A DNA stretch of 64,000 nt, taken from NCBI GenBank assembly GCA_937951935.1, contig CALGAM010000133.1, positions 1,543-65,542 of the forward strand. The letters run 5' to 3'. Of this stretch, positions 1 to 64,000 are shown piece after piece; position 1 is the stretch's first letter, and every line of letters begins with the position of its first letter. This stretch comes from an uncultured Micromonospora sp. (GTDB lineage: Bacteria; Actinomycetota; Actinomycetes; Mycobacteriales; Micromonosporaceae). The position numbers and the translations under genes are program-made. The notes beneath the pieces are model-generated. The model was not told the DNA's origin, searched no databases, and saw only the letters and a program-made list of their open reading frames with translations.

Positions 1-133
1 GTCTCGTGGGCCAGGCCGAGCAGCCGGTCGGCCGCCTCGTGGGGCGCGTCGGCCGGGGTGCGGGCCGGCCACGGCCGGCGGCACGCTGCCGGCCCGGACG
101 GGTCGCGGCGTCGGGGTGCGCGGGTATCCGGGC

Positions 134-1018
134 CTACCGGGTGGGTGTGGCCACCGCCGCGAGCGGTGTCCTGGCGAGGTCGACGGTGCTGGTGTGGTCG
201 GTCCTCCGGCTGACGTCGGCCCACGCGGTGGCCTCCTCGGCGCGGGCCCGTGCCGCCCGCTCGGCGAGCTGGACCGCGTCGGAGCCGAGCAGCAGCCGCA
301 GCGGCGGCACCGGTACGTCGACGAGGTCGACCATGATCTTCGCCGCCCGGGCCGGATCCCCGGGCTGCCTGCCGTCCTGCTCGCGGCGGAAGTCGTGCAT
401 CCGGCCGACCGTCGACCGGTAGTCCTCGCCCACCTCGGCCATCCGCATCGAGGCGCCGTCCGGGTCGGTCCGGAAGGCGCCGGGCTCGACGATGGTGACC
501 CGGATACCGAACGGCTTGACCTCGGCGGCCAGCACCTCCGAGAAGCCCTCCACCGCGAACTTGGCGGACTGGAACGCGGCCAGCCCCGGGGTGCCCCCGA
601 CCCGACCGCCGACGGAGGAGACCTGCAGGAAGTACCCGGAGCGCTGGGCCCGCAGCCGGGGCAGCGCGGCCCGCGTCACGTTGACGACGCCGAAGAAGGT
701 CGTCTCGACCTGGGCCCGGAAGTCCTCCTCCGGAGTCTCCTCGATCGGCGCGCTGCTGGCGTACCCGGCGTTGTTGACCACGACGTCGAGCCGGCCGAAG
801 GTCTCGACCGCCGCCTCGACCGCCGCCCGGGCCGCGGCGGGGTCGGTGACGTCGAGCGGGAACGGGCGTACCCGGTCACCGTGCTGCTCGACCAGTTCGG
901 CGAGCCGCTCGGTCCGGCGGGCGGTGGCGAGGAGGTTGTCGCCCCGGGCGAGAAGTTCCCGACACAGCTCCCAGCCCAGCCCGCGCGAGCTACCGGTGAC
1001 GAGCCACGTCCTGGCCAT
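134..1018 (-). CDS. Short-chain dehydrogenase/reductase
   Basis: TGSSRGLG Rossmann motif and NNAG; catalytic YxxxK reads FQSAK (Tyr replaced by Phe). Confidence 0.88.
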   Translation of the reverse strand: MARTWLVTGSSRGLGWELCRELLARGDNLLATARRTERLAELVEQHGDRVRPFPLDVTDPAAARAAVEAAVETFGRLDVVVNNAGYASSAPIEETPEEDFRAQVETTFFGVVNVTRAALPRLRAQRSGYFLQVSSVGGRVGGTPGLAAFQSAKFAVEGFSEVLAAEVKPFGIRVTIVEPGAFRTDPDGASMRMAEVGEDYRSTVGRMHDFRREQDGRQPGDPARAAKIMVDLVDVPVPPLRLLLGSDAVQLAERAARARAEEATAWADVSRRTDHTSTVDLARTPLAAVATPTR

Positions 1019-1187
1019 GCCGCTGTTCCCCCTTCCGCCAGCTCCCGTCCCTCCGCCGGCACCCGGCTCGACTCTGCTACGCCGACGGCCGCCGGCCCGC
1101 CGGAATCGCGCCGTTCACCCGCGTGGGCTACCCGGGCGCGTGGCCGGCGGGAATTGAGGCCGGAGACTGGCCGCGGTCCGCCGTAGC

Positions 1188-2333
1188 GTGCCGGCCGTGG
1201 CGAAACCGGAGAGGGTGCTGGACCGTCGGACACTCAACCGCGCGACGCTGGACCGGCAGTTGCTGCTGCGCCGGGCGGAGCTGCCGGTGGTGGCGGCCGT
1301 CGAGCGGCTCTTCGGGCTCAACGCGCAGAGCCCGGACCCGCCCTACGTCGCGCTCTGGAGCCGGCTGGCCCGGTTCGGGATCGACGACCTGTCCAGGGCG
1401 GTCACAGACCGCTCGCTGGTGCGCTCGACGCTGGTGCGGGCCACCCAGCACCTGGTGACGGTCTCCGACTTCCGGCTGGTCCGCCCCGCGGTGGCGAACC
1501 TGCTGCGCCGGGTGCAGCGCAACGCCTTCGGCGCCCGTACCGCCGGAGTGGACCTCGAGGAGCTGGTCGCGCAGGCGCGCCGGATCCTCGCCGCCGCGCC
1601 GGGCATGACCCGGCCCGAACTGGGTCGGCGGCTCGCGGCCGACCGGCCCGGCTCCGACCCGGACGCCCTCGGCTGGAGCGTGCAGTATCTGGAGCCGCTG
1701 TTGCACCCGGCCCCGAGCGGTACCTGGCGCCACCACGGCGCGACACCGCTCATGCTCGCCGACTGGACCGGGGTGCCGAGCGAGACGACGCCCGAGGATC
1801 TCGCCCGGCTGGTCCGGCGCTACCTGGCGGCGTTCGGACCGGCGAGCGTGGCCGACGCGCGGGCGTGGTCCGGCATCGCCGGTCTGCGCGAGGTCTTCGC
1901 CCGGCTGCGCCCCGAACTGCGGGTGTACGCCGACGAGGCCGGCCGGGAACTGTTCGACGTCCCGGAGGGGTCGCTGCCGCCGGCCGACGAGCCGGCACCG
2001 GTCCGCCTCCTGCCGGAGTTCGACGCGCCGCTGCTGGCGTACGCGGACCGGACCCGGATGATGACCGACGCGGTACGCCGGCAGGTCTGCGTCGGTGCCG
2101 CCGTCGCCGCGACGGTGCTGGTCGACGGGGAGGTGGCGGCCACCTGGTCGGTCGCCCGTGCCGCCGGCACCGTCGAGTTGACGGTGCGGCCGTTCCGCCC
2201 GCTGGGCCGGCGGGAACGGGACGAGACGGCGGCCGAGGCCGAACGTCTGCTCGCCTTCACCGACCCCGACGTGGAGCGGCGCCGGGTACGGCTGCTGCCG
2301 CCTGGTGCTCCCGGCGCGGCCACGGCGACCTGA
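1188..2333 (+). CDS. AlkZ-family (HTH_42) DNA glycosylase / interstrand-crosslink repair protein
   Basis: LNRATLDRQLLLRR N-terminus, GLNAQ (QxQ-like), LWSRL, RYLAAFGPASVAD, VRLLPEFD and TVLVDGEV are typical of AlkZ-like proteins. Confidence 0.85.
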   Translation: MPAVAKPERVLDRRTLNRATLDRQLLLRRAELPVVAAVERLFGLNAQSPDPPYVALWSRLARFGIDDLSRAVTDRSLVRSTLVRATQHLVTVSDFRLVRPAVANLLRRVQRNAFGARTAGVDLEELVAQARRILAAAPGMTRPELGRRLAADRPGSDPDALGWSVQYLEPLLHPAPSGTWRHHGATPLMLADWTGVPSETTPEDLARLVRRYLAAFGPASVADARAWSGIAGLREVFARLRPELRVYADEAGRELFDVPEGSLPPADEPAPVRLLPEFDAPLLAYADRTRMMTDAVRRQVCVGAAVAATVLVDGEVAATWSVARAAGTVELTVRPFRPLGRRERDETAAEAERLLAFTDPDVERRRVRLLPPGAPGAATAT

Positions 2334-2359
2334 CGCGTGGAGGGCGACCTGACGCGTGG
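2324..2359 (+). repeat. 17-bp direct repeat (GGCGACCTGACGCGTGG x2) across the stop codon
   Basis: Copies at 2324-2340 and 2343-2359. Confidence 0.7.
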
Positions 2360-2518
2360 GGGGTGGTGCCCGGTCGCGGCACGGCGCGGCGGGCCGGGCC
2401 GACGCACGGCTCGGCCGGGGCGTGGTTCGTCCAGCCGGCCCCGGTTGTGATCTGCGCCCCCAGGCGGCCGGCGGCGACGACCCCGCCGGGACGGGGCCCG
2501 CCCCCGGCGCCGAGGTCG

Positions 2519-2570
2519 GTGTGTCACCGGCGTTAACAGGCATGTTCACGGTCGTGCAACCCCCTGATTG
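2519..2570 (+). promoter_or_regulatory. Putative OmpR-family operator (GTTAAC/GTTCAC-type repeats at ~11-bp period)
   Basis: CGTTAAC-N5-TGTTCAC is also present upstream of the response regulator at ~10047. Confidence 0.45.
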
Positions 2571-2584
2571 CCACCCTGTGCCAC

Positions 2585-3073
2585 ATGAGGACAACGTTGC
2601 GTTTGGTGGCAGCGGCCGCGTGCGTCGTGGCCCTCGCCGCCTGTTCGGATGGTGGCGTGGCGGGCCCGGGTGGCGCCCCGGCCGGCGAGAGCAGCACGAT
2701 TCCCGCCGACATGGCCGTGAAGTTCGCGCAGTGCATGCGCGAGAACGGCGTCGACGTGGCCGACCCCAGGCCGGGGCAGCCGCTGATCATCAAGGGTGAC
2801 CGGAACGACACCGCCAAGATCCGGGCTGCCCAGGAGGCCTGCAAGGAGTTCGCGCCGCCGCAGGAGGGGGGTGGCCCACAGGCGGGCGACGACCTCGACC
2901 GGCAGGCCAAGCTCGCCGAGTGCCTGCGCCGGCACGGCGTGGACGTCGCCGACCCGCAGCCGGGCCAGCCGCTGCGGGTCGAGGGCCGCCGCGAGAACGA
3001 GGCGGAGACCCAGCGGGCGATGCAGGAGTGCCAGCGTGAGGTCGGCGCGCCGCCGCCGTCGAGGATCGGGTGA
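2585..3073 (+). CDS. Lipoprotein of ABC export operon
   Basis: Lipobox LAAC; duplicated (F/L)AxC(M/L)RxxGVDVADP motif. Confidence 0.8.
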   Translation: MRTTLRLVAAAACVVALAACSDGGVAGPGGAPAGESSTIPADMAVKFAQCMRENGVDVADPRPGQPLIIKGDRNDTAKIRAAQEACKEFAPPQEGGGPQAGDDLDRQAKLAECLRRHGVDVADPQPGQPLRVEGRRENEAETQRAMQECQREVGAPPPSRIG

Positions 3074-4155
3074 TCGGGATGCGGGTCAGGGTCGTGGCGG
3101 GTGCGGCCTGTGTCCTTGCCGTCGGCGCCGGAATCGGCGGTGTGGCGCTGTCCCGAGGCTCCGGCGAGGCCGCCACCGCGGCGGAGACTCCGGGCGCCAC
3201 GGCCGAGGTCGTCCGTACCGACCTGGTCGGCCGGACCGACGTCGACGGCACCCTCGGCTACGCCGACTCGTACACCATCACCACGTCCCGCGGCGGCCGG
3301 CTCACGTGGTTGCCCGACGTCGGCGACGTGATCAGGCGCGGCAAGCGGGTGTACGAGGTGGACGGCAGACCGGTGCCGCTGTTCCACGGGGACACCCCGC
3401 TGTGGCGCAGGCTCTACCTCGGGGTTTCCGACGGCAAGGACGTTCGGGTGCTGGAGCGCAACCTCAAGGCGCTCGGCTACGGCGACGACATGACGGTGGA
3501 CACCTCGTTCACCTGGGCGACCGCCAAGGCCGTCAAGGAGTGGCAGGAGGACCTCGGGGTCGACGAGACCGGCCGGGTGTCTCCGGAGGACGTCGTCGTG
3601 CAACCGGGAGACCTGCGGGTGGCGGCGTTGCGGGCGGCGCTCGGCGGCGTCGCCCGGGGCGAGGTGCTCACCGCCACCGGGACGACCCGGCAGGTCGTCG
3701 TGAACCTGCCGGTCACCCAGCAGGAACTGGCCCGGATCGGTGACCAGGTCCGGGTCCGGCTGCCGGGTGGCAACACCACGACCGGAAAGATCACCGAGAT
3801 CGGTACCACCGCCAGCGCCGGCTCGCGCAGCGGCAGCGGCCAGGCCCAGACCGGCGAGGGGACCGAGACGGCGACCATTCCGGTGTACGTCACGCTGACC
3901 GACCCGTCCGCCGCCGGGCGCCTGGACGGAGCCCCGGTGACGGTCGGCTTCACCAGTGCCACCCGCAAGGGCGTCCTGGCGGTGCCGGTGACCGCCCTGC
4001 TCGCCGAGGCGGACGGCAGCTACGTGGTCAAGGTCGTCGACGGTGAGCGGACCCGGAGGGTTCCGGTCGAGGTCGGCAGCTTCGCGGACGGTCTGGTGGA
4101 GGTCTCCGGGGCCGGCCTGGAGGCCGGGATGCGAGTGGAGGTGCCCGGGTCGTGA
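3070..4155 (+). CDS. Membrane-fusion/adaptor protein with peptidoglycan-binding domain
   Basis: N-terminal TM; [16 protein letters not shown]...[11 protein letters not shown]-binding motif; C-terminal [14 protein letters not shown]. Confidence 0.85.
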
Positions 4156-4862
4156 CCGAGACACCCGTTGCGGCCTTGGAGGCCGTCACCAAGACCTACC
4201 CCGGCGGCGTACAGGCGCTGCGTACGGTGTCTCTCACGGTGATGCCCGGGGAGCTGGTCGCCATCTGCGGACCGTCCGGTTCCGGCAAGTCGACGCTGCT
4301 GCACCTGATGGGGGCCCTGGACCGGCCCACCAGCGGCCGGGTGCTGATCCAGGGGCACGACGTCGCCACGCTGCCGGACCGGCGGCTGGCGGCGGTGCGG
4401 GCCCGGTGGATCGGGTTCGTGTTCCAGCAGTTCTTCCTCACGGCGCACATGTCCGCACTGGACAACGTGGCCAACGGGCTGCTCTACCACGGCATACCCG
4501 CCCGGCAGCGGCGCGAGCGGGCCCGCGAGGCCCTGGAACGGGTCGGGCTGGGCCACCGCGTCCACCACCGTCCGGCGGAGATGTCGGGAGGCGAGCGGCA
4601 GCGCGTCGCGGTGGCCCGGGCGGTGGTCGCCCGGCCCGCCCTGCTGCTCGCGGACGAGCCGACCGGCAATCTCGACTCCGAGTCCGGCGAGGCGGTGGTA
4701 CGGCTGCTCACCGAGCTGAACGAGGCCGGCACCACGATCGTGGTGATCACCCACAACGTGGAACTCGCCGAGGCGTTGCCACGTCGGGTCGACATCCTCG
4801 ACGGACGAATCCGGGCGGACTCCCGGAAGGCCGGTTCCCGAGAGGCGGTGGGTGTGGCGTGA
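4152..4862 (+). CDS. ABC transporter ATP-binding protein (MacB/LolD-like)
   Basis: [27 protein letters not shown]. Confidence 0.95.
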
Positions 4863-6055
4863 CCCCGCTTCCGCCTCCGACCCGGCTGCACGGCCGGGAC
4901 GTGGCCGCGGTCGGCCTGACCGGGCTGCGGGGCCGGCCGATGCGGGCGGCCCTGTCCGCGCTCGGCATCGCCATCGGCATCGCCGCCATGGTGGCGGTGC
5001 TCGGGATCAGCACCGCCAGCCGGGCCGGCCTGATGAACGAGATCAGCAAGCTCGGCACGAACCTGCTCACGGTCACACCCGGCCAGTCGCTCTTCGGCGA
5101 GGACGCCAAGCTGCCGGCCGAGGCGCCCGGCATGATCTCCCGCATCCCGGGGGTGATCTCGGTCTCCGCGGTGGGGCAGATCTCGGGGGCGAGCGTGCGC
5201 CGGACCGACAAGATCGACGTCAACCAGACCAACGGCATCGCGGTCCAGGCGACCCAGCTCGACCTGTTGGAGAACCTGGGCGGAACGATGCGGTCCGGTG
5301 CGTGGCTCAACGCGGCGACCAGCCGCTACCCGACCGTGGTGCTGGGGGCGGTGGCGGCCGAACGCCTCGGTGTCGAGGAGTCGGGCGAACACGTCTACAT
5401 CGCGGGCCGCTGGTTCACGGTGCTGGGCGTGATGAATTTGCTGGTGCTCGCCCCGGAGATCGACCGGTCCGCCCTGGTCGGCTGGACGGCCGCCGAGGAG
5501 CTGCTCGGCTTTGACGGACATCCGACAACGATCTACGAGCGGTCGACAGACGAGTCGGTCGCCGACGTCCGGGCGGTGCTGGCGGCCACGGCGAACCCGG
5601 AGAACCCCGAGCAGGTCACGATCAGCCGACCGTCCGACGCGCTGACCGCGCAGCTGGCCGCCGCCTCGGCGTTCAACTCCCTGTTCCTCGGTCTCGGCGC
5701 GGTGGCGCTGCTGGTCGGGGGCGTCGGGATCGCCAACATCATGGTGATCTCGGTGCTGGAACGTCGGCAGGAGATCGGGTTGCGGCGGGCGCTCGGCGCG
5801 ACGCGGGGGCACATCCGGCTGCAGTTCCTGACCGAGTCGGTGTTGCTGTCGATGCTCGGCGGGGTGGTCGGTGTCGTGCTCGGCCTGGCGGTCACGGTCG
5901 GGTACGCGCTGTACCGGGAGTGGCCGGCCGTCCTACCCGTCCAGGCGCTGGCCGGGGGTGTCCTGGCCGCCGTGGCGGTCGGTGCGGTCGCCGGGCTGTA
6001 CCCGGCCCGCCGGGCCGCACGCCTGGCGCCGACCCAGGCACTGTCCACCGGCTGA
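4859..6055 (+). CDS. ABC transporter permease (MacB/FtsX-like)
   Basis: GTGA overlap with the ATPase gene; [29 protein letters not shown] motif. Confidence 0.92.
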
Positions 6056-6058
6056 CCG

Positions 6059-6098
6059 CCACCGCCGCCCCGCGGGCGCGCCGGCGGGGCGGCGGTGG
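6059..6098 (+). terminator. GC-rich hairpin terminator
   Basis: 15-bp perfect inverted repeat CCACCGCCGCCCCGC / GCGGGGCGGCGGTGG just after the permease stop. Confidence 0.7.
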
Positions 6099-6496
6099 AC
6101 CTCGCCGACCAACTCCGGGCCGGAAGCCGTGGGTGCGGCTTCCGGCCCTCTCCGACCGTCTCCCCGGACGGGGCACTCCGGGTGCGGCGAGGACAGCGGA
6201 AGTCCCGTGCCGGCGTGGGATTTCGAAGGATCGGTCACCCGGTGACGCGGCACATTCGCCGGGGGTTCGTCGCCCCCGGTTTCTGCGACCTTGTCGGAAC
6301 GTGGTGCCGTGGTGGCGCGTCGCTGACGCTTCTCTGACGATGCTTGTCCGGCGTACCGGCGACGTGCGAGTCTGAGACCGCGGATCGCCGGGAGCCGATA
6401 TTTCGGAATGCTCCCAGGCCCGCCGACGACAGTCGCACGTCAGCAGCTTCCGTCCGTGCAGAGAATCCGAATCGCCGCCGGGGAGTGGCCAGCGTC

Positions 6497-7864
6497 ATGC
6501 AGCAGACCAGCCTAGAAGTGACGACGACGGGCGTTTCGGGTGTCCGGAGCGCGCCGCGGGGAAATCGCCCGGATCTGCGTCGGGCCGAGCTGCACGCCAG
6601 CGTGTCCGACCCGGTGCTGGACACGATGAATTTCCTCAACGAAATCACCCTTCGCTATCCGGACGCCATTTCCTTCGCTCCGGGGCGCCCATACGACGGC
6701 TCCTTCGACGTGGAGCAGGTGATCGCGAATCTCCGTCGCTATCTGGGGCACCTGGCGGCGCTCGGCCACTCGCCGCGGCAGATCCGCGACTCGCTCTACC
6801 AGTACGGTCCCACGGCGGGCCAGATTCGTGATCTCGTCGCCGCTTCTCTGGCCGCGGACGAGGGAATCGACGTACCTCCGGAGTCCATCGTGGTCACCGT
6901 GGGCAGCCAGGAGGCGATGCTGTTGGCGCTGCGGGCGCTGATCTCCGGACCGGACGACGTGCTGGTTGTGGCCAGTCCGTGTTACGTCGGCATCATCGGC
7001 GCCGCGCGGCTGCTGGACGTCGCGGTGGTCACCGTGCCGGAGCGGGAGGAGGGGCTGCGCTGCGCCGACGTCGAGGCGGTGATCCGAGCCGAACGGGCCC
7101 GCGGCCGTCGCCCCCGGGCCTGTTACGTCGTACCCGACCACTCCAACCCGTCCGGAAACACGCTGTCCGAGCGGGACCGGGCCGACCTGCTGGCCCTGGC
7201 CCGGCGGGAGGACCTGCTCATCATCGAGGACAGCCCGTACCGGCTGGTCAGCCCCGGCACGCCGCTGCCGACGCTGAAGTCCCTGGACCGCGAACGCCGG
7301 GTGGTCCACCTCGGTTCCTACTCCAAGACCCTCTTCCCCGGGGTACGCCTCGGCTACGTGGTGGCGGACCAGCGGGTCGTCGACGAGGCGGGCCGGGTGA
7401 GCCTGCTCGCCGACGAGCTGACCAAGATCAAGAGCATGGTGACGGTGAACACCTCACCGCTCAGCCAGGCGGTGGTCGCCGGGTCGCTGCTCGCCGTCGA
7501 CGGACGGGTGTCCGACCTGACCGCCGAGGCGGCACAGCGGTACGGCCGGGCGATGCGGGCCACCCTCCGCGAGCTGGAGCGGTGCTTCTCCCCGTCCCGC
7601 CGGGCCGAGCTCGGTGTGCGGTGGAACCGGCCGGCCGGCGGCTTCTTCCTCACCATGCAGGTCGGCTTCCCGGCCGACAACGCCGCGCTGACCCGCTCCG
7701 CCGAGGAGTTCGGGGTCATCTGGACGCCGATGAGCTACTTCCATCCGGACGGCGGCGGTCGGCGGAGCCTGCGGCTTTCGATCAGTTACCTGACGATGCC
7801 CGAGATCACCGAAGGCGTGGCCAGGCTGGCCCGTTTCGTCGAGTCCGAGACCAGGCGGAGGTAG
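6497..7864 (+). CDS. hpgT: PLP-dependent aminotransferase, HpgT/Pgat-like (phenylglycine transaminase)
   Basis: LHASVSDPVLDTMNFLNEI...ISFAPGRP N-terminus typical of HpgT; SNPSG, EDSPY, GSYSK PLP lysine; GGGAG RBS; dpg context. Confidence 0.8.
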   Translation: MQQTSLEVTTTGVSGVRSAPRGNRPDLRRAELHASVSDPVLDTMNFLNEITLRYPDAISFAPGRPYDGSFDVEQVIANLRRYLGHLAALGHSPRQIRDSLYQYGPTAGQIRDLVAASLAADEGIDVPPESIVVTVGSQEAMLLALRALISGPDDVLVVASPCYVGIIGAARLLDVAVVTVPEREEGLRCADVEAVIRAERARGRRPRACYVVPDHSNPSGNTLSERDRADLLALARREDLLIIEDSPYRLVSPGTPLPTLKSLDRERRVVHLGSYSKTLFPGVRLGYVVADQRVVDEAGRVSLLADELTKIKSMVTVNTSPLSQAVVAGSLLAVDGRVSDLTAEAAQRYGRAMRATLRELERCFSPSRRAELGVRWNRPAGGFFLTMQVGFPADNAALTRSAEEFGVIWTPMSYFHPDGGGRRSLRLSISYLTMPEITEGVARLARFVESETRRR

Positions 7865-7866
7865 CG

Positions 7867-8097
7867 ATGCGTTCCGTGACGTTCGACCTGGAGTCGACCG
7901 AGGCGCGGTTCATCGTGCTGGTGAACCAGGAGGAGCAGTACGCCCTGTGGCCTGCCGACCTGCCCGTCCCCGGCGGGTGGTCGCAGACCGGGTGCCGCGG
8001 CACCCTTCCGGAGTGCGAGGCGTACCTGGAGGAACACTGGACCGACCTGCGGCCGCGGAGCCTGCGCAGCTGGCTCGCGCAGGTCGGCCGGGACTGA
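7867..8097 (+). CDS. mbtH: MbtH-like protein
   Basis: VLVNQEEQYALWP...VPGGW...WTDLRPRSL with the three conserved Trp. Confidence 0.93.
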   Translation: MRSVTFDLESTEARFIVLVNQEEQYALWPADLPVPGGWSQTGCRGTLPECEAYLEEHWTDLRPRSLRSWLAQVGRD

Positions 8098-8162
8098 GCG
8101 TCCGGGTGCCGGCGTCGGGTCCGGCGGGCGGGTGTGGAGGCCGCGCGTCGTCCGGCGCCGGG

Positions 8163-9362
8163 TCAGCCGGTGGGGCTGGCCGGTACGGCGACCGTCTGCC
8201 GCGGAGGTGCCGTCACGGGGTCGGGCCGGGGGAACCGGACGGTCACCTCCAGCCCGCCACCGGGGTTCGGCCGGGCGTCGACGGTCGCGTCGTGGGCGCG
8301 GGCGATCGACGCGACGATGGACAGTCCCAGGCCGGCTCCGTCCACCGAGCCCGTGCGGTCGGTGTGCAACCGCCGGAACGGCTCGAAGAGCTCGTCGATC
8401 CGTTCCTCCGGCACCTCCGGGCCGGTGTTGCGCACCGTCAGGGTGTGGGCGGCGAGCGAGACCTGGACGGTGCCGCCCGGCCGGTTGTAGCGGACCGCGT
8501 TGTGCAGCAGGTTGGCGAACAGCCGGTTCAGCAGGACCGGGTCGCCGAGCACCGTGGTCGGCTCGGCCGCCAGGTGTACCGTCACGCCGTCCGTCGGTAC
8601 GTCGTTCCGCGCCTGCCGGATCAGGACGTCCAGGGCGACCGGCTCGGGGGAGTCCAGACCACGGTCACCCTGGGCGAGCGTGAGCAGCCCTTCGATGAGC
8701 CGTTCGGTCCGCCGGTTCACCGCCAGCAGTTCGCGCCGTACCTCGGCCAGTCGCTCCGGAGACGGGTCGTCCAGACCGATCTCGATCGCGGCGCGCTGGA
8801 TCGCCAGCGGGGTGCGCAACTCGTGGGAGGCGTTGGCGATGAACTGCCGTTGGCTGCCCACCGACCGTTCCAGGCGGTCCAGCATCGCGTCGAAGGTGTC
8901 GGCGAGCTCCTTCATCTCGTCCTGGGGACCGTCCAGGGCGATCCGTTCGTGCAGGTTGGACAGGGAGAGTCGGCGGGCGGTGGTGGTGATCCGGTGCAGC
9001 GGGCGCAGCAACCGTCCGGCGAGCCACCAGCCGGCGGCGACCGAGACGGCGGTGAGGACGACCACGACGATCGCCGTCACGGTCCACTGGAACCGGAGGA
9101 TGTCGTCGCGCAGGTCGTCGGTGACCCGGATGATCTCCGGATCGTGCTGGATCGGCACCGGGGTCGGGGGGTTCTGCGGGGCCGTGCCGGGCGGGGCGAG
9201 CACCTCCGGGGGCAACTGCGCGTCGTTCCTGATCAGTGTGACCCGCCGTTCCAGCATGTTGTGGAGCAACAGGTTCACCACCACGAGCAGGGCGGTGGAG
9301 GTGGCGAGGAACAGTGCGCTGTAGAGGGCGGTCAGACGGACGCGTACGGTTCGCCGCGTCAC
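8163..9362 (-). CDS. HAMP-domain sensor histidine kinase
   Basis: Two TM segments, FIANASHELRTPL H-box, NLLHNAVRYN, GAGLGLSIV. Confidence 0.93.
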   Translation of the reverse strand: MTRRTVRVRLTALYSALFLATSTALLVVVNLLLHNMLERRVTLIRNDAQLPPEVLAPPGTAPQNPPTPVPIQHDPEIIRVTDDLRDDILRFQWTVTAIVVVVLTAVSVAAGWWLAGRLLRPLHRITTTARRLSLSNLHERIALDGPQDEMKELADTFDAMLDRLERSVGSQRQFIANASHELRTPLAIQRAAIEIGLDDPSPERLAEVRRELLAVNRRTERLIEGLLTLAQGDRGLDSPEPVALDVLIRQARNDVPTDGVTVHLAAEPTTVLGDPVLLNRLFANLLHNAVRYNRPGGTVQVSLAAHTLTVRNTGPEVPEERIDELFEPFRRLHTDRTGSVDGAGLGLSIVASIARAHDATVDARPNPGGGLEVTVRFPRPDPVTAPPRQTVAVPASPTG

Positions 9363-10012
9363 AAACGGTATCCGGCGCCAGGCACGGTCTCGATGCACGG
9401 AGGGTCTCCCAGTTTGGCGCGGAGTCTGCTGATGATCACGCGAACCACGCTGCTGAACGGGTCGACGTTCTCGTCCCAGGCGCTTTCGAGGAGTTCCTCC
9501 GCACTGACCACCCGGCCCTCGGCGCGCATCAGCGTCTCCAGGACGGCGTACTCCTTCAGCGACAGCGGGAGGTAACGGCCGTCGCGGAAGGCCTGCACCC
9601 GGTTGGTGTCGAGCACGATGCCCCTGCGCCGCAGGACCGGGGGCAGCGGCGCCCGACTGCGCCGCCCCAGTGCCTGGACCCGGGCCACCAGCTCGCTGTA
9701 GTCGAACGGTTTGGGCAGGTAGTCGTCGGCGCCGAGGGCGAGTCCGGCGACGCGGTCCTGCACGGACGCCGCCGCGGTCAGCATCAGGATGCGGGTTCGG
9801 GCCCCGGCCTCGGCCAGCTCGCGGCAGAGCACGTCGCCGTGCACCTCGGGCAGGTCACGGTCCAGGACGAGTACGTCGTAGTCGTTCACCGCCAGCCGTT
9901 CCGAGGCGGCCGCCCCGTCGTACACCACGTCCACCGCCATGGCGTGCTTCCGAAGCCCTTCCGCCACCAGTCTGGCCAGCATCTGTTCGTCTTCGGCCAC
10001 CAGAACGCGCAT
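9359..10012 (-). CDS. OmpR-family response regulator
   Basis: MRVLVAEDE, LDRDLP, GADDYLPKPF, C-terminal IETVPGAGYRL. Confidence 0.95.
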   Translation of the reverse strand: MRVLVAEDEQMLARLVAEGLRKHAMAVDVVYDGAAASERLAVNDYDVLVLDRDLPEVHGDVLCRELAEAGARTRILMLTAAASVQDRVAGLALGADDYLPKPFDYSELVARVQALGRRSRAPLPPVLRRRGIVLDTNRVQAFRDGRYLPLSLKEYAVLETLMRAEGRVVSAEELLESAWDENVDPFSSVVRVIISRLRAKLGDPPCIETVPGAGYRL

Positions 10013-10247
10013 GACCCATTGTCTCCTCACGGGGGGTATCAGGGCCGTTAACGCGGGTGTTCACCCTGCCGTAACACCCGAGGCGCGAGGATCGCCACGT
10101 GTGGGGTGGAGCCAGGTGGTCGGGTGATCGGGCGGCGGGTGGTGCCGGTGGTGGGCCGTGGCGTCCGGGTCGTCCGGGAGCGTGTCTCTCGGGCGTCCCG
10201 GCGCCAGGGCGACGGACTGCGAGCGGGCCCCACCCCGGCAGGCCCGC

Positions 10248-11018
10248 TCAGCCGGCCGACGACGGTAACGTGAGGCTCGCCGGTGCCACCTGTTCGAGGA
10301 TCGCCCGGTGCAGGTTCTGCAGTTCCCGCCCGGGCTCGATGCCCAGGTCCTCGCGCAGCCGACGTCGGATCTGGGCGTACGCGTGCAGGGCCTCCGCCTG
10401 TCGGGAGCACCGGTAGAGCGCGAGCATGAGCTGTGCCCGGAGGGTCTCGTGGAACTGGTGGATGGAGACCAGCTTCTTCAGCTCGGGCACGATGGTGCGG
10501 TGGTTGCCCAGTTCGAGTTCGGCCGTGAAGAGGTCCTCGTAGGCGGCGATCCGTTCGTCCTCCAGGAACCGGGCCTCCTGTTGCAGCAGCTTCCCGGGGA
10601 TGCCGGCGAGCGCGTTGCCCCGCCACAGCGCGAGCGCGGCGCGGAGGTCCCGGGCCGACCCGGGCAGGTCGCCGCGGTTGGCCTTCTCGCGTGCCTCGGC
10701 GACCAGGTGCCGGAACGACCAGATGTCGGTCTCGGCGGGATCGACCTGTAACCGGTAGCCGGCCGAGCTGGTGGTCAGCTCCACCCCGGTCATGGGCTGC
10801 AACAGTTGGCGGAGCCGGTAGATGTACGACTGGAGGGTGGTCTGTGCCGCCGCGGGCGGCTGGCCGTCCCAGACGAAGCGGGTCAGCCGTTCGACGGGCA
10901 CCTCGTTGTTGGCGTCGAGCAGCAGGGTGACGAGCACGGCTCGCTGTTTGGGCGCCGTAATCGAGATGCGAGTACTGCTCGTGTTCACCTCAAGGCTGCC
11001 GAGAATGGCGAAGCGCAA
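10248..11018 (-). CDS. SARP (AfsR/DnrI-family) pathway activator, two TTA codons
   Basis: RFAILGSLEV, wHTH plus BTAD (ALALWRG, LMLALYRCSRQAEAL, LGIEPG). Probable TTG start at 11018 (ORF extends to 11072). Confidence 0.92.
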   Translation of the reverse strand: MRFAILGSLEVNTSSTRISITAPKQRAVLVTLLLDANNEVPVERLTRFVWDGQPPAAAQTTLQSYIYRLRQLLQPMTGVELTTSSAGYRLQVDPAETDIWSFRHLVAEAREKANRGDLPGSARDLRAALALWRGNALAGIPGKLLQQEARFLEDERIAAYEDLFTAELELGNHRTIVPELKKLVSIHQFHETLRAQLMLALYRCSRQAEALHAYAQIRRRLREDLGIEPGRELQNLHRAILEQVAPASLTLPSSAG

Positions 11019-11785
11019 GGTTGGTCCCCCGTTCCTGCATGATCCGAGTTTTACCCCGGAAACGCTGTTCATGCGACGTGTCCCCCTGTGCGGCTGGCTG
11101 GCATGTGACGGTTGATCGCGGTTAGGAGGGTCCGGGCGTCACATTGCGCGTATTCATGGATGAAGGCATGGACCGCGGCGGCACGGCGCCGATGCCGACC
11201 GACCCGCCAACGACGTCACAGGCGTGGCGGGCACCGGGCACTGGAGCAGCTCTGGCGCAGCCGCGAGTCTTCCCAGGTCATTCAGGTGATCGGGTACGCA
11301 ATACATGAAAACAGTATCACGTCTGCCAATGAATGCCTCGTTCGTGTTGGCTAAGTCGGATAGGTCTTTCGGATAGGGATAGCTGGTCGACGCAGACCCT
11401 TTTGCCCCCGGTTGGGACGTTGTAACGAAGGAGATCTGCGGGAACCCGTGCCGACGGCGTATCTGTCGGAACATTTCCAGATCGGTTCGCTCGTGCCGGA
11501 ACCTGCGGGGGCGACCGTGGGGCACCGTGCCGCCCGGGCGTGACCGGGGGGTGGTCCGCGGCACACGGCGGCGCGGCCGGCGCCTCGCTGGTGCCCCGGT
11601 GGACGGGGCCCGGTGCCACGCCGCACGCCGGTACGAGCAGCGCAGGACGTAACCTCCCGTGCCGCGGGCCGGGGCGGTCGACCGGTGGGTCGGGCGACCG
11701 CCGGCCGGCGCGCGACCCACCGGCACGTCACCAGAGGTCGGAGCGGCCGTCGACCGAGCCCCGCGCGCACTTGCGCGGAAACTGG

Positions 11786-11836
11786 CTCCAGTGATTTCCC
11801 GGCGCGTCTCCAGCGTGATGCCGAGAGGCCTCCAGA
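11786..11836 (+). promoter_or_regulatory. Putative SARP binding site upstream of dpgA
   Basis: CTCCAG at 11786, 11808 and 11830 (exact 22-bp period). Confidence 0.6.
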
Positions 11837-11890
11837 TGCGTCGTATTCGACGTATACCAGATATGCTGCCGCACCCGACCGGAAGCATTC

Positions 11891-11920
11891 TTGACGGGCA
11901 TCGACACCCTCCATTACGTT
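11891..11920 (+). promoter_or_regulatory. Putative sigma70/HrdB-type promoter
   Basis: TTGACG-N18-TACGTT upstream of dpgA. Confidence 0.5.
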
Positions 11921-12205
11921 TCGTGTTCGGAACTCGGACCGCGGTGGTCGGAGATATTGCGTTCCGTCGCGTCGCGGCCCGGCGTCAGCCCGCCGACGTG
12001 GGCGGGCGTGCCCGTGGCGGTTTTCGGTGTCTCCGGTGCCCGGAACCGTCTCCGGGTCGGTGGACGCTGACCCGGAAAATGGTGATCTGGCCCAGGGGAA
12101 TCCGTTTCGTTGCCGGTTTCCTCGTCAAGGTCGTGACGTCCTGGGAAGGTGAGGGGAATTGAGCGCTGAGAGCAACACCGGTCGCCTGGTCGTGAAGGCG
12201 CGCAT

Positions 12206-15566
<3,361 letters not shown>

Positions 15567-16480
15567 CGATCCGCACCGGAACCAGCCCGGACGGGCGGAG
15601 CGACTCCAACCCGGACGCCGGACGGCCGGTGCCGGCCCGGACGGGCGGATCGGGGATGACCCGACCGCCCGGCCGGGCGCTGCGACCTCGCGCCGGACCC
15701 GCACCGGGCTGGACCGACCACGGGTCCGGTACGGCAGACGCGACGACACCGCACGGGCCACGCCCAGCCGGCCGGAGGTGCCGAACGCGCGGGATGACCG
15801 GACCCGCGAGGAACCGGCCGTGGTCCGGACCGACGTCCGTCCACCCTCGGCGGTCGGAACCGGCCTGGCCGGCCCCGGCCCCACCGAACGATCCGACCCG
15901 CCCCGACCCGGTGGTCGCCCGGGTCCGCGGGGTGCCCCTGGCGGTCGCGCCCGCCCCGGCGTGCGACCTCGTCGTCGCGGTCTGGAACGCCGTCGGGGTC
16001 CGGAAACGCCGTCCTCGCGTTTCCGCAGGGCACGACCGGGAGCTGACACCGGGCGTGGGTGGGGGTTGTTCCGGCTCGCCCGACAGCCGGCCAGGACTGC
16101 CACGGACATCTGCTGGCCGGACGACGCCCGACCGTGGACCGGACGTCTCGACCCAACCTGTTGAACGACCCGGCCTGTGAACGACCCGGCCTGGCGAACA
16201 AGGCGGTCGAGCCGGAGGAGCTGGCCGGGTGCGTGGCACGGTGGGCGGAGGATGTGCGCCGCGGTGCGCCGCCTTGCGCGGCGGCGGTCGGGGAGTGCGT
16301 CCACCGCTCGCTCGACACGCTTTCGAAGCGGGCGTTCTCGGCGCGGCTCACCCGAGAGCGGCGGCGGACACGCGGCCAGGACGCCGTCGAGGACCTCGGG
16401 CGCTTTCTGGGGAATGCCCTGCGGTCTGGTCGGGCCGGTGACCGACAAAAACGTACCGAATCCGTCTGGATCGCCGGCCT

Positions 16481-16520
16481 GTCCGTTTGTTCTCCAGCGC
16501 CTGTCCAGCTCGCCACCAAT
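16481..16520 (+). promoter_or_regulatory. Putative SARP binding site upstream of the ABC-TE-NRPS operon
   Basis: CTCCAGC at 16492 and GTCCAGC at 16503, with degenerate copies at 16481 and 16514 (11-bp period). Confidence 0.55.
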
Positions 16521-16892
16521 ACGTGTCCACCAATTCCTTTTCGTTTCTACACCCGGATTCATGCGGCGCGTGAATGTCGGACGAGGGACAAATAATCGGT
16601 CCGGAAGAACGCGAGAGACCTCTTGTGTTGCCGGCGTCGGCGCGCCTAACATCAGATTCTGTCGGGCGCTCGACGAAGATCGATCAAATTTACGTTCCCC
16701 CTATTTGTCGTTTCCGTCGCGCCGGTGAATGACGCGTTTCGACACGTCCTCCGGAATCGTCGACGAATCGTGCGGCTGCCGTCGGCTCGGTGAGGTGGTG
16801 CGGGCGTCGCAGCGCACGGCCGGCGTGCCCGCCAGGTGGTGAGGCGATGCGAGTTCCGACAGCAGCTCCAGGACCGAAAGGGTGGTGTGCCG

Positions 16893-19169
16893 ATGGGTGA
16901 GCCCGTGGGGCCGCGCCCGACGCGGGGTCCGGTGCCGGCCGGGAGGCCGCAGCCGGTGAAGGTCCCGGTCGGCGGCCCGATCAGGATCCCGGTACCGGCG
17001 GGCGGCGCCCCGCCGGGAGACATCCCGGTGGACGGTGCCGGGCCGGTGCCGGTGGACGGTCCCGGGCCGACGGCGGGGCGGGTCGCGGTGCCGGTGGCCG
17101 GTGGGCCGGTGGACGGTCCGCCGCCGGCGGGTGGGCCCGCGCCGGGCGCCGGGCCCGGTCCGGCCGGGCCGCCGATGCGGGTGATGGGGCCGATGCGTCG
17201 GATCGGCGGAGGGCCCGGGACAGCCTTCGGCGAGGGCCCGGAGGCGGCGCAGGCCCCGGTCACCGAGGCCCAGACCCGGTACGGGTTCCGCGACACCGTC
17301 CGGCTGGCCGCGTCCGCGCTCCGGCTCGTCTGGGCGGCCGGGCGCCGCGAGCTGATCACCATTCTGGCGATGGACGTCCTGCAGGCGGTCGCGGTCTTCT
17401 TCGTGATCATCCAGCTGCAGCGGGTCATCACCGATCTGATCATTCGCAGCTCGGGGGGCGGCGCCTCCCAGCTCTTCCTCAACATCGGCCTGTTCATCGG
17501 CGCGAACATCCTGGTGGTGATCGCGCAGGCGGTGATCTCGAACCGACGGCCACTGCTCAGCGAGCGGACCGCGATGTACGTCTGTGGACAGGTCATCCGG
17601 GTCGCCAGCGCGGCCGAACTGGGCGACTTCGACGACTCCCGGTTCCACGACCGACTCCAGCGGGCCGCGGCGAGCGCCGCGACCCGGCCCTCGATGCTGG
17701 TGCAGAGCCTGGTCATGATCGTCCAGGAGCTGGTCGCGGCGCTCTCCATCTGGCTGGCCCTGGTCCTCATCGCGCCGTGGATCGCGGTGGCCCTGCTGGT
17801 GGTGGTCGTCCCGATCTGGATCAGCGGCGTGCGCGGTGGCGAGCACTTCTTCGGGTTCATCACCCGCATCACCCACACCGACCGCGGCCGCAACTACCTC
17901 TTCGGCCTGCTCACCAGCAGGGACGCGGCCAAGGAGATCCGGGCGTTCAACATCGCCGGCTTCCTGGCCGAGCGCTGGCGCGCCTCCATGAGCAAGCGGA
18001 TCGACCTGCTGGCCGAGACCATGCGCAAGCGGATGCGTGCCTCCCTGCTCGGCTCGGTCGGCAGCAACGTGGTGATGGCGCTCGCCGCGGCGGCGCTGAT
18101 CGCGATGAACCACTGGGGGATGTTGACGCTGGTCGAGACGGCGACGGTGGCCGGCGTGTTGATGATGTTCAGCCAGCGGATGCTCCGGTCGGTCGCCATG
18201 GCGACCGACTTCTTCGAGTCGGCACCCCTGGTCCGCGACCTCAACGAGTTCCTCGCGCTCGAACCGACCCTGGTCCGGACCAGGTCCGGCATCCCGTTCC
18301 GGGGTGAGTTCGACGAGATCAGGCTGGAGAACGTCTCGTACACCTACTTCGGCGCCGAGCGCGAGGCACTCCGCGACGTGTCGCTGACCATCCGCGCCGG
18401 AGAGGTCGTGGCGCTGGTCGGGGAGAACGGTTCCGGCAAGACCACCCTGGCCAAACTGCTCGGCGGGCTGTACGTCCCGCAGCAGGGGGCGATCCGGATC
18501 GACGGTGTCGACCTGCGGGAGATCGACACGGACAGCTGGCGTTCCGCGGTCGCGGTGCTCTTCCAGGACTTCATCCGGTACGCGTTGCCGGCCGGCGAGA
18601 ACATCCACGTCGGCCGGGCCACCCGGGAGCCGGTGCTGGAGGAGATCCGCGACGCGGCCCGCGCGGCCGGCGCCGACGACTTCCTCTCGGCGCTGCCGGA
18701 CGGGTACCGGACGATCCTGTCGCCCCAGTTCAACCGGGGCCAGGACCTGTCCCTGGGGCAGTGGCAGCGGGTGGCGCTCGCCCGCGCCTTCTACCGGGAC
18801 GCGCCCCTGGTGATCCTCGACGAGCCGACCGCGTCGCTGGACGCCCGGGCCGAACGGGCCCTCTTCGACAGCGTGCGGGACCTGTACGCCAACCGCACCG
18901 TGCTGCTGGTCTCCCACCGGTTCGCCACGGTGCGCTCCGCCGACCGCATCATCGTGCTGCGGGACGGCCAGGTCATCGAGCAGGGCACCCACGACGAGCT
19001 GATGGCGGCCGACGGCCTCTACGCGGAGCTGTTCTCGATCCAGGCCAGCGGCTTCGTGGACGCGGCCGAGGACGGCGCTCCGGCCGCCTCCGCGAGGCGA
19101 CAGCCCGAGGACGCCGAGCCGGACGGGAACCCGCCGATCGGCACCGCGTCGGCTCGGGGGGACCGGTGA
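16893..19169 (+). CDS. Fused ABC exporter (TMD+NBD) with Pro/Gly-rich N-terminal extension
   Basis: GENGSGKT, LSLGQWQR, ILDEPTASLD, SHRF; several TM segments. Confidence 0.92.
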   Translation: MGEPVGPRPTRGPVPAGRPQPVKVPVGGPIRIPVPAGGAPPGDIPVDGAGPVPVDGPGPTAGRVAVPVAGGPVDGPPPAGGPAPGAGPGPAGPPMRVMGPMRRIGGGPGTAFGEGPEAAQAPVTEAQTRYGFRDTVRLAASALRLVWAAGRRELITILAMDVLQAVAVFFVIIQLQRVITDLIIRSSGGGASQLFLNIGLFIGANILVVIAQAVISNRRPLLSERTAMYVCGQVIRVASAAELGDFDDSRFHDRLQRAAASAATRPSMLVQSLVMIVQELVAALSIWLALVLIAPWIAVALLVVVVPIWISGVRGGEHFFGFITRITHTDRGRNYLFGLLTSRDAAKEIRAFNIAGFLAERWRASMSKRIDLLAETMRKRMRASLLGSVGSNVVMALAAAALIAMNHWGMLTLVETATVAGVLMMFSQRMLRSVAMATDFFESAPLVRDLNEFLALEPTLVRTRSGIPFRGEFDEIRLENVSYTYFGAEREALRDVSLTIRAGEVVALVGENGSGKTTLAKLLGGLYVPQQGAIRIDGVDLREIDTDSWRSAVAVLFQDFIRYALPAGENIHVGRATREPVLEEIRDAARAAGADDFLSALPDGYRTILSPQFNRGQDLSLGQWQRVALARAFYRDAPLVILDEPTASLDARAERALFDSVRDLYANRTVLLVSHRFATVRSADRIIVLRDGQVIEQGTHDELMAADGLYAELFSIQASGFVDAAEDGAPAASARRQPEDAEPDGNPPIGTASARGDR

Positions 19170-20158
19170 TCGGCCGGCCGGCCGGGCCGGGGCGGTACCA
19201 CGCCCTCGTCGGCCGGCTGGCGACCCGTCAACCACCCGGACCGGTCGGGCGTTACGGCCCGACCGGGATGGGAATGGTCCGCCGATCCGGTCCGCCGGCC
19301 GCGGGGCCGCCGGACCCGGTCGACGACGGGGTGCTCATCCCGATCCGTCGGGGTGACCGCTTTCCGGCGGTCTTCGGCGTGCACTCCTCCACCGGCGGGG
19401 TGACCGAGTTCGTTCCCCTGGCCCAGCACCTCGGCGACGGCCGGCAGTTCTTCGGGCTCCAGTCCCGGGGCCTGCTCGGCGGGACGCGACCGGCCCCGGA
19501 CGTGACGCAGATGGCCCGGGACTACCTCGACCAGGTACGGCGGGCCCAGCCGACCGGGCCGTACCTGTTCGCGGCCTGGTCCATGGGGGGCTACGTCGCG
19601 GTCGAGATGGCCCGGCAGGTCATCGAGCAGGGTGACCGGGTCGGCGGCGTCTTCCTGATCGCACCGCCGCACGACGACCGGTACGGCCCGTGGCGGCGCT
19701 GGACCCGGTGGCGGGCGGCCCGGAGGGTCCTGCGGGACCTGGACGACCGGATCGGCGCGGAACCGACCGGGGCGGGCGCGGGCCGGGAACTGCTGCCGCT
19801 GTGGGACCTTGACGAGGAGTCGCTGCCCGACCCCCTCGACGACGGTGCGGGGCTGCTCGACGAGGAGGACCGGCGGCGGTTGCGGGTCGAGCGGGCCAAC
19901 CTGGTCAACGTCTGGGCCGGGATCCGCTACCGCGCGCGACTGCGCCGGACGCTGCGCCCGTACGACCTGCGGGTCGTGCTCTTCGTCCCGCGTGACGACC
20001 CCGAACACCGGCGCCGCGACACGCTCGCGCAGTGGCGCGACGCGCTGCGGTCCGAGCCCGAGGTGGTTTCCGTGCCGGGCGGGCACCTCGACGTCCTCGC
20101 CGGACCCGGGGTCCGGCTGATCGGGGACCGGCTGCGAGCCGAGGTGGACCGGTGGTGA
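19166..20158 (+). CDS. Standalone thioesterase (NRPS TE-like alpha/beta hydrolase)
   Basis: QPTGPYLFAAWSMGG nucleophile elbow, VPGGH His; GTGA overlap with the ABC gene (start uncertain). Confidence 0.8.
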   Translation: MIGRPAGPGRYHALVGRLATRQPPGPVGRYGPTGMGMVRRSGPPAAGPPDPVDDGVLIPIRRGDRFPAVFGVHSSTGGVTEFVPLAQHLGDGRQFFGLQSRGLLGGTRPAPDVTQMARDYLDQVRRAQPTGPYLFAAWSMGGYVAVEMARQVIEQGDRVGGVFLIAPPHDDRYGPWRRWTRWRAARRVLRDLDDRIGAEPTGAGAGRELLPLWDLDEESLPDPLDDGAGLLDEEDRRRLRVERANLVNVWAGIRYRARLRRTLRPYDLRVVLFVPRDDPEHRRRDTLAQWRDALRSEPEVVSVPGGHLDVLAGPGVRLIGDRLRAEVDRW

Positions 20159-20345
20159 CAGCCAGGGAGCGGGACGTCACGCCCGTGGTGAGGGTCGCCG
20201 GGCGTACCAGCGGTCAGGAGCGTGTCCCGGCGGCGGTGAACGACGACGCCGCCGGGCGCCCGGCGGCGGTGACCTCCGCGGATATCCGAAACGGGCCGGC
20301 CGCGGCGGCAATTGCCCGAAGCACGTGACTGGCGAGGGTGGGTGT

Positions 20346-23300
20346 GTGCAGGTGACCGTCTCTGCATCTGAACTTCTTGGCGACCTGGAGGGCCGGGGGG
20401 TTCGTCTCTATCTGGCCGAGGACAAACTCCGGGCGCTCGCCCCGAGAAACGTCCTCACCGAGGAACTGCGGCAGCGGATCAGCGACAGCCGGGAGGCGCT
20501 CATCGAGCTGCTTCGGCGGCGGGCCAGCCAGGCCGACCTGGCGACGGCCCCGCCGATCCGGGTGGCGGGCCGAGACGGCGTGCTACCGCTGTCGTTCGCA
20601 CAGCAGCGTCTCTGGTTCCTGGCCCAGCTCGACCCGGACTCGGTCGAGTACAACATGCCGATGCCGGTGTGGTGGGAGGGCGAACTCGACCAGGTCGCCC
20701 TCAACCGCGCGCTGGAAACCCTGCTGGAGCGGCACGAGGTGTTGCGGACCCGGCTGGTCGAGGGCCCCGACGGGGTGGCCTGCCAGGTCATCGACCCCCC
20801 GACGCGGGTGGAGCTGCCGGTGGTGGACGTGTCCGCCGAGGCCGACCCGACCGCCGCCGCGCAGGCCCTGATCGCCCAGGACGGGGCGGTGCCGTTCGAC
20901 CTCGCCACCGGGCCGCTGATCCGGGCACGGCTGATCCGGGTGAGCGAGCGCGAACACGTCCTCGCGCTCTGCGTGCACCACGTGGTCTTCGACGAGTGGT
21001 CCTCCGGCATCCTCCGGCGCGAGCTGGGGGAGCTGTACGACGCGTACCACACCGGCCGCCCGCCCCGGCTGCCGGAGCTGCCGGTGCAGTACGCCGACTT
21101 CGCGGTCTGGCAGCGCGAGTGGCTGACCGGCGAGGTGCTGGAGCGGCAGCTGGGGTACTGGCGGGACGCCCTGGCCGGCGCGCCGGTCCTGGAGCTGCCG
21201 ACCGACCGTCCCCGGCCGCCGGTGCGCTCCTCGGCGGGCGCCTCGGTGGAGTTCGAGGTTCCCGAGCGGGTCGTCGAGGGGCTGCGGACGGTGGCGCGGG
21301 CGGCCGGCGCCTCGATGTTCATGACGCTGTTCAGCGCCTTCGTCGTGCTGCTGAGCCGGTACAGCGGCCAGGACGACGTGGTGGTCGGTACCCCGATCGC
21401 CAACCGGAACCGGACGGAGATCGAGGGGCTGATCGGGTTCTTCGTGAACACCCTGGTGCTGCGCACCGACCTCTCCGGGGACCCGACCTTCGCCGAGCTG
21501 CTCGGCCGGGTTCGGGAGGTCGCGCTGAACGCGTACGCCCACCAGGACGTGCCGTTCGAGTCCGTGGTGGACGCGCTGGGGGTCAGGCGGGACCGGTCCC
21601 GGACCCCGCTGTTCCAGGTGATGTTCAGCTACGCCCAGGGCGGTGGCGCGCGGGCCGACGGGGACGGTCCGGTCGGCCCGGTCGCGCCGGCCCGGCCCGC
21701 TCCCGTCGAGGGCCGGGGCGGGCACGCCCCGAAGCCGGTCAAGTTCGACCTGGCGCTGGCGTTCGGGGAGACCGGTACCGGCGGGCTCGCCGGCGGCCTC
21801 CAGTACGCCACCAGCCTCTTCGACGCCGCGCGGATCGACCGGATGGTGCAGCACCTGCTGGTGCTGCTGGAGGCGGTCGCGGCCAACCCGCACCGGCGGC
21901 TCTCCCAGCTTCCCCTGCTGACCGCGGCGGAGGTGGCGGAGCTTCACCGGTGGAGCGGTGTCACCGCGCCGGTGCCGGCGGTCGGCGGCGTGCACGAGCT
22001 GGTCAGCGCCCAGGCGGCGGCCCGGCCGGACGCGGTGGCGCTGCGCTCCGGCGGGGTCTGGCTGAGCTACGGCGAGCTGGAGGCCCGGGCCAACCGGCTG
22101 GCCCGCTACCTGCGGCAGGTCGGCGTCGCGCGGGAGGACCTGGTCGGGCTCTGCCTGCCCCGCGGCGTCGACATGGTGGTGGCGGTGCTGGCGGTCTGGA
22201 AGGCGGGTGGCGCGTACGTGCCGATGGACCCGCAGTATCCCGCGGACCGCCTCGGCTACATGTTGGCCGACAGCGGCGCCCGGTTCCTGGTGGCGACGGC
22301 GGAGACGGTACGCGGCCTGCCGGCCGGAGCCGTGCCGCCGGAGGTCCGGGTGCTGGCGCTGGACGACGCCGAGGTCGGCGCGGCGCTGGCGGAGCTGCCC
22401 GCGGAGCCGCTCGGCCTGACCGTCAGTCCGGACCAGGCGGCGTACGTCATCTACACCTCCGGCTCCACGGGCCGGCCGAAGGGGGTGCTGCTGCAGCACC
22501 GTGGGGTGGTGAACCTGGCGGTCGCGATGCGGCCGGTGCTCCAGGCGGCCGAGGGAACGGTGGCGCTGCAGTTCGCCTCGTTCAGCTTCGACGCGGCGGT
22601 GCTGGACATGGCGGTGGTACTGGCCGCCGGCGGCACCCTGGCCATCGCCACCGCGGCGGAGCAGGCCGAGCCGTCCGCGCTCGCCGCGATGATCTCCGAC
22701 CACGGGGTGCAGACGGCCAGCGTGGTGCCGTCGCTGCTGGCCGTCCTCGATCCGGACCAGGTGCCCGGGGTGCGCAACTGGGTGGTCGGCGCGGAGCGGC
22801 TGACCGCCGGTCTGGCCCGGACCTGGGCCTCCCGGGCCCGGTTGTGCAACACCTACGGGCCGACCGAGGCGACGGTCATCACCACGGCGGTGCCGCTGAC
22901 CGTGCCCGACGGCGACCCGGAGCAGGATCCCCTCCCGCCGATCGGCGTGCCGATCGCGAACGCCACGGTCCGGGTGCTGGACCGCTCGCTGCGCCCGGTA
23001 CCGGTCGGGGTGACCGGCGAGATCTACATCGGTGGTCCGGGGGTCGCCCGGGGCTACCACCGCCGGCCGGCGCTGACCGCGCGCCACTTCGTGCCCGATC
23101 CGGTCGCCGGCGACGGGTCCCGGCTGTACCGCTCCGGCGACCTGGGCCGGTGGCGCGCGGACGGGCAGCTGGAGTTCGTCGGGCGGGCCGACAACCAGGT
23201 CAAGGTGCGGGGGTTCCGGATCGAACCGGGGGAGATCGAGCACGTCCTGCGGACGCATCCGGGCATCTCCGCGGCCGTGGTGATCGCCGACGGCGAGGGC

Positions 23301-23798
23301 GAGGACCGCCGGCTGGTCGCCTACCTCGTCCCGGCCGGTGCCGACGGGCCGCCGCCCGTCGCCGAGCTGCGCGAGTTTCTTCGGCAGCGGTTGCCGGAGT
23401 TCATGGTGCCGGCGGTCTTCGTGCCCCTGGACGCGCTGCCGCTCGGCCCGAACGGCAAGCTGGACCGCGCCGCGCTGCCGGTTGCGGACCGGGCCCGGCT
23501 CGGGCCGGTCAGCGTCTACGAGGCGCCCCGGGACGCCACCGAGGAGCTGCTCGCCGGGATCTGGGCCGAGCTGCTCAAGGTGGAGCGGGTCGGGGTGCAC
23601 GACAACTTCTTCGACCTCGGCGGGCACTCCCTGCTGGCCACCCAGGTGATGTCCCGGGTCCGGGCCGTCTTCGACGTGGAGATCCCGCTCGCCGCGCTCT
23701 TCGACCACCCCACCATCGCCGGTCTGGCGAAGGTGGTCAACCGGTCGTTGCAGGAGGCGAGCGGCAGCCAGGAGGGGCTCGAGGAGTTCCAGTTGTGA
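20346..23798 (+). CDS. Single-module NRPS: TubC-N-type docking domain - C - A - PCP - acidic C-terminal tail
   Basis: PLSFAQQRLWF, HHVVFDEW, YTSGSTGRPKG, NTYGPTE, YRSGD, NGKLDR, FFDLGGHSL; no E or TE domain. Confidence 0.95.
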   Translation: MQVTVSASELLGDLEGRGVRLYLAEDKLRALAPRNVLTEELRQRISDSREALIELLRRRASQADLATAPPIRVAGRDGVLPLSFAQQRLWFLAQLDPDSVEYNMPMPVWWEGELDQVALNRALETLLERHEVLRTRLVEGPDGVACQVIDPPTRVELPVVDVSAEADPTAAAQALIAQDGAVPFDLATGPLIRARLIRVSEREHVLALCVHHVVFDEWSSGILRRELGELYDAYHTGRPPRLPELPVQYADFAVWQREWLTGEVLERQLGYWRDALAGAPVLELPTDRPRPPVRSSAGASVEFEVPERVVEGLRTVARAAGASMFMTLFSAFVVLLSRYSGQDDVVVGTPIANRNRTEIEGLIGFFVNTLVLRTDLSGDPTFAELLGRVREVALNAYAHQDVPFESVVDALGVRRDRSRTPLFQVMFSYAQGGGARADGDGPVGPVAPARPAPVEGRGGHAPKPVKFDLALAFGETGTGGLAGGLQYATSLFDAARIDRMVQHLLVLLEAVAANPHRRLSQLPLLTAAEVAELHRWSGVTAPVPAVGGVHELVSAQAAARPDAVALRSGGVWLSYGELEARANRLARYLRQVGVAREDLVGLCLPRGVDMVVAVLAVWKAGGAYVPMDPQYPADRLGYMLADSGARFLVATAETVRGLPAGAVPPEVRVLALDDAEVGAALAELPAEPLGLTVSPDQAAYVIYTSGSTGRPKGVLLQHRGVVNLAVAMRPVLQAAEGTVALQFASFSFDAAVLDMAVVLAAGGTLAIATAAEQAEPSALAAMISDHGVQTASVVPSLLAVLDPDQVPGVRNWVVGAERLTAGLARTWASRARLCNTYGPTEATVITTAVPLTVPDGDPEQDPLPPIGVPIANATVRVLDRSLRPVPVGVTGEIYIGGPGVARGYHRRPALTARHFVPDPVAGDGSRLYRSGDLGRWRADGQLEFVGRADNQVKVRGFRIEPGEIEHVLRTHPGISAAVVIADGEGEDRRLVAYLVPAGADGPPPVAELREFLRQRLPEFMVPAVFVPLDALPLGPNGKLDRAALPVADRARLGPVSVYEAPRDATEELLAGIWAELLKVERVGVHDNFFDLGGHSLLATQVMSRVRAVFDVEIPLAALFDHPTIAGLAKVVNRSLQEASGSQEGLEEFQL

Positions 23799-23899
23799 CC
23801 GCCGGTGGTCGATGGCCATCGGTACCCGGGCGAGGGCGTGGCGGCGTACCAGCGTACGCCGCCACGGCGGAACCCGGGCCGACACGCACGGAGGTGGCT

Positions 23900-24439
23900 G
23901 TGCCGACGACGACCTCGCTTCCACAGGTCAGGATCGAGACCGGCCGTCTGGTCATCGCCGAGTTCGGGGTGTCGGACGCGGCGAACGTCGCCGTCGTCAT
24001 CGCGGCGGGGGAGTGGGACGCGCTGCCGCCCGGGGCGCCCCGGGACGTCGCCGAGGTGTGGCGGTGGCTGCGGGCCGACGTGGGCCGGTTCCGGGACGCC
24101 GGGCACGGGGTGCACCTGGCGATCCGGCAGCGGGACACCGGTGCCTACGTCGGCGCCATGAGCCTGTTCCGCCTGGATCGCCGGCGGGGGTCCGCCGAGG
24201 TCGGGTGCGGCCTGCGGCCCGCGATGCGGAGCCGGGGGTACGCCGTCGAGGCGCTGTCCGGGCTGACCGGATGGGCGACGTCCACCGGCGGGCTGCGCCG
24301 GCTCGACGCGGTCACCGCCCCCGACAACATCGCCGCACAGCAGGTGGCCGAGCGGGTTGGGTACGTCCGGGTGGGCCTCACCCGTGACCCACAGACCGGG
24401 CAGGAGATGGTCGTCTACCGGTACTCCCGGCCCGGTTGA
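23900..24439 (+). CDS. GNAT N-acetyltransferase (RimJ/RimL-like)
   Basis: GGAGG RBS; IETGRLVI, AEVG, RSRGYAVEAL, DNIAAQQVAERVGY. Confidence 0.8.
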   Translation: MPTTTSLPQVRIETGRLVIAEFGVSDAANVAVVIAAGEWDALPPGAPRDVAEVWRWLRADVGRFRDAGHGVHLAIRQRDTGAYVGAMSLFRLDRRRGSAEVGCGLRPAMRSRGYAVEALSGLTGWATSTGGLRRLDAVTAPDNIAAQQVAERVGYVRVGLTRDPQTGQEMVVYRYSRPG

Positions 24440-24506
24440 CCCGGGCCGGGGCCGGCCGGCGGCACGGCCTGCCGGTGGTGCCCGGGGTGCGGCGGCGCGT
24501 CGGGCG

Positions 24507-25205
24507 CTACCGGAGATGGCAGCGCACCAGGGTGAGGTCGTCGTCGGCGATCTCACCCTCGTCGCGGCGCCGGGCGAGGGCGTGGGCGAGCCGGTCGGCG
24601 GGGAGTGTGGCCAGCTCCGGCCAGAACGTCGCGCCGCGCCCGGTCACCCAACGGGCGGTGGCGTCGGTCGCGATGGCGATGGTGTCGCCGGGCTGTAGCT
24701 CCACGCTGGTGCGGGCCGGCGGGTCGGGGTCGCTGGTGGTCACGAGCTGCGGCCGGGCCGGGAACGTGTCGCCCGGCAGCGGCGGGTGGGCGAGACACAG
24801 CAGGCCGCGGCGCACGACGAACACGAACGTGTCGCCGACCGCGGCCACGTCCAGGCGGTACCCGTCCGGATGGGGGACGCCGCGGATCGCGGCGATCGTC
24901 GCCCCGCTGCCGCCGGCCGCGGCCCGGCGGACCCGGTCGCCGGCCGTGTCCAGGTCGAGGCCGGCCCGCCAGTCGGCCGCGGCCGCCGCCACCCAGGGCC
25001 CGGGGTCGCCGTAGAGCAGCGGCTCCGGATCGGCCACGAAGCGCCGGACGAGGCAGCGCGCCCAGTCTCCGGCGGCGAAGAGGGAGCCGGCGCCGTCGCA
25101 GACCGCGACCAGGCCGGCGCGCTCGTCGAAGCCGTACGCGTCCTGGCCGCGGGGGTCGATGCCATCCGGCCGGGGTACGCACACCACGTCGCAGTGCAGT
25201 CTCAT
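24507..25205 (-). CDS. PP2C-family (TerY-P type) phosphatase
   Basis: GQDA, VCDGAG, VGDT, ATDA and DDLT metal-binding motifs; ATGA overlap with vWA stop. Confidence 0.85.
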   Translation of the reverse strand: MRLHCDVVCVPRPDGIDPRGQDAYGFDERAGLVAVCDGAGSLFAAGDWARCLVRRFVADPEPLLYGDPGPWVAAAAADWRAGLDLDTAGDRVRRAAAGGSGATIAAIRGVPHPDGYRLDVAAVGDTFVFVVRRGLLCLAHPPLPGDTFPARPQLVTTSDPDPPARTSVELQPGDTIAIATDATARWVTGRGATFWPELATLPADRLAHALARRRDEGEIADDDLTLVRCHLR

Positions 25206-26026
25206 ATCACCCGACCCGGCGTACCCCACATGAAGAACCGCAGCAGCGACGCGGCGCCGCCGTTGAGCACGAAACCGCGGGCGCCCTTCTCGAGCGGGAA
25301 GAGGGACGTCTCGGCCAGTTGCGGCGGTATGGGGCTGGAAACCTGGTACAGCCAGGTCGCGAACTCGTCACCGACCTGGGGCGGGTGGGCCGGATACTCG
25401 ATCATCTCGGCCGCGTTGCCGGACAGGTGCAGGTTGAACAACAGCACCGAGCCGTCTGCGGTACGCAGGTTGGTCAGCGCGGTGGCCTGGGGCGTCGGGT
25501 CGCCGGTGTTGAACTGGGCGTCGGTGATGTGCAGCACGACCGGCGGGAAGGACTCCGGGTGAGCGGCCACCCAGCGGCTCACCAGCGCGACCGTGACCGT
25601 GAACGCCTCGACCATCGGGGTCACGCCGTCGCTGACCGGCTGGATCCACCGGCGGGACGGGGCGAGCGGGTCACCGGTGCCCGGCACCGTCTCGGCGTAG
25701 GAGTCGAGGTCGGCGGTGGAGACGAAAACCCTGGCCGGGTCGGCGCTCGCGTCCAGTTGCAGGGCGGGGCGCTGCAGGAGCGACCGTACGCCGTGGCCAC
25801 CGTAGCCGATCGCGGCGATGTCGCACCACGGCATCACGCGGCCGCTCTTGTCGAGGCAGCGCTGCACGAGCTCGTCCAGGAGCTGGTCGGCCGCGGCGGC
25901 CAGCGCCATCGCCCGGGGCCGGCGGGCGGCGTCACCGGCGATCGGCTCGGCCATCGAGGCGGACTGGTCGATCAGGAGCACGATGCAGCCCGGGTGGCGG
26001 CTGCTCATCCGGCGTGAGTACGTCAT
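25202..26026 (-). CDS. vWA-domain protein (TerY-like)
   Basis: LLIDQSASM MIDAS motif, GVTPM, PPVVLHITD, LLFNLHL; ATGA overlap with kinase stop. Confidence 0.85.
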   Translation of the reverse strand: MTYSRRMSSRHPGCIVLLIDQSASMAEPIAGDAARRPRAMALAAAADQLLDELVQRCLDKSGRVMPWCDIAAIGYGGHGVRSLLQRPALQLDASADPARVFVSTADLDSYAETVPGTGDPLAPSRRWIQPVSDGVTPMVEAFTVTVALVSRWVAAHPESFPPVVLHITDAQFNTGDPTPQATALTNLRTADGSVLLFNLHLSGNAAEMIEYPAHPPQVGDEFATWLYQVSSPIPPQLAETSLFPLEKGARGFVLNGGAASLLRFFMWGTPGRVI

Positions 26027-27702
26027 GCTTCCCGCCGCCTGCCGATGCCGACCACGAGGGCCGCCGCGACGAGTACGGCCACCGCGACGAGGTGGAGCAG
26101 CGGCACCCCGGTGTCCCACGGGCTGGGTAACGCGGGCCAGGAGAGCGGATCGTCCGCGACGACCGGTCGGGTGGCCACGACCGCGGCGGCCCCGACCAGC
26201 CATCCGCCGCTGCGTCGGGCCACCCCGACGCATCCGGCCAGAAACAGCACACCAACCATCGCCCCGATGACGGAGGGGGTCGCCGTCGCGATGGCGCCGC
26301 CGTCCGACGACGGCCAGGCGAGCGCGGCCGACTGCCCGAGTGCCACGCCCAGCACGGCGACGAAGTACAGGTGCGTGGCGGTGCGGACGGTCGGCCCGTG
26401 GGCGGTGAGCGGCTTCAGGTTCGCCGCCGCGGCGACGACCAGTACCAGCGCGAGTGCCGCGGCGGCCAGCGTCGGGACGAGCGGCGGTCGGCGGTCGTCG
26501 GCGACGAGCTGGACCAGGCGCGGCAGGTCGAGGCTGAGGTACGTGGCCGCGGCGCCACCGGCCGCGCCGACCAGGAACAGCCGGCCGTACGCCCAGACCA
26601 GGACACCGGCGAATGACACCACCCAGACGACCGCGGCGGTGACCAGCTGGGCCGGCTGCTCCGGTGCCCGGCCGGCGAAGAGGTGGCGGGCCAGGTACGC
26701 GGCGAGCGCCGCGAGGCCGAGCAGCCACGCGATGCCGACCGGCAGCGGCGGTCGTGTCACCGACGGGTGCCACAGCCGGGACACCGTCCACCGACGAGGA
26801 ATGGCGCTTCTCACCGATGCCTCCAGAGTGGATACCGCGTTCGGGGACCGGCGGCACATCGCGGCCAGCCGGCCTGCGAGCGCGCGGACGAAGGGGTCGG
26901 GCGACGCCGCGAGTTCCTGCCAGATCGCGCTCCGGCCCGGAGCGGTGAAGTCCTCGGCGCGGAAGATCAGGTTGTGCTCGTCGTGGTACCGGTCCCAGAG
27001 GTCCGGCGTGACCGCCAGGGCCCGCAGCGACAGGTACACGACGTGGGCGGCGAACCGGTCGGCCTTCGCACCCCAGTGCCACACGGCCGCGCGGGGGTGC
27101 TGGTAGGCCGGGTGCCCGGCCTGGGCCGGCGGTGGGTGCCTCTTCAGCGACGGCGTCCAGATGCCGTCCGGGTCGATCAGCGTGAACGTCCCTTCGCCGA
27201 CGAGCACGTTGGCGTGCTGGAGGTCGCCGTGCGCCACCCTGGCCACGCTCATCCGCCGCATCAGCTCGCGCCACCGCTCGGCGGTGGCCAGCAGCCACGC
27301 CGGGTCGTGCAGGTGCGCGGCGACGGCCTCGTGCAGCGGTGGGTCGTCGGCCCACGGCCCGACCAGAATCGGCAGCCGGTGTCCGTCGACCAGCAGCGCG
27401 TCGTCGTGCCACTGCCAGGCGCAGATCTCCGGCACGGGCACCGTGGCCAGGTAGTGGCTGATCGCGCGGTATCGCGCGCCCTCCGCCGGGTCGGGGCGCA
27501 GGAAGCAGCGGACGGCGAAGCGGCGTCCGGTGGGATGGTCGAGGCGGTACACGAAGGCGTGCTGGCCGATGCGCTGCTCCGGCCGGCCGCGCGGGCCGGG
27601 TGCGGGGCGGCTCTGCCGCAGTTCCGGATGGGTGAGCGAGGTCTGCGGGTGGGCCAGGGCGGCCGCGTACTGGTGCGGCTGGATGACGAGCTCAGCCGGC
27701 AC
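26023..27702 (-). CDS. Ser/Thr kinase-like protein with C-terminal multi-TM region
   Basis: FAVRCFL, HGDLQHANVLV, LIDPDG, GHPAYQHP; hydrophobic C-terminal ~250 aa. Confidence 0.82.
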   Translation of the reverse strand: MPAELVIQPHQYAAALAHPQTSLTHPELRQSRPAPGPRGRPEQRIGQHAFVYRLDHPTGRRFAVRCFLRPDPAEGARYRAISHYLATVPVPEICAWQWHDDALLVDGHRLPILVGPWADDPPLHEAVAAHLHDPAWLLATAERWRELMRRMSVARVAHGDLQHANVLVGEGTFTLIDPDGIWTPSLKRHPPPAQAGHPAYQHPRAAVWHWGAKADRFAAHVVYLSLRALAVTPDLWDRYHDEHNLIFRAEDFTAPGRSAIWQELAASPDPFVRALAGRLAAMCRRSPNAVSTLEASVRSAIPRRWTVSRLWHPSVTRPPLPVGIAWLLGLAALAAYLARHLFAGRAPEQPAQLVTAAVVWVVSFAGVLVWAYGRLFLVGAAGGAAATYLSLDLPRLVQLVADDRRPPLVPTLAAAALALVLVVAAAANLKPLTAHGPTVRTATHLYFVAVLGVALGQSAALAWPSSDGGAIATATPSVIGAMVGVLFLAGCVGVARRSGGWLVGAAAVVATRPVVADDPLSWPALPSPWDTGVPLLHLVAVAVLVAAALVVGIGRRREA

Positions 27703-28726
27703 CGACGAGCACCCGCCCCCGATACACCTCGCCGTCGATCCGCGTCCACAGCCGTAGGCACGCGATGACGTGGCCCCTCGGACCGGTGGTGCGGGCGTCG
27801 TGCTCGGTCTGCCCGCCGAGGTCCTCGTACCGCCCGCTCAGCACGGTCAGCTCCACCCCCGGCATGGCACCCACCACCGTCACCGTGTCGCGGCGGATCC
27901 GGTCGTACCAGTTCGCCCACCAGCTGCCGGGCTCGGCGGGCTGGCTGTGCCGTACCGAGCAGAGCCCCTCGTCGACCGCAACGAGGGCCCGCGCTCGTGC
28001 CCGGCCGTCGCCGGCGTCCCGGTAGGCGCGCAGGCGCCTGAGCAGCTCGCCCCGGAGCGCGCGCAGATCGTCCTTGCGGTGCGGCCGGCGGGCCTGGGCG
28101 TAGCCGTCGACGCTCGGGAGGAAGTCGATCAGGTTGGGGTCGTACGGGCCGAGCGCGAGCAGCTGGGTCGCCGCGACCGCGATCCGGTGATCGACGCCGA
28201 GGTCGCCGTCGCGCAGGCCCAGCGCCTGCGCGATCTCCGGATCGATGTCGGCCTCCGGCCGCAGGCGCAGCCCCTGCCCCGACACCGGATCGAAGAGCGC
28301 GACGCGTTCGCCGAGGCTCGGCACGTCGATCCAGGATCGGACGGCGGTGGCTGGCGGTTGCTCGGGCGGCGGTTCCGCCAGGCGGAGCGCGGCGACCGGT
28401 ACCGCGACCGGTGGCGCGGGCGGCGCGGAAGGCGGGGGCCCGGCGGGTGGGGGCCCGGAGGCCGGCGGGGCCGAGGGCGCGGCCGGAGCCGGCGCGGGTG
28501 GCGCTGGCGCGGGTGGCGCCGGAGCAGGCGAGGACACGGGCGCGACCGGGCGTTGCAGGAGCGCGGCCAGGTCGCCGCGCAGGCTCGACAGGGCGGTCGC
28601 CGCCTCCTGGGTGGCCGGCGCGGGGGCGGCGGCCAGCGCCGCGTCCAGCCCCACCAGGTATGCCCGGACCACCGTGGCGACGGCGTCGTCCCGGCTGGTC
28701 AGTAGCACACTCAGCTGGCGGTACAT
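27692..28726 (-). CDS. Hypothetical protein with Pro/Ala linker and possible GrpE-like C-terminus
   Basis: Coupled to both neighbours; C-terminus GHVIACLRLWTRIDGEVYRGRVLV. Confidence 0.7.
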   Translation of the reverse strand: MYRQLSVLLTSRDDAVATVVRAYLVGLDAALAAAPAPATQEAATALSSLRGDLAALLQRPVAPVSSPAPAPPAPAPPAPAPAAPSAPPASGPPPAGPPPSAPPAPPVAVPVAALRLAEPPPEQPPATAVRSWIDVPSLGERVALFDPVSGQGLRLRPEADIDPEIAQALGLRDGDLGVDHRIAVAATQLLALGPYDPNLIDFLPSVDGYAQARRPHRKDDLRALRGELLRRLRAYRDAGDGRARARALVAVDEGLCSVRHSQPAEPGSWWANWYDRIRRDTVTVVGAMPGVELTVLSGRYEDLGGQTEHDARTTGPRGHVIACLRLWTRIDGEVYRGRVLVGAG

Positions 28727-31700
28727 CACTGGAGACCGTTGAACGGGTCGGAGTTGTCGTCGGCGACGTTCCGCGGCTTCAACTGCGCGGTGTAGACCGC
28801 CCCGGGATGCTCGTCCATCGCCCGCAGGCTGTCGGCCTTCAGGTACGCCGGCCGGTTGCGGTGCAGCCGGAACACGCCCTGGTCGTCCAGGCTCGCGTAC
28901 CAGCCCTTGTCGCCCACCCCAGGGTTGGCCGGCGGTGGGGCCACCCGGTGGGCCGGCGCGCCCGGTTCGTCGCCGACGAGTTCGAACCGCCAGCCGTGGT
29001 CGGACGCCGGGGGCAGCGGCTCGCTGCTGATCAGGCCGTTTCGTTCGACTCCGGCGTGGTCATCCCAGAACCGGTGGGTCCAGGCCGGTGACTCGGGCAG
29101 GTTCGGGAAGACCTCCCGGGTCGGCGTCAACTCGGCGTTGCCGACGGCCACCCGCAGCCGGCGGGCCAGGGCGAACGCGTCGGCGGCGGACATCGGAACG
29201 GCCACGTCCTGCGACGCGGGCGGGGTGCCCTCGGTCGCCGGCACGACGTGCAACGACAGTCGGCGGCGACGGACAGGGTGTCCGGCCACAACAAGCGGGG
29301 TGCCCTCGGTCGCCGGCACGACGTGCAGCGGCCGCTTGTCCTCCGGCTGGGTCCGCCACACGTGCAGCACCAGCTCAAGCTGCGGGTTGATCTCCACTCG
29401 GGCCTGCTTGTCGTGCAACCACCGGTCGTCCTGCGAGTCGCCGCTGTGGGGAAGCGCCGGCTCGTACCCCTCCTGCTCGGCGACGTTCCCGACGTCGAAG
29501 TAACCCCACAGGAGGTCCTGGTCCCGGTCGCCCTCGACGATGACGCGGTGGATGTTGATCGGGCGTCGCAGCTGGTCCAGATCGCGCTCCAGGAAGCGCC
29601 GTTCGCCGTCCGCGAGGAACTCGGTGTTCGCCCGGAACAGATCCTCCCCGCCGGACATGACGGAGAACCTGAAGCTCGCCGCGAGCGTCTGGAAGACGTT
29701 GTCCACGTCCACCCGGATGTCGAGGCCCCCGGTCTGGACGACCCGCTCGGCGTTGCCCGGGCCGCCGAGGGTGCGCATGCGCTCGGCCCATACCGCCCCG
29801 ATCGAGGTGGCGGACTTGGCATGGTCGGCGTCCAGCAGCAGCGCGGTCGGATCCCACAGCAGGTTGGGGTGTTCGCGGGCCGCGGTGGCGAACGCCTCGT
29901 CGAAGACCTCGCGCACCAGCGGCAGCGCGCTGCCCCGTCCGGTGAGGATCAGCCGGTCGAGGCGCTCGCGGTGGTCGCCGAACCGGGTGACGACCAAGTC
30001 CACCGCGATCTTGGCCAGCTGCTCCACAACGGACCGCGCCAGCACGTGGAACCTCTCGGCCGTCAGCGACACGGGGACACCGCCGCTGCCGATCACCTCG
30101 TCGACCTCGTCGGCGGCGAGCGTGAAGTCCTTGCCCTGCCCGAGATGGTCGATCTTCGCGCGCTCGGCGATGCGCCACAGCCGCTGGAAGGCCCGGCGGC
30201 GGGCCGGGTCCTCGCGCCAGCGGGTCGGCACGAGCTGCTCGACGGCGTTGCGGTGCGGCGGCACCTTCTGGCCGCCGCGGCTCCGCCGGTCCGTGGAGTT
30301 GAGGTAGGCCAGCTCCGCCTTGGTCAGGGCGTCCTTCACAGGCTTGCCGTCGCGCCACCAGTCGCCGGTCTTGTCCATGCGGGTGACCGCGTCGTTCACC
30401 GTCGCGCCAGCGCGCCCCTCCGCGTACTCGGTCAGGAGCGCGTCGGCGATGGCGGCCTTCAGCCAGTGGAAGACGCAGAGCGTGATGTAGTCGCCGCCCC
30501 GGTTCTCGCGGCCGGTGCTGCCACGCAGCGAGGGCGACACGTGGTAACACTTGCCGTGGCCGGCCGGGGCGGGCCCGACGTTGACCGGCGAGACGTCCAG
30601 CAGGTGCATGCCGAACAGCGCGATGTCGGTCGTGCCACCGCCGATGTCGACGACGAGCAGGTTCTCGGTGAACGCGGCCGGGTTGTTCGTCGCGCGCATC
30701 CGAGCGCGCAGCGCTTCGATCCCGACGTACGGGTCGGCCCCGATGTCACGCATCAGGTAGTAGAAGCCCGCCGCGATCGCCTCGTCGTAGCGGTTGTTGA
30801 CCTCCAGCACCCCGGTGTGGCGACGTACCCCCTCGACCAGCGCGGTACGGGCCGCGCCGTGCAGCACCGTCGGGTACGTCACGATGACCCGACCGATCGG
30901 GCCGTGGTCCAGGTCGGGATCCTTCGCGATGGCGGCAGCGCTGCGGTCGACGAGGTCGGCGATCGCGCGCACGACGACGTCGTCGGTCTTCTCCAGCAGG
31001 TCCTGGTGCCCCGGTGGCCGCCCGAAGTGGCGCTTGAGGCCATGGATGACGAGGTCCTCGCTGTCGTCCCTGGGCGGACCGACACGGACCTTGCCCGACT
31101 CGTCGATGCTGACCACGCTGGACAGCACCGTCTCGCCCTGGTCGCCCAGCGGCAGCTCGTGCAGATTCCACCGGTCGGGTGCGGGCGCGGCGAACGCCTC
31201 CGCGTACGCGGCGTACAGCCGGCCGGTGAGCCAGTCGCGCAGGCGTTCGCCGGTGAACGGCGCCTGCGACTCCAGCTGCCGGACCGTCTCGTGCAGCAGC
31301 GGCGCCCGGTCGTCGGTCTCCTGACGCAGCGCCGCGGCGAGATCGGGGCGGGTGGCGTCGTCGCCGAGCACCTTCCTGGCCGCGGTGGTGGCCAGTCGCT
31401 CCCACGTGTCGTCGGCGAAGCCGCCCGGGCCGACCTCGTCGAGCAGCTCGGCGATCCGCCGACGGAGCACCGTGGTCTGGCTGCGGGGCAGCGGCGGCGT
31501 TGCCCGGCTGGTCTCGTCCCACAGGGTTGCGGTGCAGGCGGTCGTGCCGAAGTCGACGGCGAGGATTCCGTGGTGCCGCTCCGGCGTGTGGGTCCGTGGC
31601 GGGTCGGTCTTCGCCGCCTCCTCCGGCACCTCCGTGGTGTCATCTGGCGTGGACGCGACGGCGGGTGCCCCCCACACCAGCCGGAGCCGCTCGGTCACCG

Positions 31701-32067
31701 TCACCCGGTACGGCACCCAGGCGCCGGAAATGTCCTGTTGCTGCACCTCGGCGGTCACCCGCAGCGTGACCTCCTGCTGACCCACCGGCCCGGGCAGCAG
31801 GTCGCTGGTGGCGGGCACCATCCGCGATCCCGGCACCGCACCGGGCTCGGCCCGCCATGCCCGTTCCAGCAGCGGCAGCAGGGCACCGTCCAGGGGCGGC
31901 TCGGCTGTCTCGACGGCGACGGTCAGCCAGTGCAGCCACACCGTCGCGCCGGCCGCGTCCAGCCGCACGTCCGGCAGGCGGACGCCGTGCGGGCCGGCGT
32001 CGATCCGGTAGCGCTGCTGGTCGTCGAGGCCGGCGACCAGCGAGATCGACAGGGCAGCGGGCGCCAT
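28726..32067 (-). CDS. Large Hsp70/actin-fold ATPase (SrfB-like)
   Basis: AVDFGTT (phosphate 1), VTYP, DEAIAA, VDIGGGTTD (phosphate 2), GGD, LTGRGSALP (adenosine). Confidence 0.82.
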   Translation of the reverse strand: MAPAALSISLVAGLDDQQRYRIDAGPHGVRLPDVRLDAAGATVWLHWLTVAVETAEPPLDGALLPLLERAWRAEPGAVPGSRMVPATSDLLPGPVGQQEVTLRVTAEVQQQDISGAWVPYRVTVTERLRLVWGAPAVASTPDDTTEVPEEAAKTDPPRTHTPERHHGILAVDFGTTACTATLWDETSRATPPLPRSQTTVLRRRIAELLDEVGPGGFADDTWERLATTAARKVLGDDATRPDLAAALRQETDDRAPLLHETVRQLESQAPFTGERLRDWLTGRLYAAYAEAFAAPAPDRWNLHELPLGDQGETVLSSVVSIDESGKVRVGPPRDDSEDLVIHGLKRHFGRPPGHQDLLEKTDDVVVRAIADLVDRSAAAIAKDPDLDHGPIGRVIVTYPTVLHGAARTALVEGVRRHTGVLEVNNRYDEAIAAGFYYLMRDIGADPYVGIEALRARMRATNNPAAFTENLLVVDIGGGTTDIALFGMHLLDVSPVNVGPAPAGHGKCYHVSPSLRGSTGRENRGGDYITLCVFHWLKAAIADALLTEYAEGRAGATVNDAVTRMDKTGDWWRDGKPVKDALTKAELAYLNSTDRRSRGGQKVPPHRNAVEQLVPTRWREDPARRRAFQRLWRIAERAKIDHLGQGKDFTLAADEVDEVIGSGGVPVSLTAERFHVLARSVVEQLAKIAVDLVVTRFGDHRERLDRLILTGRGSALPLVREVFDEAFATAAREHPNLLWDPTALLLDADHAKSATSIGAVWAERMRTLGGPGNAERVVQTGGLDIRVDVDNVFQTLAASFRFSVMSGGEDLFRANTEFLADGERRFLERDLDQLRRPINIHRVIVEGDRDQDLLWGYFDVGNVAEQEGYEPALPHSGDSQDDRWLHDKQARVEINPQLELVLHVWRTQPEDKRPLHVVPATEGTPLVVAGHPVRRRRLSLHVVPATEGTPPASQDVAVPMSAADAFALARRLRVAVGNAELTPTREVFPNLPESPAWTHRFWDDHAGVERNGLISSEPLPPASDHGWRFELVGDEPGAPAHRVAPPPANPGVGDKGWYASLDDQGVFRLHRNRPAYLKADSLRAMDEHPGAVYTAQLKPRNVADDNSDPFNGLQ
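29220..29327. repeat. 33-bp direct repeat flanking a 42-bp spacer, in frame inside the Hsp70-like gene
   Basis: GCGGGGTGCCCTCGGTCGCCGGCACGACGTGCA at 29220-29252 and 29295-29327; protein shows LHVVPATEGTP twice. Confidence 0.85.
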
Positions 32068-34436
32068 CAGATTCTGTCCCTCTCCGGCTCATCGAGCTCG
32101 CTGAGCAGACTGAACGGCTTGGTGGACTCGCCGGGGAGGGCGTCGCGCAGCTGGGGCGGGTAGGCGGCGTGCACGAACTGCTCCCACGAATCGGGGTGGA
32201 ACCATGCCTCCTGCAGCTGCTCCAGCGCCTCGCGCAACACGGCTGTGCGCTCCCGCAGACGACTCGCCCACGCCTCAAGGCCGGCGCGGACCACGGCGTT
32301 GGACAACGTGTACTGGAGCCGCGCGATGTTGACCTGGTGGCGGTCGGTGCCCGGGCCCGGCTCCGGGTGCCAGGCGAGGCGGTACTCGGGCCGGAGCGGG
32401 AACGGGTCACGAGCCTGGCCGGTGCTGTCCGGCTGGTCGGCGCTGTCCAGGCGGGCCTTGAGCCAGCCCACCGTCACGGCCTTGGCCAACTGCTCGCGAT
32501 GCTCGTCGAATGTGGGCACCAACCGGTCCCGCACCGGGTCGATCGCGGCGCGGAACGCGTCGGTGAGTCCAGCGAGCTCGCGTTTGCGCCTGGCCAGCCA
32601 GGTGAGCACCAGCAGATCGGCCACCTCCCGGCCGTCCTGGCAGGCCGCCGCGCGCGCCTGCGCGAAATCCTCACGCAGCTCGTCGCCGAGCACGGGCAGG
32701 CCGCGCGGGTTGGATCGGACCTGCTGTTGATCGACCGCTTCCCACACCCGCGGCCACAGCCGCCAGTTGCTCACCCGACGCAGCGCCCGGCGGGTCACCT
32801 CCTCCGGCCCGGTCAGCCCGTTCTCCAGGCGGTAGTCGCGCCGGAAAACGTCCAGGTCGCAGCGCTTCAGCGTGTCGAGCAGCTGGTTCCGGGCCGCCCA
32901 GCACACCTCCGCACGCAGCGTGTCGCGGTGCTGCTCCGCGTCGTCGCGCCGGCGCTCGTACCACGACCGCAGGGCGGCCTCGGCCGGCTCCAGCGCCGCG
33001 TCGAGCTCGACCTGGAGGTCGCGCAGCCGCTTCTCCTTGCGGGTCAGGCCGACGCGCACGGCGTGTCCGGTCAGCAGCTCGCGCAGTCGGCGGATGCCGC
33101 CGTCGATGCCGAAATCGGAGAGCGGGCCGGCGATCCCTCGGCGCTCGGCTCGGTCGCCGAGGGCGCCCCACGCCCGGGCCCGTCGGATCTTGGTCTGGCG
33201 CCAGTGATCCAGTGACTCTCCGGCCGGTGGCGGCACCGGCGGTGGAGCGTCCGCCGGGCCCAGCGCCCACGCGGTGACGGCCGACGCGAACACCACGTCG
33301 TTGCCGGCCAGTTCGTCGCCGCCGGTCGCGGTCGCCCACGCGGCGGCCAGGCCGCCCAGCGCGGGCGCGTGGCGGATGTCGTCGTCGGTGACGACGCCCA
33401 CCCGGGACTCCAGCTCGGGCGCGGCCGCCGGGTACTGGTCGAACTTGTTCACCACGACGATCGCGCGCTTCTGACCGCTGGCGGCGGCGAACTCACGCTG
33501 CAGCTCGGTGACGACGGCCGCGTCGGGGTGCAGCGGTTCCATGACCACGACGAACGCGTCCAGCTCCGACATGACGCGGCGCAGCAGCAGCTCGTCGCGG
33601 ATCTGTGCCTGGTCCGCGCCCCGCCCAGGGGTGTCGCAGAGCACCACGTGCTCGCCCGCGCGCTTCTCCAGCGGCCAGTACCGCTGCGGCACCGTGACCG
33701 TGATCTCCACCCGCTCGACCAGCCGGCGGCTCGTTTCGAGGGTCGCCGGGTCCTGCAGGCGCGCCGCCGGGATCGGCCCCGGCACGGGCCAGTGCGGGAC
33801 GGGCGGACGGAAGCCGGCGCCCCGGCCGATCATCAACAGGTGTCGCCGCGCCACGGGCCACGGCACCGTGGCCGGCGGGCTGCCGACGAGGTGGGGAAGG
33901 CCACAGACCGCGTCCCGCAGGTCGATCAGCTCCCACACCCGCGGCCGCAGCTCCGGACGGGGCCAGAGCACCTTCTCGCACCACGCGCTGAGCTGCGACC
34001 ACGACAGGCCCTCCGGGCCGGGCAGGTGGAACGGCGCCGCCTCCGCCCGCAACACCTTGACCAGCTCGTCCCGGTAGAGGTCGACCGTGGCCCGGTCGAG
34101 GTAGTGCACGGTCGCGTCGGGTGCGGGCGTGGTCGCCGGCACCTGCGCCACCACCGGGCGCACCTCGATGATCGCCCCGGTGGCCGCCTGGTCGGCGACG
34201 GGCAGCAGGCCGGCGTCGCCGAGGAGGAAGCCCACCAGCACGGACTTCCCGGTCTTGAAGCCACCGCCGAAACCGACCCGCACCGGCGCCTCGGCCGCTG
34301 CCTCGACCGCGGCCACGGCGTCCCTTACCCGAGCGACAAGGGCGGGGTCGATTTCGTCGCGCCCGGGGTGCTCCAGCACTCTGGCCGCATATTGGGTGGC
34401 GCGCTGGCGAATGCCGGGAATGCCTTCCGTGGACAT
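32067..34436 (-). CDS. Dynamin-like (TRAFAC) GTPase with helical C-terminus
   Basis: G1 GGFKTGKS, G2 AT, G3 DTPG, G4 NKFD; GGAGG RBS; TGATG overlap with the next gene. Confidence 0.85.
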   Translation of the reverse strand: MSTEGIPGIRQRATQYAARVLEHPGRDEIDPALVARVRDAVAAVEAAAEAPVRVGFGGGFKTGKSVLVGFLLGDAGLLPVADQAATGAIIEVRPVVAQVPATTPAPDATVHYLDRATVDLYRDELVKVLRAEAAPFHLPGPEGLSWSQLSAWCEKVLWPRPELRPRVWELIDLRDAVCGLPHLVGSPPATVPWPVARRHLLMIGRGAGFRPPVPHWPVPGPIPAARLQDPATLETSRRLVERVEITVTVPQRYWPLEKRAGEHVVLCDTPGRGADQAQIRDELLLRRVMSELDAFVVVMEPLHPDAAVVTELQREFAAASGQKRAIVVVNKFDQYPAAAPELESRVGVVTDDDIRHAPALGGLAAAWATATGGDELAGNDVVFASAVTAWALGPADAPPPVPPPAGESLDHWRQTKIRRARAWGALGDRAERRGIAGPLSDFGIDGGIRRLRELLTGHAVRVGLTRKEKRLRDLQVELDAALEPAEAALRSWYERRRDDAEQHRDTLRAEVCWAARNQLLDTLKRCDLDVFRRDYRLENGLTGPEEVTRRALRRVSNWRLWPRVWEAVDQQQVRSNPRGLPVLGDELREDFAQARAAACQDGREVADLLVLTWLARRKRELAGLTDAFRAAIDPVRDRLVPTFDEHREQLAKAVTVGWLKARLDSADQPDSTGQARDPFPLRPEYRLAWHPEPGPGTDRHQVNIARLQYTLSNAVVRAGLEAWASRLRERTAVLREALEQLQEAWFHPDSWEQFVHAAYPPQLRDALPGESTKPFSLLSELDEPERDRI

Positions 34437-34789
34437 GCCCCTCCGCCGATCCACTCAGACGGTCCGGATGCGCCGATCGTATTGGACGGCGCGCCTTCCG
34501 GGAATAGGTCAGTGGCTGCAGAAATCAGACTGACGCATACGTCCGACCCATCCGTTTACTCAGGGATGCGGCGCGCCGCCGCTCGGGCCGGCACGGCCGT
34601 CCCGTGCCGCACCGTCCACAGAAGAGACCCCGCGCCGCACCGTCCACAGGGGAGTGAATCCGGCCGCACGTCAGGAGGCCGGTCAACCGGTGGATCGCGT
34701 CGTGGACCGCGTAGCCCTACGGTCCGGCCCGGGACGTTCGCACCGTCCCGGGGCCGGAGCAGGTGCCGCCACCGCATCAAAGCGAGGAC

Positions 34790-35125
34790 CGGTGGTTTCG
34801 AGTGGTTGTTGCAACGAGGTAGGTGTCGAGGGCCTGGGCTGGTTTTGTTTGGTTGAGGATCTGGCGGGGTGGCCGTCGAGTTCGCGGGCGATGGTGTTGA
34901 GGTTGGTTTGGGGGTAGGTGCGGAAGTTGAAGGTGCTGCGGGGGAAATGTTCGCTCAGGAGATTATTGGTGTCTTCGTTGCTGCCGCGTTGCCGCAGGCG
35001 TGGGGTCGCAGAAGTAGACGCCGCGGTCGGCGGTGAGGGTGAAGGTGACGTGGTTGGTCGGTTTGCTGCCCTGGTCTCCGGTGTGGTCCTGCGTGGTTCG
35101 GTCGGTGGCCACGTCGTGAAATTGA
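34790..35125 (-). mobile_element. Degenerate IS30-family transposase 3' fragment and right end
   Basis: Frameshifted GDQGS...VYFCDP / QRGSNEDTNNLL...FP...IAREL, matching IS30 C-terminal motifs; TTGCAACAACCACTCGAAACC end-like sequence; lower GC. Confidence 0.75.
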
Positions 35126-35129
35126 TATT

Positions 35130-35504
35130 GAGAGCACGGCAAGGATCACGGTCCAGGGCCGGTGCCAACCCCAGAGACGGCACGCATCTACCGGCACCGC
35201 CACCTGCTGTGCGACCTGTGCTCGCGCCGCATGTTCGGCAAGACCAAGCGGCGACACCACAGGAACGAACCCCTGGTACGACACGCACCCAGACGCCTTG
35301 ACCGTGCGGGGACGCGATCCCTCACCTCGGAACCGGAGGCGCTAACCAGGACAGATAGGCATCGATCCAATGATCGGCAGGGAGGTCGTCGCCCAACTGC
35401 CACGGGCAGTCACCGCTTCTCGGCGGTGGCAGTCGGATGAGATCCGACAACGGGCCGGACGAGTACACCGGTGCTCACCCGGCTGTCCGGTCTGGTGTCT
35501 GACG
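35130..35504 (+). pseudogene. Remnant of a large serine recombinase (Zn-ribbon fragment)
   Basis: RQGSRS.../ YRHRHLLCDLCSRRMFGKTK resembles the recombinase Zn-ribbon; the region abuts the tRNA 3' end. Confidence 0.5.
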
Positions 35505-35576
35505 TGCCCCCGGCAGGATTCGAACCTGCGCACCCGCCTCCGGAGGGCGGTGCTCTATCCCCTGAGCTACGGGGGC
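35505..35576 (-). tRNA. tRNA-Arg(CCG)
   Basis: GCCCCCGTAGCTCAGGGGATAGAGCA-CCGCC-CTCCGGA-GGCGG-GTGCGCAGGTTCGAATCCTGCCGGGGGCA; CCA not encoded. Confidence 0.96.
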
Positions 35577-35767
35577 TTGGTGACCCAGGAAGAGTAGCAA
35601 ACAAGACCGCCCGGCGCCGAATCGGTATCCGTCGTGCCGGTCCGCGGTCGTGCGCGTGCCGTCTCCACGGGCCCGGGCCTCGAAGACGACCCGGTCGGTG
35701 GTGGCCCGATCGCCGGATGCCCGGGCCGGTGCGGTCGGGCCACTCCGCACCGGCCCGGGCGCATCGG

Positions 35768-36451
35768 CTACCGGCCGCAGCTGGGCAGCGCGTGTAGCAC
35801 GATGTGTGCGGGCAGCCGTCGGGGCCACTCGGCGCGGGTCCAGGAACCGTCGACGACGACGTGGATGCCCCGGCCGTCGGCGCCGCTGAGCCGCAGCAGG
35901 AAGTCCCGGGTCAGTGGCGGGTCGACGTTCGGGTTGGCGATGAGGAAGCGCACCTGGCCGCGGGCCGAGACCGCGGAGAGGACGTCGGCGGCCGGCACCA
36001 CGCCGTGCAGCCGGGTCCGCCCGATCCACCAGACGTCGGCCCGGTGCTCCAGTGCGGTGCGGAGGATCACCGGGTACTCCCGATCCACCCACGCCGCCAC
36101 CGCGTCGACGCAGAGCGCGCAGGCCCGGTCGGTCGGCTGGCGCGGTCCGAGGCCCCAGGCACGCAGGTAGCCGCCCATGTCCGCGGCGTCGACGGGGAGG
36201 CCGTACCGGCGCTGGGCGAGTGCGGTGACGCTGCGCCGCGTCCAGAGTTCCTCGTCGAGCCCGAGCTCGTCGGGATAACTGCCGCGGAGCGCCTCGATCA
36301 GGTCCAGTTCCTGGTCGCGGCTGAGTGCCCCGCCGACCTCGCCCGCCCGCTGGCCGCGGCGTACGGCCGCCACCGCGCCGTCGCCGCCAATGGTGTGTCG
36401 ACGGCACCAACTGGTGACCGACCGACGTCCGTCCCGGAGAGCAACCGTCAT
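35768..36451 (-). CDS. IS630-transposase-derived winged-helix protein, DDE apparently lost
   Basis: LWTRRSV...YLRAWGL.P..P..RA, W..REYP.I; WWIG where IS630 has WGDE. Confidence 0.6.
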   Translation of the reverse strand: MTVALRDGRRSVTSWCRRHTIGGDGAVAAVRRGQRAGEVGGALSRDQELDLIEALRGSYPDELGLDEELWTRRSVTALAQRRYGLPVDAADMGGYLRAWGLGPRQPTDRACALCVDAVAAWVDREYPVILRTALEHRADVWWIGRTRLHGVVPAADVLSAVSARGQVRFLIANPNVDPPLTRDFLLRLSGADGRGIHVVVDGSWTRAEWPRRLPAHIVLHALPSCGR

Positions 36452-36639
36452 GCCCTGGACAACGAGTACAGATCTGAACTAGTCACGTTATGTCGGTAGA
36501 AAGATGACTAAAACCGACATGACGGAACAAGGGGTACGGAGCCTGCTGGCGTGGGACCGCCGACGCCGGCGGGGCGGACGAAACAAACGGCGGCCCCTCC
36601 GTCTGTCGGAGGTGGCCGCCGTGGGTGTGTGTCGGTTCG

Positions 36640-37374
36640 CTACCGGGCGCCGCGCGCGGCGAGCAGCGAGTTGATCAGCTCGATCTCCTTCTTCTGCCCG
36701 TTCACCATCGACTGCGCCAACGCCGTCACCTGCTCGTCGTCGGTGAGTTCGAGAATCCCCTCGGCCATGTGGATGCCGCCGAGGTGGTGGTTGAGCATCA
36801 GCCGCAGGAAGAGGATGTCGAAGTCGCGTCCGGTGGCCGCGCGGAGCTGGGCCCGTTCGGCGTCGGTGGCCATCCCGGGCATCAACCCGTCCCTCACCGT
36901 CCCGGCACCGTCCGGCATCCAGGCCATCCGCGGCTGGCTGCTGGTCGGACTCAGGTTCCAGCTCTTCAGCCAGGTCTGCATGATCCCGATCTGGGCCTGC
37001 TGGGTGAGGACGATGTCGGCCGCGAGGGTCCGGACGTCCGGATCGGTGGTCCGCTCGTGCGCCAGGATCGACAGCTCGACCGCCTGCGCGTGGTGTGTCG
37101 ACATGTCCCGGGCGAACCCCGCCTCCGGCGAGTCGTTCCCGGGCCGGAACAGGCCCGGGGCGAGCAGGCCGGCGGCGAACCCGATCGCCAGGGCGAGCAC
37201 GACCCCGAGGAGCAGCAACCCGCTTCCCGGGCGACGGTCGGGCGTGCCCGCCCCGACACCCCCGGCCGGGCCACCCGTCGTCGGCCCGGCGGCCGCCGAC
37301 TCCTCGGCCTCCGACGCGGTACGCGGTTCCGTGTCTGCCGTCGCCATCGCTGCTCCACCGGTCGTCGTTGTCAT
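36640..37374 (-). CDS. DUF305 ferritin-like membrane protein
   Basis: FARDMSTHHAQAV, MPGMAT, FLRLMLNHHLGG. Confidence 0.88.
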   Translation of the reverse strand: MTTTTGGAAMATADTEPRTASEAEESAAAGPTTGGPAGGVGAGTPDRRPGSGLLLLGVVLALAIGFAAGLLAPGLFRPGNDSPEAGFARDMSTHHAQAVELSILAHERTTDPDVRTLAADIVLTQQAQIGIMQTWLKSWNLSPTSSQPRMAWMPDGAGTVRDGLMPGMATDAERAQLRAATGRDFDILFLRLMLNHHLGGIHMAEGILELTDDEQVTALAQSMVNGQKKEIELINSLLAARGAR

Positions 37375-37407
37375 CGAGCCGCCGCGCGTGGCGCCGCGGC
37401 CGGGCCG

Positions 37408-38295
37408 CTACATCGTGTCGCCGGCGACGTTGTCGCGCGGCGTGGTGCCGGTCGCGGTGATGCCGCCGGAGCAGGACGCGCCCGGCTCCACGCTGGCGTT
37501 GACCCGCAGCGCGTCGATGAACTCGTCGATGCGGCCGTCGTCGGCGTCGTCGACCTTGAGCTGGTAGCCCCAGGCCTGCAGCGAGATCGGCCGGTCGAGG
37601 TTCTCCACCGGGCTCATCATCATGTACTCGTTGCCGCGGACCTTGTTGGCCAGCTTCTCCACCTGGTCGGCCGGCAGGTCCGGTCGGTAGGTGATCCAGA
37701 CCGCGCCGTGCTCCAGGCTGTGCACCGCGTGCTCGTTGGCGATCGGCGCGTCGTAGACGTCGCCCATGCAGTTCTGCCAGGCGTTGTTGTGGGTGCTGCC
37801 GACCGGGGGGTTGATCTTGTAGGTCTGGGGGCCCGGCTCGTGCGACTTCTTGCCCGGCAGCGGGTCGATCACCGACGGGTCGCTCTCCCGGTAGTTGACG
37901 ATCCCGTCGATCGCCGCCGCCTTCTCCTCCCAGCTCCTGCCGTTCAGGATCACCGCGTACGCGCCGTACCCGATGATGCCGGCGGCGAGGAGCCCGACCG
38001 CGACGAAGATGCCGATGGTGCCCCACGAGCGGCCGTGGCCGACCTTGACGGGCGCGACCGGTCGGCGCTGCCGCGACTTCTTGCCGCCGGTGCGACCGGC
38101 CGGCACCCGTCCCTTGGAGGTGCTCTTCGCCGCCGGCCTCGTGCCGGTCGCCCTGCCGTCCGCGGCCGCCCTGTCCCCGGCCGCCGGACCACCCTCGGCG
38201 GTCTTCTCCGCGACGGCCTTGCCGGCCGGAGCCTTCTTGCCGGTGCTGACCACGGACGGACGGCGCTGTTCGCCGCCCGAGGTGCTGATGCTCAT
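37408..38295 (-). CDS. DUF3105 protein
   Basis: PPVGSTH, VHSLEHGAVWITY, ISLQAWG. Confidence 0.88.
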   Translation of the reverse strand: MSISTSGGEQRRPSVVSTGKKAPAGKAVAEKTAEGGPAAGDRAAADGRATGTRPAAKSTSKGRVPAGRTGGKKSRQRRPVAPVKVGHGRSWGTIGIFVAVGLLAAGIIGYGAYAVILNGRSWEEKAAAIDGIVNYRESDPSVIDPLPGKKSHEPGPQTYKINPPVGSTHNNAWQNCMGDVYDAPIANEHAVHSLEHGAVWITYRPDLPADQVEKLANKVRGNEYMMMSPVENLDRPISLQAWGYQLKVDDADDGRIDEFIDALRVNASVEPGASCSGGITATGTTPRDNVAGDTM

Positions 38296-38392
38296 GGGCC
38301 CTCGTCAGGTCGGTCGGTCAGGGGGATGGCGGCCGGCACACCCTGCAGGGTCGCCACCGGGTCCATGAGTCTACCCCCGATAGCATGTTTCG

Positions 38393-40054
38393 GTGACTCC
38401 CGCCAACCTCGCCGAGGCCGTACTCACCGCCGTCCGTGCCGTCTTCAGCCGGCGCGGGCTCGATTCGTCCGTCCTGCCCGAGTCGGTGACGCTGGAGCGA
38501 CCGCGCAATCCCGAGCACGGCGACTACGCCTCGACCATCGCCCTGCAACTGGCCAAACGGGTCGGCATGCCCCCCCGGGACCTCGCCGCCGCCGTCGCCG
38601 AGGAGCTGAGCCGGACTCCGGGGGTCAAATCGGTCGATGTCGCCGGGCCCGGCTTCCTCAACCTCCGGCTCGACCCGGCCGCCGCCGGGCAGCTCGCCCG
38701 TGAGGTGGTGCTGGCCGGCCAGGCGTACGGGCGCAGCGACCGGCTCGCCGGGACGCGGGTGAACCTGGAGTTCGTCTCGGCCAACCCGACCGGCCCGATC
38801 CACCTCGGGCACACCCGGTGGGCGGCGGTCGGCGACGCCCTGCGCCGGATCCTCGCCGCCGCCGGTGCCGAGGTGACCAGCGAGCACTACATCAACGACG
38901 CCGGCAGCCAGATCGACCGGTTCGCCCGGTCGCTGTACGCGGCGGCGAAGGGTGAGCCCACCCCCGAGGACGGGTATGTGGGCGAGTACGTCGCCGAGAT
39001 CGCCGCCCGGGTCGTCGCCGAGCGCCCCGACGTGCTCGACCTGCCGATCGACGACGCGGTCGCGGTCTTCCGGGACCGCGGCTACCAGCTGATGTTGGAG
39101 GAGATGCGGGCCAGCCTGGAGCGGTTCGGGGTGCGTTTCGACGTGTGGTTCTCCGAGCGCACCCTGCACACCAGCGGGGCGGTCGACCACGCCCTGGCCC
39201 GGCTGCGTGAGCAGGGCCACGTCTACGAGGCCGACGGCGCGGTCTGGCTGCGCACCACCGCCTTCGACGACGACAAGGACCGGGTGCTCGTCCGCCGCAA
39301 CGGCGAGGTGACGTACTTCGCCGCCGACTCGGCGTACTACATCAACAAGCGGGAGCGCGGCTTCGACAAGTGCGTCTACCTGCTCGGCGCCGACCACCAC
39401 GGCTACGTCAACCGGCTGCGGGCGATCGCGGCCTGCGCCGGCGACGACCCCGACTACAACATCGAGATCCTGATCGGCCAGCTCGTCAACCTGGTCCGCA
39501 ACGGCGAGCCGGTCCGGCTGTCCAAGCGCGCCGGCACCATCATCACCCTGGACGAGCTGATCGACGCGGTCGGCGTGGACGCGGCCCGCTACTCGCTGGC
39601 CCGCTCCTCGACCGACTCCCCGCTGACCCTCGACATCGAGGTGATCACCCGGAACTCCAACGACAACCCGGTCTACTACGTCCAGTACGCGCACGCCCGG
39701 ATCGCCTCGCTGCTGCGCATGGCCGCCGAGCTGGGGTTCGACCGGGGTACCGACTTCGACCCGGGGCTGCTCAGCCACGAGCGGGAGGGCGACCTGCTCA
39801 GGACGCTCGGCGAGTTCCCCACCGTGGTCGCCACCGCCGCCGAGCTGCGCGAGCCGCACCGGGTCGCCCGCTACCTGGAGGAGCTGGCCGGGACGTACCA
39901 CCGGTTCTACGACGCCTGCCAGGTGCTGCCCCGCGCGGACCGACCGGTGCCGCAGGAGCTGACCCGGGCCCGGCTCTGGCTGGTCGAGGCGTCCCGGATC
40001 GTGCTGGCCAACGGGTTGTCGCTGCTCGGCGTCTCCGCCCCCGAGAGGATGTGA
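38393..40054 (+). CDS. argS: Arginine--tRNA ligase
   Basis: [43 protein letters not shown]. Confidence 0.97.
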
Positions 40055-40057
40055 GGC

Positions 40058-41443
40058 ATGCGGGCGCACGAGGCGGGCGCGCTGCACGGCGACCTCGGGT
40101 CCCGGGGGCCGGCGTGGCTGCGTACCCCGGACGACGTCAACGCGCTGGTGCCGCAGCTGTGGCCGCGGAACGTGGCACGCGGCGCCGACGGCGCGCTGCG
40201 GGTCGCCGGCCTGGACGTCCGCGAGCTGGCCGCCGAGTACGGCACCCCCGTCTACGTCCTCGACGAGGACGACCTGCGGGCCCGGTGCCGGGAGTTCCGG
40301 GTGGCCTTCCCGGACGAGGAGATCTTCTACGCCGGGAAGGCGTTCATCTGCCGGGCGGTGGTCCGGATCATCGCCGAGGAGGGCCTGCACCTCGACGTCT
40401 GCACCGGCGGGGAGCTGGCGGTGGCGCTGGCCGCCGGGATGCCGCCGGAGCGGATCGGCTTCCACGGCAACAACAAGTCGGTGTCGGAGCTGCGCCGCGC
40501 CCTGGACGCGGGCGTGGGACGCATCATCGTCGACTCGTTCCACGAGATCGACCGGTTGACCGCGCTGGCCCGGGACCGCGGGGTCCGGCCCCGGGTGCTG
40601 GTCCGGGTCACGGTCGGGGTCGAGGCGCACACCCACGAGTTCATCGCCACCGCGCACGAGGACCAGAAGTTCGGCTTCTCGCTGGCCGGCGGCGCCGCCG
40701 CCGAGGCGGCGTTGCGGATCCTCGACGAGGACGTCCTGGAGCTGCGCGGGCTGCACTCGCACATCGGGTCGCAGATCTTCGACACCAGCGGGTTCGAGGT
40801 CGCGGCCCGGCGGGTGCTCGGGCTGCAGGCGCAGATCCGCGACGCGCGCGGGGTCGAGCTGCCCGAGCTGGACCTCGGGGGCGGCTTCGGCATCGCGTAC
40901 ACCACGCAGGACGACCCGTCGCCGCCGCACGAGCTGGCGAAGCGGCTGCGCAGGATCGTCGAGGGGGAGTGCGAGAGCCAGCGGCTGGCCGTGCCGCGGC
41001 TCTCGATCGAGCCGGGTCGGGCGATCGTCGGCCCGGCCGTCTTCACCCTCTACGAGGTCGGCACGGTCAAGGACGTGGACGGGATCCGGACGTACGTCAG
41101 CGTCGACGGCGGGATGAGCGACAACATCCGGACCGCGCTGTACGACGCGTCGTACTCGGCGACCGTCGCCTCCCGGGCGTCGGCGGCCGAGCCGATCCTC
41201 GCCCGGGTGGTGGGAAAGCATTGCGAGGCCGGGGACGTGGTGGTGAAGGATGAATTCCTGCCCGCCGACGTGCAGCCCGGAGATCTTCTCGCCGTGCCCG
41301 GGACGGGCGCCTACTGCCGGAGCATGGCCAGCAACTACAACCATGTGCCCCGGCCGCCCGTCGTCGCGGTCCGGGACGGCCGGGCGCGGCTGATCGTCCG
41401 GCGGGAGACCGAAGACGATCTGCTGGCATTGGATGTGGGATGA
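40058..41443 (+). CDS. lysA: Diaminopimelate decarboxylase
   Basis: YAGKAF, HGNNKS, HSHIGSQ, EPGR, HCEAGD. Confidence 0.96.
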   Translation: MRAHEAGALHGDLGSRGPAWLRTPDDVNALVPQLWPRNVARGADGALRVAGLDVRELAAEYGTPVYVLDEDDLRARCREFRVAFPDEEIFYAGKAFICRAVVRIIAEEGLHLDVCTGGELAVALAAGMPPERIGFHGNNKSVSELRRALDAGVGRIIVDSFHEIDRLTALARDRGVRPRVLVRVTVGVEAHTHEFIATAHEDQKFGFSLAGGAAAEAALRILDEDVLELRGLHSHIGSQIFDTSGFEVAARRVLGLQAQIRDARGVELPELDLGGGFGIAYTTQDDPSPPHELAKRLRRIVEGECESQRLAVPRLSIEPGRAIVGPAVFTLYEVGTVKDVDGIRTYVSVDGGMSDNIRTALYDASYSATVASRASAAEPILARVVGKHCEAGDVVVKDEFLPADVQPGDLLAVPGTGAYCRSMASNYNHVPRPPVVAVRDGRARLIVRRETEDDLLALDVG

Positions 41444-42789
41444 CGAAGCCTGTCCGTCTGGCCCTGCTGGGCTGCGGGACCGTCGGTGCCGAGGTGGTAC
41501 GCCTGCTGCACGAGCAGGCCGCGGACCTGACCGCCCGGGTCGGGGCCCCGCTGGAGTTGGTCGGCATCGCCGTACGCCGGCCCAACCGGGACCGGGGACC
41601 GCTGCCGGTCGAGCCGGGCCTGTTCACCACCGACGCCCTCGGCCTGGTCAAGCGGGACGACGTCGACCTGGTGATCGAGGTGGTCGGCGGGATCGAGCCG
41701 GCCCGGAGTTGGCTGGTCGAGGCGCTGCGGGCCGGCAAGAGCGTGGTGACCGCCAACAAGGCGCTGCTCGCCGAGGACGGCGGCACGTTGCACGACGCCG
41801 CCGCCGAGGGTGGGGCCGACCTCTACTACGAGGCGGCGGTGGCCGGTGCCATCCCGCTGCTGCGCCCGCTGCGCGAGTCGCTGCACGGTGACACCATCAC
41901 CCGGGTCACCGGCATCGTCAACGGCACCACCAACTACATCCTCTCGGCGATGGAGGCCACGGGGGCCGGCTTCGCCGAGGCACTGGAGGAGGCGACCGCG
42001 CTCGGCTACGCCGAGGCGGACCCGACCGCCGACGTGGAGGGGTTCGACGCCGCCGCCAAGGCGGCGATCCTCGCCTCCCTCGCCTTCCACACCCGGGTGA
42101 CCGCCGCGGACGTGTACCGGGAGGGGATCACCGAGGTCACCGCAGCCGACATGGCCAGCGCCAAGGCGATGGGCTGCACCATCAAACTGCTCTGCATCGC
42201 CTCCCGGGGCCCGGACTCCACCGGCGCCGACTCGATCAGCGTCCGGGTACACCCGGCGATGATCCCGCTGAGCCACCCGCTGGCCAGCGTCGGCGAGGCG
42301 TTCAACGCGGTCTTCGTCGAGGCGGTCGCCGCCGGCCAGCTCATGTTCTACGGCCGGGGCGCGGGTGGGGCGCCGACCGCGAGCGCGGTGCTCGGCGACG
42401 TGGTGGCGGCGGCCCGCAACCACCTGGCCGGGGTGCGGGTGCCGAGCGAGTCGGCGTACGCGGCGCTGCCCATCCGGCCGATGGGGGAGGCGATCACCCG
42501 GTACCACATCAGCCTCGACGTCGCCGACCGGCCGGGCGTGCTCGCCACGGTCGCCGGGGTCTTCGCCCGGCACGACGTGTCGATCGCGACCGTGCGGCAG
42601 GCGTCCGTGCCGCCGGGACCGCGGGGCGTTTCCGGCGGCACGGTGGCGCGCGGCGGCGACGCGGACCTGGTCATCGTCACGCACGCCGCGCCGGACGCGG
42701 CGCTCGCCGCCACCGTCGCGGAGCTGCGCCAGCTGGAGATCGTCCGCTCGATCGCCAGCGTGCTGCGGGTCGAGGGCGAGGGCGGCTAG
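41440..42789 (+). CDS. hom: Homoserine dehydrogenase (with ACT domain)
   Basis: GCGTVG, VTANKA, NGTTNYIL, GYAEADP. Confidence 0.95.
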   Translation: MTKPVRLALLGCGTVGAEVVRLLHEQAADLTARVGAPLELVGIAVRRPNRDRGPLPVEPGLFTTDALGLVKRDDVDLVIEVVGGIEPARSWLVEALRAGKSVVTANKALLAEDGGTLHDAAAEGGADLYYEAAVAGAIPLLRPLRESLHGDTITRVTGIVNGTTNYILSAMEATGAGFAEALEEATALGYAEADPTADVEGFDAAAKAAILASLAFHTRVTAADVYREGITEVTAADMASAKAMGCTIKLLCIASRGPDSTGADSISVRVHPAMIPLSHPLASVGEAFNAVFVEAVAAGQLMFYGRGAGGAPTASAVLGDVVAAARNHLAGVRVPSESAYAALPIRPMGEAITRYHISLDVADRPGVLATVAGVFARHDVSIATVRQASVPPGPRGVSGGTVARGGDADLVIVTHAAPDAALAATVAELRQLEIVRSIASVLRVEGEGG

Positions 42790-42838
42790 ATCCCTCCGCC
42801 GCCCCCGTGGCGACATCCCTCCGCCGCCCCGTGGCGAC
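42790..42838 (+). repeat. ~25-bp tandem duplication after hom stop
   Basis: ATCCCTCCGCCGCCCC(C)GTGGCGAC x2. Confidence 0.7.
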
Positions 42839-43069
42839 CGCGTGGTTATCGTCATGGGCGGGCGTGATCGCGGCCGATCGACGAGGCCCGCGGCCGAGGG
42901 CGACCACGCGGGGTGACGGCGCGGCGGGCCTCGGGAAGTGGGCGCCGCGTCCCGCCAGGTGGTTACCGGGTGGCGTGGCGGTCGCCGGTCGGCGGCGGTG
43001 CGTCACCGTGGATACGGCCGCCGACCGGCGGCCGTGGCGCAGACGACGCACGGAGGCGAGGAGAGCGAC

Positions 43070-44119
43070 ATGTGGCGCGGTCTGATCGAGGCGTACCGGG
43101 AGCGGCTGCCGGTCAGCGACGCCACGCCGGTGATCACCCTGTACGAGGGGAACACCCCGCTGATCCCGGCTCCGGTGCTGTCCAGCCGGACCGGCTGCGA
43201 CGTCTACCTCAAGGTCGAGGGGGCCAACCCGACCGGTTCGTTCAAGGACCGGGGGATGACCCTGGCGGTCTCCAAGGCGGTCGAGGCCGGGAACAAGGCC
43301 ATCATCTGCGCCTCCACCGGTAACACCAGCGCCTCCGCGGCGGCGTACGCGGCCCGGGCCGGGCTCACCTGCGCCGTCCTGGTGCCACAGGGCAAGATCG
43401 CCCTCGGCAAGCTGGCCCAGGCGCTGGTGCACGGCGCGCGACTGTTGCAGGTCAACGGCAACTTCGACGACTGCCTGTCGCTTGCCGCCAAGCTCGCCCT
43501 GGACTACCCGGTGGCGTTGGTCAACTCGGTCAACGTCGACCGCCTGCACGGCCAGAAGACGGCCGCGTTCGAGATCGTCGAGGCGCTCGGCGACGCCCCC
43601 GACATCCACTGCCTGCCGGTCGGCAACGCCGGCAACATCACGGCGTACTGGATGGGGTACCAGGAGGAGGCCGAGGCGGGCAACGCCACCCGCAGGCCGC
43701 GGATGTACGGCTTCCAGGCGTCCGGCGCGGCGCCGATCGTCACCGGTCAGGCGGTTCCCAATCCGTCGACCATCGCCACGGCGATCCGGATCGGCAACCC
43801 AGCGAGCTGGACCAAGGCGGTCGACGCGCGGGACGCCTCCGGTGGCCTGATCGCCGCGGTGACCGACCGGGAGATCCTCGCCGCCTACCGGCTGCTCGCC
43901 CGGGAGGTCGGGATCTTCGTCGAACTGGCCAGCGCGGCCAGCGTCGCCGGGCTGTTGCAGCAGGCCGCGGCGGGCACGGTACCCAGCGGCGCCACGGTGG
44001 TCTGCACGGTGACCGGGCACGGGCTCAAGGACCCGGAGTGGGCCATCTCGACCGCGCCCTCGCCGATCACCGTCCAGAACGACGTGCTGACCGCGGCCCG
44101 CGCACTCGACCTGGCCTGA
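43070..44119 (+). CDS. thrC: Threonine synthase
   Basis: [31 protein letters not shown]. Confidence 0.96.
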
Positions 44120-44375
44120 GAGCGGCGCGCGGCCGCGCACCGGCGGCCGGAGCGCCCGCGTGGCGTCGACCCGCGGACGCCGGAGGGCTGAGAGGATGAC
44201 CGTCCAACGGAGACGAAGACCGGTCACCCACCCGGCCCGCCGGGGACGGTGATCCGGAGCGCCCCCACAGCGCGGTGACGAACCGCGTCAGGCACACTGC
44301 TCGTGCCGCGCAGACTCGGACCCGCGCAAGCCTCTGTCACCTCGCGCTACTCAACGCACAGGAGTGAGCCGCCGC

Positions 44376-47300
44376 ATGTCGTTGCTCGCCAGACTCAGTC
44401 TCGCCAACCGGGGACTGGTCGCCCTCGTCGCGATCGTGGTCACGGCGTTCGGGGCGTACGCCATACCGTCGCTGAAGCAGCAGCTTCTGCCGTCGCTGGA
44501 GTTTCCGGCGGCGTTCATCGTCGCGCCGTACCCGGGTGCCGGGCCGGAGGTGGTCGAGGCGCAGGTCGCCGAGCCGATCGAGAACAGCATCCGCGGCATC
44601 GCCGGACTGACGAAGGTCACCTCGACCTCCCGGGAGGGCAGCGCCACCCTGCAGGTGGAGTTCGAGTTCGGCACCGACCTCGACGACGCGGTCAACAAGC
44701 TGCAGACGTCGATCAACCGGATCGGGACGCAGCTGCCGGAGGGGGTCGAGCCGCAGGTGCTGGCCGGCAGCACCGAGGACATCCCGGCGGTGGTGCTGGC
44801 GGCGTCCGGCGGCGGTGACGAGCAGGCCCTCGCGCGGCGGCTCACCGACGTCGTCGTACCCGCGCTCGAGGGCATCGAGGGGGTCCGCTCGGTCGAGCTG
44901 ACCGGTGCCCGCGACGTGCAGGTGGTGATCACGCCGGATCCGGCCAGGCTCGCCGCCGCCCGGGTGGCCCAGACGGCCATCGCCACCGCGTTGCAGGCCA
45001 ACGGCGTGACCGTTCCGGCGGGCGGTGTCACCGAGAACGACCAGACCCGCGTGGTCCAGGTCGGCGGCCGGCTCACCTCGGTCGAGGACCTCGCGAACAT
45101 CTACCTGACGCCGGCCCAGGCCGGCGCGGCCCCGGTCCGGCTCGGCGACGTCGCCACCGTCGAGGAGCAGCTCGCCGCGCCGACGTCGTTCACCCGGACC
45201 GACGGCGCGGACAGCCTGGGCATCATGATCACCGCCACTCCGGACGGGAACGCCGTCCGGATCTCGCACGAGATCCGGGACCGGCTCGACGAGCTCGCCG
45301 CCGCCTCGGGCGCCAGCCTCACCGTCGTCTTCGACCAGGCGCCGTTCGTCGAGAGGTCGATCGAGAGCCTCACCACCGAGGGTCTGCTCGGTCTGGTGAT
45401 GGCGGTGCTGGTGATCCTGGTCTTCCTCCTCTCCGTCCGGTCCACCCTGGTCACCGCGGTCTCCATCCCGCTGTCCGTGCTGGTGGCGCTGCTGGCGCTG
45501 TGGATCGGCGACTACTCGTTGAACCTGCTCACCCTCGGCGCGCTGACCATCGCGGTCGGTCGGGTGGTGGACGACTCGATCGTCGTCCTGGAGAACATCA
45601 AGCGGCATCTCGGGTACGGCGAGGACAAGCGCACCGCCATCCTGAACGGCGTCCGCGAGGTGGCCGGGGCGGTCACCGCCTCCACGCTCACCACCGTCGC
45701 GGTCTTCACCCCGATCGTGCTGGTCGGCGGCTTCGTCGGGCAGCTCTTCGCGCCGTTCGCGGTCACCGTGACCGTGGCGCTGCTCGCCTCCCTGCTGGTC
45801 TCGCTGACCATCATCCCCGTGCTGGCGTACTGGTTCCTCCGGCCGGCCAACGGCGCGAACGCAAAGGAGATCCGCCGGGTGGCGGAGGAGAGGGAGCTGC
45901 GGAACCCGCTGCAGCGGGCCTACCTGCCGGTGATCCGGTTCGCCACCCAGCGACGCTGGCTCACCGTCGGGCTCGGGCTGGTGGTGCTCCTCGGCACGTT
46001 CGGGCTCGCCACCCGGCTGGAGACCAACTTCCTCGACGACTCCGGACAGGACACCCTCACCGTCCGGCAGGAGTTGCCGGTCGGGACGAGCCTGGCCGCC
46101 ACCGACGCGGCCGCCCGGAAGGTCGAGGCGGTGCTGGCCCGTACCGACGGGATCAAGACGTACCAGGTGACCGTCGGCGGCGGCGACCTGTTCGGCGGCG
46201 GGGGTGCCGCCAACAGCGCGAGCTTCTCGATCGCCCTGACGCCGGACGCCGACGCCGACCGGGTCGAGCGGGCGCTGCGGGCCGAGTTCGCCAGCCTCAC
46301 CGGGGTCGGGGAACTCCGTTTCGGCGGCGCCGGCGGCCCCGGTGGCGGCTCGCTCGACGAGCTGCAGGTGATCGTGCAGGCGCCGGACGCCGACGTCCTG
46401 AGCCGGGCGAGTGAACGGGTCCGGCAGGTGATGTCGGAACTGCCCGGGGTCACCGACGTCCAGAGCAGCCTGGCGCAGAGCGCACCCCGGATCGACGTCA
46501 CCGTCGACCGCGCCGCCGCCGCCCGGGTCGGGCTCACCGAGGCCGCCGTCGGCCAGCTCGTCGCCCAGCAGTTCCGGGGTACGCCGCTCGGCCAGGTCAC
46601 CCTCGGCGGGCAGCCGCGGGACGTGGTGCTCCGCACCGGGATGCCGCCGGCCGGCGTCGAGGCGCTGCGGGCGCTGCCGGTCGGGCCCGGCGGCGCGGTG
46701 AAACTCGACGACATCGCCGACGTCACCGAGGTGCAGGGGCCGCTGGCGGTGACCCGGATCGACGGCCGGCGCAGCGTGACGGTCAGCGGTACGGTGACCG
46801 GGAGGAACCTGGGAGCCATCACCGCCGACCTCCAGCGGCGGCTCGACGCGCTCGACGTCCCGGGGGCGACGTTCACCATCGGCGGGGTCGGCGCCGAGCA
46901 ACGGGAGGCCTTCGCCGACCTGGGGCTGGCGGTCCTCGCCGCGATCGCGATCGTCTTCGTGATCATGGTCGCCACCTTCGGCAGCCTGATCCAGCCGCTG
47001 ATCCTGCTGGTCTCCGTGCCGTTCGCCGCCACCGGCGCGATCGGCCTGCTGCTGGCCACCGGCACGCCGCTCGGCGTACCGGCCCTGATCGGCATCCTGA
47101 TGCTGGTCGGCATCGTGGTGACGAACGCGATCGTGCTGATGGACCTGATCAACCAGTACCGGGCCCAGGGCATGGGCGTGGTGGAGGCGGTGGTCGAGGG
47201 TGGCCGGCGTCGGCTGCGGCCGATCCTGATGACCGCCATCGCCACCATCTTCGCCCTGCTGCCGATGGCGTTCGGCCTGACCGGCGAGGGCGGCTTCATC

Positions 47301-47654
47301 TCGCAGCCGCTGGCCATCGTGGTGATCGGCGGCCTGGTCAGCTCGACGCTGCTGACCCTGGTGCTGGTGCCGACGCTCTACACGATGGTCGAGAACACCA
47401 AGGAGCGGCTGCGGCGGCGTCGCGGCGGGTCGGAGGCCGGCACGAGGCTGCAGGCCCCGGCCGGGGGCGGGGACGGGGCGCCGGCCGACGGGGCCGACGC
47501 CGGATCCGGGTCGACCGAGGAGGCCGCCGAGGCCGCGCCGGCCCCCGGACGGCCGCTTCCCTCCGGCGCCCTCGTGGACGGGACGGACCAGTTCGAGGTG
47601 CTGCGGCTGCCGCGAACCCGCCGGGCACCGCTGCCACCGAGCCCGGAGAGCTGA
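44376..47654 (+). CDS. RND efflux permease (AcrB-family)
   Basis: GRVVDDSIVVLENI, RLRPILMT, two TM bundles. Confidence 0.93.
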   Translation: MSLLARLSLANRGLVALVAIVVTAFGAYAIPSLKQQLLPSLEFPAAFIVAPYPGAGPEVVEAQVAEPIENSIRGIAGLTKVTSTSREGSATLQVEFEFGTDLDDAVNKLQTSINRIGTQLPEGVEPQVLAGSTEDIPAVVLAASGGGDEQALARRLTDVVVPALEGIEGVRSVELTGARDVQVVITPDPARLAAARVAQTAIATALQANGVTVPAGGVTENDQTRVVQVGGRLTSVEDLANIYLTPAQAGAAPVRLGDVATVEEQLAAPTSFTRTDGADSLGIMITATPDGNAVRISHEIRDRLDELAAASGASLTVVFDQAPFVERSIESLTTEGLLGLVMAVLVILVFLLSVRSTLVTAVSIPLSVLVALLALWIGDYSLNLLTLGALTIAVGRVVDDSIVVLENIKRHLGYGEDKRTAILNGVREVAGAVTASTLTTVAVFTPIVLVGGFVGQLFAPFAVTVTVALLASLLVSLTIIPVLAYWFLRPANGANAKEIRRVAEERELRNPLQRAYLPVIRFATQRRWLTVGLGLVVLLGTFGLATRLETNFLDDSGQDTLTVRQELPVGTSLAATDAAARKVEAVLARTDGIKTYQVTVGGGDLFGGGGAANSASFSIALTPDADADRVERALRAEFASLTGVGELRFGGAGGPGGGSLDELQVIVQAPDADVLSRASERVRQVMSELPGVTDVQSSLAQSAPRIDVTVDRAAAARVGLTEAAVGQLVAQQFRGTPLGQVTLGGQPRDVVLRTGMPPAGVEALRALPVGPGGAVKLDDIADVTEVQGPLAVTRIDGRRSVTVSGTVTGRNLGAITADLQRRLDALDVPGATFTIGGVGAEQREAFADLGLAVLAAIAIVFVIMVATFGSLIQPLILLVSVPFAATGAIGLLLATGTPLGVPALIGILMLVGIVVTNAIVLMDLINQYRAQGMGVVEAVVEGGRRRLRPILMTAIATIFALLPMAFGLTGEGGFISQPLAIVVIGGLVSSTLLTLVLVPTLYTMVENTKERLRRRRGGSEAGTRLQAPAGGGDGAPADGADAGSGSTEEAAEAAPAPGRPLPSGALVDGTDQFEVLRLPRTRRAPLPPSPES

Positions 47655-47804
47655 CCGTCGCCGGGTGTGGTCGGGCGGACGGCCCGCCCGACCACACCCG
47701 GCCGCCGTGGCCGGACGCCGCCCGGGGCGGATCTGGGCGCGGCGGGCCGGTCGACGGCCCCGGCAGGGGCGCTGGCCAGGCCGGGGAGGGTAAGGTTCCG
47801 GTAC

Positions 47805-49058
47805 GTGTCGTCGCCCCTTTCGGTCCTTACCCGCAACCGGGACTTCCGTCATCTGTTCGCCGCCGAACTGGTGGTCTTCGGTGCCGACTGGTTCGTCATG
47901 GTGCCGCTGTTGGTGCTGCTGCCGGAGCTGACCGGCAGCGGTGTGTGGGGAGCGCTGGTGCTCGCCGCGGACACCGGGATCCTCGCCCTGCTGCTGCCGT
48001 ACGCCGGGACCGTCGCGGACCGGGTGGACCGCAAGAAGGTCATGGTCGGGGCGAACGTGACCGCGCTGCTCGCGGTGCTGCTCCTGCTCGGCGTCCGCAA
48101 CGCCGCCACCGCCTGGCTGGCGCTGCTGGCGATCGGGGCGGTCGCGGTGGCCAAGGCGTTCTACTCCCCGGCGGCCCAGGCGGCTCTGCCGAACGTGGTC
48201 GACCCGGTCGACCTCGCCGGGGCGAACGCGGTCGCCGGCTCGGCGTGGGGGACGATGACCGTCGTCGGGGCCTCGCTCGGTGGGGTGCTGACCGCCGCGT
48301 TGGGCGCGTACGCCTGCTTCGGGGTGGCGGCGGCCTGCCTGGCCGGGGCCGCGGGCCTCACCTGGCTGATCCGCCGCCCGATGCAGGCGCCGCGGACCGA
48401 GAACGGCCCGGCCCAGCGCCCCTGGACGGCGATCCGGGAGGCGCTGCGGTACATCGCCGGCCGACCCCGGGTGCTGGCGCTGGTGACCGTCAAGAGCGCG
48501 GTCGGGCTCGGCAACGGCGTGCTCACCGTCTTCCCACTGCTGGCCGGGTTGTACGGGGCCGGGGCGGTGGGCACCGGCCTGCTCTTCGCGTCGCGCGGCG
48601 CCGGGGCCCTGGTCGGGCCGCTGCTGACGCGCCGGGTCCTGACCCGCCGGACGTGGCTGCTGACCGGGCTCGCGGTCTCCATGTCGGCGTACGGCCTGGC
48701 CTACGTCGGGGTCTCCGTCGCCGGCTGGTTCCCGCTGGTGCTGCTCCTCGTCTTCGTCGCCCACCTGGGCGGCGGCAGCAACTGGGTGCTGTCGAACTTC
48801 GCCCTGCAGGGCGAGGTGCCGGACCGGCTGCGGGGGCGCGTCTTCGCCACCGACATGATGCTGGCGACCCTGGCCATCGCGGTCAGCCAGCTCGGGGTGG
48901 CGGCCGTGGTGGACCACGTCGACGAGCGGGTGGTGCTGGCCGGGTGCGGCCTCGTCACCATGGTGTACGCGGTGGGCTGGTGGCTGGCGACCCGCCGGCT
49001 CGACATGTCCGGCGAGCAGGGGACCGGGCCGGCGGTGCGGGCCGCGTCAGGGGTGTGA
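47805..49058 (+). CDS. MFS transporter
   Basis: GTVADRVDRKKVM motif A; ~12 TM. Confidence 0.9.
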   Translation: MSSPLSVLTRNRDFRHLFAAELVVFGADWFVMVPLLVLLPELTGSGVWGALVLAADTGILALLLPYAGTVADRVDRKKVMVGANVTALLAVLLLLGVRNAATAWLALLAIGAVAVAKAFYSPAAQAALPNVVDPVDLAGANAVAGSAWGTMTVVGASLGGVLTAALGAYACFGVAAACLAGAAGLTWLIRRPMQAPRTENGPAQRPWTAIREALRYIAGRPRVLALVTVKSAVGLGNGVLTVFPLLAGLYGAGAVGTGLLFASRGAGALVGPLLTRRVLTRRTWLLTGLAVSMSAYGLAYVGVSVAGWFPLVLLLVFVAHLGGGSNWVLSNFALQGEVPDRLRGRVFATDMMLATLAIAVSQLGVAAVVDHVDERVVLAGCGLVTMVYAVGWWLATRRLDMSGEQGTGPAVRAASGV

Positions 49059-49086
49059 CCGTCGTCCCGGACGCGGCGACGGTGGG

Positions 49087-49800
49087 TTGACCGCCTCCCG
49101 CCGGGGTAAGACGTGTCGCATCGACACGCTGCCCGGGATCGGACGTGCCGGCCGCCTGGCGAGGTGGCGCGGCGGGCGACTGCTGCATCCGCGCGGAATC
49201 TCGTTCACCGGCCGGATCGACGTCTGGGGCTGGCCGGGCGTGCGGCTGCTCGGTGCCCCCGGTCGCCACCCGGTGACGGTCCGGTTCTCCCGGGGGACGC
49301 CGACCCCGGCCGGCTGGCCGGACCTGTTGGGCCTCGCCGTCCGGCTGCACGGCCCGACCGGTCCGTTCGACCTGCTCCTGTCCACCACCGCCGGGCCGCC
49401 GCTGCTGCGCCACGTCCCGGTGCCCCGGCGGGACTTCGCCGGACCGTACGGCAGCCTGGTCGGCTACCGGGTCGACGGCCGACGGGTGTACGTCCTGGCC
49501 CGTGCCCCGCGCCCGCTCGGTCGCGGCCTCGCCGAGGTGGCCGCGGTCGCGGCCCGGGACGGGGTCCGGCTGGAGCTGCTGGCGGCCGGGGCGGCCGGCG
49601 GCTGGTCGGCGTTCGGCCGGGTCGCCGTCGGCGAGCGGCTTCCCGCCGAGGTGGACGCGGCGCTGGCCTTCGACCCGGACGGCGCCCGCGGGTCCCCGCT
49701 GCGCCCGCGCGGCCTGATCCAGCGGCTGCGGAGGGCGACCTACCCCTTCTCGCAACGAATCCGGGGCGCCGCCCGCGACCAGGCGGACCTGCCCCGGTAG
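49087..49800 (+). CDS. Hypothetical catalase-fold-related protein
   Basis: LLHPRG, VRFSRG, DLLGLAVR, LAFDP; start uncertain. Confidence 0.55.
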   Translation: MTASRRGKTCRIDTLPGIGRAGRLARWRGGRLLHPRGISFTGRIDVWGWPGVRLLGAPGRHPVTVRFSRGTPTPAGWPDLLGLAVRLHGPTGPFDLLLSTTAGPPLLRHVPVPRRDFAGPYGSLVGYRVDGRRVYVLARAPRPLGRGLAEVAAVAARDGVRLELLAAGAAGGWSAFGRVAVGERLPAEVDAALAFDPDGARGSPLRPRGLIQRLRRATYPFSQRIRGAARDQADLPR

Positions 49801-49923
49801 CCGCCGTCCGCGGCGGAGCCACCGCCGCGGCGCCACCGGCGCGTCGGGCCGTTCGTCGCCGGCCGTGTCCCAGGGCGCGGACGGCGACGCGGGCGGCCCC
49901 GCGGCGTTGCCTAGCATGAACCG

Positions 49924-50871
49924 GTGCCTCCGTCCTTCGTTTCCGAGCCGGTCCGGGTTCGAGTGCCCGCGACCAGCGCCAACCTCGGCCCGGGGTTCGA
50001 TGCGCTCGGCCTGGCCCTCGCCCTCCACGACGACGTCGCCGCCTGGGTCGCCCCGGCCGGCTGCCGGGTCGAGGTCACCGGGGAGGGCGCGGGTGACCTG
50101 CCGACCGGCGACGACCACCTCGTCGTACGGGCGATGCGGGCCACCTTCGACGCGTTGGGCGGCCAGCCGCCCGGCCTGGCGGTGGAGGCCGTCAACCGGA
50201 TCCCGCAGGCCCGTGGGCTCGGCTCCTCCTCGGCGGCGATCGTCGCCGGGGTGCTCCTGGCCCGGGCCCTGGTCGTCGACGGTGCCGCGCGACTGGACGA
50301 CGCGGCGGTGCTGCGACTGGCGGCCGAGCTGGAGGGACATCCGGACAACGTCGCGCCCTGCCTGCTCGGCGGCGCCACCATCGCCTGGTCGGAACCGGAG
50401 GACGGGGCTCGGGCCGTTCGGCTGTCGGTCACGCCGGAGATCCGGCCGACGGTCCTGATTCCCGAGGAACGCGGGCTGACCGCGGCGGCCCGGGCCGCCC
50501 TGCCGGCGGCGGTGCCGCACGTCGACGCGGCCCGCAACGTCGGGCGGGCGGCGTTGCTGGTGCACGCGCTGACCACGGATCCGGCGCTGCTCTTCCCCGC
50601 CACGGAGGACCGGCTGCACCAGCCGTACCGGGCGGCGGGGATGCCGGCGACCGCTGCCGTGGTGGACGAGCTGCGTGCGTCTGGTGTGGCTGCTGTGGTC
50701 AGTGGGGCGGGACCCACCGTCCTCGCCCTCACCCCGATACCCGACGAACTCCTGCCAGGAATAGGCTGGACCGTGCGACGGTTGGCGATAGACGTAGCCG
50801 GGGCCCGGGTCGACCGGGGTAGACTGGGACACGCCGAGCGGGACCCTGTTGCCGCAGGTCGGAAGAGTTGA
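49924..50871 (+). CDS. thrB: Homoserine kinase
   Basis: PATSANLGPGFD, RGLGSSSAA, EGHPDN, SGAGPT. Confidence 0.96.
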   Translation: MPPSFVSEPVRVRVPATSANLGPGFDALGLALALHDDVAAWVAPAGCRVEVTGEGAGDLPTGDDHLVVRAMRATFDALGGQPPGLAVEAVNRIPQARGLGSSSAAIVAGVLLARALVVDGAARLDDAAVLRLAAELEGHPDNVAPCLLGGATIAWSEPEDGARAVRLSVTPEIRPTVLIPEERGLTAAARAALPAAVPHVDAARNVGRAALLVHALTTDPALLFPATEDRLHQPYRAAGMPATAAVVDELRASGVAAVVSGAGPTVLALTPIPDELLPGIGWTVRRLAIDVAGARVDRGRLGHAERDPVAAGRKS

Positions 50872-51167
50872 TTAGGCTCTAGGCCTAGCACAGCCGCGAA
50901 GCAACGCGACTCCTGCGGGTCGGTGCACCCCCGAAGCTTTCGGCGGTAAGCCCGTCTCACCCCCTGCCTAGGTCTACGCCGTACCGCAGTTTCCACAGGT
51001 CGCCGCAGGCGGCGAGACCTGCTCACCGGTGTTGGTGGGTCGGAAATCCACCGGCTGCTGTGTTGCAGACTCCCGCGACGCGTCAAGCGAGGCGGGTGCA
51101 CCGAGGCCGCCCGGCCACGTGTTTCCAGGCCACGGGCAGCCCCGGCCTTATCGAGGGAAGGACTCCA

Positions 51168-53099
51168 TTGAGCGACACCACCGACGTGACGTCGGATGTT
51201 TCCAACGTCGCTGGCGAAGGCACCGCCGGTCCCACCCGCCGTCGGCGGACCGGGACCGGGCTGTCGGCAATGCTGTTGCCAGAGTTGCAGAGCCTGGCCG
51301 CGTCGCTCGGCATCTCCGGTACGGCCCGGATGCGCAAGGGCGAGCTGATTGCCGCGATCTCGGAACGCCAGGGGGGTGCCACCGCTGCTGCCACCGGCGG
51401 AGCGCCACGCCCCCGGGCCGAGGTGTCGGCCGCGGCCGCGCCCTCCCGAGAGGAGGTACGCGCCGAGGTGCGCGAGAACGGCGACCGCCCCGACGGTGAG
51501 CGGCGTGCCGCCGAGCAGGCGCCGCCGGCCGCCGCTGCCGGTGGCGCCGAGGGGGGACGTACCCGGACGTCCCGCCGGTCGCGCGCGGCCGCCGCGGCTG
51601 CCGCCGCGGCCACCGAGGCGGGGAGTGAGCCCACACCCGCCGAACGGACCGAGCGACCGGAGCGCGCCGACGGCGCCGAGCGCGCCGAGGGTGCCGAGCG
51701 CACCGAGGGTGCGGAGCGCGCCGAGCGGGGTGACCGCGGTGAGGCGCGCAACGGTCGGGAGCGCAACGGCAACGGCGGTGACCGGGGTGAGCGCGCCGAC
51801 GCGCGGGGTGACCGGGGCCAGCGCGCGGAACGGGACAACGACGGCGAGGACGAGGGCGAGAGCGGCGGACGCCGCAGCCGCCGGAGCCGTTTCCGGGACC
51901 GGCGGCGGGGCCGCGGGGAGCGTGCGGAGAACGGCGAGGGCAACCGGGAGCCGCAGGTCAACGAGGACGACGTCCTCGTCCCGGTGGCCGGCATCCTCGA
52001 CGTGCTGGACAACTACGCCTTCATCCGGACGACCGGTTACCTCGCCGGGCCGAACGATGTCTACGTCTCGATGTCGCAGGTCAAGAAGTACGGCCTGCGT
52101 CGCGGTGACGCGGTCACCGGTGCGGTCCGGGCGGCCCGGGAGGGCGAGCAGCGGCGGGACAAGTACAACCCGCTGGTCCGGCTCGACACCGTCAACGGGA
52201 TGGACCCGGAGGAGGCGAAGCGCCGCCCCGAGTTCTACAAGCTGACCCCGCTGTACCCCCAGGAGCGGCTGCGGTTGGAGACCGAGCCGCACATCCTGAC
52301 CACGCGGGTCATCGACCTGGTCACGCCGATCGGCAAGGGCCAGCGGGCGCTCATCATGTCGCCGCCGAAGGCCGGTAAGACCATGGTGTTGCAGGCGATC
52401 GCGAACGCGATCACCCGCAACAACCCCGAGTGCCACCTGATGGTGGTTCTCGTGGACGAACGGCCCGAAGAGGTCACCGACATGCAGCGCTCGGTCAAGG
52501 GCGAGGTCGTTGCGGCCACCTTCGACCGTCCGCCGCAGGACCACACCACCGTGGCGGAGCTGGCCATCGAGCGGGCCAAGCGCCTCGTCGAGCTCGGCCA
52601 CGACGTGGTCGTGCTGCTCGACTCGGTGACCCGGCTGGGCCGGTCGTACAACCTGGCCGCGCCGGCCAGCGGCCGGATCATGTCCGGCGGTATCGACTCG
52701 ACGGCCCTGTACCCGCCGAAGCGGTTCCTGGGTGCGGCGCGGAACATCGAGAACGGCGGCTCGCTGACCATCATCGCCACCGCCCTCGTCGAGACCGGTT
52801 CGGTGATGGACACGGTCATCTTCGAGGAGTTCAAGGGGACCGGTAACGCCGAGCTGAAGCTGGACCGGAAGATCGCCGAGAAGCGGGTCTTCCCGGCGAT
52901 CGACATCCACACCTCGGGCACGCGCAAGGAGGAGATCCTGCTGGCGCCCGAGGAGCTGGCCATCACGCACAAGCTGCGGAAGGTGCTGCACTCGCTCGAC
53001 TCGCAGGCTGCGCTGGACCTGTTGCTGGACCGGCTCAAGCAGACCCGGACCAACATCGAGTTCCTGATGCAGATCGCGAAGTCGACCCCGGGCGAGTAG
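51168..53099 (+). CDS. rho: Transcription termination factor Rho with actinobacterial N-terminal insertion
   Basis: TTG start after GGAAGGA; GKGQRALI.SPPKAGKT, DERPEEVT, FKGTGN. Confidence 0.97.
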   Translation: MSDTTDVTSDVSNVAGEGTAGPTRRRRTGTGLSAMLLPELQSLAASLGISGTARMRKGELIAAISERQGGATAAATGGAPRPRAEVSAAAAPSREEVRAEVRENGDRPDGERRAAEQAPPAAAAGGAEGGRTRTSRRSRAAAAAAAAATEAGSEPTPAERTERPERADGAERAEGAERTEGAERAERGDRGEARNGRERNGNGGDRGERADARGDRGQRAERDNDGEDEGESGGRRSRRSRFRDRRRGRGERAENGEGNREPQVNEDDVLVPVAGILDVLDNYAFIRTTGYLAGPNDVYVSMSQVKKYGLRRGDAVTGAVRAAREGEQRRDKYNPLVRLDTVNGMDPEEAKRRPEFYKLTPLYPQERLRLETEPHILTTRVIDLVTPIGKGQRALIMSPPKAGKTMVLQAIANAITRNNPECHLMVVLVDERPEEVTDMQRSVKGEVVAATFDRPPQDHTTVAELAIERAKRLVELGHDVVVLLDSVTRLGRSYNLAAPASGRIMSGGIDSTALYPPKRFLGAARNIENGGSLTIIATALVETGSVMDTVIFEEFKGTGNAELKLDRKIAEKRVFPAIDIHTSGTRKEEILLAPEELAITHKLRKVLHSLDSQAALDLLLDRLKQTRTNIEFLMQIAKSTPGE

Positions 53100-53284
53100 G
53101 CCGGGGGTCGGTCCACACGGCACACGGGCCACGGTCACGCGGGGTCCGGTCGGTTGTCCGGCCGGGCCCCGCTGTCGTCTGTCCGCGTCCACCGCCGCAC
53201 GTCCCCACCCCGCCGATGAAGTTTTCTTTCTTGTCGGGTGCTGGGTATTGAAACTTCTGTGCGTCGTCGGGTTGACTACCGGAC

Positions 53285-56200
53285 ATGGTGTTCCGCCGTC
53301 GATTCGGCGTTCTCGCCGGTCTGCTGCTTCTGACGCCCTCCCTGACCGTGGCCGACCCGCCGCCGGCCCGAGCCGCCGTGCCCGACGGGCCGGCCCGAGC
53401 CGCATCGGTGGCGTCACCGGCCCCGGTCGGTGCCACCGCCACCGAGGACAGTCCGCCGGCCTCCTCGGACCGCGTCGCGTCGGTCTCGCCCGTCACCTCC
53501 GCCGAGACCGACGCGATCGACGTCGACCGTCGTAGCCGGCCCGTCGCTCCCGGGCTCGAACTGACGTCGTTCGACCGGTTCGACGCCAACGGGTGGATCC
53601 GGGCCGACGCGCTCGTCGCCGACCTGGCCGGCGGGGTCACCGTCGACTACGTCAACGCCGGGGAGGTGGCCCGCACCGAGCCGCTGCGCGCGATGGTGGA
53701 ACGGGCCGGCGCGGTCGCCGCGGTCAACGGCGACTTCTTCGACATCAACAACTCGGGCGCCGCCCAGGGGATCGGCATCCAGGGCGGTGCGCTGGTGCAG
53801 TCCCCGGTAGCCGGCCACCACGAGGCGGTCGGGGTGACCGCCGACGGCGTCGGCCGGGTGGTCCAGGTCTACTTCGACGGCACCGCCACCCTGCCGACCG
53901 GTCCGGTCACCCTCACCCAGTTCAACAACATGGTCGCCGCGGGTGGCATCGGCGTCTTCACCTCGCTGTGGGGCTCGTACCCGCGCAGCCGGGCCGTGGC
54001 GGGCGCCACCCGGGTCACCGAGGTGACCCTGGTCGGGGGCCGGGTCACCACGGTGACCGACACGGCCGGCAGCGGGCCGATCCCGGCCGGCACCACCATC
54101 CTGCTCGGCCGGGAAGCCGGCGCGGACGCCCTCGCCGGCCTGCGTCCCGGCGACCCGGTCGACGTCCGGTACGCCCCGAGGACCTCGGACGGCAGCACGC
54201 TGCACGCCGCCGTCGGCGGCAACCGGGTGCTGGTCCGCGACGGCGTACCGCAGGACATCGGGGACGTCAACCCCGAGCCCCGCACCGCGGTCGGGTTCTC
54301 GGCCGACGGACGCAGGATGTTCCTGGTCACAGTGGACGGACGGCAGGCCGACAGCCGGGGTGTGACGCTGACCGAGCTCGGCCGGATGATGGCCGAGCTC
54401 GGCGCGCACAACGCGCTCAACCTCGACGGCGGTGGTTCGTCGACCCTGCTGGCCCGCGAACCCGGACAGTCGACGGTCCGGGTCGAGAACAGCCCGTCCG
54501 ACGGCGCCGAGCGCCCGGTGCCCAACGGCCTGGCCCTGTTCGCCCCGGCCGGCAGCGGCCGGCTGCGGGCCTACTGGGTGACGACCGAGATGGACCGGAT
54601 GACGGCGCCCGGGCTCGGCCCGGTACCCGGCGGGCGGCCGGAACGGGTCTTCCCCGGGCTGACCCGTCGGCTCCGCGCGGCCGGTTACGACGAGACGTAC
54701 GGCCCGGCGGCCGGGGAGCCGACCTGGCGGAGCAGCCCGGCGAGCGTCGGCAGGGTGGACCGCGACGGGGTGTTCCGGGCCGGCAAACCCGGAACGGTCA
54801 CCGTCACCGCCGCGCGCGGCCCGGCCCGGGGCGAGCTGGAGCTCACCGTGCTCGGCCCGCTGGCCCGGATCGACGCCACCGCGGACAGGCTCGGCCTGGC
54901 CGGCGTCGGCGCCACCGGCACCGTCGGCGTGGTCGGTTACGACGCCGACGGCCGCACCGCGCCGATCGAGCCGGCCGACCTGCGGCTGGAGTACGACCAC
55001 GAGCTGTTCGACATCACCCCGACCGCGACCGGACACCTGTCGGTGCGCGCCAGGGCCGACAGCGGAGCCGGGCTGGTCACCATCCGGGTCGGCGACGCCA
55101 GCACCGTGGTGCCGGTGACCATCGGACTGACGGACGTGCCGGTGGCGACGTTCGACGACGCGGCGAGCTGGCGGTTCAGCGCCGCCCGTGCCACCGGCTC
55201 GGTCGCCCCGGCGCCCGGTCACACCGGCACCGGCCTGAAGCTGACGTACGACTTCGGCCAGTCGACCGGCACCCGGGCCGCGTACGCCGATCCGCCGGCC
55301 TGGATCGAGGTACCCGGCCAGCCGCAGGCGTTCGGGATGTGGATCCACGCGGGTGGCCACGGCGAGTGGCCGAGCCTGCACCTGCACGACGCGCTGGACC
55401 AGCAGCACGTGCTGCGCGGCCCGTACCTGGACTGGGTCGGCTGGCGGTACGTCGAGATGCAGGTGCCGGCCGGCGTCGTCTACCCGGTGCGGATCCGGCG
55501 GTTCTACGTCGCCGAGACCGACGCGGCGGCGCAGTACACCGGGGAGACCATCATCGACGACATCGTCGCCAAGGTTCCCACGGAGCTGACCCCGCCGCCG
55601 AGAGAGCACCGCACCGACCGGGTGGTGATCACCGACGGCACGGTCGACGACGCGCCGTGGCGGTTCGCGGTCCTCTCCGACGCGCAGTTCGTCGCCGCCG
55701 ACCCGGACAGCGACCTGGTCGCGCAGGCCCGCCGTACGCTGCGGGAGATCCGTGCGGCCCGGCCGGACTTCCTGGTGATCAACGGGGACTTCGTGGACAC
55801 GGCGTACCCGGCCGACTTCGCGCTGGCGAAGCGGATCCTCGACGAGGAGCTCGCCGGGGAGCTGCCGTACTACTACGTGCCGGGCAACCACGAGATCATG
55901 GGTGCGCCGATCAGCAACTTCCAGGCGGTCTTCGGCGCCACCACCCGGGTCTTCGACCACACCCCGGCCGGCGGCGGCCGGGCCACCCGGTTCATCACCC
56001 TGGACACCTCCGCCGGCAGTCTCCGGGGCAGCGGGTTCGCCCAGGTCCGGGCGCTACGGGAGGCGTTGGACTCTGCCGCCGCCGACCCCCGGATCGGATC
56101 GGTGGTGGTGTTGGAGCACCACCCGCCGCGCGACCCCACCCCGGCGAAGGCCAGCCAGCTCGTCGACCGGAAGGAGGCGGCGCTGCTGGAGCGCTGGCTG

Positions 56201-56770
56201 GCCGGGTTCCAGGAGGAGACCGGCAAGGGGGTGCTCTTCGTCGGTGCGCACGTGGGAATGTTCCACGCCGACCGGGTGGACGGGGTGCCGTACGTGATCA
56301 ACGGCAACACCGGGAAGGGGCCGTCGACCGCGCCGCACCTCGGCGGCTTCACCGGCTGGACGATGTTCGGCGTCGACCCGGTGAGCCCGGCCGAGGCGGC
56401 GAAGGCCCGCCGTGACCCGCTGACCGCCGGGCCGCGCTGGGTGACCGCGGAGACCCGGGCCCACGTCGACGCGCTGGAGCTGGCCGCCCCGACCCACCTG
56501 GCCGCCGGGACCAGCGTGTCGGTGACCGCGACCCTCACCCAGCCCGACGGCCGGCGGGTGCCGGTCGCCGCACCGGTCAGCGCCGACTGGAGCGGGTCGG
56601 CGAACCTCCACGTCGGACCCGCGTCCGGTCTGCGGCCGTGGCACGCCGCGTGGTTCGACCCGGCCACCGGCCGGCTGACCGGGCTGGGGTCCGCCGGCAC
56701 CGTCTGGCTCGCCGTCACCGTCAACGGCGTGACCGCGCGGGCGACCGTCGTGCTCGACCGAGCCGGGTGA
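53285..56770 (+). CDS. Secreted phosphodiester glycosidase (NAGPA-like) with metallophosphoesterase domain
   Basis: Signal peptide; NGDFF, PRTAVG, LNLDGGGS; SDAQ, NGDFVD, PGNHE. Confidence 0.85.
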   Translation: MVFRRRFGVLAGLLLLTPSLTVADPPPARAAVPDGPARAASVASPAPVGATATEDSPPASSDRVASVSPVTSAETDAIDVDRRSRPVAPGLELTSFDRFDANGWIRADALVADLAGGVTVDYVNAGEVARTEPLRAMVERAGAVAAVNGDFFDINNSGAAQGIGIQGGALVQSPVAGHHEAVGVTADGVGRVVQVYFDGTATLPTGPVTLTQFNNMVAAGGIGVFTSLWGSYPRSRAVAGATRVTEVTLVGGRVTTVTDTAGSGPIPAGTTILLGREAGADALAGLRPGDPVDVRYAPRTSDGSTLHAAVGGNRVLVRDGVPQDIGDVNPEPRTAVGFSADGRRMFLVTVDGRQADSRGVTLTELGRMMAELGAHNALNLDGGGSSTLLAREPGQSTVRVENSPSDGAERPVPNGLALFAPAGSGRLRAYWVTTEMDRMTAPGLGPVPGGRPERVFPGLTRRLRAAGYDETYGPAAGEPTWRSSPASVGRVDRDGVFRAGKPGTVTVTAARGPARGELELTVLGPLARIDATADRLGLAGVGATGTVGVVGYDADGRTAPIEPADLRLEYDHELFDITPTATGHLSVRARADSGAGLVTIRVGDASTVVPVTIGLTDVPVATFDDAASWRFSAARATGSVAPAPGHTGTGLKLTYDFGQSTGTRAAYADPPAWIEVPGQPQAFGMWIHAGGHGEWPSLHLHDALDQQHVLRGPYLDWVGWRYVEMQVPAGVVYPVRIRRFYVAETDAAAQYTGETIIDDIVAKVPTELTPPPREHRTDRVVITDGTVDDAPWRFAVLSDAQFVAADPDSDLVAQARRTLREIRAARPDFLVINGDFVDTAYPADFALAKRILDEELAGELPYYYVPGNHEIMGAPISNFQAVFGATTRVFDHTPAGGGRATRFITLDTSAGSLRGSGFAQVRALREALDSAAADPRIGSVVVLEHHPPRDPTPAKASQLVDRKEAALLERWLAGFQEETGKGVLFVGAHVGMFHADRVDGVPYVINGNTGKGPSTAPHLGGFTGWTMFGVDPVSPAEAAKARRDPLTAGPRWVTAETRAHVDALELAAPTHLAAGTSVSVTATLTQPDGRRVPVAAPVSADWSGSANLHVGPASGLRPWHAAWFDPATGRLTGLGSAGTVWLAVTVNGVTARATVVLDRAG

Positions 56771-56807
56771 CCGCCCGGGCCCACCCACCCGTCCAGAAGG
56801 GACGCTC

Positions 56808-56844
56808 CCGCCCTGCCGGGCCCGTGGCCGGCCCGGCAGGGCGG
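56808..56844. terminator. Hairpin between convergent genes
   Basis: CCGCCCTGCCGGGCC / GGCCCGGCAGGGCGG 15-bp inverted repeat. Confidence 0.65.
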
Positions 56845-56853
56845 CCGCCCGGG

Positions 56854-57756
56854 TCAGAAGTCGCCCTCGGCGACCTGGAAGACCGTCAGGCCGAGCTCGC
56901 GCCACATCCGGACCACCTGCATCCGGTCGTCGAAGACCCCGACCACCCGGTAGCGGTCGCGGATCTCCCGGTCGAAGATCTCCCGCTTGACCACCGCGTC
57001 CTTGCGCGAGTCGCCGACCGCCCGCATGTACAGCCCCAGGTACGGGACGCCGACGTGCTCGTCGAGCCACCGCTCGGTGGCGGACCGGCACGAGGCGTCC
57101 CGGCCGGTGCAGAAGACGACGCCGTAGCCGGCCGCGTGCATCGCCCGGACGGCCGCGATCACGGCGGTGTTCGGTCGGTCCTCCCCGACCCGGCTCATGT
57201 CGTACGGGCTGCGTCCGGCAAGCAGCGCGACCGTGCCGTCGATGTCGACGAGCACGATCTCCGGGGCGTCCCCGGCCGGCGGCGGCTCGTAGACCCTGGC
57301 CGGGGCGCCCGGCCGCGCGGTCGGCACCGGCAGCGGCAGCTTCCGGCCGGCCAGGTAGCGTTCGTGCAGCCGCCGGATCGCCTCCTCGCCGACCCGGTCC
57401 CGCTCCGGGCGCGCGGCGTCGCGACGCACGCACTCCTCCAGCGGTACGTCGGTGAAGTCGTGCACCTCGAAGGTCGCCCCGAGCCGGGCGGCGAGCTGCG
57501 CCCAGTCCCGCAGCGTGCGGGACCGCAGGTTGGTGTCGTCGACGCAGACGTCGACCCCGGCGCGCAGCAGCGCCTCCACCTGGGCGCGTTGCGCCAGGGT
57601 CACCTGCCCCTCGGCCCACTGGGTGAAGAGCCGCTCGCCGTGCAGCATCCGGCGTATGTCGTCCCGGTTCACGCGGACGACCCCGGGCTGCAGCGTACGG
57701 GCGAAGGTGGTCTTGCCCGAGGCGGGCAGCCCTCGCGTGGCGATCAGTCGGGGCAT
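56854..57756 (-). CDS. T4 PseT-like polynucleotide 5'-kinase/3'-phosphatase
   Basis: GLPASGKTT and NRDDIR kinase; DIDGT, TGR, K, FDDR, FQVAEGDF HAD phosphatase. Confidence 0.88.
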   Translation of the reverse strand: MPRLIATRGLPASGKTTFARTLQPGVVRVNRDDIRRMLHGERLFTQWAEGQVTLAQRAQVEALLRAGVDVCVDDTNLRSRTLRDWAQLAARLGATFEVHDFTDVPLEECVRRDAARPERDRVGEEAIRRLHERYLAGRKLPLPVPTARPGAPARVYEPPPAGDAPEIVLVDIDGTVALLAGRSPYDMSRVGEDRPNTAVIAAVRAMHAAGYGVVFCTGRDASCRSATERWLDEHVGVPYLGLYMRAVGDSRKDAVVKREIFDREIRDRYRVVGVFDDRMQVVRMWRELGLTVFQVAEGDF

Positions 57757-58321
57757 GGTCACTCCTGGTCGTACGAGACCCGGTCCGCCGCCGGGCGGAC
57801 CTGCTGCCAGAGCCGGGAACGGTGGTCCCGGCCCCCAGGCGGGGGAAGAGGAGGTCGCGGTCGGGGTGGCGGGCGACCCGTGCGGCGAGGCCGCGCCGGG
57901 TCCACCCGGCGGGCGGCTCGGCCACGGTCTCACCGTACCCTGCTCGATCTTCGCCGCCCGGGCCTCGACGGACGCGGTCAGCTTCGGCCGCGACGCCGTC
58001 GACCCCCGGGGAACCGAAGACCAGCCGGTGCGGCCGGAGGCGCTCCGGATACTCGATCCTGACCGGGGGGTTCGGTCTCCGGTCCTGAGGGGTTCGGTGT
58101 CCGGCCCGTGCACGACCGTCCCCTTCTGGCGCGGTGACGGGGCGGGTCACGGGTGTGTCCTCCGGCCTGGGGGGAATCCAGCCGAGGGGAGTGTGCCTCT
58201 TCCGGCTGGGGGGATTGGGCCTCTTCCGGCTTGGGGGAACGCGGCGGGCAGACCGTGACGTCACGGATGTGGTGCGCGGCCCGATTTCGGACCGGCGTGG
58301 GCGCCGTGGCACACTGGTCAA

Positions 58322-58412
58322 CCGGCCACCGGTTCCGGTTCACGCCCGAGTCCGTGCCCCGCCGCGACCATCTGCCGCCGGGTCGGACGCCGAGGGGCGA
58401 CCCGGCGACCAT
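58322..58412 (+). ncRNA. Probable L31 (rpmE) leader RNA
   Basis: CCGGTTCCGGTTCACG...GGCGACCCGG structured 5' UTR just upstream of rpmE; recognised by eye only. Confidence 0.4.
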
Positions 58413-58433
58413 CGACGAAAGGACCGAGGCGAC

Positions 58434-58658
58434 ATGAAGCCCGACATCCACCCTGAGTACGTCACCACCCAGGTCACCTGCTCGTGTGGTAACTCGTTCA
58501 CGACCCGCAGCACCGCCAAGGGCGGCGTGATCCACGTCGAGACCTGCAACGCCTGCCACCCGTTCTACACCGGTAAGCAGCGCGTGCTGGACACCGCCGG
58601 TCGGGTCGCCAAGTTCCAGCAGAAGTACGCCAGGGTTCAGGCGAAGAAGAACAAGTAG
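58434..58658 (+). CDS. rpmE: 50S ribosomal protein L31 (Zn-binding form)
   Basis: [23 protein letters not shown]. Confidence 0.97.
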
Positions 58659-58784
58659 CCGCCTCGACGGGCCCGCCTCCGGTGACGGCCGGGGGCGGGT
58701 GTCGCGTGTGCGCGAACCGTCCCGGAAACCGGCGGGTCGGCGGGACCAGGCGTTGGAGTGGAAGCGAAGGAGGGGACACCGGCC

Positions 58785-59885
58785 ATGACCGTCGCGGGCG
58801 GCAGTGACCGGCTCGCCGCTCTCCTGGACGAGTACGCGGAGCTGCAGCGGCGGCTCGCCGACCCGGCGATCCACGCCGACCCGGCCGCCGCCCGGCGGGT
58901 GGGCCGGCGATTCGCCGAGTTGACCCCGTTGCACAAGGCCGCCGGCGAGCTGGAGCAGGCTCGGGCCGACCTGGTCGCCGCCCGGGAACTGGCCGCCGAG
59001 GACCCGACGTTCGCCGCCGAGGCGGAGGCGATCGCCGCGAGGATCCCGGGCCTCGAGGGCCGGCTCGCCGAGCTGCTGATCCCCCGCGACCCGCACGACG
59101 CCAAGGACGTCATCCTGGAGATCAAGGCCGGGGAGGGAGGCGAGGAGTCCGCGCTCTTCGCCGCGGACCTGCTGCGGATGTACCTGCGGTACGCCGAGCG
59201 GCAGGGCTGGGTCACCGAGGTGATCGACTCCCAGGAGTCCGACCTCGGTGGGATCAAGGACGTCTCGCTGGCGATCAAGATGCGGGGTGTGCCGGAGGGC
59301 GGCAACGGGGTCTGGTCCCGGCTGAAGTGGGAGGGCGGCGTCCACCGGGTGCAGCGGGTGCCGGTCACCGAGTCCCAGGGGCGGATCCACACCAGTGCGG
59401 CCGGTGTGCTGGTGCTGCCCGAGGCCGAGGAGGTCGACGTCACGATCGACCCGGGGGATCTGCGTATCGACGTCTTCCGTTCGTCCGGGCCGGGTGGCCA
59501 GTCGGTGAACACCACCGACAGCGCGGTGCGGATCACCCACCTGCCGACCGGGATCGTGGTCTCCTGCCAGAACGAGAAGAGCCAGCTGCAGAACCGGGAG
59601 CAGGCGATGCGGATCCTGCGGGCCCGGCTGCTGGCCATCGCCCGGGAGCAGGCCGACGCCGCGGCCTCCGACGCCCGGCGGTCCCAGGTCCGCACCGTCG
59701 ACCGGTCGGAGCGGATCCGCACGTACAACTTCCCGCAGAACCGGATCACCGACCACCGGATCGGCTACACGGCGTACAACCTGGACCTGGTGCTGGCCGG
59801 CGAGCTCGACGGGGTGCTCGACGCCCTGAGTGAGGCGGACCGGGCGGCGCGGTTGGCCGGGGAGACCGAACTGGCCCGCCGCTGA
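58785..59885 (+). CDS. prfA: Peptide chain release factor 1
   Basis: PVT specificity motif, [19 protein letters not shown]. Confidence 0.97.
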
Positions 59886-59910
59886 CACCGCCGGTCGGGA
59901 CGGCCGGCCC

Positions 59911-61470
59911 TCAGCGGTCGGTACGCGCCTCGGCCTTGGCGCGGAGCATCTCCCGGTCGGCGCGTTCGAACGCCGCGCCGAAGGCGTCCCGCGCCCCCAC
60001 GCCGGTGTTGCGTACCTCGGCGAAGCCGACGCTGACCCCGATCGGGGTTCCGGGCACCAACGACTCCCAGTCCTCGGACCGGATCGCCGTCCTGATCCGC
60101 CGGCCGACCTCGCCGGCCTCGGCCATCCCGGCCCCGGGGAGCACCACCACGAACTCGTCACCGCCGTAGCGGGCGACGAAGTCACCCCGGCGCAGCACGC
60201 GGTTGATCACAGCGGCGACCCGTTGCAGCACCAGGTCGCCGGAGTGGTGGCCGTGTATGGTGTTGACCGCCTTGAAGCCGTCCAGGTCGCAGACCCCGAT
60301 GACGGCACGCTCGCCGCGGCTCACCGTGTCGGCGACGTACCGTTCGAGGCGGCGGCGGTTCGGCAGGCCGGTGAGCGGGTCGGTCAACGCCTCGCCCTCG
60401 TACCGGGCGGCGGTCCGGCGCATCTCCTCGTGCTCGATCCGGGCGGCGATGCCGTCGACGTAGACGTCCCGGAGCCGGTCGTTGCGCCGGGTGGCCAGCC
60501 GGAAGGCGTACCGGTCGGCCCGGTGCGCGGCGGCGTGGTCGCCGGCACGGGCGTGGGCCAGGCTGCACAACCGGGCGTGTTCCGCCGAGCCGAGCGTCTC
60601 GGCGGCGACGTTGATCGCCTCCAGCCGGGCCAACGCCTCGGCGCAGCGGCCGGCGGCGATGGCCTGGCACGCCTCGCCGAGCTGGCGCATGTCCCGGGTC
60701 CGCACGCTGTCGCCGCCGTTGGCGAGCAGCCAGGACGGGTCGAGCTCCGGCCGGGTCGGTGGTTCGACCGGCGCGCCGAGGGCGGCCTGCCGGACGATGG
60801 CGTAGCCGTACGCCGCGCGGCTGCTCGGGCGCAGCCGCGCGGCCGTGCCGGCCCGGACGAACCGCTCCAGGTCGGCGCGGATGTCCCGGAGCACCCGCAG
60901 GCACCCGTCACTGTCCCCGTGGTGGTCGAGCGCGACGGCGCTGCGCAGCCGGATCGCCGGTGCGGCGAAGGTCTCCTCCGCGATGCCGGCGGCGAGCCCC
61001 AGGGTTCTGGCCCGCTCGATGGCACTGAGCGCGTATCCGTGGAAGCCGAGGTACGAGTACGCCATCGCCAGGTCGTGCCAGCCCCAGGCGGTGTCCCGGT
61101 CCGGCTGGTCCACCGCGTTCAGCGCCCGGGAGCCCTGCACCAGGTGGGTGACGCAGCGGTCGAGTGCGCCCTGGTCGTGCGCGGCGAGGGCGGCGAGGGC
61201 GTGCAGGTGGCCGTGCAGGTACGGCTCGGACAGGTCCCGCGCCGCGTCGAAGGCCTGCTCGACGGCGCGGGTGTACTCGGCGGTACGGCCCAGGTTGAGC
61301 ACCGCGCACAGGCGCTGGAGCAGAGCGTCGGCCCGGGCGTACGGGTTCGTGGTGCTCGCGGACACGCGTTCGGCGATCAGGCACGCCTCGGCGGAACGGC
61401 TGCTCTCCATCAGCGCGCGGGCCTGCCGCAACGCCTCAACCTGGTCGCCGACCCGGTCGAGCCAACCCAC
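59911..61470 (-). CDS. Diguanylate cyclase (GGDEF) with helical N-terminus
   Basis: DPLTGLPNRR, DLDGFKAVN, RYGGDEF. Confidence 0.92.
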   Translation of the reverse strand: MGWLDRVGDQVEALRQARALMESSRSAEACLIAERVSASTTNPYARADALLQRLCAVLNLGRTAEYTRAVEQAFDAARDLSEPYLHGHLHALAALAAHDQGALDRCVTHLVQGSRALNAVDQPDRDTAWGWHDLAMAYSYLGFHGYALSAIERARTLGLAAGIAEETFAAPAIRLRSAVALDHHGDSDGCLRVLRDIRADLERFVRAGTAARLRPSSRAAYGYAIVRQAALGAPVEPPTRPELDPSWLLANGGDSVRTRDMRQLGEACQAIAAGRCAEALARLEAINVAAETLGSAEHARLCSLAHARAGDHAAAHRADRYAFRLATRRNDRLRDVYVDGIAARIEHEEMRRTAARYEGEALTDPLTGLPNRRRLERYVADTVSRGERAVIGVCDLDGFKAVNTIHGHHSGDLVLQRVAAVINRVLRRGDFVARYGGDEFVVVLPGAGMAEAGEVGRRIRTAIRSEDWESLVPGTPIGVSVGFAEVRNTGVGARDAFGAAFERADREMLRAKAEARTDR

Positions 61471-61558
61471 GCAGAACCTCCAACGGAAACGTGGACGTTT
61501 CCGAGCGGAAACGCACTCGCGACGAGATGATTCCCGGTCGACGTTTCATGATTATGTC

Positions 61559-62545
61559 GTGAATCGGATTCCCGGGCATCAACAGAAGCCTCGGCCCTCT
61601 GCCGTGGTCGCCGAGACGGCGTCCGCGTTGGCCGCGGCCGGGATCGAGCCGGCCCGCACCGAGGCCGAGCTTCTGGTGGCACACGTGCTCGGTGTGTCGC
61701 GGGCGGCCCTGCCGCTCGCCGGGCCGCTCGACGCGGCGCAGACGGACCGGCTCCGCGGGTTGGTGGCGCGGCGACTGCGCCGCGAGCCGTTGCAGCATCT
61801 GCTCGGCTCGGCGGCGTTCCGCTACCTGGAGCTCGCGGTCGGGCCGGGGGTCTTCGTGCCCCGCCCGGAGACCGAGCTGCTCGCCGGGTGGGGCATCGAC
61901 CAGGCGCGCGCACTGTGCCCGCCGGGCGGGCCCGCGCCGGCCGACGGTGCGGTGCTGGTGGTGGACCTGTGCAGCGGAAGCGGCGCCATCGCGCTCGCCG
62001 TCGCCGGGGAGGTGCGCGGGGCGCGGGTGATCGCGGTGGAGCGTTCCCCGGCGGCGCTGGCCTGGCTGCGGCGCAACGCCGCCGACCGGGTGCGGGCCGG
62101 GGATCCGCCGATCGAGGTGGTCGCCGGAGACGTCACCGATCCGGATCTGCTCGGCGAGGTGGCTGGTCGGGTGGACGTCCTGCTGTGCAACCCGCCGTAC
62201 GTGCCGGAGGGGACCACGGTGGCGCCCGAGGTCGCCGGGTACGACCCGGCGGAGGCGGTCTTCGGCGGCCCGGACGGGCTGGCGGTGATCCGGCACGTGG
62301 TGGAGCGGGCCGCCCACCTGCTGCGTCCCGGCGGCGTGCTGGGGATCGAGCACGACGACACCCACGGGACGGCGGTTCCGGACCTGCTCCGGGCGGACGG
62401 CCGGTTCACCGACGTCGCCGACCACCCGGACCTGGTGGGGCGGCCACGGTTCGCCACCGCCCGCCGGGCCGGCGGCGGTGTTCCGGGACCGGATCGCACC
62501 CGTGGCACGGCCGACCACCCGGCGTGGCAGACTGGCTCCTCGTGA
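61559..62545 (+). CDS. prmC: Release factor glutamine methyltransferase
   Basis: REPLQH, PRPETE, DLCSGSG, NPPY. Confidence 0.94.
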   Translation: MNRIPGHQQKPRPSAVVAETASALAAAGIEPARTEAELLVAHVLGVSRAALPLAGPLDAAQTDRLRGLVARRLRREPLQHLLGSAAFRYLELAVGPGVFVPRPETELLAGWGIDQARALCPPGGPAPADGAVLVVDLCSGSGAIALAVAGEVRGARVIAVERSPAALAWLRRNAADRVRAGDPPIEVVAGDVTDPDLLGEVAGRVDVLLCNPPYVPEGTTVAPEVAGYDPAEAVFGGPDGLAVIRHVVERAAHLLRPGGVLGIEHDDTHGTAVPDLLRADGRFTDVADHPDLVGRPRFATARRAGGGVPGPDRTRGTADHPAWQTGSS

Positions 62546-63186
62546 TGCTCTACGACTGCCGGTCCGTGGCGGACCGGGACCGAGGCATCGCCGCGGCGAT
62601 CGAGGCGGTCAAGAACGGTGAGCTGGTCGTGATTCCGACCGACACGGTCTACGGGATCGGCGCGGACGCCTTCACCCCGTACGCGGTCACGGCCCTGCTC
62701 ACCGCGAAGGGCCGCGACCGGCAGCAGCCGCCGCCGGTGCTGGTCGGCTCCCGGCGCACCCTCGACGGGCTGGTCTTCATGTTGCCGAGCGCGGCGCGGG
62801 ACCTCGCCGACGCGTTCTGGCCGGGTGCGTTGACCATCGTCGTCGAGCACTCGCCCAGCCTGCAGTGGGATCTCGGCGAGACCAACGGCACGGTGGCGGT
62901 CCGGATGCCGATGCACCCGGTCGCGCTGGAGGTGCTCCGCGAGACCGGGCCGATGGCGGTCTCGTCGGCGAACAAGACCGGCAGGCCCCCGGCGGTCACC
63001 GCCGAGGAGGCGCGCGACCAGCTCGGCTACTCGGTACGGGTGTACCTGGAGGCCGGGCCGTGCCCGGACCCGGTGCCGAGCACCATCGTCGACGTGACCG
63101 GCGAGGTGCCCCGGGTGCTCCGGAAGGGTGCCATCCCGATCGAGAAGCTTCGCGACGTGGTGCCGGACATCGAGGACGTGATCTGA
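62545..63186 (+). CDS. tsaC: L-threonylcarbamoyladenylate synthase (Sua5/YrdC)
   Basis: PTDTVYG, KGR, FWPGALT, SSAN, PSTIVD. Confidence 0.93.
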   Translation: MLYDCRSVADRDRGIAAAIEAVKNGELVVIPTDTVYGIGADAFTPYAVTALLTAKGRDRQQPPPVLVGSRRTLDGLVFMLPSAARDLADAFWPGALTIVVEHSPSLQWDLGETNGTVAVRMPMHPVALEVLRETGPMAVSSANKTGRPPAVTAEEARDQLGYSVRVYLEAGPCPDPVPSTIVDVTGEVPRVLRKGAIPIEKLRDVVPDIEDVI

Positions 63187-63815
63187 TGCCCCCCTTCACC
63201 GTGCTGCACGTCTGTATGGGCAACATCTGCCGGTCGCCGATGGCCGAACGGCTGCTCGCGCTCGCCGTACGGCGGCGGCTGGGCCGGCGGGCCGGCACCG
63301 GGGACGACCCGGTGGACGCCAGCGTCGCGGAGCGTCTGGTGTACAGCCACAGCGCCGGCACCGGAGGGTGGCACGCGGGGGAGGAGATGAACCCGCCGGC
63401 CGCCCGGCAGGTGCGGTCCCGGGGCGGCGACGCCGACGACTTCGCCGCCCGCAAGCTCCGCTCCGAGCACATCGACGCGGCAGACCTGGTGCTGACCGCC
63501 ACCGCCGACCAGCAGCAGTACGTGGTGGCGCTGCGTCCGGACGCCGCGCGTCGGACGTTCGTGCTGGGCGAGTTCGGCCGGCTGCTGGCCGGGATCGACG
63601 TCGCCGCCCTGCCCCCGGCCGGGGACACCCCGGAGGCGGTGTACGCCCGTGGCGTCGCCCTGGTCGAGGCGGTGAACGCCGCCCGGGGGAACGCCGCACC
63701 GCTGCCCAGCGACGATCTCGACGACCCGTGGGGTCGGGGCGAGCAGTGTTTCAGCCGGGTGGCGGACGAGATCGAGGAGACGGTCCAGCCGCTGGCGGCG
63801 GTCCTCCTGCCCTGA
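63186..63815 (+). CDS. Low-molecular-weight phosphotyrosine protein phosphatase
   Basis: VCMGNICRSPMAE P-loop, SAGT, DDPW. Confidence 0.92.
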   Translation: MPPFTVLHVCMGNICRSPMAERLLALAVRRRLGRRAGTGDDPVDASVAERLVYSHSAGTGGWHAGEEMNPPAARQVRSRGGDADDFAARKLRSEHIDAADLVLTATADQQQYVVALRPDAARRTFVLGEFGRLLAGIDVAALPPAGDTPEAVYARGVALVEAVNAARGNAAPLPSDDLDDPWGRGEQCFSRVADEIEETVQPLAAVLLP

Positions 63816-64000
63816 CGTCCCCGCGTCCGGCGGCCGGCGCGTCGCGCGTACCCACGTGGTACGTCGCCGGGAGCGGGTCGGTGCCGTGAGCCGAGGGGGT
63901 CAACCGGTTCGCCTGTTTCACTCCGATTCGTGAAATCCGCTCTGGATTGTTCCGAAACGGGAGTGGTGCGGGGCATCGCCCGGCAGGCTGGCGATCGAAC

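Follow-up and report, generated by a model that had tools for sequence, protein, structure and literature searches.

Results

The window analysed here, a 64-kb stretch of DNA, contains six overlapping open reading frames that run on the minus strand from 34436 to 24507 and encode a dynamin-like GTPase (gene 1, 32067..34436, 789 aa), a divergent Hsp70 (gene 2, 28726..32067, 1113 aa), a proline-linker, GrpE-like protein (gene 3, 27692..28729 or 27692..28726, 345 or 344 aa), a kinase (gene 4, 26023..27702, 559 aa), a vWA protein (gene 5, 25202..26026, 274 aa) and a PP2C phosphatase (gene 6, 24507..25205, 232 aa). Genes 1 and 2 meet in TGATG at 32067 and genes 2 and 3 in GTGATG at 28726-28729, where the ATG at 28726 is the likely start of gene 3; the 11-bp overlap between genes 3 and 4 (27692-27702) is contingent on a GTG start, and ATGA junctions follow at 26023 (genes 4 and 5) and 25202 (genes 5 and 6). 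Because the GC3 of the six genes (0.91-0.95) matches that of five host genes (0.92-0.96), we take all six as real coding frames. The initial annotation had described six overlapping minus-strand genes with named motifs; its junctions are exactly as claimed, and its domain calls agree with the motifs and PADLOC matches given below. A promoter scan returned nothing exceeding chance. Contigs of the X17 metatranscriptome overlap parts of the Hsp70 gene, the dynamin/Hsp70 junction and a non-coding stretch (34249-35416), and the coverage of the latter makes DNA carry-over in this metatranscriptome possible.

The operon lies in a block inserted beside tRNA-Arg. In the closest same-genus genome (G014), 331 bp separate the GNAT gene from this tRNA as opposed to 11.1 kb in the window, where the inserted block (24422..35503, 11,082 bp) holds the six genes and one IS30 remnant and nothing else, and abuts the 3' end of tRNA-Arg(CCG) (35504..35576, minus strand). 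The remnant, a broken IS30-family transposase at 34860..35090 on the minus strand identified by blastn and in the six-frame view, has blastn matches under annotated IS30 transposases of Streptomyces plasmids (E 3e-8 and 1e-7). No att duplication was found within the window; in another genome (G011), 48 bp of the tRNA 3' end are repeated 7.4 kb away. The single block and the empty site in G014 support the earlier proposal of horizontal acquisition at the tRNA. Of the proposed tRNA-linked island with mobile-element debris, the tRNA-linked insert and the IS30 remnant stand; a HTH_33 transposase-like ORF (35768-36373) that had been counted as debris is rejected because it lies across the tRNA and is kept in 17/17 same-genus genomes. 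The suggested defence-island setting failed as well: the insert carries no further defence gene beyond the operon, and no defence island was seen in 30 related loci, in whose flanks 5/114 neighbouring proteins (raw count) match PADLOC at 1e-10, apparently via generic domains (cNMP-binding, TPR and partial mad2/mad3). Searches of 72,556 plasmids, 50,697 phages and viral contigs gave no match that would indicate plasmid or phage carriage.

Gene 1 retains intact G1-G4 motifs (G1 G58xxxxGKS65, G2 T86, G3 D268TPG and G4 NKFD), and these, along with family profile matches to the solved proteins SynDLP (E 2.6e-8) and BDLP (E 2e-4), place it among the bacterial dynamin-like proteins, a group marked by a long helical region. 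Its nearest Atlas clusters are Dynamin_N (score 0.98); the window protein by itself has no Pfam match whereas its orthologues do, and hydropathy predicts no transmembrane helix. The top-scoring PADLOC match is the anti-phage protein LeoA (E 3e-8 over 73 residues around G3/G4). A 2001-aa protein (P0132) that looked like a dynamin-Hsp70 fusion was set aside, as its junction resembles an off-frame stretch preceding the Hsp70 start. The genome carries other dynamin genes.

Gene 2 contains the motifs VDFGTT, DEAIAA and VDIGGGTTD and a conserved DPFxG(H/Q) at its C-terminal end, and its AF2 model (pLDDT 82) comprises an extra N-terminal beta domain, a nucleotide-binding domain with insertions and a substrate-binding beta domain with no helical lid. 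Foldseek matched the model to DnaK (E 3e-15), and VIA superposed residues 166-1098 on DnaK 2-505 (Z 26-29); the alignment stops at DnaK ~505, and a helical bundle is missing from the end of the model. D172, K345, D428, E429, D474 and K638 are invariant in 99/99 sequences and include what we take, by motif, to be the counterparts of DnaK D8, K70, E171 and D194. With its nucleotide-binding and substrate-binding beta domains and catalytic residues, the protein belongs to the Hsp70 superfamily but is no canonical DnaK (TIGR02350, 16.9 bits vs a cut-off of 822). One homologue (P0103) is fused to a TIR domain. None of the operon genes was seen to encode a J-domain.

Gene 3 encodes a proline linker followed by a conserved C-terminal domain that ends in a helix-beta head (alignment; AF2 pLDDT 89). 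The earlier suggestion that it resembles GrpE receives some backing from Foldseek, in which the top 9 rows are all GrpE, yet at E values of 0.06-0.64 that are not statistically significant, and from an Atlas structure search with GrpE at rows 4-5, below the naming bar. A wide fold search with VIA had no GrpE in its top 50 (best Z 6.7, to helical bundles and nothing specific), 21 family members had no Pfam GrpE match, and a PDB sequence search with the gene 3 profile, which was built from its own members, iterated and matched no other gene, had no match. Gene 3 is the probable private nucleotide-exchange factor of the operon Hsp70.

The remaining genes form a TerY-P triad. The kinase carries HGDLQHAN and DPDG, the vWA protein a DQSAS MIDAS (DxSxS), and the phosphatase the PP2C motifs CDGA, GD, TD and DD with the metal-binding Asp residues retained; PADLOC matched them to STK_OB (E 3e-45), TerY (E 1.4e-46) and PP2C (E 2e-19), respectively, and gene 6 also matches Pfam PP2C_2 (E 5.5e-5). 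A TerY-type vWA, a PP2C and a Ser/Thr kinase are thus encoded together. The kinase of the anti-phage TerY-P type is said to bear a C-terminal OB fold. Gene 4 is not an OB-fold kinase of that type (Gao 2020): its STK_OB match is confined to the kinase part (residues 10-294, profile 7-291 of 562), and its C-terminal half has about six transmembrane helices predicted by hydropathy in place of the OB fold. D160, N165 and D177 are kept in 119/119 homologues; kinase activity appears uncertain because Arg occupies the beta3 Lys position, and since Arg is the family norm (117/119), we do not claim a kinase-dead protein.

Comparison of 46 related loci separates a fixed part of the operon from an exchangeable one. 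The dynamin gene lies directly upstream of the Hsp70-like gene in 46/46 loci and the GrpE-like gene downstream in 43/46, and nearest neighbours of Hsp70 and dynamin are concordant in 36/42 loci. (Genes were called with a codon-bias caller, so that starts are approximate; trees were made with FastTree and carry long-branch warnings; L056, with a distant Hsp70 (E 1e-69) next to a vWA gene, was omitted.) In contrast, the triad is attached in 6/46 loci and has the order of the window in 3, and the six genes are therefore not the conserved system that had been proposed. The conserved unit is the dynamin, Hsp70 and GrpE-like trio, and TerY-P belongs to a set of at least five modules that replace one another. 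Others are a vWA+tubulin module (8/46), a ZorAB-like pair with a phosphatase (~15), DUF4407 (7) and a truncated kinase (4). In the eight tubulin loci the dynamin has lost its GTP motifs, on the sequences as one event because these loci form one clade. The ZorA matches are weak and within the coiled-coil tail, and k5 is assigned to MotB/ZorB by motif alone (GWLFAD in 13/14 rows, which we presume to correspond to the MotB Asp motif), with no Pfam or PADLOC match. A reading of k11 and k13 as degenerate dynamins found no support by hhalign. At L020, genes for VMAP-C and an AAA ATPase lie directly upstream, and L024 has DO-GTPase2 as a neighbour gene. The core proteins have no transmembrane helix. 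Membrane proteins are predicted in five types of module, on the basis of three members examined per cluster. A sensor in the membrane is not a constant feature, since four loci have no module (L013, L055, L032 and L043, the last two stopping at contig edges) and the kinases of L033 and L034 have no membrane part.

This variability could mean that triad and trio are independent cargoes travelling together, with TerY-P defending alone and the trio doing something else; consistently, 14/16 other TerY-type vWA genes in the family stand apart from the core, and L013, sister to L012, carries the core but no triad. We give this reading a slim chance, given the overlapping junctions, an identical order of the six genes in three genomes (35-81% identity), two or more independent recruitments of TerY-P to the core in the tree, and four more loci in which a truncated homologue of the kinase occupies this slot (hhalign E 2e-6). 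The gene order is kinase-vWA-PP2C here and vWA-PP2C-kinase in L091 and in stand-alone loci with the kinase in view.

The Hsp70 family was found in 0/17 same-genus, 22/400 same-family, 20/401 Streptomycetaceae and 1/400 phylum-wide genomes, bearing out the anticipated patchiness; it occurs at ~5% in two actinomycete families and extends to filamentous cyanobacteria and planctomycetes. This sparse presence and the higher identity of the window Hsp70 to Streptomyces polygonati (68%) than to two own-family copies (41%) point to a mobile, accessory pattern. The strain itself occurs in compost, bioreactor and sludge metagenomes. The hosts identified by name are filamentous or multicellular organisms (Streptomyces, Actinoplanes, Actinomadura, Kineosporia, Nostoc, Rivularia, Okeania, Planktothrix and a planctomycete), as would be expected of a phosphorylation-controlled developmental or compartment apparatus of filamentous growth acting in cross-membranes, septation or vesicle release. 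Tubulin-like and dynamin-like polymers are cytoskeletal, and Streptomyces DynAB act in sporulation septation; however, the core was not found in ~95% of the genomes searched in the same families or in any of the 17 genus relatives, making such a role improbable.

Discussion

Building on the directly observed insertion, fixed trio, module swapping and intact catalytic motifs, we propose that a mobile three-gene core and its TerY-P module constitute a chaperone-gated membrane-remodelling defence of filamentous bacteria, a model that we regard as evenly poised between right and wrong and whose anti-phage function we infer. In our model, the membrane-anchored kinase would register an insult to the envelope, for example when a phage adsorbs or injects, with the PP2C opposing this kinase and the metal-binding vWA protein tuning it. 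The signal would cause the dynamin to be released or loaded through the ATP cycle of the private Hsp70; the substrate domain of this Hsp70, which has no lid, and its dedicated exchange factor would be better suited to a single client than to general folding. The soluble dynamin might then polymerise where the module marks the membrane and seal, pinch off or sacrifice that part of the filament, thereby limiting spread. In loci with an added tubulin-like GTPase the dynamin has lost its GTP motifs, which suggests that the Hsp70 cycle works for either polymer, depending on which of them is active.

Support for a defence function comes from the attached modules, which are of conflict type (TerY-P, vWA+Tubulin_2, DO-GTPase2, the ZorA-like/MotB-like pair, TIR, VMAP-C and AAA ATPase). 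TerY-P triads are reported to act against T7-like phages (PMC7699616), and vWA+Tubulin_2 and DO-GTPase2 are described as parts of GAP1-N2 conflict systems of multicellular bacteria (PMC7159879). The model also draws on the one-block insertion at the tRNA, the sparse and mobile distribution, the constant arrangement of the trio with its concordant neighbours, the filamentous or multicellular hosts, the contrast between a soluble core and modules with predicted membrane proteins, and the LeoA match of the dynamin. Weighing against it are flanks that do not look like defence islands, the negative plasmid, phage and att searches, the statistically weak GrpE resemblance and the missing J-domain gene, the loci that have no module or no membrane part in the kinase, the origin of the GTP-motif loss in a single clade, the beta3 Arg of the kinase and the weak ZorA matches. 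The same machine might instead perform general envelope-stress repair after heat, pore-forming antibiotics or wall damage, as the missing defence-island context, the metagenomes in which the strain occurs, the discussion of cyanobacterial dynamins as membrane-dynamics proteins (PMC5827413), the proposal of FtsZl1-vWA operons as membrane-remodelling machines (PMC2875224) and the link of TerY-P triads to tellurite stress (PMC11090510) would allow. We consider this unlikely, though a serious contender: ~5% patchiness, transfer across families and rapid exchange of modules fit conflict genes better than stress housekeeping, one Hsp70 homologue is fused to TIR, and the genome's other dynamin genes could do the repair.

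Extending the defence model, we tentatively entertain the possibility that actinomycetes, filamentous cyanobacteria and planctomycetes share an undescribed immune chassis, a prokaryotic analogue of chaperone-controlled large-GTPase immunity. In it, a dynamin polymer under the control of a dedicated Hsp70/GrpE cycle would accept unrelated sensors (the TerY-P switch, an ion-channel pair resembling ZorAB, TIR, or vWA-tubulin combined with a dead dynamin), and the chassis would wall off or sacrifice whichever stretch of the filament is infected. If true, this would name a reusable dynamin-Hsp70-GrpE chassis that wires known anti-phage modules to a membrane-remodelling output in filamentous bacteria, and one small operon would make the phosphorylation target of TerY-P, the role of dynamin-associated Hsp70s and the containment of infection in hyphae testable. 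Because a homologous operon exists in a cultured Streptomyces (59-81% identity), the six-gene version is directly testable.

In agreement with the initial annotation, which recognised no named system in this combination, the operon has no full match to a PADLOC system; searches of the open literature (bioRxiv supplements and the source data of PMC7159879 excepted) turned up no paper that describes the trio and its swappable modules. It shares with TerY-P the vWA, PP2C and kinase that match PADLOC models and differs in a kinase that has about six predicted transmembrane helices where an OB fold or zinc ribbon would be expected, and in its attachment to a dynamin core. Eleos (LeoA, LeoBC) is likewise an anti-phage system with a dynamin-like GTPase (bioRxiv 10.1101/2022.12.12.520048), whereas here a single dynamin has Hsp70 partners and resembles LeoA over 73 residues only. 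PADLOC matched none of the six genes to LeoB or LeoC, which places the operon outside Eleos.

SrfABC also sets an actin/Hsp70-fold protein beside a P-loop protein. In Salmonella and Xenorhabdus it is described as a heteromeric complex with cytotoxic activity on cell lines (PMC6950479), and some Hsp70 homologues are named 'virulence factor SrfB', raising the idea of an antagonism or toxin complex against other organisms. This we judge very improbable: the Pfam SrfB match of the Hsp70 (23.3 bits, below the cut-off of 27.1; E 2e-5) covers 70 residues of a 992-position model, none of the six genes has a Pfam match to the SrfA or SrfC family, leaving the operon outside SrfABC, and the insert has no export genes.

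FtsZl1 (Tubulin_2)-vWA operons combine vWA and tubulin-like proteins with kinases and a GTPase, and membrane remodelling was proposed for them (Makarova and Koonin 2010, PMC2875224); this pair is present in 8/46 loci, the window has no tubulin, and the available text of that paper names no Hsp70, GrpE or dynamin. The dynamin-DnaK pairing is already in print for cyanobacteria: a review (Jilly et al. 2018, PMC5827413) lists eleven genes of a 'chaperone clade' of dynamin-like proteins from filamentous species, with Nos7524_3124 and its neighbour as an example, in which a dynamin gene is followed by a DnaK-domain gene that bears the label 'Virulence factor SrfB' or 'molecular chaperone'. Because Nostoc, Rivularia, Okeania and Planktothrix members of the operon Hsp70 family share those labels, the two are probably, by genus and label, the same family; unlike the present trio, the chaperone clade in the available text of the review comes with no third gene, modules, actinomycetes or experiment. 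Finally, GAP1-N2 DO-GTPase conflict systems of multicellular bacteria pair a GTPase core with exchangeable themes (Kaur et al. 2020, PMC7159879) that resemble our modules (tubulin+vWA, HSP70+GrpE and kinase(-TM)+PP2C+vWA). None of the six genes has a Pfam match to a GAP1-N2 core domain at E 0.1, and the operon does not belong to them. As described there, their core is DO-GTPase, GAP1 and an FNIII protein with HSP70/GrpE optional, whereas here the core is a dynamin and the Hsp70 and GrpE-like proteins are fixed.

Results

The six minus-strand reading frames of the window (34436 to 24507) overlap at their junctions just as the initial annotation had described, and their third-position GC content resembles that of host genes. 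That annotation also took the six genes for one fixed system, a claim that does not hold: the TerY-P triad of kinase, vWA and PP2C genes (genes 4-6) lies near the core of dynamin-like GTPase, Hsp70 and GrpE-like genes (genes 1-3) in 6 of 46 loci, and in this order in three. We conclude that the system is real and mobile, and that it is best read as one of the GTPase/Hsp70 conflict kind and not as a fixed six-gene system.

The loci compared were the window, L001 and L012-L055, L056 being excluded as a distant type. Dynamin lies directly upstream of Hsp70 in all 46, one of them truncated by a contig end, and a gene-3 homologue follows Hsp70 in 43; it is absent from L028 and L055, while L032 reaches its contig end. 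Ranked by identity, Hsp70 and dynamin point to the same nearest neighbour in 36 of 42 loci, and Hsp70 and gene 3 do so in 32 of 42, a concordance that kinship alone could explain. The remaining gene content differs by clade. The triad keeps the same order in the window, L001 and L012, has its vWA and PP2C genes on the opposite strand in L033 and L034, and lies upstream in L028. Of 400 other Micromonosporaceae genomes, 16 carry TerY-type vWA genes, only 2 of them next to the core, and on the vWA tree the association with the core must have been gained or lost at least twice. We consider it improbable that triad and trio are independent cargoes.

Among the exchangeable modules, a membrane-anchored vWA protein and a 1000-aa Tubulin_2 protein come after the core in eight loci (L014-L021), which form one clade, sister to that of the window. 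In all eight, dynamin lacks G1, G3 and G4; G1 is kept in the other 37 of the 45 loci examined. A second module, found in 14-15 loci (for example L035:16789-19178, L036:941-3267, L040, L022 and L026), combines a ZorAB-like pair with a protein of unknown type and a PP2C that carries an N-terminal extension. Its ZorA-like protein has two transmembrane segments and a long helical tail, with weak matches to ZorA (best 2e-5), and its small partner has a GWLFAD transmembrane motif; judged from sequence, the two may be a counterpart of ZorAB or MotAB in an unfamiliar genetic context. DUF4407 accompanies the core in seven loci and DO-GTPase2 in one. In four more (L029:8404-9866, L030, L031 and L052) the slot after gene 3 holds a truncated TerY-P kinase homologue that lacks the catalytic loop and has a single C-terminal transmembrane helix, accompanied by a small anchored protein. 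Four loci, two of them at contig ends, have no module. Most modules include predicted membrane proteins (three members per cluster checked), and the core proteins are predicted from hydropathy to be soluble. At L025:13405-19184, L026:16012-19170 and L056:10236-15252, the core is accompanied or replaced by further dynamin or DO-GTPase genes paired with Hsp70 genes of a different type (an Hsp70-WD40 fusion; Hsp70 then vWA).

Gene 1 retains all of G1-G4; a PDB search with a profile of 23 relatives picks up SynDLP (E 2.6e-8) and BDLP, and the nearest Atlas clusters of gene 1 are Dynamin_N. The predicted fold of gene 2 (pLDDT 82) aligns with DnaK residues 2-505 at Z 26-29 (VIA structural alignment; Foldseek E 3e-15) and comprises an extra N-terminal beta domain, a nucleotide-binding domain and a substrate-binding beta domain without a lid. 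All 99 aligned homologues share residues D172, K345, D428, E429, D474 and K638, and the C-terminal end carries a conserved DPFxG(H/Q). A short internal duplication at about residues 917-955 (29320-29210), where pLDDT is low, contains LHVVPATEGTP twice and is missing from an 84% identical homologue (P0007); another homologue (P0103, 1549 aa) carries a fused TIR_2 domain ahead of the Hsp70 part. None of 21 gene-3 members has a Pfam match. The C-terminal domain of gene 3 is predicted at pLDDT 89 and its best nine Foldseek rows are all GrpE; because these have E values of only 0.06-0.64 and GrpE is missing from the VIA top 50, we treat "GrpE-like" as a modelled lead, supported by where the gene lies.

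Genes 4-6 match PADLOC TerY-P models, and the triad is a TerY-P variant whose kinase has about six hydrophobic segments where the OB fold would be. Among its 119 nearest homologues, 117 have Arg where beta3 Lys is usual, and all keep the catalytic Asp/Asn residues. Several stand-alone triads of Micromonosporaceae have Lys at the beta3 site; the kinase activity of gene 4 is uncertain.

Hsp70 matches occur in at least 22 of 400 Micromonosporaceae genomes (one of the distant L056 type) and at least 20 of 401 Streptomycetaceae genomes, both counts being floors (the first look was stricter), and in 1 of 400 genomes of a phylum-wide sample. The family comprises 267 clusters at 50% identity (E under 1e-30); the named members among 20 representatives looked up come from actinomycetes, filamentous cyanobacteria and one planctomycete, and the plasmids, phages and viral contigs searched gave no match.

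The proposed tRNA-linked island proved to be a single insertion of the six-gene block at the 3' end of tRNA-Arg(CCG). In the closest same-genus genome (G014), the counterpart of 19292-24421 is 89% identical and the tRNA 3' end lies 331 bp further on; in the window this interval measures 11,082 bp and contains the six genes plus a disrupted IS30 remnant. The block had no match in any of the 17 same-genus sequences lying 3' of this tRNA, and none of the 17 genomes gave a full-length Hsp70 match. Loss of the block in 17 relatives would also account for this pattern, less economically than insertion. We detected neither an att copy nor an integrase in the window. The inserted Hsp70 is 68% identical to that of Streptomyces polygonati, which has all six genes in the same order (59-81% identical), but only 41% identical to two Micromonosporaceae copies, and these identities therefore point to transfer between families.

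Gene content at this tRNA varies across the genus. Another genome (G011; L058, 1-7589) carries there an integrated 7.4-kb element that encodes Prim-Pol, DUF3987 and a DDE_3 transposase and has a 48-bp att copy. Beside the tRNA, a transposase-like wHTH (HTH_33) gene at 35768-36373, possibly domesticated, has 79-87% DNA identity in 17 of 17 same-genus genomes. Within the DUF3105 gene, a high-depth X17 metatranscriptome contig omits 165 bases (37977-38141), a skip that may reflect a strain variant or RNA structure. The window and G014 share a biosynthetic cluster (10248-24439) with a BTAD regulator, a type III PKS, two enoyl-CoA hydratase-like genes, an ABC transporter, a thioesterase, a one-module NRPS and a GNAT; we take its PKS and hydratase-like genes to be a DpgABC-like arrangement.

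Discussion

We propose a model whereby the module would register an event at the envelope, the system's own lid-less Hsp70 and its exchange factor would load or free dynamin, and the dynamin polymer would remodel the membrane so that part of the filament is sealed or abandoned. A lid-less DnaK-like domain has been proposed to act as a sensor in defence modules (PMC12642450). The patchy mobile pattern, the module types (TerY-P, GAP1-N2-type themes, ZorA-like, TIR fusion) and the multicellular hosts favour a role in defence or conflict. Against it count the weak GrpE statistics, the uncertain kinase activity and the flanks, which do not show the defence-island setting of the initial annotation: of 114 proteins encoded beside the core in 30 loci, 5 had PADLOC matches, apparently through generic domains. 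On balance we regard defence or conflict as an even call. General envelope repair is a less likely contender, in keeping with the lack of a defence-island setting, and a role in development has little probability beside the patchy pattern. The loci might share an immune chassis, a dynamin polymer gated by its own Hsp70/GrpE cycle with exchangeable sensors, an idea we hold tentatively.

Eleos and SrfABC were both rejected as the identity of the window system, and an SrfABC-like toxin is in our view highly improbable. Our literature searches turned up no account of the trio or of its modules, although one could lie in further supplements, in particular the source data of PMC7159879. In cyanobacteria, 11 genes with a dynamin-DnaK pairing have been listed under the name "chaperone clade" (PMC5827413), which is probably the same family as the window core; the portion of that account consulted is without a third gene, modules or tests, whereas the window core has a third gene and modules. 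As far as the sections seen describe them, GAP1-N2 DO-GTPase systems (PMC7159879) and FtsZl1-vWA operons (PMC2875224) have a grammar similar to that of the window system, but the DO-GTPase, GAP1 and FNIII genes that define GAP1-N2 are absent from its six genes.
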